A stretch of 64,000 nt of DNA, taken from positions 7,688,001-7,752,000 of the forward strand of contig CATNEN010000025.1 in assembly GCA_950097015.1 (NCBI GenBank), given 5' to 3'. The DNA comes from Macrostomum hystrix. Its lineage: Eukaryota; Animalia; Platyhelminthes. Position numbers and translations under genes: made by a program. The notes beneath the pieces are model-generated. The model made no database searches. It saw only the letters and a list, made by a program, of their open reading frames with translations, and was not told the DNA's origin. Positions 1 to 64,000 of the stretch are shown here, one piece after another; position 1 is the stretch's first letter; each line of letters begins with the position of its first letter.

Positions 1-3000
1 GTCTGTATTTTGAAGTGTCTGTATTTTGAAGTGTCTGTATTTTGAAGTTTCTGTATTTTGAAGTTTCTGTATTTTGAAGTGTCTGTATTTTGAAGTGTCT
101 GTATTTTGAAGTGTCTGTATTTTGAAGTTTCTGTATTTTGAAGTGTCTGTATTTTGAAGTGTCTGTATTTTGAAGTTTCTGTATTTTGAAGTTTCTGTGT
201 TTTGAAGTTTCTGTATTTTGAAGTGTCTGTATTTTGAAGTGTCTGTATTTTGAAGTGTCTGTATTTTGAAGTTTCTGTGTTTTGAAGTTTCTGTATTTTG
301 AAGTGTCTGTGTTTTGAAGTGTCTGTATTTTGAAGTGTCTGTATTTTGAAGTTTCTGTATTTTGAAGTTTCTGTATTTTGAAGTGTCTGTATTTTGAAGT
401 GTCTGTATTTTGAAGTTTCTGTATTTTGAAGTTTCTGTGTTTTGAAGTTTCTGTATTTTGAAGTGTCTGTATTTTGAAGTGTCTGTATTTTGAAGTTTCT
501 GTATTTTGAAGTGTCTGTATTTTTAAGTGTCTGTATTTTGAAGTTTCTGTATTTTGAAGTGTCTGTATTTTGAAGTGTCTGTATTTTGAAGTTTCTGTAT
601 TTTGAAGTGTCTGTATTTTGAAGTGTCTGTATTTTGAAGTTTCTGTATTTTAAAGTGTCTGTATTTTGAAGTTTCTGTATTTTAAAGTGTCTGTATTTTG
701 AAGTGTCTGTATTTTGAAGTGTCTGTATTTTGAAGTGTCTGTATTTTGAAGTTTCTGTATTTTGAAGTGTCTGTATTTTGAAGTTTCTGTATTTTGAAGT
801 GTCTGTATTTTGAAGTTTCTGTATTTTGAAGTTTCTGTATTTTGAAGTTTCTGTATTTTGAAGTTTCTGTATTTTGAAGTGTCTGTATTTTGAAGTTTCT
901 GTATTTTGAAGTTTCTGTATTTTGAAGTGTCTGTATTTTGAAGTGTCTGTATTTTGAAGTGTCTGTATTTCGAAGTGTCTGTATTTTGAAGTGTCTGTAT
1001 TTTGAAGTTTCTGTATTTTGAAGTTTCTGTATTTTGAAGTGTCTGTATTTTAAAGTGTCTGTATTTTGAAGTTTCTGTATTTTGAAGTGTCTGTATTTTG
1101 AAGTTTCTGTATTTTGAAGTTTCTGTATTTTGAAGTTTCTGTATTTTGAAGTTTCTGTATTTTGAAGTTTCTGTATTTTGAAGTTTCTGTATTTTGAAGT
1201 GTCTGTATTTTGAAGTTTCTGTATTTTGAAGTTTCTGTATTTTGAAGTGTCTGTATTTTGAAGTGTCTGTATTTTGAAGTGTCTGTATTTCGAAGTGTCT
1301 GTATTTTGAAGTGTCTGTATTTTGAAGTTTCTGTATTTTGAAGTGTCTGTATTTTGAAGTGTCTGTATTTTAAAGTGTCTGTATTTTGAAGTTTCTGTAT
1401 TTTGAAGTGTCTGTATTTTGAAGTTTCTGTATTTTGAAGTTTCTGTATTTTGAAGTTTCTGTATTTTGAAGTTTCTGTATTTTGAAGTTTCTGTATTTTG
1501 AAGTTTCTGTATTTTGAAGTTTCTGTATTTTGAAGTGTCTGTATTTTGAAGTTTCTGTATTTTGAAGTTTCTGTATTTTGAAGTTTCTGTATTTTGAAGT
1601 GTCTGTATTTTGAAGTGTCTGTATTTTGAAGTGTCTGTATTTCGAAGTGTCTGTATTTTGAAGTGTCTGTATTTTGAAGTGTCTGTATTTTGAAGTTTCT
1701 GTATTTTCAAGTGTCTGTATTTTGAAGTGTCTGTATTTTGAAGTGTCTGTATTTTGAAGTTTCTGTATTTTGAAGTTTCTGTATTTTGAAGTGTCTGTAT
1801 TTTGAAGTGTCTGTATTTTGAAGTGTCTGTATTTTGAAGTGTCTGTACTTTGAAGTTTCTGTATTTTGAAGTGTCTGTATTTTGAAGTTTCTGTATTTTG
1901 AAGTTTTTGTATTTTGAAGTTTCTGTATTTTGAAGTGTCTGTATTTTGAAGTGTCTGTATTTTGAAGTGTCTGTATTTTGAAGTTTCTGTATTTTGAAGT
2001 TTCTGTATTTTGAAGTGTCTGTATTTTGAAGTGTCTGTATTTTGAAGTGTCTGTATTTTGAAGTTTCTGTATTTTGAAGTGTCTGTATTTTGAAGTGTCT
2101 GTATTTTGAAGTTTCTGTATTTTGAAGTTTCTGTGTTTTGAAGTTTCTGTATTTTGAAGTGTCTGTATTTTGAAGTGTCTGTATTTTGAAGTGTCTGTAT
2201 TTTGAAGTTTCTGTGTTTTGAAGTTTCTGTATTTTGAAGTGTCTGTGTTTTGAAGTGTCTGTATTTTGAAGTGTCTGTATTTTGAAGTTTCTGTATTTTG
2301 AAGTTTCTGTATTTTGAAGTGTCTGTATTTTGAAGTGTCTGTATTTTGAAGTTTCTGTATTTTGAAGTTTCTGTGTTTTGAAGTTTCTGTATTTTGAAGT
2401 GTCTGTATTTTGAAGTGTCTGTATTTTGAAGTTTCTGTATTTTGAAGTGTCTGTATTTTTAAGTGTCTGTATTTTGAAGTTTCTGTATTTTGAAGTGTCT
2501 GTATTTTGAAGTGTCTGTATTTTGAAGTTTCTGTATTTTGAAGTGTCTGTATTTTGAAGTGTCTGTATTTTGAAGTTTCTGTATTTTAAAGTGTCTGTAT
2601 TTTGAAGTTTCTGTATTTTAAAGTGTCTGTATTTTGAAGTGTCTGTATTTTGAAGTGTCTGTATTTTGAAGTGTCTGTATTTTGAAGTTTCTGTATTTTG
2701 AAGTGTCTGTATTTTGAAGTTTCTGTATTTTGAAGTGTCTGTATTTTGAAGTTTCTGTATTTTGAAGTTTCTGTATTTTGAAGTTTCTGTATTTTGAAGT
2801 TTCTGTATTTTGAAGTGTCTGTATTTTGAAGTTTCTGTATTTTGAAGTTTCTGTATTTTGAAGTGTCTGTATTTTGAAGTGTCTGTATTTTGAAGTGTCT
2901 GTATTTCGAAGTGTCTGTATTTTGAAGTGTCTGTATTTTGAAGTTTCTGTATTTTGAAGTTTCTGTATTTTGAAGTGTCTGTATTTTAAAGTGTCTGTAT

Positions 3001-4790
3001 TTTGAAGTTTCTGTATTTTGAAGTGTCTGTATTTTGAAGTTTCTGTATTTTGAAGTTTCTGTATTTTGAAGTTTCTGTATTTTGAAGTTTCTGTATTTTG
3101 AAGTTTCTGTATTTTGAAGTTTCTGTATTTTGAAGTGTCTGTATTTTGAAGTTTCTGTATTTTGAAGTTTCTGTATTTTGAAGTGTCTGTATTTTGAAGT
3201 GTCTGTATTTTGAAGTGTCTGTATTTCGAAGTGTCTGTATTTTGAAGTGTCTGTATTTTGAAGTTTCTGTATTTTGAAGTGTCTGTATTTTGAAGTGTCT
3301 GTATTTTAAAGTGTCTGTATTTTGAAGTTTCTGTATTTTGAAGTGTCTGTATTTTGAAGTTTCTGTATTTTGAAGTTTCTGTATTTTGAAGTTTCTGTAT
3401 TTTGAAGTTTCTGTATTTTGAAGTTTCTGTATTTTGAAGTTTCTGTATTTTGAAGTTTCTGTATTTTGAAGTGTCTGTATTTTGAAGTTTCTGTATTTTG
3501 AAGTTTCTGTATTTTGAAGTTTCTGTATTTTGAAGTGTCTGTATTTTGAAGTGTCTGTATTTTGAAGTGTCTGTATTTCGAAGTGTCTGTATTTTGAAGT
3601 GTCTGTATTTTGAAGTGTCTGTATTTCGAAGTGTCTGTATTTTGAAGTGTCTGTATTTTGAAGTTTCTCTATTTTGAAGTTTCTGTATTTTGAAGTGTCT
3701 GTATTTTAAAGTGTCTGTATTTTGAAGTTTCTGTATTTTGAAGTGTCTGTATTTTGAAGTTTCTGTATTTTGAAGTTTCTGTATTTTGAAGTTTCTGTAT
3801 TTTGAAGTTTCTGTATTTTGAAGTTTCTGTATTTTGAAGTTTCTGTATTTTGAAGTTTCTGTATTTTGAAGTGTCTGTATTTTGAAGTGTCTGTATTTTG
3901 AAGTTTCTGTATTTTGAAGTTTCTGTATTTTGAAGTGTCTGTATTTTGAAGTGTCTGTATTTTGAAGTGTCTGTATTTCGAAGTGTCTGTATTTTGAAGT
4001 GTCTGTATTTTGAAGTTTCTGTATTTTGAAGTTTCTGTATTTTGAAGTGTCTGTATTTTGAAGTGTCTGTATTTTGAAGTTTCTGTATTTTGAAGTTTCT
4101 GTGTTTTGAAGTTTCTGTGTTTTGAAGTTTCTGTATTTTGAAGTTTCTGTGTTTTGAAGTTTCTGTATTTTGAAGTTTCTGTATTTTGAAGTGTCTGTAT
4201 TTTGAAGTGTCTGTATTTTGAAGTGTCTGTATTTTGAAGTGTCTGTATTTTGAAGTTTCTGTATTTTGAAGTTTCTGTATTTTGAAGTTTCTGTATTTTG
4301 AAGTTTCTGTGTTTTGAAGTTTCTGTGTTTTGAAGTGTCTGTATTTTGAAGTTTCTGTATTTTGAAGCTTCTGTATTTTGAAGTGTCTGTATTTTGAAGT
4401 TTCTGTATTTTGAAGTGTCTGTATTTTGAAGTTTCTGTATTTTGAAGTGTCTGTATTTTGAAGTTTCTGTGTTTTGAAGTTTCTGTATTTTGAAGTTTCT
4501 GTATTTTGAAGTTTCTGTATTTTGAAGTGTCTGTATTTTGAAGTTTCTGTATTTTGAAGTTTCTGTATTTTGAAGTTTCTGTATTTTGAAGTTTCTGTAT
4601 TTTGAAGTTTCTGTATTTTGAAGTTTCTGTATTTTGAAGTGTCTGTATTTTGAAGTTTCTGTATTTTGAAGTGTCTGTATTTTGAAGTTTCTGTATTTTG
4701 AAGTTTCTGTATTTTGAAGTTTCTGTATTTTGAAGTTTCTGTGTTTTGAAGTTTCTGTGTCTTGTAGTTTCTGTGTTTTGAGGTTTTTAA
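1..4790. repeat. 16-bp tandem array (G/T)TCTGTATTTTGAAGT, continues past the window edge
   Basis: 16-bp period visible from base 1. The ORFs 682..1710 and 3669..4814 are translations of this repeat. Confidence 0.98.
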
Positions 4791-5230
4791 ATTAATTGAG
4801 CAGACAAGCAACATTCCCTCACATCTAGATCACAATGTTCTCAAAGAAGACCTATAATTCCGTTTTAAAATGTAAGTCAAGACAAAACGGCTCCATGAAA
4901 TTTGAGTTTGAAATAATTCCAGCAGTCACGCCATCGGTGTTAAAGCCCTCCCTCCCTTTATCTCTATATAGAAACTGACTTTTATTGCCCCGAGGCCGGT
5001 ATGATCGACTAATAAAAAAAGGCTTCTTAACTGTCCGGCTTTTGAGAAACGGCTGATTTTTATTTTAATCAACTGGTTGATATGCATTAGAGCCTTTGTT
5101 TAATTGTTTTAGTCTCGTAAAATTTATATGACTAATCTCTACCTTTACCTTGGCTTTACCGGGCTTCCTATTTATTTCACTTGCCTTGTCTAAGATTCGC
5201 ACAGATTTTTTATTGCTGAATGTAGAATTA

Positions 5231-5760
5231 CACTGAAGGATCAGGGGGCGGAGACAACCCTACACTGAAGGATCAGGGGGCGGAGACAACCCTACACTGA
5301 AGGATCAGGGGGCGGAGGCAACCCTACACTGAAGGTTCAGGGGGCGGAGGCAACCCTACACTGAAGGATCAGGGGGCGGAGGCAACCCTACACTGAAGGA
5401 TCAGGGGGCGGAGGCAACCCTACACTGAAGGATCAGGGGGCGGAGGCAACCCTACACTGAAGGATCAGGGGGCGGAGACAACCCTACACTGAAGGATCAG
5501 GGGGCGGAGGCAACCCTACACTGAAGGTTCAGGGGGCGGAGGCAACCCTACACTGAAGGATCAGGGGGCGTAGGCAACCCTACACTGAAGGATCAGGGGG
5601 CGGAGACAATCCTACGACGTACACGGAAGGATCAGGGGGCGGAGACAACCCTACACTGAAGGATCAGGGGGCGGAGACAACCCTACACTGAAGGATCAGG
5701 GGGCGGAGGCAACCCTACACTGAAGGTTCAGGGGGCGGAGGCAACCCTACACTGAAGGAT
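5231..5760. repeat. 32-bp minisatellite CACTGAAGGATCAGGGGGCGGAG(A/G)CAACCCTA
   Basis: Units start at 5231, 5263 and so on; about 16 copies. Confidence 0.96.
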
Positions 5761-6349
5761 TGTTCTGCTGCCCAGCTGATTATTCACAGAGTTATTGCTG
5801 AGAGATCAAGGAACAGCAGGGGGTGGTAATGTTTTAATCAAAAGTCAAATCGGAAGGCATCTCTCAAGGCACACTTTCTTGTGTTTAAGAAACATAGAGC
5901 GATCTTAATTAAATCTCACTTTTCAAGTTATTACGCAATTTTCATGCTGACTAGCACATTAATTATTTTCTACAAATCTCAACAATTGTAACCAATTTTC
6001 AATCGGTTTTGACTCCCTGGTGTGAGTGAGTCGCGTTGTCTCAGCGGGAATCGGCACTTAAAGCCTCTTTAATTAATGGCTTTGAAAATTGGCCAAGCTA
6101 CCATTGGTAATGATGAGCAATTAACAGTTTTTCGAAATCACACTACTGGCAGTAGTACAGATAAAGATTCGCGAATCATCATTAGAAAATCACAATATCA
6201 CTGTCAGAAATATGGCTACCAATTTTAAACAATAATAAAACAATTTTCTCGGTGCTAAATCTGTATACTCGTAGTTTTTCATCTCTACGATAAATAAAAA
6301 TCTGATAAAAAGCCTTCACACGCTACTCACAAGTAGGCAAAGTCAGCTA

Positions 6350-6514
6350 GACATTTTCTGGGGACGCAGTACCTCTGGGTTAAAGTCGGGATAGTATTTC
6401 AACTGCACCTGGCCGGGAACTGATACGCGGGGGTGTCCACCTCAAGCATACGATTCGAACTCGCGACCTCTCTTCAAGAAGTCCGAAGCTGTAACTACTG
6501 GGCTAAAAAATGCC
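6350..6514 (-). mobile_element. tRNA-derived SINE-like fragment, a different family from the 14.6-32 kb SINEs
   Basis: The minus strand reads TAGCCCAGTAGTT (A-box-like) ... GAGTTCGAATC (B-box) with tRNA-like spacing, followed by about 100 bp of unrelated body. No complete cloverleaf acceptor stem seen. Confidence 0.55.
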
Positions 6515-6594
6515 TCCAGGAGTAGTAGCATTATCTAATACATTGGACATAAGCCTATCAGGCCCTGGTTAGCTCCATCCACTGTTCATTTGTC

Positions 6595-6639
6595 TCAGAC
6601 ACAAAACTCCCTGGCTGATAACCACGAGCGCCCGTAAGT

Positions 6640-6676
<37 letters not shown>

Positions 6677-6961
6677 GGCGTCGCAGACGAAAAAGCGTTC
6701 TCAGCCGCAATCGCAACGGCTATGCCATCACCGTCCGACTCGACATCGTCGTCCTCCGTGTCGCTGCTCGTCGACGTAGCCGATAGGCGACTCGGTCGGC
6801 GCGGGTCGGCAGCGGCAGCGTCTAGCGACCGACTGCGCCTTCGATGTCGGCGGCTGAGCAGTTGGGCCTGCGGTCCTGGTCTGGCAGATGAGGTCCAGTG
6901 TTGGCTCAGGTGCTGATACTGGAGATGCGGCTGCAGCGGTTGGTTGTAGCAATAATTGGGA

Positions 6962-6996
<35 letters not shown>

Positions 6997-9237
6997 AATC
7001 AGTCGCTGGTTGAGCGGCGAACAAGGATAAGATCGCTGGCGACAATCGACAAATCTACGCTGCATCGGCAGTGTCGGAGCCTTGGAAATGGAGAAAAATA
7101 ACAGTTTAACGCATCGTTTTTGTATGAACTTTCATTTGGGCTGATTGAGTACACTGCCCGTGAGAGACCGTTAGAAAGTCCTGGCAGATGTCTGTGTGAG
7201 TGTGTGCTCACACACATTATTATTATTATATTTATAATATTGACTTACAACAACTTCATGCACGGTCGTTGCCATGGCAACCGTCGGCGCCTGCGTTGTT
7301 GTCACCGTCCCACCAGTCGTTGCCGCCTTCTCCTCCCGTCGCTGCCGGCGCGCTTGTTGAAGCTGGCGCCAGAAGACAGCTCCAGTCAGCGCCATCGATA
7401 GAGCCAGGATGCTGGTACAGCCGGCTGCCAGAACCAGCCTACGCCAGGTTGGCCTGGCGAATTCGGCGAACGACTGGCTCAAATCATCCATTGTCCCAGG
7501 CTTCGGGCACAACGCCGACGCTTCAGGACAAGTTGACGCCGATGTCAAAAAAACTTCGGCGGCATTGCCACAGTGTCTTCGAAGGTCCAGACAGTAGCCG
7601 GTGGAGCAGGCGGCTTCGATGGGCGCCTGACGGCATTGACGACCGAGGCGAAGATCGACGGTGGCGGAGGGGGCGTCTTTGGACGAATGTCGAAGCCTGG
7701 CCCGGCAGGTGTAGCGTCCGGCGAATAGAGGCCCCATGGAGGTGATGAGGAGCTGGCTGGCGTGATAGGCTGGGCGAGAGGCCATTCCTGCCACTGCGGC
7801 CTCTTGCGACCCGGCCTCTCTGAGAGCGGGTGTGATGAGCGGGTGGGATGAGCGGGTGTGATGAGCGGGTGTGATGAGCGGGTGGGATGAGCGGGTGTGA
7901 TGAGCGGGTGGGATGAGCGGGTGTGATGAGCGGGTGGGATGAGCGGGTGGGATGAGCGGGTGTGATGAGCGGGTGGGATGAGCGGGTGTGATGAGCGGGT
8001 GTGATGAGCGGGTGTGATGAGCGGGAAGGATTCAGAAAGTTCGCATTTATTATGAAATAAAGGCGAAAATATAAGAAGAAAATCTTTAGAAATAAATTTC
8101 TTTACGGCGCCCTATTTCTGAGGACTGCAGCGTTTCTAGGCACAATTCTAGAGACTCGGAAATACCAACGGAACACTGCAAAAGCGAACATGGCGTCAAC
8201 AATACCAGCATGGGATGTGGAGATGCTGTAAATTTCCGCTCTCTCTCTTCCTCCTCTGAATCGTGTGTGTTATTCAGCTGTCGGTAGGAAAAGAAAAACA
8301 TACGGCATACATCCTCTCTCCATTCGGCATCGAGGGCTGTCCCAATCCGCTCCGGCCCTGACCCTTGAGGAGCGAGTTTCGGCGGCACAGCTGACACTTC
8401 ATGCGAGTATTTATTATTGCAGACTTGTATAGTGACACTTTCTGGTCGGATAGAATTCAGGAATGCCGCCTGCTAAAGCTTTCGCGACACGTAAGCAAAC
8501 CGCGGATCGTGTCTTCTGACACACGGGCAGGCCGCATTTTTTAGCTGCTTTCGATCCTTTTATCTCTGCGCGACAGAGAAAAATATCTTGCAAAACTTTG
8601 TTTGCTATGCGTTTGTATGGCTTTTTTATAAAAGGGGCAGGTGCAGGGAATGAGATGGGTGTTATGTTTGAGGGTTGTTGCAGAATGGGCAGGGAGTGAG
8701 ATGGGTGTTTAATTAAGGGTCGGCGCAGGAGGGGCAGGGAGTGAGATGGGTTTTGAGTTCGGGGGTTGGCGCAGGATGGGCAGGGAGTGAGATGGGTGTA
8801 AAGTTTGGGGGTTGGCGCAGGAGGGGCAGGGAGTGAGATGGGTGTAAAGTTTGGGGGTTGGCGCAGGAGGGGCAGGGAGTGAGATGGGTGTAAAGTTTGG
8901 GGGTTGGCGCAGGAGGGGCAGGGAGTGAGATGGGTGTAAAGTTTGGGGGTTGGCGCAGGAGGGGCAGGGAGTGAGATGGGTGTAAAGTTTGGGGGTTGGC
9001 GCAGGAGGGGCAGGGAGTGAGATGCATGAAAAACACCCCTCAGAATCAGGCAACAAATACCTAGAACAATTTCCATTCATACCCGCGAAAAGTCCACGTC
9101 AGCGAGTCCGGATCAGCGAGGCTGATGTTTGTTACAATGCACATGAGGTGTACCGCGGCGCCAGCCCGACTGTACAGCACACCGCTGGGCTGCAGCTCTA
9201 GCAGCGGATGCAGTTGAAGCGACATTTCTGTGTGCAT
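6595..9237 (-). CDS. Type I membrane protein, about 403 aa: Ig domain, 6-Cys module, TM helix and polyQ cytoplasmic tail (neuregulin-like architecture)
   Basis: Exons 9237-9083, 7819-7249 and 7080-6595 with GT-AG junctions and matching phases (2, 0). The spliced Ig domain reads GAAVHLMCIV..LTWTFRG/...SQLLITSMGPLFAGRYTC. TM segment LVLAAGCTSILALSMALTGAVFW followed by RQLQQARR. C-terminus ...EFCV. Confidence 0.75.
7824..8026. repeat. 13-bp intronic minisatellite GAGCGGGTG(T/G)GAT
   Basis: 13-bp period; directly abuts the 7819 splice acceptor. Confidence 0.95.
8625..9024. repeat. 46-bp G-rich intronic minisatellite
   Basis: Unit GGCGCAGGAGGGGCAGGGAGTGAGATGGGTGTAAAGTTTGGGGGTT, starts at 8768, 8814 and so on. 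Confidence 0.95.
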
Positions 9238-10231
9238 ATCGGAATGGAAAATCTACTGTTTTCAGCATTTCACGGGCGGATAATAGTTATAGACATTTTA
9301 ATGACTTACCTGCTTATTGTTGCCAATTGGTCAGTCCAGCAGCCTCAATGGACCTCAGTCACAATGCTTCAGTCAACAGGCTCACGATTATATCCTCAGT
9401 AAAATGTGTTCCCTTTACTGAGGATTGGGACTTTGGAATCGGGGTATGAGAGAAAAATCTATACGCCAGTTATTTTCGTCCAATCGTTGCTTGCAAAAAA
9501 GGCCAAATGTCCCCTAACTGCAAGGTGAAAACGGAGTGGGATTATAATGAAATAAAACGGCCCTTAAAATCTCATCGCAATAGCATTTCGATGGATAATA
9601 AAAATGAAAATAAAAGTGTTGTTATAATTCTCCCCATTAGTGGTGTTAATCTAGACTTGCAGTAAATTTGCATGGGGTATGGGGTAGGGAGTAAAGGGAC
9701 AGCATGGATATTTCACGTATAGAACAGGTTCGCGTGTGACTGTCAGTCATCAGAAATTTTCTACATTATTATTCTCGTAATTCTTTTCGAATACTAGTAC
9801 AAGCTGTTACAGCTGTGATACTGCGTAGCATTGTGAGGACTTACACTCGGACAAGCAAGGAACTTGATTAATACCCCGAGTAAGGAGTCAGTCATTAACA
9901 ATTTGCTGCTTTCGATAAATCCTTCGGAAAAAAAAGAAAAAAAACAACTTTAGCGTTAAGTCCGTGGAACAAGTTTTATAATAATTTTTAGCAGTATATT
10001 GGCCAAGCTCCAATTAGAACGTTTTAGTTTACATTGCGTATTCTTTTAAGGAAAAAAAATATTTTTTTAAAGAATTAAAAAATTAATTGTCATCTAATGG
10101 AGTGACTGAAAATTTATTTATTGCAACTTCAAAAGAGCAATAAAAACGTACATTAAGAATGCATTGTAATCAACACTTATTTTTCCGAAGTTCATATGCA
10201 ATTTAATTTGTAATTCAAATGGGACGAGATG

Positions 10232-10543
10232 GATGCTGGAGGATAGGGTGTTAGGGGTTTATTTAGTGAGGTGGGTGATAGAGGATAGGGTTTTAAGGGA
10301 TTATGGAGTGAGGTGGGTGATAGAGGATAGGGTTTTAAGGGATTATGGAGTGAGGTGGGTGATAGAGGATAGGGTGTTAAGGGTTTATGGGGTGAGGTGG
10401 GTCATGGAGGATAGGGTGTTAAGGGTTTATGGGGTGTGGTGGGTGATGGAGGATAGGGTGTTAAGGGTTTATGGGGTGAGGTGGGTCATGGAGGATAGGG
10501 TGTTAAGGGTTTATGGAGTGAGGTGGGTGATGGAGGATAGGGT
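10232..10543. repeat. 42-bp G-rich minisatellite
   Basis: ORF 10233..10586 shows a 14-aa period (VRWVMEDRVLRVYG). Confidence 0.93.
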
Positions 10544-10767
10544 AGAATTGCTTTTGGAGAGAAACGGGTTCATTAATGTAATTTAAGCGAGAACAACTCT
10601 GTGTTATAAATTTCAATATGAGAGTTAATGACACTTTGTACAAAGTTTCATTCTCGCCGATGAGAATCGATCGCGAGGTAGTTGAACCTCAGTGGGTCAT
10701 GTTTGTCTCTAAAGATCACAGCTCGGAATCACCAGAGTTGCACCACTCTCAATTCTGTCTCCCAATG

Positions 10768-13700
10768 TCAGGACTGGCCCAGATCCCGTCCGTCAATGAG
10801 CCACTGCAGCTCCCAGTGGGAGAAATTTTCGAGCAGCTCGGGCCGCGGCAGGGCTTCGGTCAGTCCTTTGGCGAAGCTTGTCACCGAGGCCCGCATTCGG
10901 CGCTGGACAAGCCGGCCGCTGGCCAGTCGCAGTCGTTCAGACAGAGTGTCCGGCGTCACGGACAACAGATCCTCGTCGCTGAAACTTGAACGTCGACGCT
11001 GGCCGCCGCAGATTCTGGAGCAGTCATCGAGGAGATTGGACAGGCTCTCTGAACACCGGACTGTGTCGACGGCAGCCGACAGTCGACTGAAACGTAAAGC
11101 ATTTGGTCTAGACGTCGGAAGGATTTTGCAAAGATAGGAAGCAAATATCAAGATAAATTCTGAATTTCTAAGAACTACCAGCAATTCGATCAGTTTATGA
11201 TACTTAGGCCAGCTTTCGACACTTCTAGCAAGATTCGATACTTCGCCCAAATGTCGATACTTCGACCAACAGTCGATAATTCTACTAACTTTTGATACTT
11301 CGACCAACATAAAGTAATTCGACCAACTTAAAGTAATTCGACCAACTTAAAGTACTTCGACCAACTTAAAGTACTTCGACCAACTTAAAGTACTTCGACC
11401 AACTTAAAGTACTTCGACCAACTTAAAGTACTTGGACCAACTTAAAGTACTTCGACCAACTTAAAGTACTTCGACCAACTTAAAGTACTTCGATCAACTT
11501 TCTGTGCTTCGACCAACGGTCGATATTTCTACTAACTTTCGATACTTCGACCAACCTGTTCGATACGATGAACAGGTTATTTGTCTAACTTTCCGTATCT
11601 ATCAACAAGTATTTGCTTTGGTCTTGTTTCTCGGCCGCTTCATGGAAACTCGATGACCTACATGTATCTTGACTGAAAACATTTCATTTAAAAGATTTAG
11701 TTAATGAAAGCGACTTTCCTGAATCCGAGAGAAAAAAATTGTCCAGAAGTGAAACCAAATCCCAGAGTCCAAATAAGTCCTTACGAGTACAGTTCGTCGT
11801 CCACTTCGCCTAGCTCCTCCAGCGAGGCCTCCCAATTGCCACAGTCGCCGGCCTTTTCACCACCGATTTTCCCAGTCGCAACGGCGAGCAGCAGACGAAG
11901 GAAGCAAGGCGAGAATTCTGCCGCCGAGCCAATGGCCAGACCATCTGTCAGCGCTGCGCCAAGGAGGTGTCCATGCTGCCGATAATCCCCGGTAGATTCA
12001 GAGTCTTCGTCGTCATCGCGAAGAGCCTGCGTTGGTACGAGACGTCCAGTTCGACTCAGCGAGTAGCTGCCTCGGCGGGGATCCAGCTCGGTGGCCAGGT
12101 CTCGCGTTGAAACACTGGACGTTATCGATGCTTTCTGCGTTTCGGCTTGTTGATTTTTGCGAAAATGACGCGCCCGTTTGTTGAATGGCACCAGGAAGGG
12201 CGCCTCCTTTAGTAGGTGATCAACGCTGCCCGATGCCAGCTGCACAGAGTATCGAGCGACGGCGGAATCAACGGCTTGCCGACAGGTGACATCGGCCGTG
12301 AGCAGCCGGAGCAGCAGAATCCGGAGCAGGCTCCTCATCTGTTGAGCGCTCTCAACTGATGCGACAGTGGATGCCGATGAGACGTTGAGCAGCGGAAGCA
12401 ATCGTGTGGTTGCTTCGTTAGAGAGGCTGATCAGATCGCTTGGCGTCAGGCAGGACGGATCGACCAGATTAACGAAGGCCGTCACGAGCTGCGTGGCATT
12501 TTCTTGATCATTGTTCTCCGATGATTTTTCAGCCGTTCCGATTGCGCGCCACAGGCCGATCAGGAAGCTGCGACGCTTGCCGATGTCGGCTGGCGTTAGC
12601 ATTCCCAGAGTGAGCTCCGGGCACTGGGGTCGACAACAGGTGAATGGTGAGTTTTGAGAGAAACTGTAGTTTTCAGTACCAGCCTAGAATGACTGGCTGG
12701 TACCCGATATGGCACAGGGCACAGATCCGACCTCTTCCATTGCGTTTAATCCAATTTTAGTTTAAAACAGATTCAGAAAATTATTCGACTTTTGATTTTT
12801 TTATTTTCGAAACTTCTCGGTTCATTCCTGAGGTACTGATGTTTTCTATCCGTTCTCTACCAGCTCTCTAAACAGGTTTTTGAGCATTGTGTATTGAGAA
12901 CTTCTTTGAAAAGTAAATATTAAAATAATAAACATTTTTAAGGGCCAGTCAGTTTTACCATGCCTCTTAATCGATAGTATTTCTAAGAAAAATGTTTCAA
13001 GTTTGCAAAGAACGAAATACTCGAAAATTCATATTTTTGAAGTACGGCTCGTAAAAGAAACACTTTTACATGAGCCTCATTCTTAGAAAATAGATTTTTT
13101 ACTAGTAATGTAGGATAAGATAATAAGCATACTCGTAGAAAGGGCTTTAAGGCTTTATGGAAAGGATGTAGGTGAAAAAGTGAAGTGGGTGAAGGAGTGT
13201 GAGGTGGGTGAAGGAGTGTGAGGTGGGTGAAGGAGTGTGAGGTGGGTGAAGGAGTGTGAGGTGGGTGAAGGAGTGTGAGGTGGGTGAAGGAGTGTGAGGT
13301 GGGTGAAGGAGTGTGAGGTGGGTGAAGGAGTGTGAGGTGGGTGAAGGAGTGTGAGGTGGGTGAAGGAGTGTGAGGTGGGTGAAGGAGTGTGAGGTGGGTG
13401 AAGTAGTGTGAGGTGGGTGAAGGAGTGTGAGGTGGGAAGACATGGGTTCATTGACGTCATTGAATAATTAAAATAGAAGTAAATTCTAAGAAACCAGAAT
13501 TTAAAAAATTTTCTCGCACTCGAATTGCAAGCCGGCCTTACCAACCAACAGACGGTGCTCAACTGTTGAAACTTATCAGCGACATTAGCCCCAGAATCTG
13601 GCGCCTCCGCAGCAGCCAGAGCCGCGGCCACCGATCTAGCCGGCGCTGCGACAAGGCGTTTCAGACCAGCGCAAAGTGCGGCTCGCCGATCCACCGATAA

Positions 13701-15302
13701 GCTGGCGGCCTCCGTCCTGCTGATATGAACGGCTCTGACCAGCGCTGGGCCCCAACTGGCGGCGTTGCACAACTGGGGCGGCGGCGGCGGCGGCGGCAGG
13801 CCAGTCAGGACTAGCAGCAGAATCCGACTAAGCAAGCGCTGCCTCGTGTCATCGTCTGACTTGACGATTCGATCAATGACTTCCGCCAGGCGGATGTGAC
13901 AAGCGCGAGTGAGAAGGTACTGCAGCACCGGCTGGCAGGCGGTGTCCAGTGCCGTCTCCACCACTTTCTCGGCTGCCAGCAAGTCTTCATCGTCTGCATC
14001 GGCGGCGTAGGACGAAGAAGAGGAAGCCGAAGCTGCTATCCAGTCGATTGCGTTGCCAACGAACTTGGCCATGGCGAAGGCGGGCAGGTCAGGGTTAGCG
14101 AGGCTGACAGCGCCTTGGGGCATGAGCTGCTGATGCAGGCGGCACAGCCGGGCCTAGCAATTTAAATTTGTAATCATTTTAGCATTTTTTTCATGAATTC
14201 TAATAAAATCTTTAAAATAAAAAATAATAACAAGGTATTCTTTGGAACGTGAATTGGTTTCGATAAAACGTATGTTGAATTGCGCGAAAGGAAATTTGGT
14301 TTCTAACAAAAGCGCGTTGGTTACTAACTTTCCAAGAAACGAGGAACGCGTTCAGAGAAACGTGAAAAAGCGCCGTATGGTTTCCAAGAAACGTGGGTTT
14401 TATATTATATATAGAAGCGTTTCATATTACGTCCTATGAAACGCTATACGATACAATACGGGCTCTATTGTAAAGTAAAGCTCTAGTTTCTAAGAAATGT
14501 GGTTTCGCTCTTAGGAAATGTCAGTTTGTTTCTAAGAAAACTTATGTAAGTTCAAATATAGTTAGTTTGTTTCCTAGAGTTTTTTTGCTGGGTGGGTATC
14601 TTATAATAATAATAATAATTGCGAGAGGACTGCGGGCAATGGCACATCATTTGGTGACACTAGACCCGCAGCCAGCGAGGAGGCAATTCTGCCCATTTCA
14701 CTGACTCCTGAGCACACACGCACACAGATACTGTACGCAGGCACACGCTCACACAGGTGTGTACATCTGCCCTGACTTTCTCATCGTCAGGCAGTTACAC
14801 TCTCACTGTGCCTTGAAGGTTGGCCCTCAAGGGCGTAAATTGCACGACAAGCCCCCAAGCCTTCTCTCCGCGGCTGCGCCCCAAATAAATGTGGCCTCGC
14901 CGTGGAATCGAGCTTAGGGACCTTGGTGCGAGAGGCAAAAGCGATAGCCGCTATGTCACCGTAGGTATCTTTCTAAGCAATGTATGTTTCGAGTTGTTTC
15001 TAGGAAAGAGCGGGTTAGTTTCTAAGAAATTTCGGTGCGTTTTAAAGAAAGATGTTTTTTGCACGGATTGGCATGTATTTTTCTATACTGCTTGTTTTGG
15101 CTATTGCGATAGCTGGACATCTCGCTTTCAAAATGTTCTGTGAATTTTTTAAGAATTCCCTTTCTTTAAAAGTTTAATCCAAAATAAAGGGAAAAATACG
15201 CACCATTCTCTGGCTGTCAACGTGCGGCAAATAAAAATTGTTTAAGCACTTCACCATCAGAAGCAGACTAGAAGAGCATTGGTCAGGCTCCTTCGACACT
15301 GA

Positions 15303-15346
<44 letters not shown>

Positions 15347-16304
15347 CGCAGAAGCCCTCTCCGCATCCGCGCGCAACACCCGTCAGGTCGTTGGCCAGCT
15401 GGTCGAATCGCTGTCGTGTCAGGCAGTGCGTCACGCGACGACACTGGCTGCCGCGGTAGAACGCTTGGATTCTGGTGGCTGCCTCGTCCTTTATGGATGC
15501 ATTGGAAATGTTTCCAATGTGAACACACCTCTTAACTAAATGAACTGATGAAATCTTGTCCAAGAATGCGAATTGTCTGCGAGAATGCTTCTGATAGATG
15601 CGATCAGAAGTTTGGTAGTCGAGAACTGACTATGTCAGTCGCGACGTCGACCTGAAACGTTCTTCCTATCGCTATCTTCCACGAGAACAATTCCTTACAA
15701 TTTCACTCGAGAGAAGCGACCTCTAACCTTCTGCCCATCCACCTGGCCCCTTCTGTGACATCTCGTTTATCGTCTCGTCTCGTAAGAGGCATAACGCATT
15801 TGCCTCTTGCACCAATGTCCATGAGTTCGATTCCGCGGCGAGAACACATTTATTTGGGGCGCAGCCGCGTAGAGAAGGCTTGGGGGCTTGTCGCTCTATT
15901 TACGCCCTAGAAAGCCAACCTCCAAGGCCCGATGAGAAAGTCAGGGCAGATGTACACACCTGTGTGAGCGTGTGCCTGCGTACAGTATCTGAGTGCGTGT
16001 GTGCTCAGGAGTCAGAGGAATGGACAGAATTGTCCTCCTCGCTAGCTGCGGGTCCTAGTGTCACTAAATGATGTGCCATTGCCCGCAGCCATCCTGCAAA
16101 TCAAAAAGAAAATCCGTGACCCTCACGCCTTCGTTCGAGACACAGACGTCGCCGATGCTAAGCGCGCAAACCTATCGACTTCTGGCTTGTGCTGGGTAAA
16201 CCCACTCAGTAGTGAGTATGAGCCAACGTCAACAATTACATGATACAACAGCAGCTTACCTCTGTCTGCCGCTTGCTCCTATGCCTTGAATGGGTTGAAC
16301 ACTC
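10768..16304 (-). CDS. UBE3C-like: Divergent UBE3C-like protein (IQ motif plus truncated HECT domain); 5' start not resolved
   Basis: Exons 16304-16260, 15488-15204, 14153-13542, 12623-11785 and 11107-10768 join in frame (phases 0, 0, 0, 2); a further upstream exon ends at 16760. IQ motif AATRIQAFYRG. UBE3C-like pre-HECT motif EAPFLVPFNKRARHF. HECT N-lobe-like segments GHLLGAAL..FSPCFLRLL and FAKGL..FSHWELQWLIDG. Confidence 0.78.
11299..11520. repeat. 19-bp intronic minisatellite CGACCAACTTAAAGTACTT
   Basis: 19-bp period, degenerating at both ends. Confidence 0.93.
13170..13438. repeat. 19-bp intronic minisatellite GTGAGGTGGGTGAAGGAGT
   Basis: About 14 near-perfect copies. Confidence 0.95.
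14603..14963 (-). mobile_element. tRNA-derived SINE, copy 1 (full length, with TSD)
   Basis: Minus-strand head GGTGACATAGCGG...GCTCGATTCC (A/B boxes) and a (TTA)n tail. Flanked by the 8-bp direct repeat GGTATCTT (14595-14602 and 14964-14971). Homologous to copies at 15780, 25251 and 31743. Confidence 0.9.
15780..16110 (+). mobile_element. tRNA-derived SINE, copy 2
   Basis: B-box GAGTTCGATTCC. The body is the reverse complement of copy 1 (…ATTTATTTGGGGCGCAGCCGCG…ATGATGTGCCATTGCCCGCAGC). Boundaries approximate. Confidence 0.88.
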
Positions 16305-17169
16305 CTGAAATGATTAATTAAATGTGGGAAAATTCTGATTATAGTGCAGAGAGACACAGGCGGACACAAGACATGTCGGAGTCTCACACACATCGTATGC
16401 CGGCAGACCATGAAATCCGCCGCTAACATAGCCGGCCGTACATTAATTTAGAAACTCCAGACAGAGAACAGCCAAGATTAATTACTAAGCTGCGATTTGA
16501 ACTTCAAAGGCGTGTTTTAAAGTGCTTTGTTTCAGTTCTAAAGAGACTTACAGCGCCAGACTTATAAGCTTGTTGTAGTTTGGAGTGAAATAGGGCTCTG
16601 AGTTCATACAGCTCGACTATGCTCAACTTCCATTTCTGTACTGTGCTCAAGTAGCTTCTCTGCCACCGCTTCTGCCTGTCCCCTCCGCCACAGAAATTGC
16701 TCCCATTTTTACTCGACCCCCCTGCACAAAACTCTCAGAAAAAAGTTTTTTTCACTTACCCTCCTCCCCAGCGAAGTGCTCAGGTTGAGCTGGTGCAGTG
16801 GCGCTTGTGAGCACTGGGCCACCAAACCTACACCAGGGACATTGCTTGGAGACACAGAGAGGGGAGAGGGTTACATTCTCAGCATGGAGCAACTGGTTAA
16901 ACAAGAAAAACAGTTAAGTAAATCTACGAAAAATGTTTAAACTGTCAACATCGGGTCGCACTGTGACCTCAGATATTTTTGGCTTTTGTGCAACAAATTT
17001 TCTAATTACTGATCAAGTGGTATCGATGCTTACCCGATAATCTAGGATTATATAGTCGCAGGTTACCGTTAATTTGTACTAAAAGTAGTATAACATGCTT
17101 CATCTTACTACTCATGGTAAGACAAAAGGATAAACAATTTAATCCATATCACATACCCGTACTTCTTTG

Positions 17170-18405
17170 GCTTGCTATGCTCACATTTTGTCTATTGCTC
17201 TACTCACAGTTTGTCCATTGATCCACTCACAGTTTGTCCATTGTTCTACTCACAGTTTGTCTATTTTCCAATCACAGTTTGTCCATTGTTCTACTCACAG
17301 TTTGTCTATTTTCCAATCACAGTTTGTCCATTGTTCTACTCACATTTTGTCTATTTTCCAATCACAGTTTGTCCATTTTCCAATCACAGTTTGTCCATTG
17401 TTCTACTCACAGTTTGTCTATTTCCAATCACAGTTTGTCCATTGTTCTACTCACAGTTTGTCCATTGTTCTACTCACAGTTTGTCCATTGTTCTACTCAC
17501 AGTTTGTCTATTTTCCAATCACAGTTTGTCCATTTTCCAATCACAGTTTGTCCATTGTTCTACTCACATTTTGTCTATTTTCCAATCACAGTTTGTCCAT
17601 TTTCCAATCACAGTTTGTCCATTGTTCTACTCACAGTTTGTCTATTTTCCAATCACAGTTTGTCCATTGTTCTACTCACAGTTTGTTCATTGTTCTACTC
17701 ACAGTTTGTCCATTGTTCTACTCACAGTTTGTCTATTTTCCAATCACAGTTTGTCCATTGTTCTACTCACAGTTTGTCTATTTCCAATCACAGTTTGTCC
17801 ATTGTTCTACTCACAGTTTGTCCATTGTTCTACTCACAGTTTGTCCATTGTTCTACTCACAGTTTGTCTATTTTCCAATCACAGTTTGTCCATTGTTCTA
17901 CTCACATTTTGTCTATTTTCCAATCACAGTTTGTCCATTTTCCAATCACAGTTTGTCCATTGTTCTACTCACAGTTTGTCTATTTTCCAATCACAGTTTG
18001 TCCATTGTTCTACTCACAGTTTGTCCATTGTTCTACTCACAGTTTGTCCATTGTTCTACTCACAGTTTGTCTATTTTCCAATCACAGTTTGTCCATTGTT
18101 CTACTCACATCTTGTCTATTTTCCAATCACAGTTTGTCCATTTTCCAATCACAGTTTGTCCATTGTTCTACTCACAGTTTGTCCATTGTTCTACTCACAG
18201 TTTGTCCATTGTTCTACTCACAGTTTGTCTATTTTCCAATCACAGTTTGTCCATTGTTCTACTCACAGTTTGTCTATTTCCAATCACAGTTTGTCCATTG
18301 TTCTACTCACAGTTTGTCCATTGTTCTACTCACAGTTTGTCCATTGTTCTACTCACAGTTTGTCCATTGTTCTACTCACAGTTTGTCCGTTGATCGACTC
18401 ACAGT
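17170..18405. repeat. Composite 21-23 bp minisatellite (ATTGTTCTACTCACAGTTTGTCC / ATTTTCCAATCACAGTTTGTCC)
   Basis: Interleaved unit variants share the core TCACAGTTTGTC; the ORFs at 17167-18422 are artefacts of the repeat. Confidence 0.95.
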
Positions 18406-18861
18406 TTCTCACTAAGTGGTAAAAAAGTGTTCATTGTCACTTCAGTTTTCAAGGTTACCGATCTTTGCCTAAAAGTGCCCCCCAACGACAATACTTGTGC
18501 AGTGCAGCAATAAAAGTGCAAAATTACTGTCACAGAAATCAACGGGCCAGCTGTTCCAACGCGCTTCGCAAAGCTTCTTACTGTTCCTAGAAAATAATTT
18601 CCCCAGCAAATTAATCCCAAAAAATTGAAGACGCGGCTGGTGCAGACCACAGCTGCAGAGCCGGATAAAATGAGAGATTATCCTCACTGCCTGCTTCGAC
18701 TTTCATAAAACTCCCTTCAAGAAATGAGTCGATTGAATCAAAGCTTCCAATTTCATTACGAGAAAATATAAAACAGAGAAGAGACTATTGTTTTAAATGC
18801 AGTCATTTGCAAAAAAGTTGTTGGCACTACACAGTAACCAAGCGATCTCACTGGCAGGTCA

Positions 18862-21800
18862 ATGCACAGACGAGCTCCTGAATATGGAGCCACCGAGGCG
18901 TCCGCCTCCGTCAGGGAGTCGCTAGCTGCGCATTTCTCTTCGGTTCCAGTGAGAGTCCAGTCTGAAGTCTGACTATCATATCTGTACTTTTATAGACTCT
19001 TTGTAGCACTTTGGCTGCTTGGGAAATTTATCCCCAGCAGAAAATTCTTAAAAAGGGCTAAAAGTCGAGATATTCAACTATTATGTGATTCGGAACATCT
19101 CTCTTCTGCCTCATCGCTCCCCTGTCTCATCTATCCCCGTCTTATCTCTTCACTGTCTCATATCTCCTATGTCTCATCTATCACTGTCTCATCTATCTCT
19201 GTCTCATCTATGACTGTCTCATCTATCTCTGTCTCATCTATCACTGTCTCATCTATCTCTGTCTCATCTATTACTGTCTCATCTATCTCTGTCTCATCTA
19301 TTACTGTCTCATCTATTACTCTCTCATCTATCTCTGTCTTATCTATCCCTGTCTCAACTATCCCTGTCTCATCTATTACTGTCTCATCTATCCCTGTCTC
19401 ATCTATCCCTGTCTCATCTATTACTGTCTCATCTATCACTGTCTCATCTATCCCTGTCTCATCTATCCCTGTCTCATCTATACCTGTCTCATCTACTACT
19501 GTCTAATCTATCTCTGTCTCATCTATCGCTGTCTCATCTATCCCTGTCTCATCTATCCCTGTCTCATCTATCCCTGTCTCATCTATCCCTGTCTCATCTA
19601 TTACTGTCTCATCTATCTCTGTCTCATCTATCTCTGTCTCATCTATCCCCGTCTTATCTCTTCACTGTCTCATATCTCCTATGTCTCATCTATCACTGTC
19701 TCATCTATCTCTGTCTCATCTATCACTGTCTCATCTATCTCTGTCTCATCTATCCCTGTCTCATCTACTACTGTCTCATCTATCCCTGTCTCATATATCC
19801 CTGTCTCATCTATCACTGTCTCATCTATCCCTGTCTAATCTCTCCGATGTCTCATCTACTACTGTCTAATCTATCTCTGTCTCATCTATCCCTGTCTCAT
19901 CTATCCCTGTCTCATCTATCCCTGTCTCATCTATTACTGTCTCATCTATCTCTGTCTCATCTATCCCTGTCTCATCTATCCCTGTCTCATCTATCCCTGT
20001 CTCATCTCTCCGATGTCTCATCTATCTCCCTGACTGGGCAGGGATGTCTTGACATCCCTGCCCAGTCAATACGGCCTGTTGTTGTCAATTGTATTTCCTC
20101 ATTGGCCCAAACTCCAAATATGAAAAGGTTGCCGACCCCTGACCTGAACCGAATAGAGCGACCGCGACGAAAGACTGGACGCCGAGCCAGATTTGGCAAG
20201 ACACGATCCGCGGCTTCAAGGGCCTCGACGAGCGTTGGATCCGGACTGCTATTTTGCCGATGGCACGAGGAGTGTCGGTGAGGTTACTCAGCGGGATTAA
20301 GGATTAGCAGAATGACTGAAGGATTAGCAGAATGACTGAAGGATTAGCAGAATGACTGAAGGATTAGCAGACTGACTGAAGAATTAGCAGAATGACTGAA
20401 GGATTAGCAGAATGACTGAAGGATTAGCAGACTGACTGAAGGATTAGTAGACTGACTGAAGGATTAGCAGACTGACTGAAGGATTAGCAGACTGACTGAA
20501 GGATTAGCAGAATGACTGAAGGATTAGCAGAATGACTGAAGGATTAGTAGACTGACTGAAGGATTAGCAGACTGACTGAAGGATTAGCAGACTGACTGAA
20601 GGATTAGCAGAATGACTGAAGGATTAGCGGCTTAGTGAATAAATATTTCAGACACAGAAATATGGCAGAACTACAGCGTTACTGTCACTGGTAAAACCGA
20701 TTTACGCACCAGATTATGTTTTGGTCTGGGAAGAGGATCTGCAGCCACAAGCGGTTCTCGAGGATGCAAGGCAGTCTCATCGTCGGCGATTTGAGGCCAA
20801 CCTGCTCAAAGCCGGCTTGGAGATGGAGATGGTGAGTGATCTTGAGCATACATGAACTCATCTTGAGCATACATGAACTCATCTTGAGCACACATATACT
20901 CATCTTGAGCACACATATACTCATCTTGAGCACACATATACTCATCTTGAGCACACATATACTTATCTTGAGCACACATTGTAAAAGTGGCTTAACGTTT
21001 TGCTAATTAAGGAGTGCAGCATGAGCGAAAAGAAGAAGATCCACTTCATAAAGCTGCACATACCGTGGGATGTCATGTGCTATCACGCGGAAGCTATGAG
21101 GCTGAGGGCGCCGCTACTGGTGAGAGCTGAAATCTGATTGGCTGTCGCCTGCAGCAATGACTAAAATGATATCTGATTGGCTTTTGCGTTATCCAATCCG
21201 CAGGCGCGCAAAAGTCCGCCAGAAAACTGGTCAGCAAAGCTGTTAGAAGCGCTGCGACTGCCAAATGTGATGCAACATGGAGTTCCAAATCAACCGGCTG
21301 ATTATTACACTTGCCCGTTCAGGAAGTTAAAGCTCAGCAGGTAAGAGTTGCATGCGAGTATGCGCTCAAAATTTATTTATCGGATAAAGTAACTTAATAA
21401 AATGATGCCTAAGAAAGTTATGCATGATCTCTGAATTTCCAAGAAAACACTAGTCGGAATTTCCGAGAAAAAATCTTGCGGTTGTTTATAGAAAAACTTG
21501 TCGTGATTTCCAAGAAAAAAAATTCTGCATTTCTTATAAAATTCCTGCGGTTTCATAGAAAAACTTGTTGTGCTTTCATACGCTCGTAGAAGCAGATTTT
21601 TAAACTACCAATTAGCCTTTTCTTCGCTTCTGTCCAAGATGAAAACAGATTTTTTCGTTTTGCATTTACTGTTCGCAGATTTCTGGGCAATGACAATCGA
21701 CAGACATTTTTTTCGACAACGCAGCGACACCAAGTTGCTAGTGAGATACTGAACACGCAGGCCTACGGGGAGGGCCAACTGGCTGGAGTGGGCATTGAGC

Positions 21801-24800
21801 GGCTGCTGGAAGAGGGTGCCTACACTGCAGCCTTCCCGCTACACGATGTGAGTTAGGCTTATGAATTGTGACTCATCTGAATCTCCTGCTTGAGTCTCCT
21901 GAATCTCTTGCTTGAGCCTCCTGAATCTCTTGCTTGAGTCTCCTGAATCTCTTGCTTGAGTCTCCTGAATCTCTTGTTTGAGTCTCCTGAATCTCTTGCT
22001 CGAGTCTCCTGAATCTCTTGCTTGAGTCTCCTGAATCTCTTGCTTGAGCCTCCTGAATCTCTTGTTTGAGCCTCCTGAATCTCTTGTTTGAGCCTCCTGA
22101 ATCTCTTGCTCGAGTCTCCTGAATCTCTTGCTTGAGTCTCCTGAATCTCTTGCTTGAGCCTCCTGAATCTCTTGTTTGAGCCTCCTGAATCTCTTGTTTG
22201 AGCCTCCTGAATCTCTTGTTTGAGCCTCCTGAATCTCTTGCTTGAGTCTCCTGAATCTCTTGTTTGAGTCTCCTGAATCTCTTGCTCGAGTCTCCTGAAT
22301 CTCTTGCTTGAGTCTCCTGAATCTCTTGCTTGAGCCTCCTGAATCTCTTGTTTGAGCCTCCTGAATCTCTTGTTTGAGCCTCCTGAATCTCTTGTTTGAG
22401 CCTCCTGAATCTCTTGCTTGAGTCTCCTGAATCTCTTGCTTGAGTCTCCTGAATCTCTTGCTTGAGTCTCCTGAATCTCTTGTTTGAGTCTCCTGAATCT
22501 CTTGTTTGAGTCTCCTGAATCTCTTGTTTGAGTCTCCTGAATCTCTTGTTTGAGTCTCCTGAATCTCTTGTTTGAGTCTCCTGAATCTCTTGTTTGAGTC
22601 TCCTGAATCTCTTGTTTGAGTCTCCTGAATCTCTTGTTTGAGCCTCCTGAATCTCTTGCTTGAGTCTCCTGAATCTCTTGCTTGAGCCTCCTGAATCTCT
22701 TGTTTGAGTCTCCTGAATCTCTTGTTTGAGCCTCCTGAATCTCTTGCTTGAGTCTCCTGAATCTCTTGCTTGAGTCTCCTGAATCTCTTGCTTGAGCCTC
22801 CTGAATCTCTTGTTTGAGCCTCCTGAATCTCTTGTTTGAGTCTCCTGAATCTCTTGTTTGAGTCTCCTGAATCTCTTGTTTGAGTCTCCTGAATCTCTTG
22901 TTTGAGTCTCCTGAATCTCTTGTTTGAGTCTCCTGAATCTCTTGTTTGAGTCTCCTGAATCTCTTGTTTGAGTCTCCTGAATCTCTTGTTTGAGTCTCCT
23001 GAATCTCTTGTTGAGTCTCCTGAATCTCTTGTTTGAGTCTCCTGAATCTCTTGCTTGAGCCTCCTGAATCTCTTGCTTGAGCCTCCTGAATCTCTTGTTT
23101 GAGTCTCCTGAATCTCTTGTTTGAGCCTCCTGAATCTCTTGCTTGAGTCTCCTGAATCTCTTGCTTGAGTCTCCTGAATCTCTTGCTTGAGTCTCCTGAA
23201 TCTCTTGTTTGAGCCTCCTGAATCTCTTGTTTGAGTCTCCTGAATCTCTTGTTTGAGTCTCCTGAATCTCTTGTTTGAGTCTCCTGAATCTCTTGTTTGA
23301 GTCTCCTGAATCTCTTGTTTGAGTCTCCTGAATCTCTTGTTTGAGTCTCCTGAATCTCTTGTTTGAGTCTCCTGAATCTCTTGTTTGAGTCTCCTGAATC
23401 TCTTGTTTGAGTCTCCTGAATCTCTTGCTTGAGCCTCCTGAATCTCTTGTTTGAGCCTCCTGAATCTCTTGTTTGAGCCTCCTGAATCTCTTGCTCGAGT
23501 CTCATGAATCTCTTGTTTGAGTCTCCTGAATCTCTTGTTTGAGTCTCCTGAATCTCTTGTTTGAGTCTCCTGAATCTCTTGCTTGAGCCTCCTGAATCTC
23601 TTGTTTGAGCCTCCTGAATCTCTTGTTTGAGCCTCCTGAATCTCTTGCTTGAGCCTCCTGAATCTCTTGTTTGAGCCTCCTGAATCTCTTGTTTGAGCCT
23701 CCTGAATCTCTTGTTTGAGTCTCCTGAATCTCTTGTTTGAGTCTCCTGAATCTCTTGTTTGAGTCTCCTGAATCTCTTGTTTGAGTCTCCTGAATCTCTT
23801 GCTTGAGCCTCCTGAATCTCTTGCTTGAGCCTCCTGAATCTCTTGTTTGAGTCTCCTGAATCTCTTGTTTGAGCCTCCTGAATCTCTTGTTTGAGTCTCC
23901 TGAATCTCTTGCTTGAGCCTCCTGAATCTCTTGTTTGAGCCTCCTGAATCTCTTGTTTGAGTCTCCTGAATCTCTTGTTTGAGTCTCCTGAATCTCTTGT
24001 TTGAGTCTCCTGAATCTCTTGTTTGAGTCTCCTGAATCTCTTGCTTGAGCCTCCTGAATCTCTTGCTTGAGCCTCCTGAATCTCTTGTTTGAGTCTCCTG
24101 AATCTCTTGTTTGAGCCTCCTGAATCTCTTGCTTGAGTCTCCTGAATCTCTTGCTTGAGTCTCCTGAATCTCTTGCTTGAGTCTCCTGAATCTCTTGTTT
24201 GAGCCTCCTGAATCTCTTGTTTGAGTCTCCTGAATCTCTTGTTTGAGCCTCCTGAATCTCTTGCTTGAGCCTCCTGAATCTCTTGTTTGAGCCTCCTGAA
24301 TCTCTTGTTTGAGCCTCCTGAATCTCTTGCTTGAGCCTCCTGAATCTCTTGTTTGAGCCTCCTGAATCTCTTGTTTGAGCCTCCTGAATCTCTTGTTTGA
24401 GTCTCCTGAATCTCTTGTTTGAGTCTCCTGAATCTCTTGCTTGAGCCTCCTGAATCTCTTGCTCGAGTCTCCTGAATCTCTTGCTTGAGCCTCTTGAATC
24501 TCTTGTTTGAGTCTCCTGAATCTCTTGTTTGAGTCTCATGAATCTCTTGTTTGAGTCTCCTGAATCTCTTGTTTGAGTCTCCTGAATCTCTTGTTTGAGT
24601 CTCCTGAATCTCTTGTTTGAGTCTCCTGAATCTCTTGCTTGAGTCTCCTGAATCTCTTGCTTGAGTCTCCTGAATCTCTTGCTCGAGTCTCCTGAATCTC
24701 TTGCTTGAGCCTCTTGAATCTCTTGTTTGAGTCTCCTGAATCTCTTGCTTGAGTCTCCTGAATCTCTTGTTTGAGTCTCCTGAATCTCTTGTTTGAGTCT

Positions 24801-27800
24801 CATGAATCTCTTGTTTGAGTCTCCTGAATCTCTTGCTTGAGTCTCCTGAATCTCTTGCTCGAGTCTCCTGAATCTCTTGTTTAAGTCTCCTGAATCTCTT
24901 GCTTGAGCCTCCTGAATCTCTTGTTTGAGTCTCATGAATCTCTTGTTTGAGTCTCCTGAATCTCTTGCTTGAGTCTCATGAATCTCTTGCTTGAGTCTCC
25001 TGAATCTCTTGCTTGAGTCTCCTGAATCTCTTGCTTGAGTCTCCTGAATCTCTTGCTTGAGCCTCCTGAATCTCTTGCTTGAGCCTCCTGAATCTCTTGC
25101 TTGAGCCTCCTGAATCTCTTGTTTAAGTCTCCTGAATCTCTTGTTTAAGTCTCCTGAATCTCTTGCTAGAGCCTCCTGAATCTCTTGCTCGAGTCTCCTG
25201 AATCTCTTGCTTGAGCCTCCTGAATCTCTTGCTTGAGCCTCCTGAATCTTGTGGCGTCAGTAGCAGAGCGGTTTAACAAGCTTGCCTCTCGCACCAAGGT
25301 CCCCTGAGCTCGAATCCGCGGCGAGTCACAATTTACGCCCTAGAGGGCTAATTGCCAAGGCACAGTGAAAGTTTACTCTGCCTAACGATGAGAAGGTCAG
25401 GGCCTCACACTCACCTGTGTTAGAGTGTGCCTGCGTGCGGTATCTGTGTGCGTGTGTGCCTTACAGTCAGCGAAATGGGCAGAATTGCCTCCTAGCTGGC
25501 TGCGAGTGAAGTGTCACCAAATGATTGCTATTGCCCGCAGCCCTCCTGCAGTTATTATAATTAGCATCCCGAATCTCTTGGTTTGAGACTCCTAAAGCTG
25601 TTAAAATAAAACAAATTGTGCAGGGTCCGCACGAGCTGCCGCAAACGCGCGTGTCCGGCGCTGATTTGAATCCGCGCCAAATTCTGCACGCCTACTGGGC
25701 CCGCTGGGATCTCTGGTGCAAGTACCAGCCGTTGGACCATATCAGGGAATATTACGGCGAAAAGATAGCCCTGTATTTTGCCTGGCTCGGTGAGCAAGCA
25801 AAGGACTCAAATAATACAAAATTTCCTTTATTCTTCTCAAATAATCCGGGTGATTACGCATGCACTGACGTGTCTACTGACAGTAAAATAAGGAGAATTT
25901 TTCAACCAATTTTCTTTTTTTCCAGGCCTATACACTGCGTGGCTACTGCCGGCTAGCTTATTCGGTGTGGCCGTATTCGCCTACGGATGCTTCACCATCG
26001 GCAGTAACTTTCCCGCGTGAGCACAACTCTTTGTTTCTTTACAAGAAAGAATTTAAAGACAAAGTTTAGAAAAAAAAGTATTTTAAAAACTAACCTTTTT
26101 TAGCCAAGAGATCTGCAACAGCAGCACAGAGTACCGAATGTGCCCTCTTTGTGACGAGTCTAACGGTTGCAAGTATTGGTACCTCAGTGACACCTGCGTC
26201 TATGCGAAGATTTCTTATTTGTTCGACCATCCGTGCACTGTGTCCTACGCTGTGTTCGTGTCTTTGTGGGGTGAGCCTTCGTTTAATAGCGCCAAAATTG
26301 AAAGCAAACTCAAGTTGTTAAATTAAAAAAAACCTCTGCAGCCTTCTCTGCATTCGGCCGTTCAGCCACCTCACTTTCTATCCCTCCCCTTCCCTCATTC
26401 CTCGGCCACCTAAGTCACTACCCCTCCCCTTTCCACATACGTCGGCCACCCCGCTCCTATCTCTCCCCTCCCCTTATTTATCGGCCACCTAACACGTTCA
26501 CTTTCCTCATCCGTCAGCCACCTCACTCCCTACCCCAAACTTGCCCGCTCCCTATCCCTTCTCTTCCCTCATTCGTCAGCCACCTCACTCCCACTCCTTC
26601 ACTTTCTCTCATTCGTCAGCCACCTCACTCCCTCTCCCTCACCTTCTCTCATTCGTCAGCCACCTCACTCCCACTCCTTCACTTTCTCTCATTCGTCAGC
26701 CACCTCACTCCCTCTCCCTCACCTTCTCTCATTCGTCAGCCACCTCACTCCCTCTCCCTCACCTTCTCTCATTCGTCAGCCACCTCACTCCCTCTCCCTC
26801 ACCTTCTCTCATTCGTCAGCCACCTCACTCCCTCTCCCTCACCTTCTCTCATTCGTCTGCCACCTCACTCCCTCTCCTTCACCTTCTCTCATTCGTCAGA
26901 CACCTCACTCCCTCTCCCTCACCTTCTCTCATTCGTCAGCCACCTCACTCCCTCTCCCTCACCTTCTCTCATTCGTCAGCCACCTCACTCCCTACCCCAA
27001 CCTGGCCCTCATCCACTCAGCTGACGAATCTTTTCCCAGACCGTAATACCTTGACAGTCTCAATCTTTGCCATTCTTTCCTATTTTCACCGCAGCCGTCA
27101 CCTTCCTGGAGGCGTGGAAGCGTAAGAACGCCTCGCTGGCGCACCACTGGGACGTGGCAGATTTTGAGGAGCATCAGGAACGACCCAGACCGGAGTTCGC
27201 CGCCATGTGCACCGCCTACAGGACCAATCCGGTCACAGGCCAGGTTGAGCCGCACTTTCCTGATAAACAGCGCATTCCTAGATTGATCACTGGCTTCACC
27301 ACCATTGTTGTCATGGTAATTGAAATTTATTTAAATTGCACCTAAATTATTCACCTTGATTGTATTGGTTCAAATTCGCAAGTTGAACAATACCGCAAAA
27401 CACACAGCTGGTTGTGGTGTGCATCTTTATCACGGCCGTCGTTGCCTATCGCCTGGTGATTTCCGTGCCACTGTTTCGCAATCCACTGTTTCACGCACGG
27501 GCCAACTTGCTAGCTAACGCATCGGCCGGCGTATTAAATCTGATACTAATCATGTGCCTGGGATTTATTTACGAGAAGCTGGCCTACCGCATCACCCAGT
27601 GGGGTGAGCTTTGTAACTTCTACCCCCCTACTTCAGCCGTTTCTACCATCATTACTTCAGTACATCGACTGTCTCAACCCCCTTCACTTCAGTACCTCGA
27701 CTGTCTCAACCCCCTTCACTTCAGTACCTCGACTGTCTCAACCCCCTTCACTTCAGTACCTCGACTGTCTCAACCCCCTTCACTTCAGTACCTCGACTGT

Positions 27801-30800
27801 CTCAACCCCCATCACTTCAGTACCTCAACTGTCTCAACCCCCTTCACTTCAGTACCTCAACTGTCTCAACCCCCTTCACTTCAGTACCTCGACTGTCTCA
27901 ACCCCCATCACTTCAGTACCTCGACTGTCTCAACCCCCTTCACTTCAGTACCTCAACTGTTTCAACCCCCATCACTTCAGTACCTCGACTGTCTCAACCC
28001 CCTTCACTTCAGTACCTCGACTGTCTCAACCCCCTTCACTTCAGTACCTCGACTGTCTCAACCCCCTTCACTTCAGTACCTCAACTCTCTCAACCCCATC
28101 ACTTCAGTACCTCGACTGTCTCAACCCCCTTCACTTCAGTACCTCGACTGTCTCAACCCCCTTCACTTCAGTACCTCGACTGTCTCAACCCCCATCACTT
28201 CAGTACCTCGACTGTCTCAACCCCCTTCACTTCAGTACCTCAACTGTTTCAACCCCCATCACTTCAGTACCTCGACTGTCTCAACCCCCTTCACTTCAGT
28301 ACCTCGACTGTCTCAACCCCCTTCACTTCAGTACCTCGACTGTCTCAACCCCCTTCACTTCAGTACCTCAACTCTCTCAACCCCCTTCACTTCAGTACCT
28401 CAACTGTTTCAACCCCCATCACTTCAGTACCTCGACTGTCTCAACCCCCTTCACTTCAGTACCTCGACTGTCTCAACCCCCTTCACTTCAGTACCTCGAC
28501 TGTCTCAACCCCCTTCACTTCAGTACCTCAACTCTCTCAACCCCATCACTTCAGTACCTCGACTGTCTCAACCCCCTTCACTTCAGTACCTCGACTGTCT
28601 CAACCCCCTTCACTTCAGTACCTCGACTGTCTCAACCCCCTTCACTTCAGTACCTCAACTCTCTCAACCCCATCACTTCAGTACCTCGACTGTCTCAACC
28701 CCCTTCACTTCAGTACCTCGACTGTCTCAACCCCCTTCACTTCAGTACCTCGACTGTCTCAACCCCCTTCACTTCAGTACCTCAACTCTCTCAACCCCAT
28801 CACTTCAGTACCTCGACTGTCTCAACCCCCTTCACTTCAGTACCTCGACTGTCTCAACCCCCTTCACTTCAGTACCTCAACTCTCTCAACCCCCATCACT
28901 TCAGTACCTCGACTGTCTCAACCCCCTTCACTTCAGTACCTCGACTGTCTCAACCCCCTTCACTTCAGTACCTCGACTGTCTCAACCCCCTTCACTTCAG
29001 TACCTCGACTGTCTCAACCCCCATCACTTCAGTACCTCAACTGTCTCAACCCCCTTCACTTCAGTACCTCAACTGTCTCAACCCCCTTCACTTCAGTACC
29101 TCGACTGTCTCAACCCCCATCACTTCAGTACCTCGACTGTCTCAACCCCCTTCACTTCAGTACCTCAACTGTTTCAACCCCCATCACTTCAGTACCTCGA
29201 CTGTCTCAACCCCCTTCACTTCAGTACCTCGACTGTCTCAACCCCCTTCACTTCAGTACCTCGACTGTCTCAACCCCCTTCACTTCAGTACCTCAACTCT
29301 CTCAACCCCATCACTTCAGTACCTCGACTGTCTCAACCCCCTTCACTTCAGTACCTCGACTGTCTCAACCCCCTTCACTTCAGTACCTCGACTGTCTCAA
29401 CCCCCATCACTTCAGTACCTCGACTGTCTCAACCCCCTTCACTTCAGTACCTCAACTGTTTCAACCCCCATCACTTCAGTACCTCGACTGTCTCAACCCC
29501 CTTCACTTCAGTACCTCGACTGTCTCAACCCCCTTCACTTCAGTACCTCAACTCTCTCAACCCCATCACTTCAGTACCTCGACTGTCTCAACCCCCTTCA
29601 CTTCAGTACCTCGACTGTCTCAACCCCCTTCACTTCAGTACCTCAACTCTCTCAACCCCCATCACTTCAGTACCTCGACTGTCTCAACCCCCTTCACTTC
29701 AGTACCTCGACTGTCTCAACCCCCTTCACTTCAGTACCTCGACTGTCTCAACCCCCTTCACTTCAGTACCTCGACTGTCTCAACCCCCATCACTTCAGTA
29801 CCTCAACTGTCTCAACCCCCTTCACTTCAGTACCTCGACTGTCTCAACCCCCTTCACTTCAGTACCTCGACTGTCTCAACCCCCATCACTTCAGTACCTC
29901 AACTGTCTCAACCCCCTTCACTTCAGTACCTCAACTGTCTCAACCCCCTTCACTTCAGTACCTCGACTGTCTCAACCCCCATCACTTCAGTACCTCGACT
30001 GTCTCAACCCCCTTCACTTCAGTACCTCAACTGTTTCAACCCCCATCACTTCAGTACCTCGACTGTCTCAACCCCCTTCACTTCAGTACCTCGACTGTCT
30101 CAACCCCCTTCACTTCAGTACCTCAACTGTCTCAACCCCCTTCACTTCAGTACCTCGACTGTCTCAACCCCCTTCACTTCAGTACCTCGACTGTCTCAAC
30201 CCCCTTCACTTCAGTACCTCGACTGTCTCAACCCCCTTACCTGAGATCCTAAAGTAAGTACTCCGTTATTTCAGGGCTTTGGTTGTCAGCCATGGTAATA
30301 TGATATGATAATATTTCTAAACCAAGCCCGCCAACCCTCTCACTGCCAAACTGCAGAGATGCACCGCACCCAAACGGAGTTCGAAAACCAACTAGCACTG
30401 AAGGTGTTCATCTTTCAGTTCGTCAACTTTTATTCGTCAATTATCTATATCGCATTCTTCAAGGGTAAATTTATCGGCTTTCCTGGGCGCTATCTGACCT
30501 TCCTGGGCCTGAGAAACGAGGACTGTGACAGCGGCGGCTGCTTGATTGAGCTAGCACAACAGCTTGGCGTCATCATGATCGGAAAGCAGCTGATTAACAA
30601 CTGTCAGGAGTTCGTTCTGCCGTGAGTTTCTTGAGAATATATTGGCACATTATTTTACAATAAAACGCCAATAATTCGATAGGCTGGCTCAGATCAGTCA
30701 CGTGCACGGCTTGGGGTTGTTGACGAGGGCTTCCCCGTGATGCTTCTAAAAATAGCAACAATTCAAAACTCTTAAGTCGTCGAAAATACCCTTCAACCAC

Positions 30801-33308
30801 GCGCAGCAAGTTAAGCGCGTGGCTTCACAGATTTCGAAGCGGCCTTCGGAGCGTCGATAAGTCGAACGATAAAAACAGATTGACGACGAATTTTCAACGG
30901 CTAACCCGCTGTGAAGCCGACTACCGACTGGCTCCCTACGACGGCCTATTCGACGAATACCTAGAGATGGTGCTGCAGTTCGGCTTCATCACCATCTTTG
31001 TAGCCGCGTTCCCGTTGGCTCCACTGTTCGCCCTATTCAACAACTGGCTGGAGATTCGGCTGGACGCTGGCAAGCTTGTCCGGGACACGAGGCGGCCAGT
31101 GTCCGAGCGAGCTCAGGGCATTGGCGTGTGGTTCTCACTGCTGGACGTCATGGTGCAGTTGTCTGTCATATCTAATGTGAGCTGACAATATTTAATCATT
31201 TAATCAGGAGAGAACTCAGCATGGCCTCAAAATAATTTTGCTGCAAGCAGAACATATCTCTCTGGATCCACTCTGACCAACTTTGATGCACAAATTCAGA
31301 AACTAACATTAGATGGGGTAGAAATTGGAGTGGGGTGTGGGGGGGATCCACGGATTGGATATCTGTATGTACTTAGCCATTAAATGCGCCATATAATGTC
31401 TGTGTCTGCACATTTGGACTAACAAGCTTAAACGTGCTTTGTTTTTGTTTGACAATTTTGTTTTAATATATTCCCGATAATCAGATCTAATCTAATAGTA
31501 CGAGCACATAGCCTTAACAGTAGACAGACATCGCTATTTCAAATAACCAAAATTTTCCCATTTCTGTATTTCCCAAAATATTCAACCCATTGCTATGGAA
31601 ATCCAGAAAATATGCTAAACTTTTCCGCTCTATCCGATATAGGCTAATATAGGCCTAACTTTTTGCCCTCAAAATTTCATCATGTAACCATGGCGGCTAT
31701 TGCTTTTATTTACTTTATTAATTATAATAGTTAATTATCATAATAACAATTACAATACTAATAATAATGATTGCAGGAGGGCTGCGGGCAATGGCACATC
31801 ATTTTGTGACACTAGACCCGCAGCCAGCAAGGAGGCAATTCTGTCCATTTCGCTGACTCCTGAGCACACACGCACTTAGATACTGTACGCAGGTGTGTAC
31901 ATCTGCCCTGACTTTCCCATTGTCAGTGTACACTTCACTGTGCCTTGGAGGTTGGTCCTCAAGGGCGTAAATTGCACAACAAGCCCCCAAGCCTTCTATC
32001 CGCGGCTGCGCCCCAAATAAATGTGGCCTCGCCGTGGAATCGAACTTAGGGACCTTGGTGCGAGAGGCAAACGCATTAACCGCTCTGCCACCGACAGCCT
32101 AATTATCATATTATGATAATCATATACAATAATCGCTGAATATGTCGACGATGCTGATTCGGGCCGCTTTCAAAGTTAGTAACCCTAACCCTAACCCTAA
32201 CCCTAACCTAGCCCTAACTATTTGTCGTAAAACGCGGAAAATTTTGATCCATATGTGTACTGTCACGAAAATCTGTCTTTCGATCGTGAAGTAGACATGG
32301 GTATTGGTCTTTTCCCACGGAGGAATATAGCGTAGAATCTACTCTTAAGCTACTAAAGTTTTTACGCTTCGAAAACAAAAAAACAAATACCTAAGCTCGC
32401 ATAACCTTCACACTTTAAATAGGCCTTTTTAATAGCGTTCACATCGGAGTTCCTGCCGCGCCAGCTCTACAGATACGAAATTGATTCAGATCTGCGAGGC
32501 TACACAAACTTCAGTCTGGCTTGGGCACCAGCCAATGCCACCTCGCTACCCTGTCGCTATAAGGCTTTTAGAGAGGCCGATGGTCACTACAGCATGTACC
32601 ACTGGCGATTAATGGCAGTGCGATTGGCTTTTGTCATTGTCTTCGAGGTAAACTACTGCATTTGAAGTTTATTTATTGATTTTTGTAGCAGTATTAAGAT
32701 TCTGTACAGCAATGGAACTTACGATGAAGGCACAGATTGACCAGGAGTCGACAACCTCTGGTCAGCGGCCCAGATGCGGCCCAAATCCGACCCATGACAT
32801 TCCAATACATACTCTATCCTTTTCATTTCTCCCCTTTAATCTATCTACTGTCTTGTCTAGACTCTACTGCCTAATCTTTCTATTTTCTATTCGGCCTCTA
32901 CTGTACAATCTATCTACTGTCCAATCACTATACTGTCTCATCTCTAAACTGTCCCGTTTATCTACTGTCTTATCTATCTACTGTCTCATCTCTCTACTGT
33001 CTCATCTCTTCACTGTCTTATCTCTCTACTGTCTCATATCGTTACAGTCAATCAGGCCCGCTATTCTCTTTCGGATTATCTCTTTGAACCGCCAGGCATG
33101 TAAGATTGGCGTCACCTTCTTGCCGGCTTCTACTAAAGCAAAAAATGCCTCACACCCGCAGAATATGTTATTCTTCACCAGTCGCCTACTGGACCTTCTC
33201 ATACCGGATGTGCCAGAGCAGTTGCGCATCAAGATGCTCAAAGAGCGGTGCCTGGCTCGACAGGCCCTGATGGATGCTGAGATTGAATTGAAAGCCACAA
33301 AATTCTAA
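18862..33308 (+). CDS. ANO7-like: Anoctamin / TMEM16 family protein, ANO7-like, 15 exons, about 862 aa
   Basis: Exons 18862-18948, 20157-20277, 20713-20831, 21012-21119, 21204-21340, 21679-21847, 25624-25789, 25926-26016, 26104-26270, 27095-27315, 27408-27603, 30357-30621, 30807-31176, 32423-32647 and 33162-33308, all GT-AG and phase-consistent (2589 nt). Motifs [88 protein letters not shown] at 33704. The first exon is the least certain. Confidence 0.93.
19110..20030. repeat. 15-bp intronic minisatellite CTGTCTCATCTAT(C/T)N
   Basis: 15-bp period in ANO intron 1. Confidence 0.95.
20300..20629. repeat. 20-bp intronic minisatellite GACTGAAGGATTAGCAGA(A/C)T
   Basis: About 16 copies starting just after the 20277 donor. 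Confidence 0.95.
20838..20978. repeat. 21-bp intronic minisatellite TCTTGAGCACACATATACTCA
   Basis: About 7 copies starting directly after GTGAGT at 20832. Confidence 0.92.
21876..25250. repeat. 22-bp intronic array GAG(T/C)CTCCTGAATCTCTTG(T/C)TT
   Basis: About 150 copies; ORFs 21859..23505 and 23502..24935 are repeat translations. Confidence 0.97.
25251..25562 (+). mobile_element. tRNA-derived SINE, copy 3 (internally deleted), inserted at the end of the 22-bp array
   Basis: Head GTGGCGTCAGTAGCAGAGCGG…GCTCGAATCC, the same body as the other copies minus about 45 bp, and a TTATTATAATT tail. A degenerate array unit (CCGAATCTCTTGGTTTGAGACTCCT) resumes after it. Confidence 0.85.
26340..26995. 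repeat. 40-bp pyrimidine-rich intronic minisatellite
   Basis: Unit TTCTCTCATTCGTCAGCCACCTCACTCCCTCTCCCTCACC. Confidence 0.93.
27645..30240. repeat. 32-bp intronic array CTTCAGTACCTC(G/A)ACTGTCTCAACCCCC(T/A)TCA
   Basis: About 80 copies; the 947-aa and 882-aa ORFs are read-through of an ANO exon into this array. Confidence 0.97.
31743..32099 (-). mobile_element. tRNA-derived SINE, copy 4 (full length, with TSD)
   Basis: Minus-strand head GGCTGTCGGTGGCAGAGCGG…GTTCGATTCC. Flanked by the 11-bp direct repeat TAATTATCATA (31732-31742 and 32100-32110). Confidence 0.9.
32181..32218. repeat. Short interstitial telomere-like (TAACCC)n tract
   Basis: TAACCCTAACCCTAACCCTAACCCTAACCTAGCCCTAAC, i.e. TTAGGG on the minus strand. 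Confidence 0.85.
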
Positions 33309-33825
33309 TAGCTACTAGAAAGGCTTTATCGGGGCTAATGGGACAGATGCAAGCCTAAAGTTTACAGCGCTTCCGGATTTAAGAAACGTTATAACAAATT
33401 TTTGTTATTTTAAGAGATCTGGTACTCGTAACTATAATACGAGTTACAAACTGGAAGCAGGATCTATTTGTATCGTGGTGACAGCTACTCAAATATTTAT
33501 TCCCCTATTATTAAGCACATTTGCTAGGAAAAAAGACGAATTCCCAATGCACAAGGACTGGAATGTTTGATATATTATGTACGTTAATTTAAAACAAATA
33601 CCCACTTGCAATTATGCTATGCATTGTAGCCTTTATTTACACATTTGCCAAGCCATATATGGTTTAAAATGTACTTTTTAAAACTTTTGCTTGCACATGT
33701 ATCAATAAAACATGACAAATTAACTAGCGGAGACACGAATTATTTAATGAACAAAGCGACATTGTTTGAGGATTAAGTGAATTTGAAATTTGGGAAACCT
33801 TCCTGCGGGAAGATTTACAGGTAGC

Positions 33826-36086
33826 CCTGAAGCACCTATGGGATTTGGACAATACCCTGAAGCACCCATGTGATTTGGACAATGCCGTGAAGCACCCATG
33901 GGATTTGGACAATGCCCTGAAGCACCTATGGGATTTGGACAATGCCCTGAAGCACCTATGGGATTTGGACAATGCCCTGAAGCACCTATGGGATTTGGAC
34001 AATGCCTTGGAGCACCAATGGGATTTGGACAATGCCCTGAAGCACCTATGGGATTTGGACAATGCCCTGAAGCACCTATGGGATTTGGACAATGCCCTGA
34101 AGCACCTATGGGATTTGGACAATGCCCTGAAGCACCTATGGGATTTGGACAATGCCCTGAAGCACCCATGGGATTTGGACAATGCCTTGGAGCACCTATG
34201 GGATTTGGACAATGCCTTGGAGCACCTATGGGATTTGGACAATGCCTTGGAGCACCTATGGGATTTGGACAATGCCTTGGAGCACCTATGGGATTTGGAC
34301 AATGCCATGAAGCACCTATGGGATTTGGACAATGCCCTGAAGCACCCATGGGATTTGGACAATGCCCTGAAGCACCTATGGGATTTGGACAATGCCCTGA
34401 AGCACCTATGGGATTTGGACAATGCCTTGGAGCACCTATGGGATTTGGACAATGCCCTGAAGCACCTATGGGATTTGGACAATGCCCTGAAGCACCTATG
34501 GGATTTGGACAATGCCCTGAAGCACCTATGGGATTTGGACAATGCCTTGGAGCACCTATGGGATTTGGACAATGCCCTGAAGCACCTATGGGATTTGGAC
34601 AATGCCCTGAAGCACCCATGGGATTTGGACAACGCCCTGAAGCACCTATGGGATTTGGACAATGCCCTGAAGCACCTATGGGATTTTGACAATGCCCTGA
34701 AGCACCCATGGGATTTGGACAATGCCTTGGAGCACCAATGGGATTTGGACAATGCCTTGGAGCACCTATGGGATTTGGACAATGCCTTGGAGCACCTATG
34801 GGATTTGGACAATGCCTTGGAGCACCTATGGGATTTGGACAATGCCATGAAGCACCTATGGGATTTGGACAATGCCCTGAAGCACCTATGGGATTTGGAC
34901 AATGCCTTGGAGCACCTATGGGATTTGGACAATGCCTTGGAGCACCTATGGGATTTGGACAATGCCTTGGAGCACCAATGGGATTTGGACAATGCCTTGG
35001 AGCACCTATGGGATTTGGACAATGCCTTGGAGCACCTATGGGATTTGGACAATGCCTTGGAGCACCTATGGGATTTGGACAATGCCATGAAGCACCTATG
35101 GGATTTGGACAATGCCCTGAAGCACCTATGGGATTTGGACAATGCCTTGGAGCACCTATGGGATTTGGACAATGCCTTGGAGCACCTATGGGATTTGGAC
35201 AATGCCTTGGAGCACCTATGGGATTTGGACAATGCCTTGGAGCACCTATGGGATTTGGACAATGCCATGAAGCACCTATGGGATTTGGACAATGCCCTGA
35301 AGCACCCATGGGATTTGGACAATGCCTTGGAGCACCAATGGGATTTGGACAATGCCTTGGAGCACCTATGGGATTTGGACAATGCCTTGGAGCACCTATG
35401 GGATTTGGACAATGCCTTGGAGCACCTATGGGATTTGGACAATGCCATGAAGCACCTATGGGATTTGGACAATGCCCTGAAGCACCCATGGGATTTGGAC
35501 AATGCCCTGAAGCACCTATGGGATTTGGACAATGCCCTGAAGCACCTATGGGATTTGGACAATGCCCTGAAGCACCTATGGGATTTGGACAATGCCCTGA
35601 AGCACCCATGGGATTTGGACAATGCCTTGGAGCACCTATGGGATTTGGACAATGCCTTGGAGCACCTATGGGATTTGGACAATGCCTTGGAGCACCTATG
35701 GGATTTGGACAATGCCTTGGAGCACCTATGGGATTTGGACAATGCCCTGAAGCACCTATGGGATTTGGACAATGCCCTGAAGCACCTATGGGATTTGGAC
35801 AATGCCCTGAAGCACCTATGGGATTTGGACAATGCCCTGAAGCACCTATGGGATTTGGACAATGCCTTGGAGCACCAATGGGATTTGGACAACGCCCTGA
35901 AGCACCTATGGGATTTGGACAATGCCTTGGAGCACCTATGGGATTTGGAAAACGCCCTGAAGCACCTATGGGATTTGGACAATGCCCTGAAGCACCTATG
36001 GGATTTGGACAACGCTTTGAAGCACCTATGGGATTTGGATAACGCCCTTAAGCACCTATGGGATTTGGACAACGCCCTGAAGCACT
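33826..36086. repeat. 30-bp tandem array GGATTTGGACAATGCC(CTGA/TTGG)AGCACC(T/C)ATG
   Basis: About 75 copies with an exact 30-bp period, lying between the convergent ANO and NKAPD1-like 3' ends. Confidence 0.98.
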
Positions 36087-36350
36087 AGAGGACACTTCTT
36101 TAAAAAGTTACGCTGAAAAGCATAAGCTTTGGTTTTGGCTTTACACTGATATTGTCTTTAAGGGATAGACAATGTACTAATAAAGAGAGACACGATTTCG
36201 ATCCGGTGAATCCATAATTAGAAGCAATATAATAAAGTAAGCACTTCTGTTATCATTTAATAAAAAAGAAACAGCTTAAAATTTCAACACACTCAAATGC
36301 ATTAAGGACGTAAAGTGCCTCGATCACTAAATAATATCTGAAAACAAATA

Positions 36351-37054
36351 TTAACTGCTATGAGAAGATTCGCTGTTACTTTTAACAGATCTCTTCTTCT
36401 TACTTTTCTTCTTCTTCATTTTCGATTTCTTTCGCTGTTTAGCTTTCATTTTTTTGTGCTTATCTGCGCTTAAATTGCTTTTCGATTGCTGCAACGCCGC
36501 CGCAGCAGCTGCAGCTTTTACATCGGTGTCTCCGTACATGAGCTCATAGAAAACATGGTCCCGTCCACTTGCTGCCGCTGTGGCCGCTTTGGCCAGCCTA
36601 CAAGCTTCGCGACTAGCAGTTTGGGTGGCCAACTGCTTCGAAATTGTACTCTTAGCTAACCGGGAGTCATCTCTGCTCCGGCTCCGGCTTGGACATCGGT
36701 CCGAGCTCCTGCTGCTGCCCTGGCGTCGGTCTAAACTCCGGCTCCGGCTCCATTCCCTGAGCCTGCCACTGCATTCGCGTCGGTCTAAGCTCCTGCTCTG
36801 GCTGTTACCACCAGTCCGACTTTCAAATCTGTCTTCGCTTACATTTCTGCCTTGACTAGCTTTCTGCCTGGCGTACTCGCGCCAGCAATATTCTTCTTCT
36901 AATTTCTAAAATGATATAATTAATGGATGGATTGTTCTAGAAGGCAACAAACATGCAGGAAAAATAATTGCAACAATTTAAGCAAAAAATGACTTACTCG
37001 ATTGTGAATTTCGGCATGTCGAATAAATCTGCCAACAGGTTGCAAGTGTGACAT
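36351..37054 (-). CDS. NKAPD1-like: NKAPD1 (C11orf57)-like RS/Lys-rich protein, 203 aa
   Basis: Exons 37054-36998 and 36905-36351, phase 0. MSHLQPVGRFIRHAEIHNR/KLEEEYCW resembles the recalled NKAPD1 N-terminus (IRH..HNK..EE..W). RDHVFYELMYG resembles the recalled GHSGYKELYP motif. Lys-rich C-terminus. Confidence 0.7.
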
Positions 37055-39149
37055 GAAATTTGCTGAAATGAAGATTAATTGACATAATCTTTTATTTCGA
37101 TTTTATTGCCATACACAAATGTTACATATACACAAATTCTTAAATAGCTATGCACCACAAAAAAATTAATATTTAAAACATGAATCGTCCTGTTCATTGC
37201 TGTGATTATTGACATTGACTTACTTTCAAACAAATTCTCTCAATGTCCAATGTGATTAACAAGGCACTGCTGATATATATAAATTATTAGTCAAACAAAG
37301 CTGGTTAAAAGTTAAAACAAAAGAGTAAATTTGCTTCATACAAAAAATGAATGAAGACTAGATTAGCTACATAAATTAAAACAAACTGTAAAAATTGAAA
37401 GGATATTTGATCATACCATGTTTTACACAGTCACAAATACACAATTCACTAATTGGTTGAATTTTTGCAACATTATAAAATAATATATTGATTAGCTATT
37501 TCCATCAGATTTTAGATCATAAAAAATATAAATGCTAAATCTTTTCAGTTATTTCTCCCTAATTAAGTTTTAAAAAGTTAAGAACCAACCAGGCTGGCTT
37601 AAACAACATTTCTCAATGATAATCCTAATACTTGTCTGGCCCAAGTAACAATAATGTATTGTTGCAAGAATAAATTATATGTACCAAACTTAAGCGGCTG
37701 ATTTAGGTTTAATTAGGCATGATGTTTTGCCCTTCTGAATTACACCGTGGTGGTACTAACACATAGTTGTTCTTTATCATATTGTAAAAATCTTCGTTGT
37801 TCTAGGAAAGCTTAAAGTTAAATTAATTTCCTTGATGTCAAATAAACAACAAAAGTTTCATTTCGCAGACCTGAACCGATTAAACATTAGAAGTTAAAGG
37901 TAAACCATTAATCTATTTAGTAAAATATAATAATATGAACGTTTTAAATATCAGTAACTCTTTGCATGCGTACTACAGTGCGAGTGAATCCGGGAAACAT
38001 TTCACACCCTCGGACTGCTCACTGCAGTCTGCAGTGATATATTAGGTATGGTATTATAGTTAATGTATTTTGTGTTTCATATATCCTGTACGCTTTTTGG
38101 CTTTGCTTCGTTGCTTCGTTTGTAGATTTTTTCAGCAGGCTATAATAAGCTTTAAAAGTCTTTTTATTAACTGATTATGGCAACATCCATTGGAAGTTGG
38201 AACATCTGCAAACTGGAATAAAAATCTTCCTGAATTGAGTCTAGAAAAAAAATTAACAATAGTGAGTTGTAATTTTTTTGCTTTTTTAGGCCTGATAGCT
38301 ACCTATGGCTGGCTACTTCAAATGGTCTCAGGTCGCACTTAGAGTAGGCCTAGGCCTATGGTTTATTTTTTTGAAATTTAGTGGCTAGAAAATGTCATGA
38401 CCTATGCGGTATGCCTATGGCTATATTGCTATATGTAGCTACTAGGCCTATGTACTAATAGCCTTCTGTTGTCTACAATCAGTATTTTTAGCAATGTTTT
38501 TGGTTTTTGTGCATTAAATTAGGGCCTGCTTTAACCCTTTTTGAAAACTGCTATTGCCACTGCCAGGCATAATCTTAGTTTCCAGAGTTACTTGCTCAGG
38601 TACAAATCAAATAGGCTGTCGCTGGTGCCATACATGTTCCAGAACTTGGCTGTCACATGTACTCAGGTTCCCTCAATTGTGTTTTTGTATAGGGTTTTGT
38701 CTTTCAGGTTGACAAAGTATAGGAGGTATTTGACAGATAAGTGGTTTGGAAGAATTCCAGTCATTTTGGCCATATGCAATTTTGGCCATAGCTGTTTTGG
38801 CCAAAAGCCGTTTGGGCCAAAAGCCAAATGAGCATAATACTGCTACATTATGCATAATGTTTTGATGAATATTGCTATATTAAAAAGGTCCATAGATTTA
38901 TTTCAACTTTAACTTTTTTCATTCACAAATTATTGAACTCATTAAAGCACTATATTTTATAAGTATATTGATAATTCCTTTATTGTCTGACTGTGGCTGG
39001 AAGTAGCTTTCAGCAAAGTACTAAACTGTGCAACACATTTTAAAATCATTTTCAGTCATTCCCAAAAGCAAACTGGTTCAGCAAACAATCAACATATTTA
39101 GTATTTAGCCATTTTGTTTGTCTATCACATCTGCTAAGTGCAGTCAGAA

Positions 39150-42100
39150 ATGGGCAGGCGAGCCGTTGGCACCACTAAACATGGCCGGTTCATGAACCCA
39201 ACTGACCAAGCAAGGAAGGAGGCTAGAAAGCGGGAGCTTAAGAAGAACAAAAAGCAGCGAATGCAGGCAAGTACCTATATGCCTTCCATTAACATATCTT
39301 CAGTTCGGGTATTTCATTCCCAGATCCCCAGTTTGGAGATTCCATTCCCAAATCCTCAGCTTTTGGAGTCCATTCCCAGATCCTCAGTTTGTGAAGTCCA
39401 TTCCCAGGTCATCAGTTTGAGTCCATTCACCGATCCTCAGTTTGGGGATTCCACTACCAGATCCTCAGTTTGGGGACTTTATTCCCAGATCCTCAGTTTG
39501 AGGATTTCATTCCCAGATCCTCAGTTTGTGGAATCCTTTCCCAGATCCTCAGTTTGAGTTCATTCCCAGATCCTCAGTTTGGGGATTCCACTACCAGATC
39601 CTCAGTTTGGGGACTTTATTCCCAGATCCTCAGTTTGAGTTCATTCCCAGATCCTCAGTTTGGGGATTCCACTACCAGATCCTCAGTTTGGGGATTCCAC
39701 TACCAGATCCCCAGTTTGTGGAATCCTTTCCCAGATCCTCAGTTTGAGTTCATTCCCAGATCCTCAGTTTGGGGATTCCACTACCAGATCCTCAGTTTGG
39801 GGATTCCACTACCAGATCCTCAGTTTGGGGATTCCACTACCAGATCCTCAGTTTGGGGATTCCACTACCAGATCCCCAGTTTGTGGAATCCTTTCCCAGA
39901 TCCTCAGTTTGAGTTCATTCCCAGATCCTCAGTTTGAGTTCATTCCCAGATCCTCAGTTTGAGTTCATTCCCAGATCCTCAGTTTGAGTTCATTCCCAGA
40001 TCCTCAGTTTGGGGATTCCACTACCAGATCCTCAGTTTGGGGATTCCACTACCAGATCCTCAGTTTGGGGATTCCACTACCAGATCCTCAGTTTGGGGAT
40101 TCCACTACCAGATCCCCAGTTTGTGGAGTCCATTCCCAGATCCCCAGTGTGGGGATTCCATTCCCAGATCCTCATTTTGTGGAGTCCATTCCCAGATCCT
40201 CAGTTTGGGGATTCCACTACCAGATCCTCAGTTTGGGGACTTTATTCCTAGATCCTCAGTTTGAGAATTTCATTCCCAGATCCTCAGTTTGTGGAATCCT
40301 TTCCCAGATCCTCAGTTTGAGTTCATTCCCAGATCCTCAGTTTGTGGAGGCCATTCCCAGATCCTCATTTTGTGGAGGCCATTCCCAGATCCTTAGTTTG
40401 GGGATTCCACTACCAGATCCTCAGTTTGGGGATTCCACTACCAGATCCCCAGTTTGTGGAATCCTTTCCCAGATCCTCAGTTTGAGTTCATTCCCAGATC
40501 CTCAGTTTGAGTTCATTCCCAGATCCTCAGTTTGAGTTCATTCCCAGATCCTCAGTTTGAGTTCATTCCCAGATCCTCAGTTTGAGTTCATTCCCAGATC
40601 CTCAGTTTGGGGATTCCACTACCAGATCCTCAGTTTGGGGATTCCACTACCAGATCCTCAGTTTGGGGATTCCACTACCAGATCCTCAGTTTGGGGATTC
40701 CACTACCAGATCCCCAGTTTGTGGAGTCCATTCCCAGATCCCCAGTGTGGGGATTCCATTCCCAGATCCTCATTTTGTGGAGTCCATTCCCAGATCCTCA
40801 GTTTGGGGATTCCACTACCAGATCCTCAGTTTGGGGACTTTATTCCTAGATCCTCAGTTTGAGAATTTCATTCCCAGATCCTCAGTTTGTGGAATCCTTT
40901 CCCAGATCCTCAGTTTGAGTTCATTCCCAGATCCTCAGTTTGTGGAGGCCATTCCCAGATCCTCATTTTGTGGAGGCCATTCCCAGATCCTTAGTTTGGG
41001 GATTCCACTACCAGATCCCCAGTTTGTGGATCCTTAGTTTTGCTAAATCGTTTCACATATTATCGAATGCTATATCAACACTTATCCTTGGCACAACATT
41101 CAATGTTTACCAGGTTCGCACCAGCGTATTGAAAGCTCGCCAACCAGATCAGATTCTCATTGAACTAGAAGAATACGACAAAATGGAATTGGACCCGTCC
41201 GCTGAAGGCGGCCTTGGCGGCGGCGGCGCCGTGGGTTTCAGCGATGGAGACCGGCTAGCGTTGCGAGTTATTCAAGAGAAGCGAAGAAAGTTATTAGAGA
41301 CTTATGATCGGATTCTGTCCATGGTGGTAAGTATGTTAGCCGAGTTACTCAGTCCTTCGAAAACTCACTGGCGGCGTGGCTTGGCTATTGTTTGAGGGCG
41401 GTCAATCCTCATCATTAGTAATCCTTAAGTAAGACCAGTAGACCACACTACTTGTCCCCCTGGGGAAAGACCGCGTGGGTCATAGGGATCTTTGTTCTAA
41501 GCATCCCAGTCACCAGGATGACCTTCATCGCCCGTCTGGAGCATCGGCGGCGAACATCGTGACCTTCAACAAAAGTAGCCGTCTCTGAGATGCCGATCGG
41601 GTGCTTTTGTTGATGATCTCGACGGTAAAACAAAATTGTTTTAGCCACTTGACACCCGATGAGAATCGTTGAATATCTCGACTGTATCTGTGAATTGTAG
41701 ATGCAAAAAAAAATCAAATGTGGGTATTAAAAGTACGCCCCTGGTCATTCTACTGATAATGCACTTAAAAAAACTGGGTAAATCCGGATCCTTCTCACGC
41801 AGCAACGCGAAAATGCGGATGACGCCGCCAAATTGTTAACCGCCCGACAAGAATACGAACAGCGGCGTCAGCAGCGGGAGCTATTCTACGAGGAGGTTCG
41901 CGCAGCCGAGAATGTTGATACGAGCAGCATTCCTCTGCCCGCATTACCGCCCGGCGCTATTCAGGCGCCCGGATTTCCGCCAGTGTTCCCCGGCGGCGCT
42001 ATTCCACCGCCATCCAGCGTGTTCGCAGCTGACGGCGGCCTACTGCCCGGCATACTAAAGCCTTCAACAGCTGCCGCAGCTCCGGTGCCAAGGAAGAAGC

Positions 42101-42849
42101 CCGATAGAAAGCCGGCCGGACCGCCGCCCGGACCTCCACCTGATTTGTCCGACTGCGAGGAGGAGGCGCCGCAGCCGCCGCCGGCAGCTCATCTGCAGCC
42201 GCAGAAGACTCTGAGATTTAGCGACGAGCCCGGACCTCCAGGCGAACGGCCAACGGCGGCGCCGATTGCTGTCGCTCCGCCTCAGCCTCCTTCGATTCAT
42301 CCACTTGCACCTGCTGCGGCGGCGGCTGCTGCTGCTGCTGCAGCCGCGGCTGCGGCCGCGGCTTCAATCAGCCATCGGCCACATCCCCAGATGCCGCCGC
42401 CGGCGCCGCTGCCTCTGCCGCCGCAGCCGGCCATAGCCCCGCATCCACCGTCTAGAGCCGCCTCAGCCGCCGACGGCGGTCACCAGCGACGCGGTCAGAC
42501 TAGCATCTCAGCCGCGCCTCAATTGAAGAATCTGATCGGCGATGCCACTAAATTAGTGCCGACCGCGCTCAGAATAAAACGAAACGCCCAACAGCAGCAA
42601 CAGCAGCAGCAACAGTTGCAAAAGCAGCAGCAGCCACAAGCTGTCGGCAATCAGCAGCGACTAATTGGCGTCGGTTCGTCCGCCGGCGTTGTCGGCGCAT
42701 CGTCAGCTGCCCTGACCAGCTCCGGCCTGTTGCCGGACCGCGGCGCCGACGCCTCCTCCGCCAGCCATCACCGGCTGCAGCAGATGAGCAGCAGCGCCAA
42801 GGATGACGCCTACGAGAAGTTCATGCAGGAGTTGCAGGGCCTGCTCTGA
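39150..42849 (+). CDS. WBP11: WW domain-binding protein 11 (spliceosome-associated), 458 aa
   Basis: Exons 39150-39266, 41114-41326 and 41803-42849. N-terminus MGRR..GRFMNPTDQARKEARKRELKKNKKQRM, Pro-rich middle, ISAAPQL..T.LVPTALRIKR and C-terminal KDDAYEKFMQELQGLL. AATAAA at 42982. Confidence 0.95.
39305..41030. repeat. Composite 25-29 bp array (CCCAGATCCTCAGTTT core) in WBP11 intron 1
   Basis: Several unit variants; ORFs recur identically at a 598-bp offset (39959/40557, 39984/40582, 40009/40607). Confidence 0.95.
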
Positions 42850-43139
42850 ATTTTTATTTTACTTTTTTAAAACCGGCTGATATGCAACAGCAGCAGCTTC
42901 TTGTCTGCTTGTCCATCACTATTTGCTAAATTATGTTCAATTCTTGTCTGTCCTGTTTCAATTTGTGTAAATATTGTTATTAATAAAAAATTAATGTTAG
43001 CTAAGCTTTTCCAACACTTTCAGTGTCCGCTCGGGTTTTGCAATTTAAGAAAGAAAAAACGAATTCTGCTCTTTTTTTTCATTTCATTCGAACTTTTAAC
43101 ATCTAAACATCTAATCCCAGATTCTCATGTTTTTGTTCC

Positions 43140-45189
43140 TAAGAGATCTAACCCCAGATCCCCATGCAGAGATTACTAATTCCAGATCCCCATGCAGAGA
43201 TGACTTATTCTAGATCCTCATGCAGAGATGACTAACTCTAGATCTCCATGCAGAGATTACCAACTCTAGATCCCCATGCAGAGATTACTAATTCCAGATC
43301 CCCATGCAGAGATGACTAATTCTAGATCCCCATGCAGAGATTACTAATTCCAGATCCCCATGCAGAGATGACTAATTCCAGATCCCCATGCAGAGATTAC
43401 TAATTCTAGATCCTTATGCAGAGATTACTAATTCCAGATCCTCATGCAGAGATGACTAATTCCAGATCCCCATGCAGAGATTACTAATTCCAGATCCCCA
43501 TGCAGAGATGACTAATTCCAGATCCCCATGCAGAGATGACTAATTCTAGATCCCCATGTAGAGATTACTAATTCCAGATCCCCATTCAGAGATTACTAAT
43601 TCCAGATCCCCATGCAGATATGACTAATTCTAGATCCCCATGTAGAGATTACTAATTCCAGATCCCCATTCAGAGATTACTAATTCCAGATCCCCATGCA
43701 GAGATTACTAATTCTAGATCCTCATGCAGAGATTACTAATTCTAGATCCTCATGCAGAGATGACTAATTCCAGATCCCCATGCAGAGATGACTAATTCTA
43801 GATCCTCATGCAGAGATGACTAATTCCAGATCCCCATGCAGAGATGACTAATTCTAGATCCCCATGCAGAGATGACTAATTCTAGATCCTCATGCAGAGA
43901 TGACTTATTCTAGATCCTCATGCAGAGATGACTAACTCTAGATCTCCATGCAGAGATTACCAACTCTAGATCCCCATGCAGAGATTACTAATTCCAGATC
44001 CCCATGCAGAGATGACTAATTCTAGATCCCCATGCAGAGATGACTAATTCTAGATCCCCATGCAGAGATGACTAATTCTAGATCCCCGTGTAGAGATTAC
44101 TAATTCCAGATCCCTATGCAGAGATGACTAATTCTAGATCCTCATGCAGAGATGACTAATTCCAGATCCCCATGCAGAGATGACTAATTCTAGATCCCCA
44201 TGCAGAGATGACTAATTCTAGATCCTCATGCAGAGATGACTTATTCTAGATCCTCATGCAGAGATGACTAACTCTAGATCTCCATGCAGAGATTACCAAC
44301 TCTAGATCCCCATGCAGAGATTACTAATTCCAGATCCCCATGCAGAGATGACTAATTCTAGATCCCCATGCAGAGATGACTAATTCTAGATCCCCATGCA
44401 GAGATGACTAATTCTAGATCCTCATGCAGAGATTACTAATTCCAGATCCCCATGCAGAGATTACTAATTCTAGATCTCCATGCAGAGATTACCAACTCTA
44501 GATCCCCATGCAGAGATTACTAATTCCAGATCCCCATGCAGAGATTACTAATTCCAGATCCCCATGCAGAGATTACTAATTCTAGATCCCCATGCAGAGA
44601 TGACTAATTCTAGATCCCCGTGTAGAGATTACTAATTCCAGATCCCTATGCAGAGATTACTAATTCCAGATCCCCATGCAGAGATGACTAATTCTAGATC
44701 CCCATGCAGAGATTACTAATTCCAGATCCCCATGCAGAGATGACTAATTCCAGATCCCCATGCAGAGATTACTAATTCTAGATCCTTATGCAGAGATTAC
44801 TAATTCCAGATCCTCATGCAGAGATGACTAATTCCAGATCCCCATGCAGAGATTACTAATTCCAGATCCCCATGCAGATATGACTAATTCTAGATCCCCA
44901 TGTAGAGATTACTAATTCCAGATCCCCATTCAGAGATTACTAATTCCAGATCCCCATGCAGAGATTACTAATTCTAGATCCTCATGCAGAGATGACTAAT
45001 TCTAGATCCTCATGCAGAGATGACTAATTCCAGATCCCCATGCAGAGATTACTAATTCCAGATCCCCATGCAGAGATGACTAATTCTAGATCCCCATGCA
45101 GAGATTACTAATTCCAGATCCCCATGCAGAGATTACTAATTCCAGATCCCCATGCAGAGATTACTAATTCTAGATCCTTATGCAGAGAT
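43140..45189. repeat. 28-bp satellite GAT(T/G)ACTAATTC(C/T)AGATCCCCATGCAGA, left part
   Basis: 28-bp period; interrupted at 45190 by the LTR element. Confidence 0.97.
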
Positions 45190-47579
45190 TGAAATAATGC
45201 GGGTCTTTTGCTAGCCGATGACCGCCCTCATGAAAGATAGGAGTGTGGAAAACGACGATAGAGTCGGAGGTCGATCGCTGCTGCCGCGAGTTGTCGCAGA
45301 GAGGGATGACGAAGGGAGGGATGAAGGGAGAGATGAAGGGAGAGATGAGGCGGTACAAAGGATGCAAGTGAGTGGTCCTATTGGCCTCAGGCTGGCCAGT
45401 CCCACCCAACCCATAGGCCACAGGCATGACTGCCGTGCCCACCCCAAGCAGTGCTCGAAACCGGCTAAAAGTCTAAATAGATGTCGGACTACCCGCAAGC
45501 GAATAGGACAGGGCTAGATAGCCTACTGTCATCAGTAGCATGTTCGTAACTGACTCCTAACTTTGGTAGCAGTGGTCGACTCGGCCTAGGCTCTTGTCTT
45601 AGAAATGCGGAAAGGCTATCGGCAAAGCGGATAATGATCGAAGGTAGCGCCACCACCCAATGCGCCTACGTTGCCACCGCAGACATTGGGAACTTGGGTC
45701 CCCGGAGCTCGCGGCTCCCAGTTTGTCACACAGATCTTAGACAAGCCGAAAAATAGAGCATTCTGTAACTTCCGTTTTAGACTAGGGTGAGAACCCCAGA
45801 ATGGATCGAGTCACGCCTCACAAGGGGATTCCTGAAACTGCGCTACAGTGGTCTAGAAAGGTGGTACTCCGAACCCGAATGAGAAATCCATAGCCAGAAT
45901 CCTACTCATGAGACATTAGACACATTCCTTACATTAGATTGCAGCCTACACATTAAATAACTAGCAAATCGATTCTGTGTGAGTTGAGGAGAACAGAGGC
46001 AGGAGAGATTAAGCTGAACACTGGCTGAGTGATTATGCAAGCAGGAAATTATTAGATCACACCCCTCGCTCCCATGGCGGCGGCAGCGAGAGGCGGGGAA
46101 CAGAAGGGAAACATTAATTGACAAGGGAGGTTGACACGCACTCCTTGATCTGCCAGAAAGAGAGGAAAAACCCGCCAAGGAATTCCCCCACCCCTAGCAG
46201 AGAAACACATGCTACGCTCCGCATATTACTCGCAAATCCCTAGCTCCTTATTACTCTCATGCGCGCTCACAGTTATCCTCCTGCCGCAGCTTTCAGCTAG
46301 GCATCACCAGAGCCCATCCCCCTAATAAGTTAGCCACTCATGATCGAGGGCTGTCTAACGATAAAATAAGAGAAAGTGAAATGCATAGTAAAAAGGATTT
46401 AAGTTGTTATTAAAATGCCCAATAAATTAGATAAGTTGTGAATTAATAGTTTTATTAGGCTAAATCAAATCCCTGCCCTTGCCCTTTTACCCACTAGCTA
46501 AATAGTGAATCCCTTAGGGATAGCAATAACAGTCCGCTGCGCGGGTTACTTATCTGAACACGCTGGTTGACAGGCTGCAGGCCGTCGATCTCGCGGGGGA
46601 GTACAAATGAACAGGAGAAAAGGTGAGGAATTGCTAAGTACAGTTGGCAAGGGGCCAGACTGCAGGGAGCTCAAGGCTCAATTTGGAGCGCACCTAAGGA
46701 GGTGGCTTGCGCTTAAGGGCACTAGCAGGTAGTTGCCTGCTGCTATGATCTGGAGCCTTAGGCTCAGGGACTAGGTGCTAGCCTAGAAGGGGGAGAGTCC
46801 ACGGACCGAGTTCCGGGACCGGACAAGGGAAAAAGGTTGTAAGGGCGGACGGTCCAAAGGGAGGTCCGGGGGAAGGTTAAAGGTGTCCTGGGAAGGTAGG
46901 TAGGTCGCCGGGAAAGGCTCCCGGAAAACAGGAAAAAGGTTGTCCTAGGGACAGCGCAGCGCGCTTTCTTAAATAGTCCTGCAGCTCCGCCAACCTCGCA
47001 TTCATCAAAATAACCCACATGCTCGCCGGCCTGTCAGCGAGGAATCGGGTCGGCATTATGCCACCCCAATTGCCCACTGAAGCGGCGGCGAGAATCGCCA
47101 GATGCCCCACTAGGAGCGTCTGCCGGCAGTCGGCCAATGATTGTGATCCCGCCGGGATATGGGAAGCGCAGGCGCCGACCTGCCTATAGTGTCGTTACAT
47201 GTATCTAAAGGGGGAAAGGTCATAATCGAGCCCCGGCTCGGGTTACAGTAAAGAAGAGGGACATGAAGAATTAAAGCTCACTCTAAACGCATGAGTGATC
47301 CCGACAATCTGATCGCGGCTTGGAGGGGAATTATGACCTAAACTAGTCCATACAGTATTGCTATTTCCGCGATCAGTCACTCCTACAGGGGACTAGACAG
47401 ATCCGAGACAAAGGGAATCGGCGGCTACTTAATTCACCTCCGCCCAATGTCTGGCCCTAAGATTAATGATGGTGTTCTGCGGCCAGCTGCTATGTGGGTC
47501 GCGATTATTGACTTGCTAAAAATTGGAAAAATTAGGCTGGCTCACAACCCCACTCGATTCCGAAGTACACTCCACATCA
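45190..47579 (-). repeat. 3' LTR (2390 bp)
   Basis: Matches 54060-56453; the only differences I found are four 1-bp homopolymer indels. Confidence 0.96.
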
Positions 47580-47600
47580 CACCGCCTTCGCTCACTTTCA
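47580..47600 (-). other. Polypurine tract
   Basis: The minus strand reads GAAAGTGAGCGAAGGCGGTG immediately before the TG of the 3' LTR. Confidence 0.7.
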
Positions 47601-48371
47601 CGTAAGGCACTTACGTGCTTACTGTCAGTAGTGGGGTGTGCCGCGAATCGAGGGGGCAAAAACTTACATTACCCTACTGTATACCGTAAAGAACCTTAAG
47701 AAGAAATCCGCTAGAGAAGAAATCCTAGGTCATCGTACGTAACAATACTGCTATAAATAGATTGTGTGCGAGAGTGTAAAGGTCGGCGCCCCTAGCGACT
47801 AAGGGATAGAGTCCTGAGGGGAGGTGGGTGCGCATTCCGGCTGAGTTAAGGTTGTTCTCGTTGCCAGGGGTGCCGTGTCCCGGCTCGCCTTCTCCTCCAG
47901 GTGGCTGCAGCTGTCCCCGTCTTTCCCTGCCCGGCTTGGTCTCGGTTGCGCAATCCCGGGAGGCTCCGGCCGTTTTCTCCTTAAGTCCGAGGGTCCGGCC
48001 GTGCTCTTCCCCAGGTGGCTCCGGGTTGGTTGGTCCGTTCGCGCCTTCCCGATTCCGTTGCCGGGCCGTGGTAGCCTCTGATTCGCCGCGCGCCCAGGTG
48101 TTTTCAGCTGGCCGGGCCCGAAAATTCTCGTCGGGCCGGTTGCCTAGCCGTTGCGCGCGGCCCAATCGGCGCTGCAGCTGGTCGCAGCTGGGGAAACCGC
48201 TGCTCAGGCCGCTTGTGATGCTGTTGCCGGCCGAGGTGTCTCCTCACCGAAAAGGTCAGGGCCCCAACAACTAAACTGTTACCATGAGCCCCCTAAACTG
48301 GTTCTGTCCGGAATTCCCACTTTGCTCCCATTGGCTGGCGGTTAGACCGCCACGTCTCCCTAAATTAGCCC

Positions 48372-48378
48372 TATAAAA
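48372..48378 (+). promoter_or_regulatory. TATA box (TATAAAA) upstream of the antisense spliced gene in the LTR element
   Basis: CCCTATAAAAGC lies about 200 bp upstream of the ATG at 48570. Confidence 0.5.
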
Positions 48379-48569
48379 GCAAACACTTGGCGCCCCATTA
48401 ACCTCAAGCCTCTTTATCTCTCCAAACAATCACCTATCCTACAGCAAGTTTTTCTAAATTCTCCTCGGCTAACTGCTAAGCTGCAAAAGTAACCTTCGAG
48501 AGTTGCCTGCAATCGCCACCTAGTCTGCGTCGCCCCGATCGCTTAATTACGTGCTCTGATTCTTGCACT

Positions 48570-49209
48570 ATGGCCCAGCCGCAGTCTGGAGAAGAAAGGT
48601 GAGTTATTTGACTTCTACTCGGCCCCCCAAGGCCGGTTATTAAGGATTATTGCGAGGGTTATTGCATAAGAATTAGAATAAACAGAGTCCCCCCCTACCC
48701 ACGGCACGCCATCTATCCCGAGAATCTGAAATTGACCCCGACCCCAAAACTGCGAAAAGGAACCCTTCCTGAGTTAATGATTGATTAAATTGAAAGTTAC
48801 TTAGTCTGCGATTGCCACCACTATTCTTCCATTCCTAATCGGACTACACCACTCTTCGCTTTCAGCAGCTACCCGCTCGGTGCTTTCGAGCCGGAGCCTC
48901 GGCGCCGGGCCAGCTCAGGCGGTCCCATCTCTGTCTCGTTTGTGATGAGTAAGTTGGCATTGACAAAACTACACTTCCCCCCCTCCACTCTGGATGTCAC
49001 CATTTGAAACTTCTGCCTGCAGAACGCCACTGCGCCTTACTAAACTACTCCTCCACCTTGTTTTCGCAGACATAGACGTGCCCGAAGGCCGGGAGGCCGA
49101 CCTGGCGGCCATCGTTTCTAGCCTCATTAGAGGCCCGCTGGGCGTGGCCCTGGCTGTCGGAGTGGCCTTCACTGCTCTTGCGCTGCTGACCCTGATCTAC
49201 TTGATGTGA
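48570..49209 (+). CDS. Putative three-exon 83-aa tail-anchored membrane protein, antisense within the LTR element
   Basis: Exons 48570-48598 (AG|GTGAGT), 48866-48948 (TTTCAG| … |GTAAGT) and 49070-49209 (TTTTCGCAG|), phases 2 and 1, 252 nt with no internal stop. C-terminal hydrophobic helix LGVALAVGVAFTALALLTLIYLM. Confidence 0.62.
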
Positions 49210-50520
49210 CACTGTCCTACTATGCCTACTGACTCGCCGTGCCAGGCTTACTGACTGACCTAACTGCATGCATTTCTGCCATCTCTTATAATGCCACATA
49301 ATACATTACAACATAAACGCCACCATTTGAAACGTAAAACGAAAATTTGCTATCTGTGTCCGACTTCCTTCCTAGATGAAACATTACTGCTCAAATTTTA
49401 CGACTGCCTAGTAACAAAAAACTAACTGATAGACTGTCAATGAGTTTTTAAAACGTCTGGAACCTTAATTCCTACGATTTATTACTATTCTACCCTTCCA
49501 GGTACCTAGATTCGGGCTCCCAGCTGCTAGCTTCTGGCTCCCAAATAATGTTTCTTTTTGTCTTTTCTGACCCTAACAAAAGAAAAATTATCATTTTGAA
49601 ATCTGTCGCTCATTGAAACAGCCAGATTGTCTCCCCTAGAACTTGAATACCTGACCCTACCGGCTTCTTGATTTACAACCGCCCACTCTTTAAACAAACA
49701 TTAAGAAAAACTCCCGAAACATACCACCCCGCTCACTTTAGCGGGTTGGTATACCCCCTAAATAGAAGCCGGCATAGCTAAACTCCCGAAACCAAGCATA
49801 GAGAACATGTAAGATAAGCAAGTTTGCGAAAAGTAGGTGCGAACCCTAGTTTGCAGCAGTTATTACGAAAATATTTCATGCGAAAATTCGTACTAGGGGA
49901 GTTTCACCCCACTAAGTATGTTTTTGGATTTTGATTAGTTTATATGAGTTTTTAAGAGGGTTTGGCGCCGAGATGGCCCTTTTTGATTTGAAACCGCCTT
50001 CCCTCCCTTAAAGAAACATAGAATTTCCCATGGCATACCACCCCGCTCACTTTAGCGGGTTGGTGTCCCTCCTAATTTAGAAGTTGTCCTAAATTGAACT
50101 CCCACAGACCCACCAATATGAACAAGATAAGGCAGAGGTGCCATGCATGATGTGGTGCGATTAAAGTAAAATGCTCTTTAAGAAAAGAAGGTGCATACCC
50201 TAGTTTGCTACAATTAGATAAGCATCTTATGTAAAAAGTATCAGGGGAATTTCACCCCACTATGTGTATTTTTGTGGTTTTGGCTAAAATTATAAGAATT
50301 TTTTTTGTGTGAGATTTTTGGCCAAGGCGGCTTTAGATGAAAAGGGAAAACATGCACAATAGGGGAAAAGGAGCGAAAAGTGCAGAGTGCGCATTATTAT
50401 TAAAGGGGGAGGAAAAAGGAAGGGGACAAAGGGGGAACAGGGGACAGGGGCCTAACAGATGGTGGTCCTGTTCCTACTATTCTACGGTCACTACCTCGGT
50501 TGACCCTACCTTGCGCTTTC

Positions 50521-51102
50521 CTATTCTTCGGCCGCCTCCTGATGGGCGTACTTTCCACCGGTCCCCTCGCTAGCTTCTTCGCCTTCCATCTCTCTCACCA
50601 TGCGGCCGAGCGTGCTGTCCCCGGGCGGTGGCTCTTCGACGATGCGATGTCCGTGGAGCCACTCACGCCAATCCGGGTCTGCCGCTGACCGCAGGGTGAT
50701 CTCTGGCATCCCGATCCGGCGCATGACCAGCTGGTGCTCCAACTCTTCCTGTCCTGGGATCCTCTTGGCTTGCAGCCAGGACGCGAGCTCATCGGGTATG
50801 GTAATGCTCCAATCCGCTGGCGGGCTGTACTCCATCCACCGCAGGTTCCAAGGGAGGTTTGCCTCGTCTTCTCCCCTAGGCGGCAGAGGGTCCCGCTCTT
50901 CGCACCACGCCTGGGCCAGCCACCTAGATTCTGCCAGCTGGCAGGCAAGGGCGAGGTCAACGCCTGCTTGGGCCGCTCGTCCTATCATGGGTAACAGCCA
51001 CAGGCGGACCATCAGCCAGGTCCTCTTCCCTGCCAGTTCGCGGCGATAATCCGTGGCGGCCACTTCTAGCCACCACGCCAGGACGGTGCCAAAGCTTGCC
51101 AT
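50521..51102 (-). CDS. Unknown Trp-rich ORF (193 aa) at the position normally held by pol
   Basis: Intact ORF from ATG 51102 (gacATGg) with 12 Trp. Same strand as gag and preceded by a polypyrimidine tract. No RT, RNase H or integrase motifs recognised. Confidence 0.6.
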   Translation of the reverse strand: MASFGTVLAWWLEVAATDYRRELAGKRTWLMVRLWLLPMIGRAAQAGVDLALACQLAESRWLAQAWCEERDPLPPRGEDEANLPWNLRWMEYSPPADWSITIPDELASWLQAKRIPGQEELEHQLVMRRIGMPEITLRSAADPDWREWLHGHRIVEEPPPGDSTLGRMVREMEGEEASEGTGGKYAHQEAAEE

Positions 51103-51254
51103 GTCTGAGACTAGTCCCTTCGTTCTTAAACTAGAATACAACTTTCCTGCTTGGCTTTCCCAGCCCTTACTTAAATAAGTCGACGACCAGAGGAGGGGGT
51201 GGGGTGGGCGAGGAAAGAAAATGGTGATTGACCCTAGGTCACGGTGACCCTCAT

Positions 51255-51804
51255 TTAAAATTTAGCCTTCCGCCTGAGTGAAAAGGGGAGAAATTGACGA
51301 TATATGATTAAGTGGCGCGAGTCAAAGTCAACGATGGCATGATGATGAGCCAACCAGGAGGCACCGAGCAGGGGAGAGCAGTCGCCCTCAACCACTAAGA
51401 ACACGGTGTCCAGCGCTTCGGTGCCAACCTGTAATTTGACCCTGACCTGCGCCTGTGCAACAATGGGTGTTCCATTATAAGCAAAAAGAGAAAATTGCGG
51501 GGGTTCGAATGGGTAGTGTTGAAAGATTGATGACAACGAGTCCGGGAGCACATTTACCATAGACCCTGTGTCGATGAGGAGGTCTAGGGGTTGTCCCTTC
51601 CACTTCCAAGGCGACCCACACCTCACTAAGCTGCTCAGAGCGATTTGGGCGGGTTCGCACTCGGGTGGGGACTCGGCCGAGTGCATTCACTCGGACTTCT
51701 CGGAGGTCGGAGGCGGCGGCTGCCGCCGCTCCGACTGTCGAGCTGCGGGCTGGGTCTCGGGGCCGTGGGACTGCCTCCAATTGGCGGCCCCGTTCCCATT
51801 TCCC
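51255..51804 (-). CDS. pro: Retroviral-type aspartic protease, predicted -1 frameshift product of gag, with one apparent 1-bp indel near 51597
   Basis: LDLLIDTGSMVNVL catalytic motif and SPLLGASWL C-terminal motif. The N-terminal strand VWVALEVEG sits in the adjacent frame and joins QPLDLL across a GGG run. Stop at 51255 directly after the domain. Confidence 0.85.
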
Positions 51805-52747
51805 TTCGCCACCTCACGATTCGCTCCGCCAGCAGCCCCGTGTTCTACACGCTTTCGGGTGCCACTGATGCCCATTTGGGTTGTGGGCAGAGAGGGGGAA
51901 TGGAGTTGGGCTTGGCTTCCCGCAGCTGCTGAGAAATCTCGGCTAGCTGCTGGGTCACCTTGGTTAATTCTGCCAGCAGCCCGTGCTGCGGCTCTGGCTG
52001 GTCCGGTTTCGTCATCTGAACCTGTCCTGATTTGGCGCACTCGCCGGCGAGGGTCCCGCTCCACCGCCATTTCATGCGCCTGCGTGGCAGCACGCAGCTC
52101 GGCGGCGGCGGCCTCAGCCGTGGCAAATTCCATCCGCATGATGGGTGCCAACACCTCGGGTGGGGCCACTATCCCCTCCATAAAAGAGGCCAGCAAAGCG
52201 CGCTCGAAGTGCACACCGTGGCCATTGGGGGTGGCCTGCAGGGCCGCTGTTCTGAGTCTATCGGCGAAGGCGGGGTACGTCTCGTCCCGTCCTGCTTCAA
52301 ATTACGCCCGCTCAGCAGCCGGGCGTAGGGGGTGCAGGCGCCACTCAGGGCCTCGGTCAGATCCTGCACGAATCTAAGGTAGGTCACCCGGCGGGGCAAC
52401 CCTAGCGCTTCGGTGAGGGGCTCGCCACTCAGGTGAGCGAGGAGGGTGAGGATTTTCTCCTCCTCGGATTCGACACCCTCCGCCTCCAGCTTCAGGTTAA
52501 ATCGGCGAAGCCAGAGGGGGAAGGAATCCTTTTCGGGATCGAGGGGTTCAATAGAAACTTTGACCCGGTGGTTCCGGGGTCGTCGCACCTCTAGCCGCTC
52601 TAAAAGCAGCGCCAGGCGCTCCACGGGGTCGGCTTGCTGTGCTGCAGCAGCCGCTGGGGGTTCGGCGCGCGCCGCAGCTGCGGCGCGGCCTCTGGGTGGG
52701 CGGTTGACTCCAACCACTTCCACCACCTCACCCTCCTGGTCGGACAT
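51687..52747 (-). CDS. gag: Gag-like capsid protein, split by one apparent 1-bp indel near 52285
   Basis: DSFPLWLRRFNLKLE…KILTLLAHLSGEPL…LKQ/DETYPAFADRLR…LLASFMEGI is a retrotransposon-gag-like pattern. ORFs 52169..52747 and 51687..52214 overlap at a GGG run. No CCHC knuckle. Confidence 0.8.
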
Positions 52748-54039
52748 TTTCGGCCAAAGAGGAATGAGGATTTTGCGAATGAAAAAGAGGGGGGGTCTGT
52801 CGCTAATGCAACAATGGGGGAAAAGGAGAAGAGGAAAAACAGATCACGACTGGAGATCGTGCGGGGGGGAAAGAAAATGAGCCTGAGCTGTCAAGTCCAG
52901 CCCTGATTAATGATGCGGCGAATTCCCTACTCCTAGAGAGCAACCCTACCGCAAAAAGGATCAAAGATCAGTGAGAGAGAAAAGGGCCCAGGGCCCTGGC
53001 TAGCTTTGCTTCCAGCCTTGGCTACTGACAAACTGTTTTGCGCGCACTCAAGGTTTGGGACATAGAAGTCTAGGTTTTAACTTAGCACTCGTTCTGCAAC
53101 CCTATAGCGGACTGTTGCACTATAGGTACGGCGGGGTCAGTACTACTGCAAGCTTGCGCCTGCAACAGCCTATCACCCTACCTTGGAAAGTACACGCCTC
53201 AATAAGATACTCAGAGAAGGGATAATCCCCGACTCGTTCAGGGAGTCATCGGTTCCCGGCTGCATTGCCGGGGGCCCCCCCTCGCGATTAACGAGACTGG
53301 GAAGCCCAGGGGGGATATACCTGGGATCTCGCTCGGATAGGAGTCCATGGCTAAAGCCTGGCTACCCCATTTAGAAAACCCCTCAAAGAATCTCTTAGAA
53401 AAACGTGCCGACCGAATTCTAGCCCATACTTGAAGTAGGCAGTTTCGAGAGGCGGGCACGGGGGTCGCTAGACCTCCCTCAGAAGTCCCACCTCCCTAAC
53501 TGTTCCCCACCAAAGTCAGACTTGGCCAAAGTTATGTGACACTTTCAAAATCAGGTACACGTAAGCAGGCCCGCAAGCTGCCCAAGAGAACCAATCCCCG
53601 GTGCTCGGCGAGTCATCGATTCCCGGCTGCATTGCCGGGGGCTCCCCTCGCTCGGTTAGAAGGCCGAACGGCGTTGCCCGGTCCCTCGTTAAGAATGGCC
53701 CCTCCCAGATCAATCACGCGGGAAAACCCCACAGACAGTGCCCGACTCCTGCAGCAGCCACTAACCCGAAGACACTCTAGCATGAAGTCCGCTCACACAG
53801 CCTACTCATAGTAGAAAGTCACTAATCAGAATTTTGGAAACTCTAACAAAAGCCTAAATTAAATTGAAACCAAATTGCAACTGTTCGGAAATTTATTGAC
53901 AGTCACTAGAACTGAGATAAGATTTAGGCATACGGAAGATGAAATCTAGAAGAAGCCCTTACGGCTAACTACCACAGAAATCTGCGGCGCTAAACTAACA
54001 ATTGAAAAAAATTCAGGTTCGTTTCGCGCCCTTTCTAAA

Positions 54040-54058
54040 TCCCACCTCGATGCCACCA
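54040..54058 (-). other. Primer binding site, tRNA-Leu-like
   Basis: TGGTGGCATCGAGGTGGGA lies 1 nt after the 5' LTR. It is complementary to a 3' end …UCCCACC..UGCCACCA resembling metazoan tRNA-Leu; the tRNA identity is an inference. Confidence 0.8.
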
Positions 54059-54059
54059 T

Positions 54060-56453
54060 TGAAATAATGCGGGTCTTTTGCTAGCCGATGACCGCCCTCA
54101 TGAAAGATAGGAGTGTGGAAAACGACGATAGAGTCGGAGGTCGATCGCTGCTGCCGCGAGTTGTCGCAGAGAGGGATGACGAAGGGAGGGATGAAGGGAG
54201 AGATGAAGGGAGAGATGAGGCGGTACAAAGGATGCAAGTGAGTGGTCCTATTGGCCTCAGGCTGGCCAGTCCCACCCAACCCATAGGCCACAGGCATGAC
54301 TGCCGTGCCCCCACCCAAGCAGTGCTCGAAACCGGCTAAAAGTCTAAATAGATGTCGGACTACCCGCAAGCGAATAGGACAGGGCTAGATAGCCTACTGT
54401 CATCAGTAGCATGTTCGTAACTGACTCCTAACTTTGGTAGCAGTGGTCGACTCGGCCTAGGCTCTTGTCTTAGAAATGCGGAAAGGCTATCGGCAAAGCG
54501 GATAATGATCGAAGGTAGCGCCACCACCCAATGCGCCTACGTTGCCACCGCAGACATTTGGGAACTTGGGTCCCCGGAGCTCGCGGCTCCCAGTTTGTCA
54601 CACAGATCTTAGACAAGCCGAAAAATAGAGCATTCTGTAACTTCCGTTTTAGACTAGGGTGAGAACCCCAGAATGGATCGAGTCACGCCTCACAAGGGGA
54701 TTCCTGAAACTGCGCTACAGTGGTCTAGAAAGGTGGTACTCCGAACCCGAATGAGAAATCCATAGCCAGAATCCTACTCATGAGACATTAGACACATTCC
54801 TTACATTAGATTGCAGCCTACACATTAAATAACTAGCAAATCGATTCTGTGTGAGTTGAGGAGAACAGAGGCAGGAGAGATTAAGCTGAACACTGGCTGA
54901 GTGATTATGCAAGCAGGAAATTATTAGATCACACCCCTCGCTCCCATGGCGGCGGCAGCGAGAGGCGGGGAACAGAAGGGAAACATTAATTGACAAGGGA
55001 GGTTGACACGCACTCCTTGATCTGCCAGAAAGAGAGGAAAAACCCGCCAAGGAATTCCCCCACCCCTAGCAGAGAAACACATGCTACGCTCCGCATATTA
55101 CTCGCAAATCCCTAGCTCCTTATTACTCTCATGCGCGCTCACAGTTATCCTCCTGCCGCAGCTTTCAGCTAGGCATCACCAGAGCCCATCCCCCTAATAA
55201 GTTAGCCACTCATGATCGAGGGCTGTCTAACGATAAAATAAGAGAAAGTGAAATGCATAGTAAAAAGGATTTAAGTTGTTATTAAAATGCCCAATAAATT
55301 AGATAAGTTGTGAATTAATAGTTTTATTAGGCTAAATCAAATCCCTGCCCTTGCCCTTTTACCCACTAGCTAAATAGTGAATCCCTTAGGGATAGCAATA
55401 ACAGTCCGCTGCGCGGGTTACTTATCTGAACACGCTGGTTGACAGGCTGCAGGCCGTCGATCTCGCGGGGGGAGTACAAATGAACAGGAGAAAAGGTGAG
55501 GAATTGCTAAGTACAGTTGGCAAGGGGCCAGACTGCAGGGAGCTCAAGGCTCAATTTGGAGCGCACCTAAGGAGGTGGCTTGCGCTTAAGGGCACTAGCA
55601 GGTAGTTGCCTGCTGCTATGATCTGGAGCCTTAGGCTCAGGGACTAGGTGCTAGCCTAGAAGGGGGAGAGTCCACGGACCGAGTTCCGGGACCGGACAAG
55701 GGAAAAAGGTTGTAAGGGCGGACGGTCCAAAGGGAGGTCCGGGGGAAGGTTAAAGGTGTCCTGGGAAGGTAGGTAGGTCGCCGGGAAAGGCTCCCGGAAA
55801 ACAGGAAAAAGGTTGTCCTAGGGACAGCGCAGCGCGCTTTCCTTAAATAGTCCTGCAGCTCCGCCAACCTCGCATTCATCAAAATAACCCACATGCTCGC
55901 CGGCCTGTCAGCGAGGAATCGGGTCGGCATTATGCCACCCCAATTGCCCACTGAAGCGGCGGCGAGAATCGCCAGATGCCCCACTAGGAGCGTCTGCCGG
56001 CAGTCGGCCAATGATTGTGATCCCGCCGGGATATGGGAAGCGCAGGCGCCGACCTGCCTATAGTGTCGTTACATGTATCTAAAGGGGGAAAGGTCATAAT
56101 CGAGCCCCGGCTCGGGTTACAGTAAAGAAGAGGGACATGAAGAATTAAAGCTCACTCTAAACGCATGAGTGATCCCGACAATCTGATCGCGGCTTGGAGG
56201 GGAATTATGACCTAAACTAGTCCATACAGTATTGCTATTTCCGCGATCAGTCACTCCTACAGGGGACTAGACAGATCCGAGACAAAGGGAATCGGCGGCT
56301 ACTTAATTCACCTCCGCCCAATGTCTGGCCCTAAGATTAATGATGGTGTTCTGCGGCCAGCTGCTATGTGGGTCGCGATTATTGACTTGCTAAAAATTGG
56401 AAAAATTAGGCTGGCTCACAACCCCACTCGATTCCGAAGTACACTCCACATCA
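54060..56453 (-). repeat. 5' LTR (2394 bp)
   Basis: Direct repeat of 45190-47579, adjacent to the PBS. Confidence 0.96.
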
Positions 56454-58860
56454 AGATTACTAATTCCAGATCCTCATGCAGAGATGACTAATTCTAGATC
56501 CCCATGCAGAGATTACTAATTCTAGATCCTCATGCAGAGATGACTAATTCCAGATCCCAATGCAGAGATGACTAATTCTAGATCCCCATGCAGAGATGAC
56601 TAATTCTAGATCCCCATGCAGAGATGACTAATTCTAGATCCCCATGCAGAGATGACTAATTCTAGATCCCCATGCAGAGATGACTAATTCTAGATCCCCA
56701 TGCAGAGATTACTAATTCCAGATCCCCATGCAGAGATTACTAATTCTAGATCCCCATGCAGAGATTACTAATTCTAGATCCCCATGTAGAGATTACTAAT
56801 TCTAGATCCCCATGCAGAGATTACTAATTCTAGATCCCCATGCAGAGATTACTAATTCTAGATCCTCATGCAGAGATTACTAATTCCAGATCCCCATGCA
56901 GAGATTACTAATTCCAGATCCCCATGCAGAGATGACTAATTCTAGATCCCCATGCAGAGATGACTAATTCTAGATCCCCATGCAGAGATGACTAATTCTA
57001 GATCCCCGTGTAGAGATTACTAATTCCAGATCCCTATGCAGAGATTACTAATTCCAGATCCCCATGCAGAGATGACTAATTCCAGATCCCCATGCAGAGA
57101 TTACTAATTCCAGATCCCCATGCAGAGATTACTAACTCTAGATCCCCATGCAGAGATTACTAATTCTAGATCCCCATGCAGAGATTACTAATTCCAGATC
57201 CTCATGCAGAGATTACTAATTCCAGATCCCCATGCAGAGATTACTAATTCCAGATCCCCATGCAGAGATTACTAATTCCAGATCCCCATGCAGAGATTAC
57301 TAATTCTAGATCCTCATGCAGAGATGACTAATTCTAGATCCCCATGCAGAGATTACTAATTCCAGATCCACATGCAGAGATGACTAATTCTAGATCCCCA
57401 TGCAGAGATTACTAATTCCAGATCCCCATGCAGAGATTACTAATTCCAGATCCCCATGCAGAGATGACTAATTCCAGATCCCCATGCAGAGATTACTAAT
57501 TCTAGATCCTCATGCAGAGATGACTAATTCTAGATCCTCATGCAGAGATGACTAATTCCAGATCCCCATGCAGAGATGACTAATTCTAGATCCCCATGCA
57601 GAGATGACTAATTCTAGATCCTCATTCAGAGATTACTAATTCCAGATCCCCATGCAGAGATTACTAATTCTAGATCCCCATGTAGAGATTACTAATTCCA
57701 GATCCCCATTCAGAGATTACTAATTCTAGATCCCCATTCAGAGATTACTAATTCCAGATCCCCATGCAGAGATTACTAATTCCAGATCCCCATGTAGAGA
57801 TTACTAATTCTAGATCCCCATGCAGAGATTACTAATTCCAGATCCCCATGCAGAGATTACTAATTCCAGATCCCCATGCAGAGATTACTAATTCCAGATC
57901 CCCATGCAGAGATTACTAATTCCAGATCCCCATGCAGAGATTACTAATTCCAGATCCCCATGCAGAGATTACTAATTCCAGATCCCCATGCAGAGATTGC
58001 TAATTCCAGATCCCCATGCAGAGATTACTAATTCCAGATCCCCATGTAGAGATTACTAATTCCAGATCCCCATGCAGAGATTGCTAATTCCAGATCCCCA
58101 TGCAGAGATTGCTAATTCCAGATCCCCATGTAGAGATTACTAATTCTAGATCCCCATGTAGAGATTACTAATTCTAGATCCTCATGCAGAGATTACTAAT
58201 TCTAGATCCTCATGCAGAGATTACTAATTCCAGATCCCCATGTAGAGATTACTAATTCCAGATCCCCATGCAGAGATTACTAATTCTAGATCCCCATGCA
58301 GAGATTACTAATTCTAGATCCCCATGCAGCGATGACTAATTCCACATCCCCATGCAGAGATGACTAATTCCAGATCCCCATGCAGAGATGACTAATTCCA
58401 CATCCCCATGCAGAGATGACTAATTCCAGATCCCCATGCAGAGATGACTAATTCCAGATCCCCATGCAGAGATGACTAATTCCAGATCCCCATGCAGAGA
58501 TGACTAATTCTAGATCCCCATGCAGAGATTACTAATTCTAGATCCCCATTCAGAGATGACTAATTCTAGATCCCCATGCAGAGATTACTAATTCCAGATC
58601 CCCATGCAGAGATTACTAATTCCAGATCCTCATGCAGAGAGGACTAATTCCAGATCCCCATGTAGAGATTACTAATTCTAGATCTCCATTCTGAGATTAC
58701 TAATTCCAGATCCCCATTTAGAGATTAATCCCATATCCTCATGCAGAGATTAATCCCAGATCCTCATGCAGAGATTAATCCCAGATCCTCATGCAGAGAT
58801 TAATCCCAGATCTTCATGCAGAGATTAATCCCAGATCCTCATCCAGCAATTACTAATCTC
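56454..58860. repeat. 28-bp satellite, right part
   Basis: Resumes in register after the TSD; degenerates to shorter units near 58730-58860. Confidence 0.97.
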
Positions 58861-59128
58861 TGATCCTTATGCAGAGGATACTCACATGAGATTAAGGTTT
58901 CGGGTTAAAACAAAATTTTCATTCTTGGAAACCAAGCAAAAGTTTTGCTACGAGCAGTTTCAAAGCAAATAAATTTATACGCGTTATACGAGCTAATAAC
59001 GTTAAAAACGCTGAGTAAGTAGCTTACTTTAAATAAATTATCTTTTTAAAACTCCAGAGGTCTTTAGAGTCGGATAGTATTTTCAAATTGTCGCAATTTT
59101 CTTAGAATTAGATCCAGGACATTTGAGG

Positions 59129-59994
59129 TCAGTTCTGCAGCCCGCACACCATATTCGCTGGCAGAGCGGCGTCTATCTGCTTGGGATACGGCAGATTCAA
59201 ATTTTTCATGATTTGAACAAACTCGCTCTTGGACTTTGTCAGGCGTGGATTAAACTGCTTCTCTTCTGACACGGAGGTGACTGTCTGACCTGTGTAGTCA
59301 TGCGCAGGATACAGCAAATAGTGCTCAGGCAGGCTGAGTATCTGGCTGTGAACGGAATCGTACAGGCGCTCCGGGGAGCCCTGTTGAAAGTCCGTCCGGC
59401 CGCAGTCGCGGATCAGCAGGGCATCGCCTGTGAATGCCATGCCGTGACTGTGCAGTACGTAGGTTAGGCAGCCGTCCGTGTGACCCGGTGTGGAGCGAAC
59501 CTCCAACTGCAGCTTGCCAAACTCGATCTGCAATTATTGGTCCCGAGTTCGAGCTCTACACTGCTTCAATAGGAATCCCACAGTTGCCATCCTAGTCAGT
59601 TGCTAGGGGAACTGGATTCTACAGATGGAATCCCACATTTCCCATCCCAGATTCGCATTCTCACGTTATCCCCATGTTTGACTCGCACATCTGCCCTGGC
59701 TTGGCTGACCTCCGCAATGACACTCTGGCAGCCTGGCAGGAAGCCTTTGATCTTGCCGCTGCCCGTCACGTGATCCGCGTGTACATGCGTATTGATGACG
59801 TACTTTAGAGTCAAGCCGAGCTGATCAACAATTTTTAGATCGCGATCCGCAGTCTCAATCACTGGATCGATTAGCACAGCCTCCTTGGTAGCCTCGCAAG
59901 CCAATAGATAGGTATAGGTGCAGCTGGTGTCCTCAAACAGTTGGCGAAACACCAAACTTGATGCCAGCTCCTCAGCCAAAAATCTCTTGTACAT
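59129..59994 (-). CDS. ETHE1: Persulfide dioxygenase (metallo-beta-lactamase fold), 242 aa
   Basis: Exons 59994-59665 and 59527-59129, phase 0. Motifs [63 protein letters not shown]. Confidence 0.96.
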
Positions 59995-60479
59995 GTTTTC
60001 GTCTTTGTTGCTTTATTTTTCAACAAACAAAAGTAAACACAGCTGTAGGTCACTGGCTTAGAAGTGGGTGTGGTTTTGCCGCGGACTATGGAGTGTGTAT
60101 AACTATATTTATGTTTGTTTGTCGTGACATCAAAGAGCAATCTGTACAGAGCCTGTACACTCACATGGAGGGCTACAAAAGATTCGCAGGTGGGGTTGTT
60201 CTACATAGTTGATGCGCTCATTTGTGATGCTGAGGGTGGACGCACTTGTTTACGGCACACTGTACGCGCCACTTTGTACACACACGAATGCACACGGGCG
60301 CCCGTCAATTAGAAATTTTCTATCCATTTTCATCCTTTTTGCTAAATTTACTTTTCCACTCACCCTATGATTATATTGTTCTCAGCTAACTGACAGCAAT
60401 ACAAATAACCCAAAACAATAGGTTCACTGGAAGGATGACTCTTACCGCAATCTTGTCATTATATCGACTCATGTTTGTT

Positions 60480-61195
60480 CTATCGACTCAAGTGTCTTTC
60501 TATCGACTAAAGTGTCTTTCTATCGACTTAAGTGTCATTCTATCGACTTAAGTGTCATTCTACCGACTCAAGTGTCATTCTATCGACTCAAGTGTCATTT
60601 CTATCGACTAAAGTGTCATTTTATCGACTTAAGTGTCATTCTACCGACTCAAGTGTCATTCTATCGACTCAAGTGTCATTTCTATCGACTAAAGTGTCAT
60701 TTTATCGACTTAAGTGTCATTCTATCGACTCAAGTGTCATTCTATCGACTCAAATGTCATTTCTATCGACTCAAGTGTCATTCTATCGACTCAAATGTCT
60801 TCTATCGACTTAAGTGTCATTCTACCGACTCAAGTGTCATTCTATCGACTCAAGTGTCATTTCTATCGACTAAAGTGTCATTTTATCGACTTAAGTGTCA
60901 TTTCTATCTACTCAAATGTCATTTCTATCGACTCAAGTGTCATTTTATCGACTTAAGTGTCATTCTATCGACTTAAGTGTCATTCTACCGACTCAAGTGT
61001 CATTCTATCGACTCAAGTGTCATTTCTATCGACTCAAGTGTCATTTTATCGACTTAAGTGTCATTCTATCGACTCAAATGTCATTTCTATCGACTCAAGT
61101 ATCATTATATCGACTCAAATGTCATTACATCGACTCAAACGTCATTATATCGACACAAATGTCATTATATCGACACAAATGTAATTGTATCGACC
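60480..61195. repeat. 20/21-bp minisatellite GTGTCATT(T)CTATCGACT(C/T)AA
   Basis: Alternating 20- and 21-bp units. Confidence 0.94.
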
Positions 61196-61554
61196 CGATG
61201 GTCACAATTAACTCAAGAGTTAATATAATTAATTAACGATTGTCATTCCACTTAAATCCCTTAAGGTCGAATTTGCAAGCCGTTATTTTACAATAGACGA
61301 GAAGTCAAAGATGTAATTTATCATTTTACGGGATTTAAATGTCATCCCGATAATTTCAGCGCAACAACTTTAGGGAAAGAAAAAATTGAAAGCATTAGAA
61401 ACGTTAAAAACAATAGAAATATACACAATGCAGTCCGATACATACACTCTGATCCGAACCACAAAATGTTAACAGCCGCCCGCGACCACCGATCTAGTTA
61501 TTAATTACTATGCCTTGCAGTCATTGAAGATGAAGTTGCACTTGTAGGGAGCAT

Positions 61555-62660
61555 TAGCAGCCTCAGCCAGTTTTTTTAGCGTCCAGAACACCCGAGCAAT
61601 GTTGAATTTGGACATCGGACGTCCTCTCATAACAGCGTACTCCGGCCACGCTCCGGTGCCCTGTCCTTTCCATTATCTGCTGCTCATCCACCCCCGGCCT
61701 GGTAGAGGCGAGTGGCGCAGGTGGTGCGCAGAGAATGATTGGACTTTTTTCTAACTAGGCCCGCCTCTGCGCAGATGTTGGACAAGAAGGATGCGAGAGT
61801 GTTCTTGCCGACTGGCCGGTTGCAAAACCATACACTGGTTGGATTCTTCATTGGTTGCAGGTAGAACCGTGTGCTTCCGGCAGGCCTTACACTCAGAAAC
61901 TGTTCGAACAGGCGAACATGACACCTCTCGGGTTTCGCCTCATTCTCAAAGTGGACTACTTCCTTTGGAAAAATCATTGAGCCACGGAGGCCACCAGCAT
62001 TGGTCTTTGATACAGTCTCTTTGTAGACAATGTAACGCTCAGCATTTCTCTCCTGAATACTGAATTGCCCAATGTCAAGATTGCTGTGCTCAGTCTCACT
62101 GATCACGCTTGCGCTTCTCTTGAACAAGCCAATGCCATCTCTAGTGGAAATCTTCATAGCAGCGTCCAGACTCTGAGTCAACAGTGGAAACTGCACTCCA
62201 CGGAAGAAATCTACAGGTCGATGAATGCAAACCACCTGTTGTATACCAGCAATGATCGAGACCAGAGTTGTGGGTGGATACTTTTTTCCGTCGGCGCGCC
62301 TTACCTCGTATATAAAAGCAGACCGTTGCTTATTAAGCTCTTCGTCGGCCAGATCATGTACGGCGATGCAATCCATTCCGCGCGTCTGTCTCCAATTGTT
62401 AAATAACTTTTCGGCCCATTTGTTCCTGCTCGTGGTAGAACTTGGTAGACTTGGTAGAATCGTTCAAGGCTTTCACAGCTGCTATGTCTATTGGAGCTTG
62501 GCGAACGTCGTCATCAGATGACGATCGATGCACGTTGACTTCGTTTCCCTTTCGTAGCTCGGCGAGGGCGTAAGGATTTTGCATATCAGCTCCACTATCT
62601 AATAGCGCATCCAAATCCTCAGTTCGTAGAACGTTGGGTTCGTAGTCTTCAACAAAATCT
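61555..62660 (-). pseudogene. Decayed Crypton-type (DUF3504-like) tyrosine recombinase
   Basis: KWAEKLFNNW, FIYEVRRADGKKYPP.TL, ETVSKTNAGGL, RCHVRLF, NHSLRTTCATRLY, and in the next frame ERTGHRS..VRCY (H-x-x-R, H and Y catalytic motifs). Two frameshifts and an apparent internal deletion. Confidence 0.8.
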
Positions 62661-62915
62661 ACTGAATAGTCGACAAGCGGGTTGAATATATAAGCTATAC
62701 TTCCGTTCGTTACATTGTATTATTTTTTCGTTTGAATTCGTGCCACACGTGCATTCTGAGTTTGAAAAAGTTGTGCTGACGTGGCTTTGCCGTGCCTTGA
62801 CACTTGGATCTATGTCTATGGCATTTTACCATGATCCATCCTACAAGCGAAGTTGAAGAATAATCTTTGTAACTGAATCTGTGGAACCGTCCATAAACTA
62901 TATGATGAACTAGTT

Positions 62916-63496
62916 ATGATGAACCCTTCAAAGCAAGAGGAGGAGCAGCCGGCTACCGAGCTGCAATGCTCGGAACAGGACTCGCTTGAGACCAACAGCC
63001 ATTTTTCAACAGACGTCCTGCGAGACACTGCCTCGCAACAGACTGCCGATGAGCAAGAATTCGAAGTCAATCAAGTCAGCAGGCGCAGCCGTATAATCCA
63101 GGCCTGCATTCTGAACGAGATGACAGAAGACGACTTTGACGACGTCAATCAAGATCGCAGCAAAACTGACAAAGATGTTGAATATATTATTAAGCAGATT
63201 AATTCGTTGGTGCTGTTTCAAGCATTCGAGGATGAAGAATTAAAGGTGATTGTCAATACTTTAGTCCTTGAAATAGATACTACTGAGAAGACTCACGGAT
63301 TAAAAAATATTCCAATCTTCACAGTCCGTCATTGAGTACATGTACAAGCGCAAAGTGGACAAAGGCGAGGTTGTAATCAAACAGGGCGACATTGGCGACG
63401 CGTTTTTTGTGGTTCGGAGCGGCAAGTATGAGTGCACAGAGTCCCAGGCTGGCAAAAGCTCTCTGATCAAGACCTACAACGGCTCCGGATACTTTG
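62916..63496 (+). CDS. PRKAR-like: First two exons of a cAMP-binding protein, PKA regulatory subunit-like; partial, continues beyond the window
   Basis: Exons 62916-63245 and 63325-63496. KTDKDVEYI…LVLFQAFEDEELK/SVIEYM…VIKQGDIGDAFFVVRSGKY…TYNGSGYFG matches cNMP-binding domain A. Confidence 0.8.
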
Positions 63497-63524
63497 GTAA
63501 GGCTCATGAGCAGCCTGTTATTAG

Positions 63525-64000
63525 TCATGATCATGGTGATGAGTATTCTGGGTCATTTAGTGATGATCATGGTGATCAGTATTCTGGGTCATTTAGTGAT
63601 GATCATGGTGATGAGTATTCTGGGTCATTTAGTGATGATCATGGTGATGAGTATTCTGGGTCATTTAGTGATGATCATGGTGATCAGTATTCTGGGTCAT
63701 TTAGTGATGATCATGGTGATAAGTATTCTGGGTCATTTAGTGATGATCATGGTGATGAGTATTCTGGGTCATTTAGTGATGATCATGGTGATGAGTATTC
63801 TGGGTCATTTAGTGATGATCATGGTGATGAGTATTCTGGGTCATTTAGTGATTATCATGGTGATCAGTATTCTGGGTCATTTAGTGATTATCATGGTGAT
63901 CAGTATTCTGGGTCATTTAGTGATGATCATGGTGATGAGTATTCTGGGTCATTTAGTCATGACCATGGTGATGAGTATTCTGGGTCATTTAGTGATGATC
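63525..64000. repeat. 36-bp intronic minisatellite GATGATCATGGTGAT(G/C)AGTATTCTGGGTCATTTAGT
   Basis: 36-bp period starting about 30 bp after the 63496 donor; runs off the window. Confidence 0.95.

Follow-up and report, generated by a model that had tools for sequence, protein, structure and literature searches.

How does a retroelement come to lie freshly inserted in a genome when it encodes neither a polymerase nor an integrase? This question is raised by an element located within a 64-kb window, the whole stretch of DNA analysed here. The most probable answer, to which we assign a probability of about 0.6, is that the locus represents a recent insertion of a non-autonomous Ty3/Gypsy-type LTR retrotransposon in an invertebrate-type animal genome, a reading built on the anatomy of the element, its young insertion and the absence of pol, all of which are observed in this copy.

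The element spans 11,264 bp on the minus strand (45190-56453; Table 1), with an internal region of about 6.5 kb, and is bounded by two long direct terminal repeats of the TG..CA type that characterises LTR retrotransposons (termini TGA...TCA). The two LTRs are apart by one substitution and four one-base indels, and the insertion is recent. Both flanks carry the sequence AGAT, a target site duplication (TSD) within the 4-6 bp usual for such elements. The surrounding DNA is a 28-bp satellite, and its left array stops after unit position 4 while its right array resumes at unit position 0, so that exactly four bases were duplicated. A primer binding site (PBS)-like string of 18 nt, with TGG as its first letters on the minus strand, is separated from the 5' LTR by one base, and purines make up 16 of the 20 bases adjoining the 3' LTR; this 18-mer and the purine tract share their orientation with gag-pro. 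No tRNA genes were found in the 64-kb window, and no papers came up when the literature was searched for the PBS string. The original prediction of a young 11.3 kb LTR element with near-identical LTRs, TG..CA ends and a TSD was borne out by these features, including the placement of AGAT in exact satellite phase; the predicted PBS and polypurine tract (PPT) correspond to the PBS-like 18-mer and the purine-rich tract.

Table 1 Features of the element and of the flanking host DNA, in window coordinates
Feature	Position	Strand	Remarks
Host 28-bp satellite array, left part	43156..45189	.	TRF and phase analysis; last 4 bases (45186-45189, AGAT) are one TSD copy
3' LTR	45190..47579	-	2390 bp; TG..CA ends; no protein family matched
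Polypurine-like tract adjoining 3' LTR	47580..47599	-	16/20 purines
3' non-coding part of internal region	47600..49719	-	No family match; includes GC-rich stretch at ~47.7-48.3 kb
Two-unit tandem duplication	49720..50282	-	Each unit with a 13-bp-stem hairpin; ~314-354 bp spacing, 75-93% identity
ORFx	50521..51102	-	Intact 193-aa ORF without homologs; open beyond chance, GC1/2/3 like gag
Retropepsin (aspartic protease) ORF	51255..51686	-	143 aa, uninterrupted; ATG directly after gag stop, same frame
Gag-like gene	51687..52747	-	~350 codons, helical core, one frameshift, ends UGA
Leader	52748..54040	-	Long (1.3 kb); holds a diverged ~60-bp duplicate (53224-53285 and 53593-53651)
PBS-like 18-mer	54041..54058	-	TGG start, one base beyond 5' LTR
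5' LTR	54060..56453	-	2394 bp
Host 28-bp satellite array, right part	56454..58876	.	First 4 bases (AGAT) are the second TSD copy

The same boundaries bear on whether the element is an assembly artefact, that is, whether different repeats were fused into a chimera, or collapsed, between two real LTRs, with pol lost only in the assembly. The satellite phase is exact at the TSD and at the two junctions of LTR and flank, the PBS-like string and the purine tract lie exactly at the LTR-internal junctions, and the internal region contains neither a run of N nor an abrupt duplicated junction. Such an artefact is therefore very unlikely, even though the stretch is satellite-rich and difficult to assemble and all but one of the five differences between the LTRs are one-base indels, which are typical of long-read consensus errors.

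Our analysis of the protease ORF would place the element with Ty3/Gypsy-type retrotransposons, the matches being weak but consistent. The frame, which had been predicted to stop at 51255, does so, and carries the D-T/S-G active site of Ty3/Gypsy retropepsins in the form DTGS, with a weak match to the Pfam family gag-asp_proteas (E 2.7e-4, below the gathering score). Seventeen of 19 well-conserved columns are kept, among them those of the invariant residues (Asp and Gly of DTG, and the C-terminal Gly), and two columns are not. A search of 1.84 billion representatives returned 74 matches to the protease at E<=1e-3 (best E 2.5e-7, 35% identity), all related at 35% identity or less, and of the ten that were run against Pfam, most proved to be gag-pro or pol proteins of Ty3/Gypsy type. 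As these relatives are mostly short fragments, their architecture is uninformative. A PDB search with the protease gave chance-level rows, with retroviral-like aspartic protease 1 at E 0.2-0.3, and a metagenome scan with the protease detected no relative.

The frame that precedes the protease is putatively gag-like, as suggested by its position and by helical prediction. It matched no Pfam gag family at E<=1 and no PDB or database homolog, contains no CCHC motif or zinc knuckle, and is in this respect distinct from Ty3/Gypsy elements, in which a capsid domain of Retrotrans_gag or PNMA-like type can be recognised in Gag, usually along with a CCHC knuckle. A word-index protein search with one gag piece found no match, and a PDB sequence search with both pieces returned chance-level rows only. 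The single-sequence AlphaFold model of a gag piece was helical and of low confidence (pLDDT 48), and Foldseek gave no match to this model at E<=0.001; its rows at E ~3-10 included MOAP1, Arc and retroviral CA chains, but these are at chance level and were not counted as evidence.

The gag-like reading frame is broken once by a frameshift, on which the original prediction was silent. The density of indels in the LTRs (4 in 4.8 kb) predicts about one in gag, so the single break fits post-insertion or assembly noise, and it may be an assembly indel. A programmed gag-pro frameshift, suggested by the presence of two gag frames, is less likely, given that the coding-like pattern passes straight from one frame to the other and that the first frame has a tail predicted to be unstructured. 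The predicted gag was thus recovered as a gag-like ORF in the expected place; with no homolog of any kind, its identity as gag is based on position and helical prediction. That the element supplies its own capsid was an overstatement, as the gag-like frame of the present copy carries this frameshift.

No trace of pol was detected in the internal region. A Pfam scan of 124 open pieces (stop to stop, 30 aa or more, both strands) identified no RVT, RNase H, rve or other integrase family at E<=1, and tblastn with pol-bearing relatives at E<=10 recovered the protease only, with no match to reverse transcriptase (RT), RNase H or integrase. The predicted lack of these three domains was thereby upheld, the HMM search having revealed no remnant of them on either strand. 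Endogenous retroviruses and errantivirus-like elements are marked by an env-type ORF that follows pol; here, no envelope or fusion-protein family was found in any frame. In the life cycle of LTR retroelements, cDNA synthesis and integration need RT and integrase. The element is unable to make or integrate its own cDNA and, because it encodes no polymerase or integrase, the cDNA behind the present copy would have to have been made and inserted in trans by the enzymes of another element, as we infer from established knowledge of this life cycle.

The gag-like gene and ORFx are both orphans, which might indicate a divergent lineage and hence an autonomous element with a polymerase and integrase too divergent to recognise, residing in ORFx or elsewhere in the 3.7 kb that follow the protease. 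However, RT and integrase are the most conserved domains of retroelements and the protease is much less so, yet it is the less conserved protease that is still detectable here. Moreover, the sole long frame after the protease is ORFx, which at 193 aa (246 aa stop to stop) is far too short for RT plus integrase, and none of the remaining frames exceeds 172 aa. This explanation is already close to refuted.

In the non-autonomous retrotransposon that we favour, all of the needs in cis would have been kept, namely the LTRs, the PBS, the purine tract and a long leader, together with the coding region's front portion, in which a gag-like capsid gene and its UGA stop are followed in the same frame by the protease, presumably produced via read-through or re-initiation. 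The RT-RNase H-integrase block is wholly gone, with 3.7 kb of unrelated sequence in its stead, within which lie an orphan ORF that is probably coding (ORFx) and a duplicated unit bearing hairpins.

ORFx is probably coding, judging from its length and composition. The length of its frame was equalled in 2 of 1000 shuffles, and its GC1/2/3 values of 0.69/0.50/0.72 are close to those of gag (0.71/0.52/0.70). The word-index protein search with ORFx gave no match, the PDB sequence search gave chance-level rows only, and the single-sequence AlphaFold model was of low confidence (pLDDT 40). The predicted 193-aa ORF and duplicated hairpins were both present, the latter as a two-unit duplication of ~350 bp. 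The remaining contents fared less well: the spliced antisense gene found neither homology nor other support, and the GC-rich frame near 47.7-48.3 kb is indeed open, but on both strands and over a length within the range of shuffled sequence. Of the accessory genes attributed to the element, one (the 193-aa ORF) is therefore statistically supported; the others are not, and none has a homolog.

The origin of the 3.7 kb was also considered. Rfam produced no hit at gathering scores and, at E<=1, a single row of chance level, the internal region showed no similarity to the LTR, and the replacement sequence had no similarity to the remainder of the 64-kb window and no family match. A nested insertion as the source was rejected, as the region has no inverted termini, internal LTR-like repeat or TE protein domain. 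The starts of gag and ORFx are preceded by short direct repeats, which were evaluated as a shared expression signal and attributed to chance, being not significant in self-comparison. It is conceivable, if rather unlikely, that selection maintains ORFx as a genuine gene in a gag-pro-ORFx lineage that replicates. Such a lineage would have exchanged its polymerase module for a novel protein of its own and would take RT and integrase from a helper family, either unrelated or lost, making it a "satellite" retroelement of an animal genome. The duplicated hairpin units of such a lineage might be cis signals, for example for packaging.

Neither a second copy nor a fragment of the element was found in the 64-kb window, no relatives and no pol-bearing partner were recovered from the searched collections (the host genome was not among them), and exact-product look-ups of four window ORFs gave no match. 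A metagenome scan with the LTR-end/PBS string produced 15 loci, all of them instances of a single conserved bacterial coding motif; the matched stretch coincided with no tRNA, and retroelement proteins were absent. With one copy known, it would be an inference that the element belongs to a multi-copy family or lives, as originally proposed, as an active parasite of an autonomous Gypsy family.

The single copy in the window and the lack of relatives in those collections would also be consistent with a one-off defective copy rather than a replicating non-autonomous lineage, its pol having been replaced by template switching in one round of reverse transcription or by rearrangement after insertion, with no mobilisation since. 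The frameshifted gag and the lack of coding signal in most of the 3.7 kb fit this explanation as well. Nevertheless, we regard it as unlikely, as the gag-like gene, protease and ORFx are all open apart from one indel-type break, already expected from the LTR indel density, and as the divergence between the internal duplicated units (7-25%) greatly exceeds that between the LTRs, which implies that the replacement sequence is old relative to the insertion. A post-insertion rearrangement would in addition have had only the time of one LTR substitution in which to occur, and the junctions at the PBS-like string and the purine tract are clean. Several observations do speak against the preferred non-autonomous retrotransposon: one copy, an orphan and frameshifted gag-like ORF, a protease with a sub-threshold Pfam score and two columns lost, and an internal region that may have arisen through a one-off recombination or through chimeric assembly.

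If it belonged to a multi-copy family, the element would clearly illustrate, in an animal, the "semi-autonomous" type of LTR element, a category documented mostly in plants, with its own capsid and protease and a borrowed polymerase and integrase. Such a family would offer a natural case for studying element-helper matching and any role of an orphan ORF at the place of pol. As a single copy, its value would lie mainly in correct repeat annotation, since annotation pipelines that require RT will miss or misclassify an element of this type.

Several known systems share part of this organisation. Replication-defective transducing retroviruses keep their cis signals and part of gag, have pol replaced by foreign sequence and need a helper. 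The present element resembles them in its cis signals, its retained part of gag, the replacement of pol by other sequence and its presumed need of a helper; however, the replacement showed no host origin in window self-comparison and family searches, the element has no env or trace of an infectious cycle, and its protease is of Ty3/Gypsy type. Large retrotransposon derivatives (LARDs) exceed 4 kb, have by definition a non-coding internal region and are presumed to be mobilised in trans. The present element is similarly large and devoid of pol, with long LTRs, a PBS-like string and a purine-rich tract, but differs from LARDs in having a gag-like gene, a protease and ORFx, with the protease ORF and ORFx intact.

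Among animals, non-autonomous LTR elements of Culex quinquefasciatus have LTRs, a PBS and a TSD, no pol and no coding capacity, and contain long internal tandem arrays; no master copy of these elements is identifiable (PMC3286476). They share with the present element an animal host, LTRs, a TSD and (here as a PBS-like string) the PBS, the absence of pol and, in the collections searched, of an identifiable master copy, and the presence of internal repeats, whereas the present element keeps gag-pro and has a two-unit duplication only.

The closest organisation is that of plant TR-GAG-like or "semi-autonomous" GAG(-PROT) elements, described from sugar beet, Coffea and Arabidopsis; sugar beet harbours 28-29 GAG/PROT-only non-autonomous LTR families, and many plant families of this type have no traceable autonomous partner (PMC13570524). 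As in these elements, gag and protease are kept and RT, RNase H and integrase are gone, with gag here assigned by position only and carrying one frameshift. LTRs are likewise retained, as are, in the form of a PBS-like string and a purine-rich tract, PBS and PPT; sizes overlap, and the protease accompanies gag as in the sugar-beet families. Unlike the plant elements, the present one resides in an invertebrate-type animal, is known from a single copy, has unusually long LTRs (2.39 kb) and an orphan gag without Retrotrans_gag or zinc-knuckle signatures, and carries an extra, probably coding ORF at the place of pol. The kind of element is already known, as GAG/PROT-only non-autonomous elements in plants and as pol-less LTR elements in animals; what is new here is an orphan gag-protease-ORFx example of such non-autonomous elements.

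Self-comparison of the interval at 45-57 kb revealed one long direct repeat pair; to set its bounds, two bases that matched by chance were trimmed off. One substitution and four one-base indels separate these LTRs, which begin with TGA and end with TCA in the orientation of the element (the minus strand of the window) and enclose an internal region of 6.5 kb in an element of 11,264 bp; no protein-family match was found within them. The insertion splits a 28-bp host satellite. Unit position 4 is the last before the element on the left, and the array on the right resumes at unit position 0, so that exactly 4 bases (AGAT) were duplicated at the target site. This satellite phase proves the duplication more cleanly than a bare 4-mer match could. 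A PBS-like 18-mer starting with TGG lies one base past the 5' LTR on the minus strand, and 16 of the 20 bases preceding the 3' LTR are purines, both in the orientation of the protease coding strand. The original prediction of a young LTR element with near-identical LTRs, TG..CA termini and target-site duplication agrees with these observations, and the 18-mer and the purine-rich tract are candidates for its PBS and PPT.

Positions of the element, its parts and the neighboring features in the window
Feature	Position or length	Strand	Remarks
3' LTR	45190-47579	-	2390 bp; self-comparison
5' LTR	54060-56453	-	2394 bp; self-comparison
Leader	1.3 kb	-	contains a diverged duplicate of ~60 bp
Gag-like gene	ATG at 52747	-	~350 codons, 1.06 kb
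ORFx (orphan ORF after the protease)	50521-51102	-	193 aa, within a 246-codon open frame
Host 28-bp satellite, two parts	43156-45189 and 56454-58876		split by the element
Anoctamin (TMEM16) exons	25561-25953 and 30724-31182	+	Pfam; plus a weaker piece further on
WBP11-like candidate last exon	41782-42846	+	open frame; by inspection
Metallo-beta-lactamase-fold gene, two exons	59132-59533 and 59599-60012	-	
DUF3504, QRICH1 and phage-integrase-like ORF	61687-62463	-	
Minisatellite arrays	2-4786, 17180-18407, 19120-20026, 21877-25249, 27654-30238, 33824-36085, 39284-41031, 60454-61194, 63521-64000, others		

The satellite and the element sit between convergent host genes, because they are flanked by a WBP11-like gene on the plus strand and the metallo-beta-lactamase-fold gene on the minus strand. 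Pfam placed a Wbp11 domain piece (E 1.5e-10) within 31.2-43.1 kb; the candidate last exon has no family match itself, but its frame, rich in proline, alanine and glutamine with poly-A and poly-Q runs and ending ~300 bp short of the satellite, reads like the C-terminal exon of this gene. Anoctamin was matched by six open pieces (best E 1.7e-41) and Anoct_dimer by three, and the anoctamin introns carry minisatellite arrays. The DUF3504-bearing ORF either belongs to the tyrosine recombinases of Crypton type or descends from such a gene. Its identity is 45-63% to unnamed fragments from metagenomes and SRA, and its best named relatives are in molluscs (Haliotis asinina and Lottia gigantea; 32-44% identity). 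Outside the arrays and the element, single open pieces matched cNMP_binding (E 8.4e-9) and the IQ motif (E 1.4e-3), suggesting an additional host gene. The contig has the look of invertebrate animal sequence rather than human. Some 25 different minisatellite arrays crowd the window; their units measure 13-46 bp, the longest array reaches 4.8 kb, matches are mostly 85-98%, and a strong strand skew marks several of them. Another 28-bp satellite, at 39284-41031, precedes the last WBP11-like exon; it has a period equal to that of the satellite hosting the element and a core in common with it (...CCAGATCC.CA...), and the two may be related.

From the 5' LTR, the gene order is leader, gag-like gene, UGA and a 143-aa protease ORF. 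Judged by its sequence, this ORF is a retropepsin: it contains DTGS, and its Pfam match to gag-asp_proteas (E 2.7e-4) is weak alone because the score is below the gathering threshold; phmmer, run exhaustively against 1.84 billion protein representatives, returned 74 relatives at E<=1e-3 (best E 2.5e-7, 35% identity), in keeping with the protease part of the predicted gag-pro. The ten relatives scanned against Pfam, long ones included, were mostly of Ty3/Gypsy type, with zinc knuckles, Retrotrans_gag or PNMA, RVT_1, RT_RNaseH_2, rve and Integrase_p58_C domains; those with names came from a mayfly and a tick. Compared with 73 relatives, the window protease keeps 17 of 19 well-conserved columns and departs from two; those kept include the active-site Asp and Gly, both invariant, and an invariant Gly in the C-terminal motif.

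The gag-like gene matched no Pfam family at E<=1 and had no relatives by sequence in the protein database or PDB searches, and no CCHC knuckle was found in it. Its single-sequence structural model, of low confidence (mean pLDDT 48), has a helical core and gave no significant match in a structural search. The assignment therefore rests on position, the frame common with the protease and helical character, and homology did not confirm it. The protease ATG directly follows the gag UGA in the same frame, and the 100 nt from this UGA (51590-51689, minus strand) fold with an MFE of -37.9 kcal/mol (z -2.1 versus shuffles), the stem-rich structure starting 17 nt downstream of the stop. Such folding is compatible with possible read-through or re-initiation of the protease, although it is no proof of either.

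The absence of pol (the RT, RNase H and integrase block) was supported by two approaches, as originally predicted. The Pfam scan at E<=1 of all 124 stop-to-stop pieces of at least 30 aa on both strands of 47560-54080, which is the HMM check that had been proposed, found just two protease models among retroelement families, and no RT, RNase H or integrase. In tblastn with all 74 protease relatives, RT/RNase H/integrase-bearing ones included, the protease alone was matched; the 3.7 kb that follow it gave no E value better than ~0.8, and the window otherwise none better than ~0.06. No RT, integrase or element fragment was found in the remaining window.

The 3.7 kb after the protease instead contain ORFx, whose open frame was equalled only twice when the region was dinucleotide-shuffled 1000 times. 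Its GC content by codon position (0.69/0.50/0.72) is close to that of gag (0.71/0.52/0.70), whereas the stretch immediately upstream of its ATG is flat; ORFx is probably coding. No homologs were found in the protein search, the PDB rows were at chance level and its structure model was of low confidence. Downstream of ORFx, a ~350-bp unit is present twice; the copies have diverged to 75-93% identity, and both carry a hairpin with a 13-bp stem. The 193-aa ORF and duplicated hairpins of the original prediction are thus present, but its spliced antisense gene found no support, as no plus-strand piece matched a Pfam family in searches that took element pieces, like host exons, singly, and its GC-rich open frame, past the duplicated units, is open on both strands at lengths easily reached by shuffles.

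The apparently perfect cis signals, near-identical LTRs and in-phase target-site duplication argue that the element arose through reverse transcription followed by integration, as copies of LTR retroelements do. Since it encodes neither enzyme, reverse transcriptase and integrase would have been supplied in trans, as we infer from this established life cycle. The protease and ORFx have no breaks, and gag has one frameshift and no internal stops. Four of the five LTR differences are one-base indels (~0.8 per kb), and therefore one indel is expected in the 1.06-kb gag; the single gag indel would be as predicted by either post-insertion change or long-read consensus error, and the three genes were very likely open at the time of insertion. 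This copy may be a member of a replicating pol-less family or a one-off recombinant. Three ORFs open bar one noise-level indel, a replaced block with clean ends and internal duplications far older than the insertion favor a pol-less lineage; against it, no second copy was seen in the window and no relative in the collections searched.

Elements that lack pol are already known. In sugar beet, 28-29 families keep only GAG/PROT domains, many without a traceable partner (PMC13570524), and LTR elements lacking both pol and a master copy are described from an animal, Culex (PMC3286476). The element shows no env and is excluded from the LARD type because it is coding; it fits the GAG/PROT-retaining class, as an orphan. 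It is distinguished from this known kind by its animal host, 2.4-kb LTRs, unrecognizable gag and extra ORF.

What the first reader, a model, noticed from the sequence alone, without database searches (positions are those of the whole stretch)
48372..49209. Intron-containing antisense gene for an 83-aa tail-anchored membrane microprotein inside the retroelement
Seen: a TATAAAA box; two introns with near-consensus donors (GTGAGT, GTAAGT), pyrimidine-rich acceptors and a TACTAAAC branch-like site near 49038; and matching phases. The product is MAQPQSGEESSYPLGAFEPEPRRRASSGGPISVSFVMNIDVPEGREADLAAIVSSLIRGPLGVALAVGVAFTALALLTLIYLM. Known: only an antisense orientation lets introns survive retrotransposition. 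Inference: an element-borne membrane accessory factor (particle tethering or egress, toxin or addiction, host modulation) or a captured host gene. The ORF track shows only its last exon.
Basis: partly seen in the sequence, partly recalled or inferred. Interest (0 to 1): 0.82.

Follow-up and report, generated by a model that had tools for sequence, protein, structure and literature searches.

The report
Backwards membrane microgene inside jumping gene
A virus-like jumping gene carries on its opposite strand a small intron-containing gene whose middle exon is conserved at the protein level in a related copy and which is predicted to make an 83-residue membrane-anchored protein, likely a tether between the element's particles and cell membranes; backwards extra genes are already known in such elements, so the product, not the layout, is the new part.

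Summary
TATA box, first ATG, two GTRAGT donors, two acceptors and a branch site give an open 83-aa frame at the stated coordinates; 0 of 2000 shuffles gave such a model. The gene lies antisense between the last sense ORF and the 3' LTR of a young 11.3-kb LTR retrotransposon with gag-like, protease and orphan ORFs but no RT/RNase H/integrase. A contig in 1 of 4 runs (one study) skips intron 2 exactly (GT..AG). A related copy differs at 13 exon-2 bases, 9 synonymous (pS 0.42, pN 0.07, p=7e-4), which indirectly requires intron-1 splicing; that join was not seen. The C-terminal helix is strongly hydrophobic with no tail; no homolog was found. It is not a sORF2/FAST fusogen. Most likely an element-borne, ER-inserted, cytosol-facing adaptor for Gag particles (function inferred, about 0.4; real coding gene about 0.85). 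Antisense extra genes here are known (Grande gene23, Boty brtn), and this scan noted intron-containing ones on other DNA before; a tail-anchored microprotein as cargo was not found in print.

The parts
54060..56453 (-). 5' LTR (TG...CA, 2394 bp)
   Evidence: 99.8% identical to the 3' LTR (1 mismatch, 4 one-base gaps)
54041..54058 (-). primer-binding site starting TGG one base after the LTR; tRNA-Leu type by recall, not tested
51687..52747 (-). gag-like ORF, split over two frames in this copy (52843-52169 and 52301-51687)
   Evidence: no Pfam hit; weak capsid rows in fold search, Z 3.2-3.5
51255..51686 (-). aspartic protease ORF, in frame behind the gag stop codon
   Evidence: Pfam gag-asp_proteas E 2.7e-4, below the curated cut-off; DTG motif at 51572
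50521..51102 (-). orphan ORF3, 193 aa from its first Met
   Evidence: no hit; model pLDDT 40
48372..48378 (+). TATA box of the antisense gene (predicted promoter)
   Evidence: contigs of diverged copies still align over 48330-48411
48570..48598 (+). exon 1 coding part (29 nt, phase 2)
48599..48865 (+). intron 1 (267 nt, GTGAGT...CAG; alternative acceptor 3 nt on); predicted, join not seen
48866..48948 (+). exon 2 (83 nt), under purifying selection
48949..49069 (+). intron 2 (121 nt, GTAAGT...CAG, branch site TACTAAAC at 49038); skipped exactly in a contig of run X3
49070..49209 (+). exon 3: amphipathic helix then C-terminal hydrophobic helix (about residues 61-83, 49138-49206) and stop
49300..49317 (+). 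variant poly(A)-signal hexamers (AATACA 49300, CATAAA 49312); predicted
   Evidence: a related copy shows canonical hexamers just before 49315 (table 7)
47580..47599 (-). purine-rich tract before the 3' LTR (weak PPT)
45190..47579 (-). 3' LTR; 4-bp target duplication AGAT at 45186-45189 and 56454-56457, inside a 28-bp satellite

Best explanation
The element carries on its opposite strand its own intron-containing, protein-coding accessory gene, whose 83-aa product is predicted to be a tail-anchored membrane protein that likely works as a cytosol-facing adaptor docking the element's Gag particles on ER-derived membranes. Shown: position and orientation inside the LTR element, the open spliced frame, one exact intron-2 join, synonymous bias in exon 2, a tail-less hydrophobic C-terminal helix. 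Inferred: transcription from the internal TATA promoter and use of intron 1; post-translational insertion into the ER by the GET/TRC route because the helix is very hydrophobic and has no basic tail (established knowledge, recalled); action in trans; Gag as partner (untested). The introns persist because the copied genomic RNA is the other strand and cannot splice them. That it is a real coding gene is about 0.85; the tether role is about 0.4.
For: Splice model open and unique. Contig of run X3 joins 48948 to 49070, GT..AG, 30 letters on the short side, no ambiguity; library type is not on record, but an exact GT..AG join on the + strand needs splicing either way. One related copy (X1 record 6, all 18 of its differences listed; the same rows in X2, X3, X4) has 13 exon-2 changes: 10 at third positions, 9 synonymous, 2 codons altered; only the predicted frame of six shows this without a stop; pS 0.42 vs pN 0.07, Fisher p 7e-4; donor and acceptor unchanged in it. 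Unspliced, exon 1 stops at once and no Met feeds exon 2 before its last codons, so selection on exon 2 implies an upstream exon spliced in phase 2. 0 of the 12 indels shown (of 25) fall in coding exons, p about 0.04. A far more diverged copy (X4 record 27, joints assigned to it by equal depth) aligns only in islands that include exon-2 core 48896-48928 and acceptor plus exon-3 start 49067-49106. Kyte-Doolittle 2.1-2.4 over residues 59-83, negative over the first 21 windows. Window-identical contigs cover the helix and stop in all 4 runs. Weak hint: a contig form that jumps 48682 to 49380 (X1, X3) shows that cis functions do not need exons 2-3 in this form, which fits a trans-acting product.
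Against: No partner, location or function was tested; nothing links the protein to Gag except carriage in the same element. The intron-1 join was not seen in 4 of 4 runs (contigs show presence, not absence), the intron-2 join in only 1 of 4, all from one study. Selection is shown for exon 2 only: of the exon-3 differences shown (5 bases, table cut at 40 of 82 rows) 2 codons are synonymous and 2 not, and diverged copies stop aligning at 49155-49170, so conservation of most of the membrane helix is untested. The 5' part of intron 2 is more conserved (5 of 89) than exon-2 synonymous sites (9 of about 22; p 1e-4), which suggests a mosaic copy or a cis signal and limits the dN/dS figure. The element lacks pol, so it is a passenger of an unseen helper; the helper was not available for study.
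Confidence: 0.4

Rival explanations
1. The product is a membrane-bound host modulator or self-defence factor (for example damping an ER stress, immune or cell-death pathway, excluding rival elements, or a poison-type selfish factor) and never touches Gag.
For: Same coding and topology evidence. Small viral membrane proteins often act so (Vpu, papillomavirus E5; recalled). Own promoter uncouples it from gag expression, as for Grande gene23 (PMC7264820 passages). Amphipathic helix before the anchor (moment 0.54).
Against: No homolog or motif points to a host target; no antidote-like second gene among Met-started ORFs of the internal region.
Confidence: 0.25
2. A host gene captured with its introns at the DNA level and carried as a passenger, its conservation being left over from host function.
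For: Host-like gene anatomy (TATA, two GT-AG introns, poly(A)-like hexamers); antisense orientation would keep introns.
Against: Several diverged versions all rejoin element sequence on both sides, so the gene has diversified inside the family; no second copy elsewhere in the window; no homolog found, although the host's own proteins seem missing from these libraries (searches also empty).
Confidence: 0.12
3. The working product is the antisense RNA (self-silencing or regulation, as for micropia), and the peptide is incidental.
For: Non-coding antisense RNAs from internal promoters are known (PMC7264820 passages); intron 2 is unexpectedly conserved and holds an LTR-end/PBS look-alike on the genomic strand.
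Against: 9 of 13 exon-2 changes are synonymous in the predicted frame; the gene does not overlap gag or protease.
Confidence: 0.1
4. A sORF2/FAST-like fusogen or minimal envelope that spreads the element between cells.
For: Small (83 aa, inside the 63-107 aa range in PMC11952523), one membrane helix, amphipathic stretch, env-like position.
Against: No MGxxxS/T start, no cytoplasmic tail, no polybasic patch after the helix (against PMC11952523 section 8); predicted topology leaves nothing outside the cell.
Confidence: 0.06
5. Chance splice-like motifs; no gene.
For: Intron-1 join unseen; no homologs; all read support from one study.
Against: Exact intron-2 join, synonymous bias, 0 of 2000 shuffles.
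Confidence: 0.05

Closest known systems
Antisense additional ORFs between pol and 3' LTR (aORF-3R): maize Grande gene23, rice RIRE2, Retand TRP28 ORFs (PMC7264820, passages and section 5; PMC11963269, passages)
   Same: Antisense, between the coding block and the 3' LTR, conserved among copies, internal promoter (shown for gene23), function unknown.
   Different: Those are plant, long ORFs with nuclear or DNA-binding products; the passages name no introns ('intron' occurs 0 times in both texts) and no membrane product. Here an animal-type host, two introns, 83 aa, membrane anchor, and a pol-less element.
brtn of Boty-like Ty3/gypsy elements of Botrytis (Zhao 2011; paper not held; seen only as cited in PMC7264820, PMC4227169, 10.1101/2021.04.13.439636)
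   Same: Small antisense gene in the same slot of a gypsy element.
   Different: Fungal; whether brtn is spliced could not be read; no sequence comparison was made.
Retroviral antisense proteins HTLV-1 HBZ and HIV-1 ASP (PMC10186651, passages)
   Same: HBZ comes from a spliced antisense RNA; ASP is an antisense membrane protein found on the viral envelope.
   Different: HBZ is transcribed from the 3' LTR and is nuclear; ASP is about 190 aa, has two helices and overlaps env. Here the predicted promoter is about 0.8 kb inside the element and the gene overlaps no sense ORF.
sORF2/FAST-like proteins of MDG1-group LTR retrotransposons (PMC11952523, passages and section 8)
   Same: Tiny one-helix membrane protein carried by an env-less LTR element.
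   Different: Central helix, ectodomain, myristoylation motif, polybasic cytoplasmic tail; none is present here.
Small transmembrane ORF3s of bdelloid Vesta elements (PMC5408684, passages) and the antisense ORF of mussel MchSLE-1 (PMC10974842, abstract and passages)
   Same: Animal LTR elements with extra membrane ORFs near the 3' end, or with an antisense mRNA.
   Different: Vesta ORF3s are 210-230 aa downstream of pol; the MchSLE-1 antisense RNA starts in the 3' LTR and no intron is mentioned.

Membership tests
LTR retrotransposon (non-autonomous, Ty3/gypsy-like) | Two direct LTRs, TG...CA, with target-site duplication | tested here: met
   99.8% alike, TG...CA, 4-bp AGAT duplication
LTR retrotransposon (non-autonomous, Ty3/gypsy-like) | PBS after the 5' LTR and PPT before the 3' LTR | tested here: inconclusive
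   TGG-led PBS-like site present, purine tract only moderately pure; no tRNA at hand to pair
LTR retrotransposon (non-autonomous, Ty3/gypsy-like) | gag and aspartic protease | tested here: inconclusive
   Protease Pfam E 2.7e-4, under cut-off, DTG motif; gag-like ORF has no Pfam hit, 7 of 50 fold rows are retro-capsids at Z 3.2-3.5 on a pLDDT-54 model
Autonomous Ty3/gypsy element | RT, RNase H and integrase in gypsy order | tested here: not met
   No long ORF left for them and no signature motifs in six frames; superfamily and clade therefore cannot be assigned by RT
aORF-3R (antisense extra gene before the 3' LTR) | Antisense to gag, between the last sense ORF and the 3' LTR | tested here: met
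   48372-49209 + between ORF3 (ends 50521) and LTR (47579)
aORF-3R (antisense extra gene before the 3' LTR) | Coding conservation among copies | tested here: met
   Exon 2: 9 of 13 changes synonymous in one related copy; exon 3 not settled
aORF-3R (antisense extra gene before the 3' LTR) | Present in all or most copies of the family | tested here: inconclusive
   Several versions present, but one contig form jumps 48682 to 49380 with unknown letters between; no genome to count copies
aORF-3R (antisense extra gene before the 3' LTR) | Own internal antisense promoter | not testable with these tools
   TATA box present; contigs cannot show starts or strand
Tail-anchored membrane proteins | One hydrophobic helix at the extreme C-terminus, no N-terminal signal | tested here: met
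   KD 2.1-2.4 for windows starting at residues 59-65, negative for windows 1-21; hydropathy only, no dedicated predictor; windows 49-58 reach 1.4-1.9, so a hairpin is not excluded
Tail-anchored membrane proteins | Post-translational insertion with cytosolic N-terminus | not testable with these tools
   needs cell or in vitro assay
sORF2/FAST fusogens | N-terminal MGxxxS/T myristoylation motif | tested here: not met
   Second residue is Ala; motif is in 4 of 6 sORF2
sORF2/FAST fusogens | Central helix followed by a cytoplasmic tail with a polybasic patch | tested here: not met
   Helix runs to the stop codon

The most novel reading that the evidence does not exclude
Animal LTR retrotransposons carry a hidden class of intron-split, antisense microgenes for tail-anchored membrane proteins, invisible to ORF-based annotation, which give envelope-less elements a membrane handle for particle docking, trafficking or host control; this pol-less element keeps gag, protease and this gene because it sells particle and membrane functions to its helper.
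Probability: 0.3. Interest if true: 0.75.

Novelty: new variant of a known kind. Interest (0 to 1): 0.5.

Why it matters
What the antisense extra genes of LTR retrotransposons do is an open question (PMC7264820), and the described ones are nuclear or DNA-binding. A selected, spliced 83-aa membrane protein widens that repertoire to membranes, where it is poorly known how envelope-less elements place and move their particles. Because two introns cut it into exons of 29, 83 and 140 nt, ORF-length screens of element consensus sequences would miss it, so such genes may be under-counted. It is small and easy to tag, so location and partners are directly testable.

Tried and rejected
No whole genome is held, so copies could not be counted. 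No RNA holder listed: the four runs have no library record. No poly(A) loose end among the 24 of 37 loose-end rows shown. Homolog searches used exon 3 alone, so exons 1-2 were never searched: none at E<=1 among 10 candidates of 44-142 aa; 1 hit among 1.84 billion representatives, an 871-aa repeat protein of bacterial surface type whose score sums six repeats, rejected; ESM Atlas best 0.83, generic short membrane peptides, recognition 1681, rejected; no Pfam hit. ORF3: nothing (one hit at E 0.017, under cut-off); model unusable, not searched by fold. Gag-like ORF: nothing; fold search inconclusive. Protease against PDB sequences: retroviral-like aspartic protease 1 at E 0.2-0.33 only. Rfam: one chance match, E 0.54. 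A 21-base exon-1/donor pattern matched one metagenome contig, L001, with no likeness beyond the pattern: chance. Intron-2 region folds no better than shuffles on the genomic strand, z +1.1. An ATG at 48994 inside intron 2 would give a 71-aa unspliced form but is changed in the related copy: rejected as the main product. Minus-strand coding as the cause of the third-position bias: the matching frame has a stop and 5 altered codons. Cover over gag-protease-ORF3 is lower than on its flanks, but contig depth cannot rank parts, so it is not used. No canonical heat-shock element in the LTR. Host species not determined; PMC12801592 (parts 1-2 of 6, supplement 1 of 5) classifies Macrostomum elements by RT and would miss a pol-less element; its other four supplements were not read. 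No complex prediction was run. Ten paper searches listed no report of a spliced antisense tail-anchored gene in an LTR element; the library lacks most subscription papers, including Zhao 2011.

Full report
Observation. TATAAAA lies at 48372, the first ATG after it at 48570, donors GTGAGT at 48599 and GTAAGT at 48949, a TACTAAAC branch-like site at 49038. Exons 48570-48598, 48866-48948 and 49070-49209, each intron ending in CAG, give an open frame of 83 codons; a second CAG three bases on gives an in-frame 82-aa form. On the + strand of the element's internal region these two donors are the only GTRAGT, and each is followed by the next pyrimidine-rich acceptor. Of 2000 dinucleotide shuffles of 47580-50520, none gave a TATA-ATG-two-intron model of 60 aa or more; the criteria were set after seeing the gene, so this is an upper bound on surprise.

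Surroundings. The gene sits in an 11.3-kb LTR retrotransposon on the - strand: LTRs 54060-56453 and 45190-47579 are 99.8% alike (1 mismatch, 4 one-base gaps), start TG and end CA, and are flanked by a 4-bp AGAT duplication inside a 28-bp satellite, so the insertion is young. A TGG-led primer-binding site follows the 5' LTR and a moderately purine-rich tract precedes the 3' LTR. Coding on the - strand: a gag-like ORF split over two frames in this copy, an in-frame protease ORF behind its stop (Pfam gag-asp_proteas E 2.7e-4, under cut-off), and a 193-aa orphan ORF3. There is no RT, RNase H or integrase; single contigs of 1.6-2.6 kb run across this block in each of the 4 runs with 4-12 substitutions and 5-10 small gaps, so the pol-less layout is not an assembly accident, while the frame break may be error or decay. 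The gag call rests on position, on recalled sequence look and on weak fold rows (7 of 50 rows are retroviral CA, PNMA2, HERV-K Gag or dArc2 at Z 3.2-3.5). The antisense gene lies between ORF3 and the 3' LTR and overlaps neither.

Read evidence. Four runs of one study hold the stretch; their library type is not on record and only contigs are kept. One contig of run X3 (125 nt, depth 8.7) joins 48948 to 49070, skipping exactly the 121-nt intron 2, GT..AG, with 30 letters on the short side and no ambiguity. It is the only GT..AG joint of the 12 listed, and whether the run is RNA or DNA such a join needs + strand splicing. The intron-1 join appears in none of the 4 runs, and the X3 contig begins 12 nt inside intron 1; contigs show presence, not absence, and a thin link beside a high-depth exon-1 end is the kind that assemblers prune (recalled), but the join remains unshown. 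Most contigs are unspliced, as expected of the element's genomic strand.

Selection. The runs hold several versions of the gene. For one (X1 record 6, 48854-49037) all 18 differences are listed and recur in X2, X3 and X4. Thirteen lie in exon 2: 10 at third codon positions, 9 synonymous, 2 codons altered (Ala to Thr, Ser to Ala); of six frames only the predicted one shows this without a stop. pS is 0.42, pN 0.07, Fisher p 7e-4. Donor and acceptor are unchanged. Read unspliced, exon 1 meets a stop at the donor and no Met feeds exon 2 before its last codons, so selection on exon 2 implies an upstream exon joined in phase 2, which is what exon 1 supplies. None of the 12 indels shown (of 25) is in a coding exon (p about 0.04). 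A much more diverged copy (X4 record 27; joints assigned to it by equal depth) aligns only in islands: part of intron 1, exon-2 core 48896-48928, acceptor plus exon-3 start 49067-49106, and 49360 onward. Other contigs carry different sequence between about 48411 and 48566-48576 but share the TATA region and the exon-1 end with its donor. Against: exon 3 is not settled (5 bases shown, 2 synonymous and 2 altered codons; table cut at 40 of 82 rows); diverged copies stop aligning at 49155-49170, so most of the membrane helix is untested in them; the 5' part of intron 2 is more conserved (5 of 89) than exon-2 synonymous sites (p 1e-4), which points to a mosaic copy or a cis signal, and intron 2 does hold a look-alike of the LTR-end/PBS junction followed by a purine tract on the genomic strand; one contig form jumps 48682 to 49380 with unknown letters between, so it lacks or has replaced exons 2-3.

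The protein. Residues 1-25 are polar, a beta-prone stretch spans the exon 2-3 junction, an amphipathic helix (moment 0.54) precedes Arg-Gly-Pro, and a hydrophobic helix (Kyte-Doolittle 2.1-2.4) runs to the last residue with no tail. That is the layout of a tail-anchored protein; high hydrophobicity without a basic tail favours ER insertion by GET/TRC with the N-terminus in the cytosol (recalled). A helical hairpin is not excluded. Exon 3 has no homolog (one spurious repeat protein) or 49; since gag and ORF3 found none either, the host lineage is probably not in the libraries and the blank says little.

Mechanism. Most likely an accessory gene of the element: transcribed from an internal promoter on the strand opposite the genomic RNA, so that reverse transcription copies it with its introns; spliced; translated into an ER-inserted, cytosol-facing adaptor. 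A soluble 60-residue arm on a membrane anchor in an element that has kept gag and protease but dropped pol fits best a handle that docks Gag particles on membranes (0.4). Host modulation or self-defence is the main rival (0.25); captured passenger (0.12), regulatory RNA (0.1), fusogen (0.06) and chance (0.05) follow. Only the gene and its topology are supported by data here; the partner is inference.

Comparison. Antisense extra genes between pol and the 3' LTR are described for maize Grande (own promoter, nuclear product), RIRE2, Retand and fungal Boty (PMC7264820, passages and section 5; PMC11963269, passages), with function unknown and a call to look for spliced antisense transcripts. Retroviruses have spliced antisense HBZ and membrane-bound ASP (PMC10186651, passages). 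A mussel Steamer-like element makes an antisense mRNA from its 3' LTR (PMC10974842, abstract and passages). sORF2/FAST proteins differ in every defining feature tested (PMC11952523, passages and section 8). Passages of PMC5408684, PMC6431247, PMC8220671, PMC13524379, PMC4227169 and 10.1101/2021.04.13.439636 were read for context. Unchecked notes of this scan describe intron-containing antisense genes in the same slot in other genomes, with zinc-cluster, OTU, DUF3716 or transposase-like products; none with a small membrane product came up.

Verdict. A real, selected, spliced antisense microgene in a non-autonomous LTR element: a new variant of a known kind. Interest 0.5.

Noticed in passing
window 48985-49013 and 49317-49336, - strand: Two look-alikes of the LTR-end/PBS junction inside the element; the one in intron 2 is followed by a purine tract and TG, like a miniature LTR-PBS-PPT-LTR join. 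May explain why intron 2 is so conserved.
   Followed up: partly
window 50521-51102, - strand: Orphan 193-aa ORF3 directly behind the protease, Trp-rich, predicted helical, no homolog or usable model.
   Followed up: partly
window 51255-52747, - strand: Protease ORF follows the gag-like ORF in frame across a single TGA (readthrough-like); the gag-like ORF is split over two frames in this copy.
   Followed up: no
window 48412-48569 and 48683-49379: Contig forms in the runs jump these two stretches (letters between not known) while keeping the TATA region and the exon-1 end with its donor: either a deletion derivative or a sister element with another cargo.
   Followed up: no
window 49664-49953 / 49979-50303 and 53243-53285 / 53610-53651: Internal duplicated blocks (72-76% and 93% alike) in the non-coding parts of the element; no Rfam match.
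   Followed up: partly
window 43156-45190 and 56454-58827: The element is inserted into a 28-bp satellite, with the AGAT duplication in register with the repeat unit.
   Followed up: partly
window 59129-60012, - strand: Host gene in two ORF pieces with metallo-beta-lactamase fold hits; looks like ETHE1 persulfide dioxygenase (name recalled), one predicted intron.
   Followed up: no
window 41782-42849, + strand: Pro/Ala/Gln-rich last exon that looks like the C-terminus of WBP11 (name recalled; no Pfam hit).
   Followed up: no
window 14603-14961, 15785-16103, 25253-25567, 31755-32099: Four copies, in both orientations, of a 300-350 bp dispersed repeat at 81-87% identity.
   Followed up: no
window 1-41031: More than twenty tandem arrays with units of 13-46 bp, several over 2 kb, which create the long ORFs in the ORF list.
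   Followed up: no
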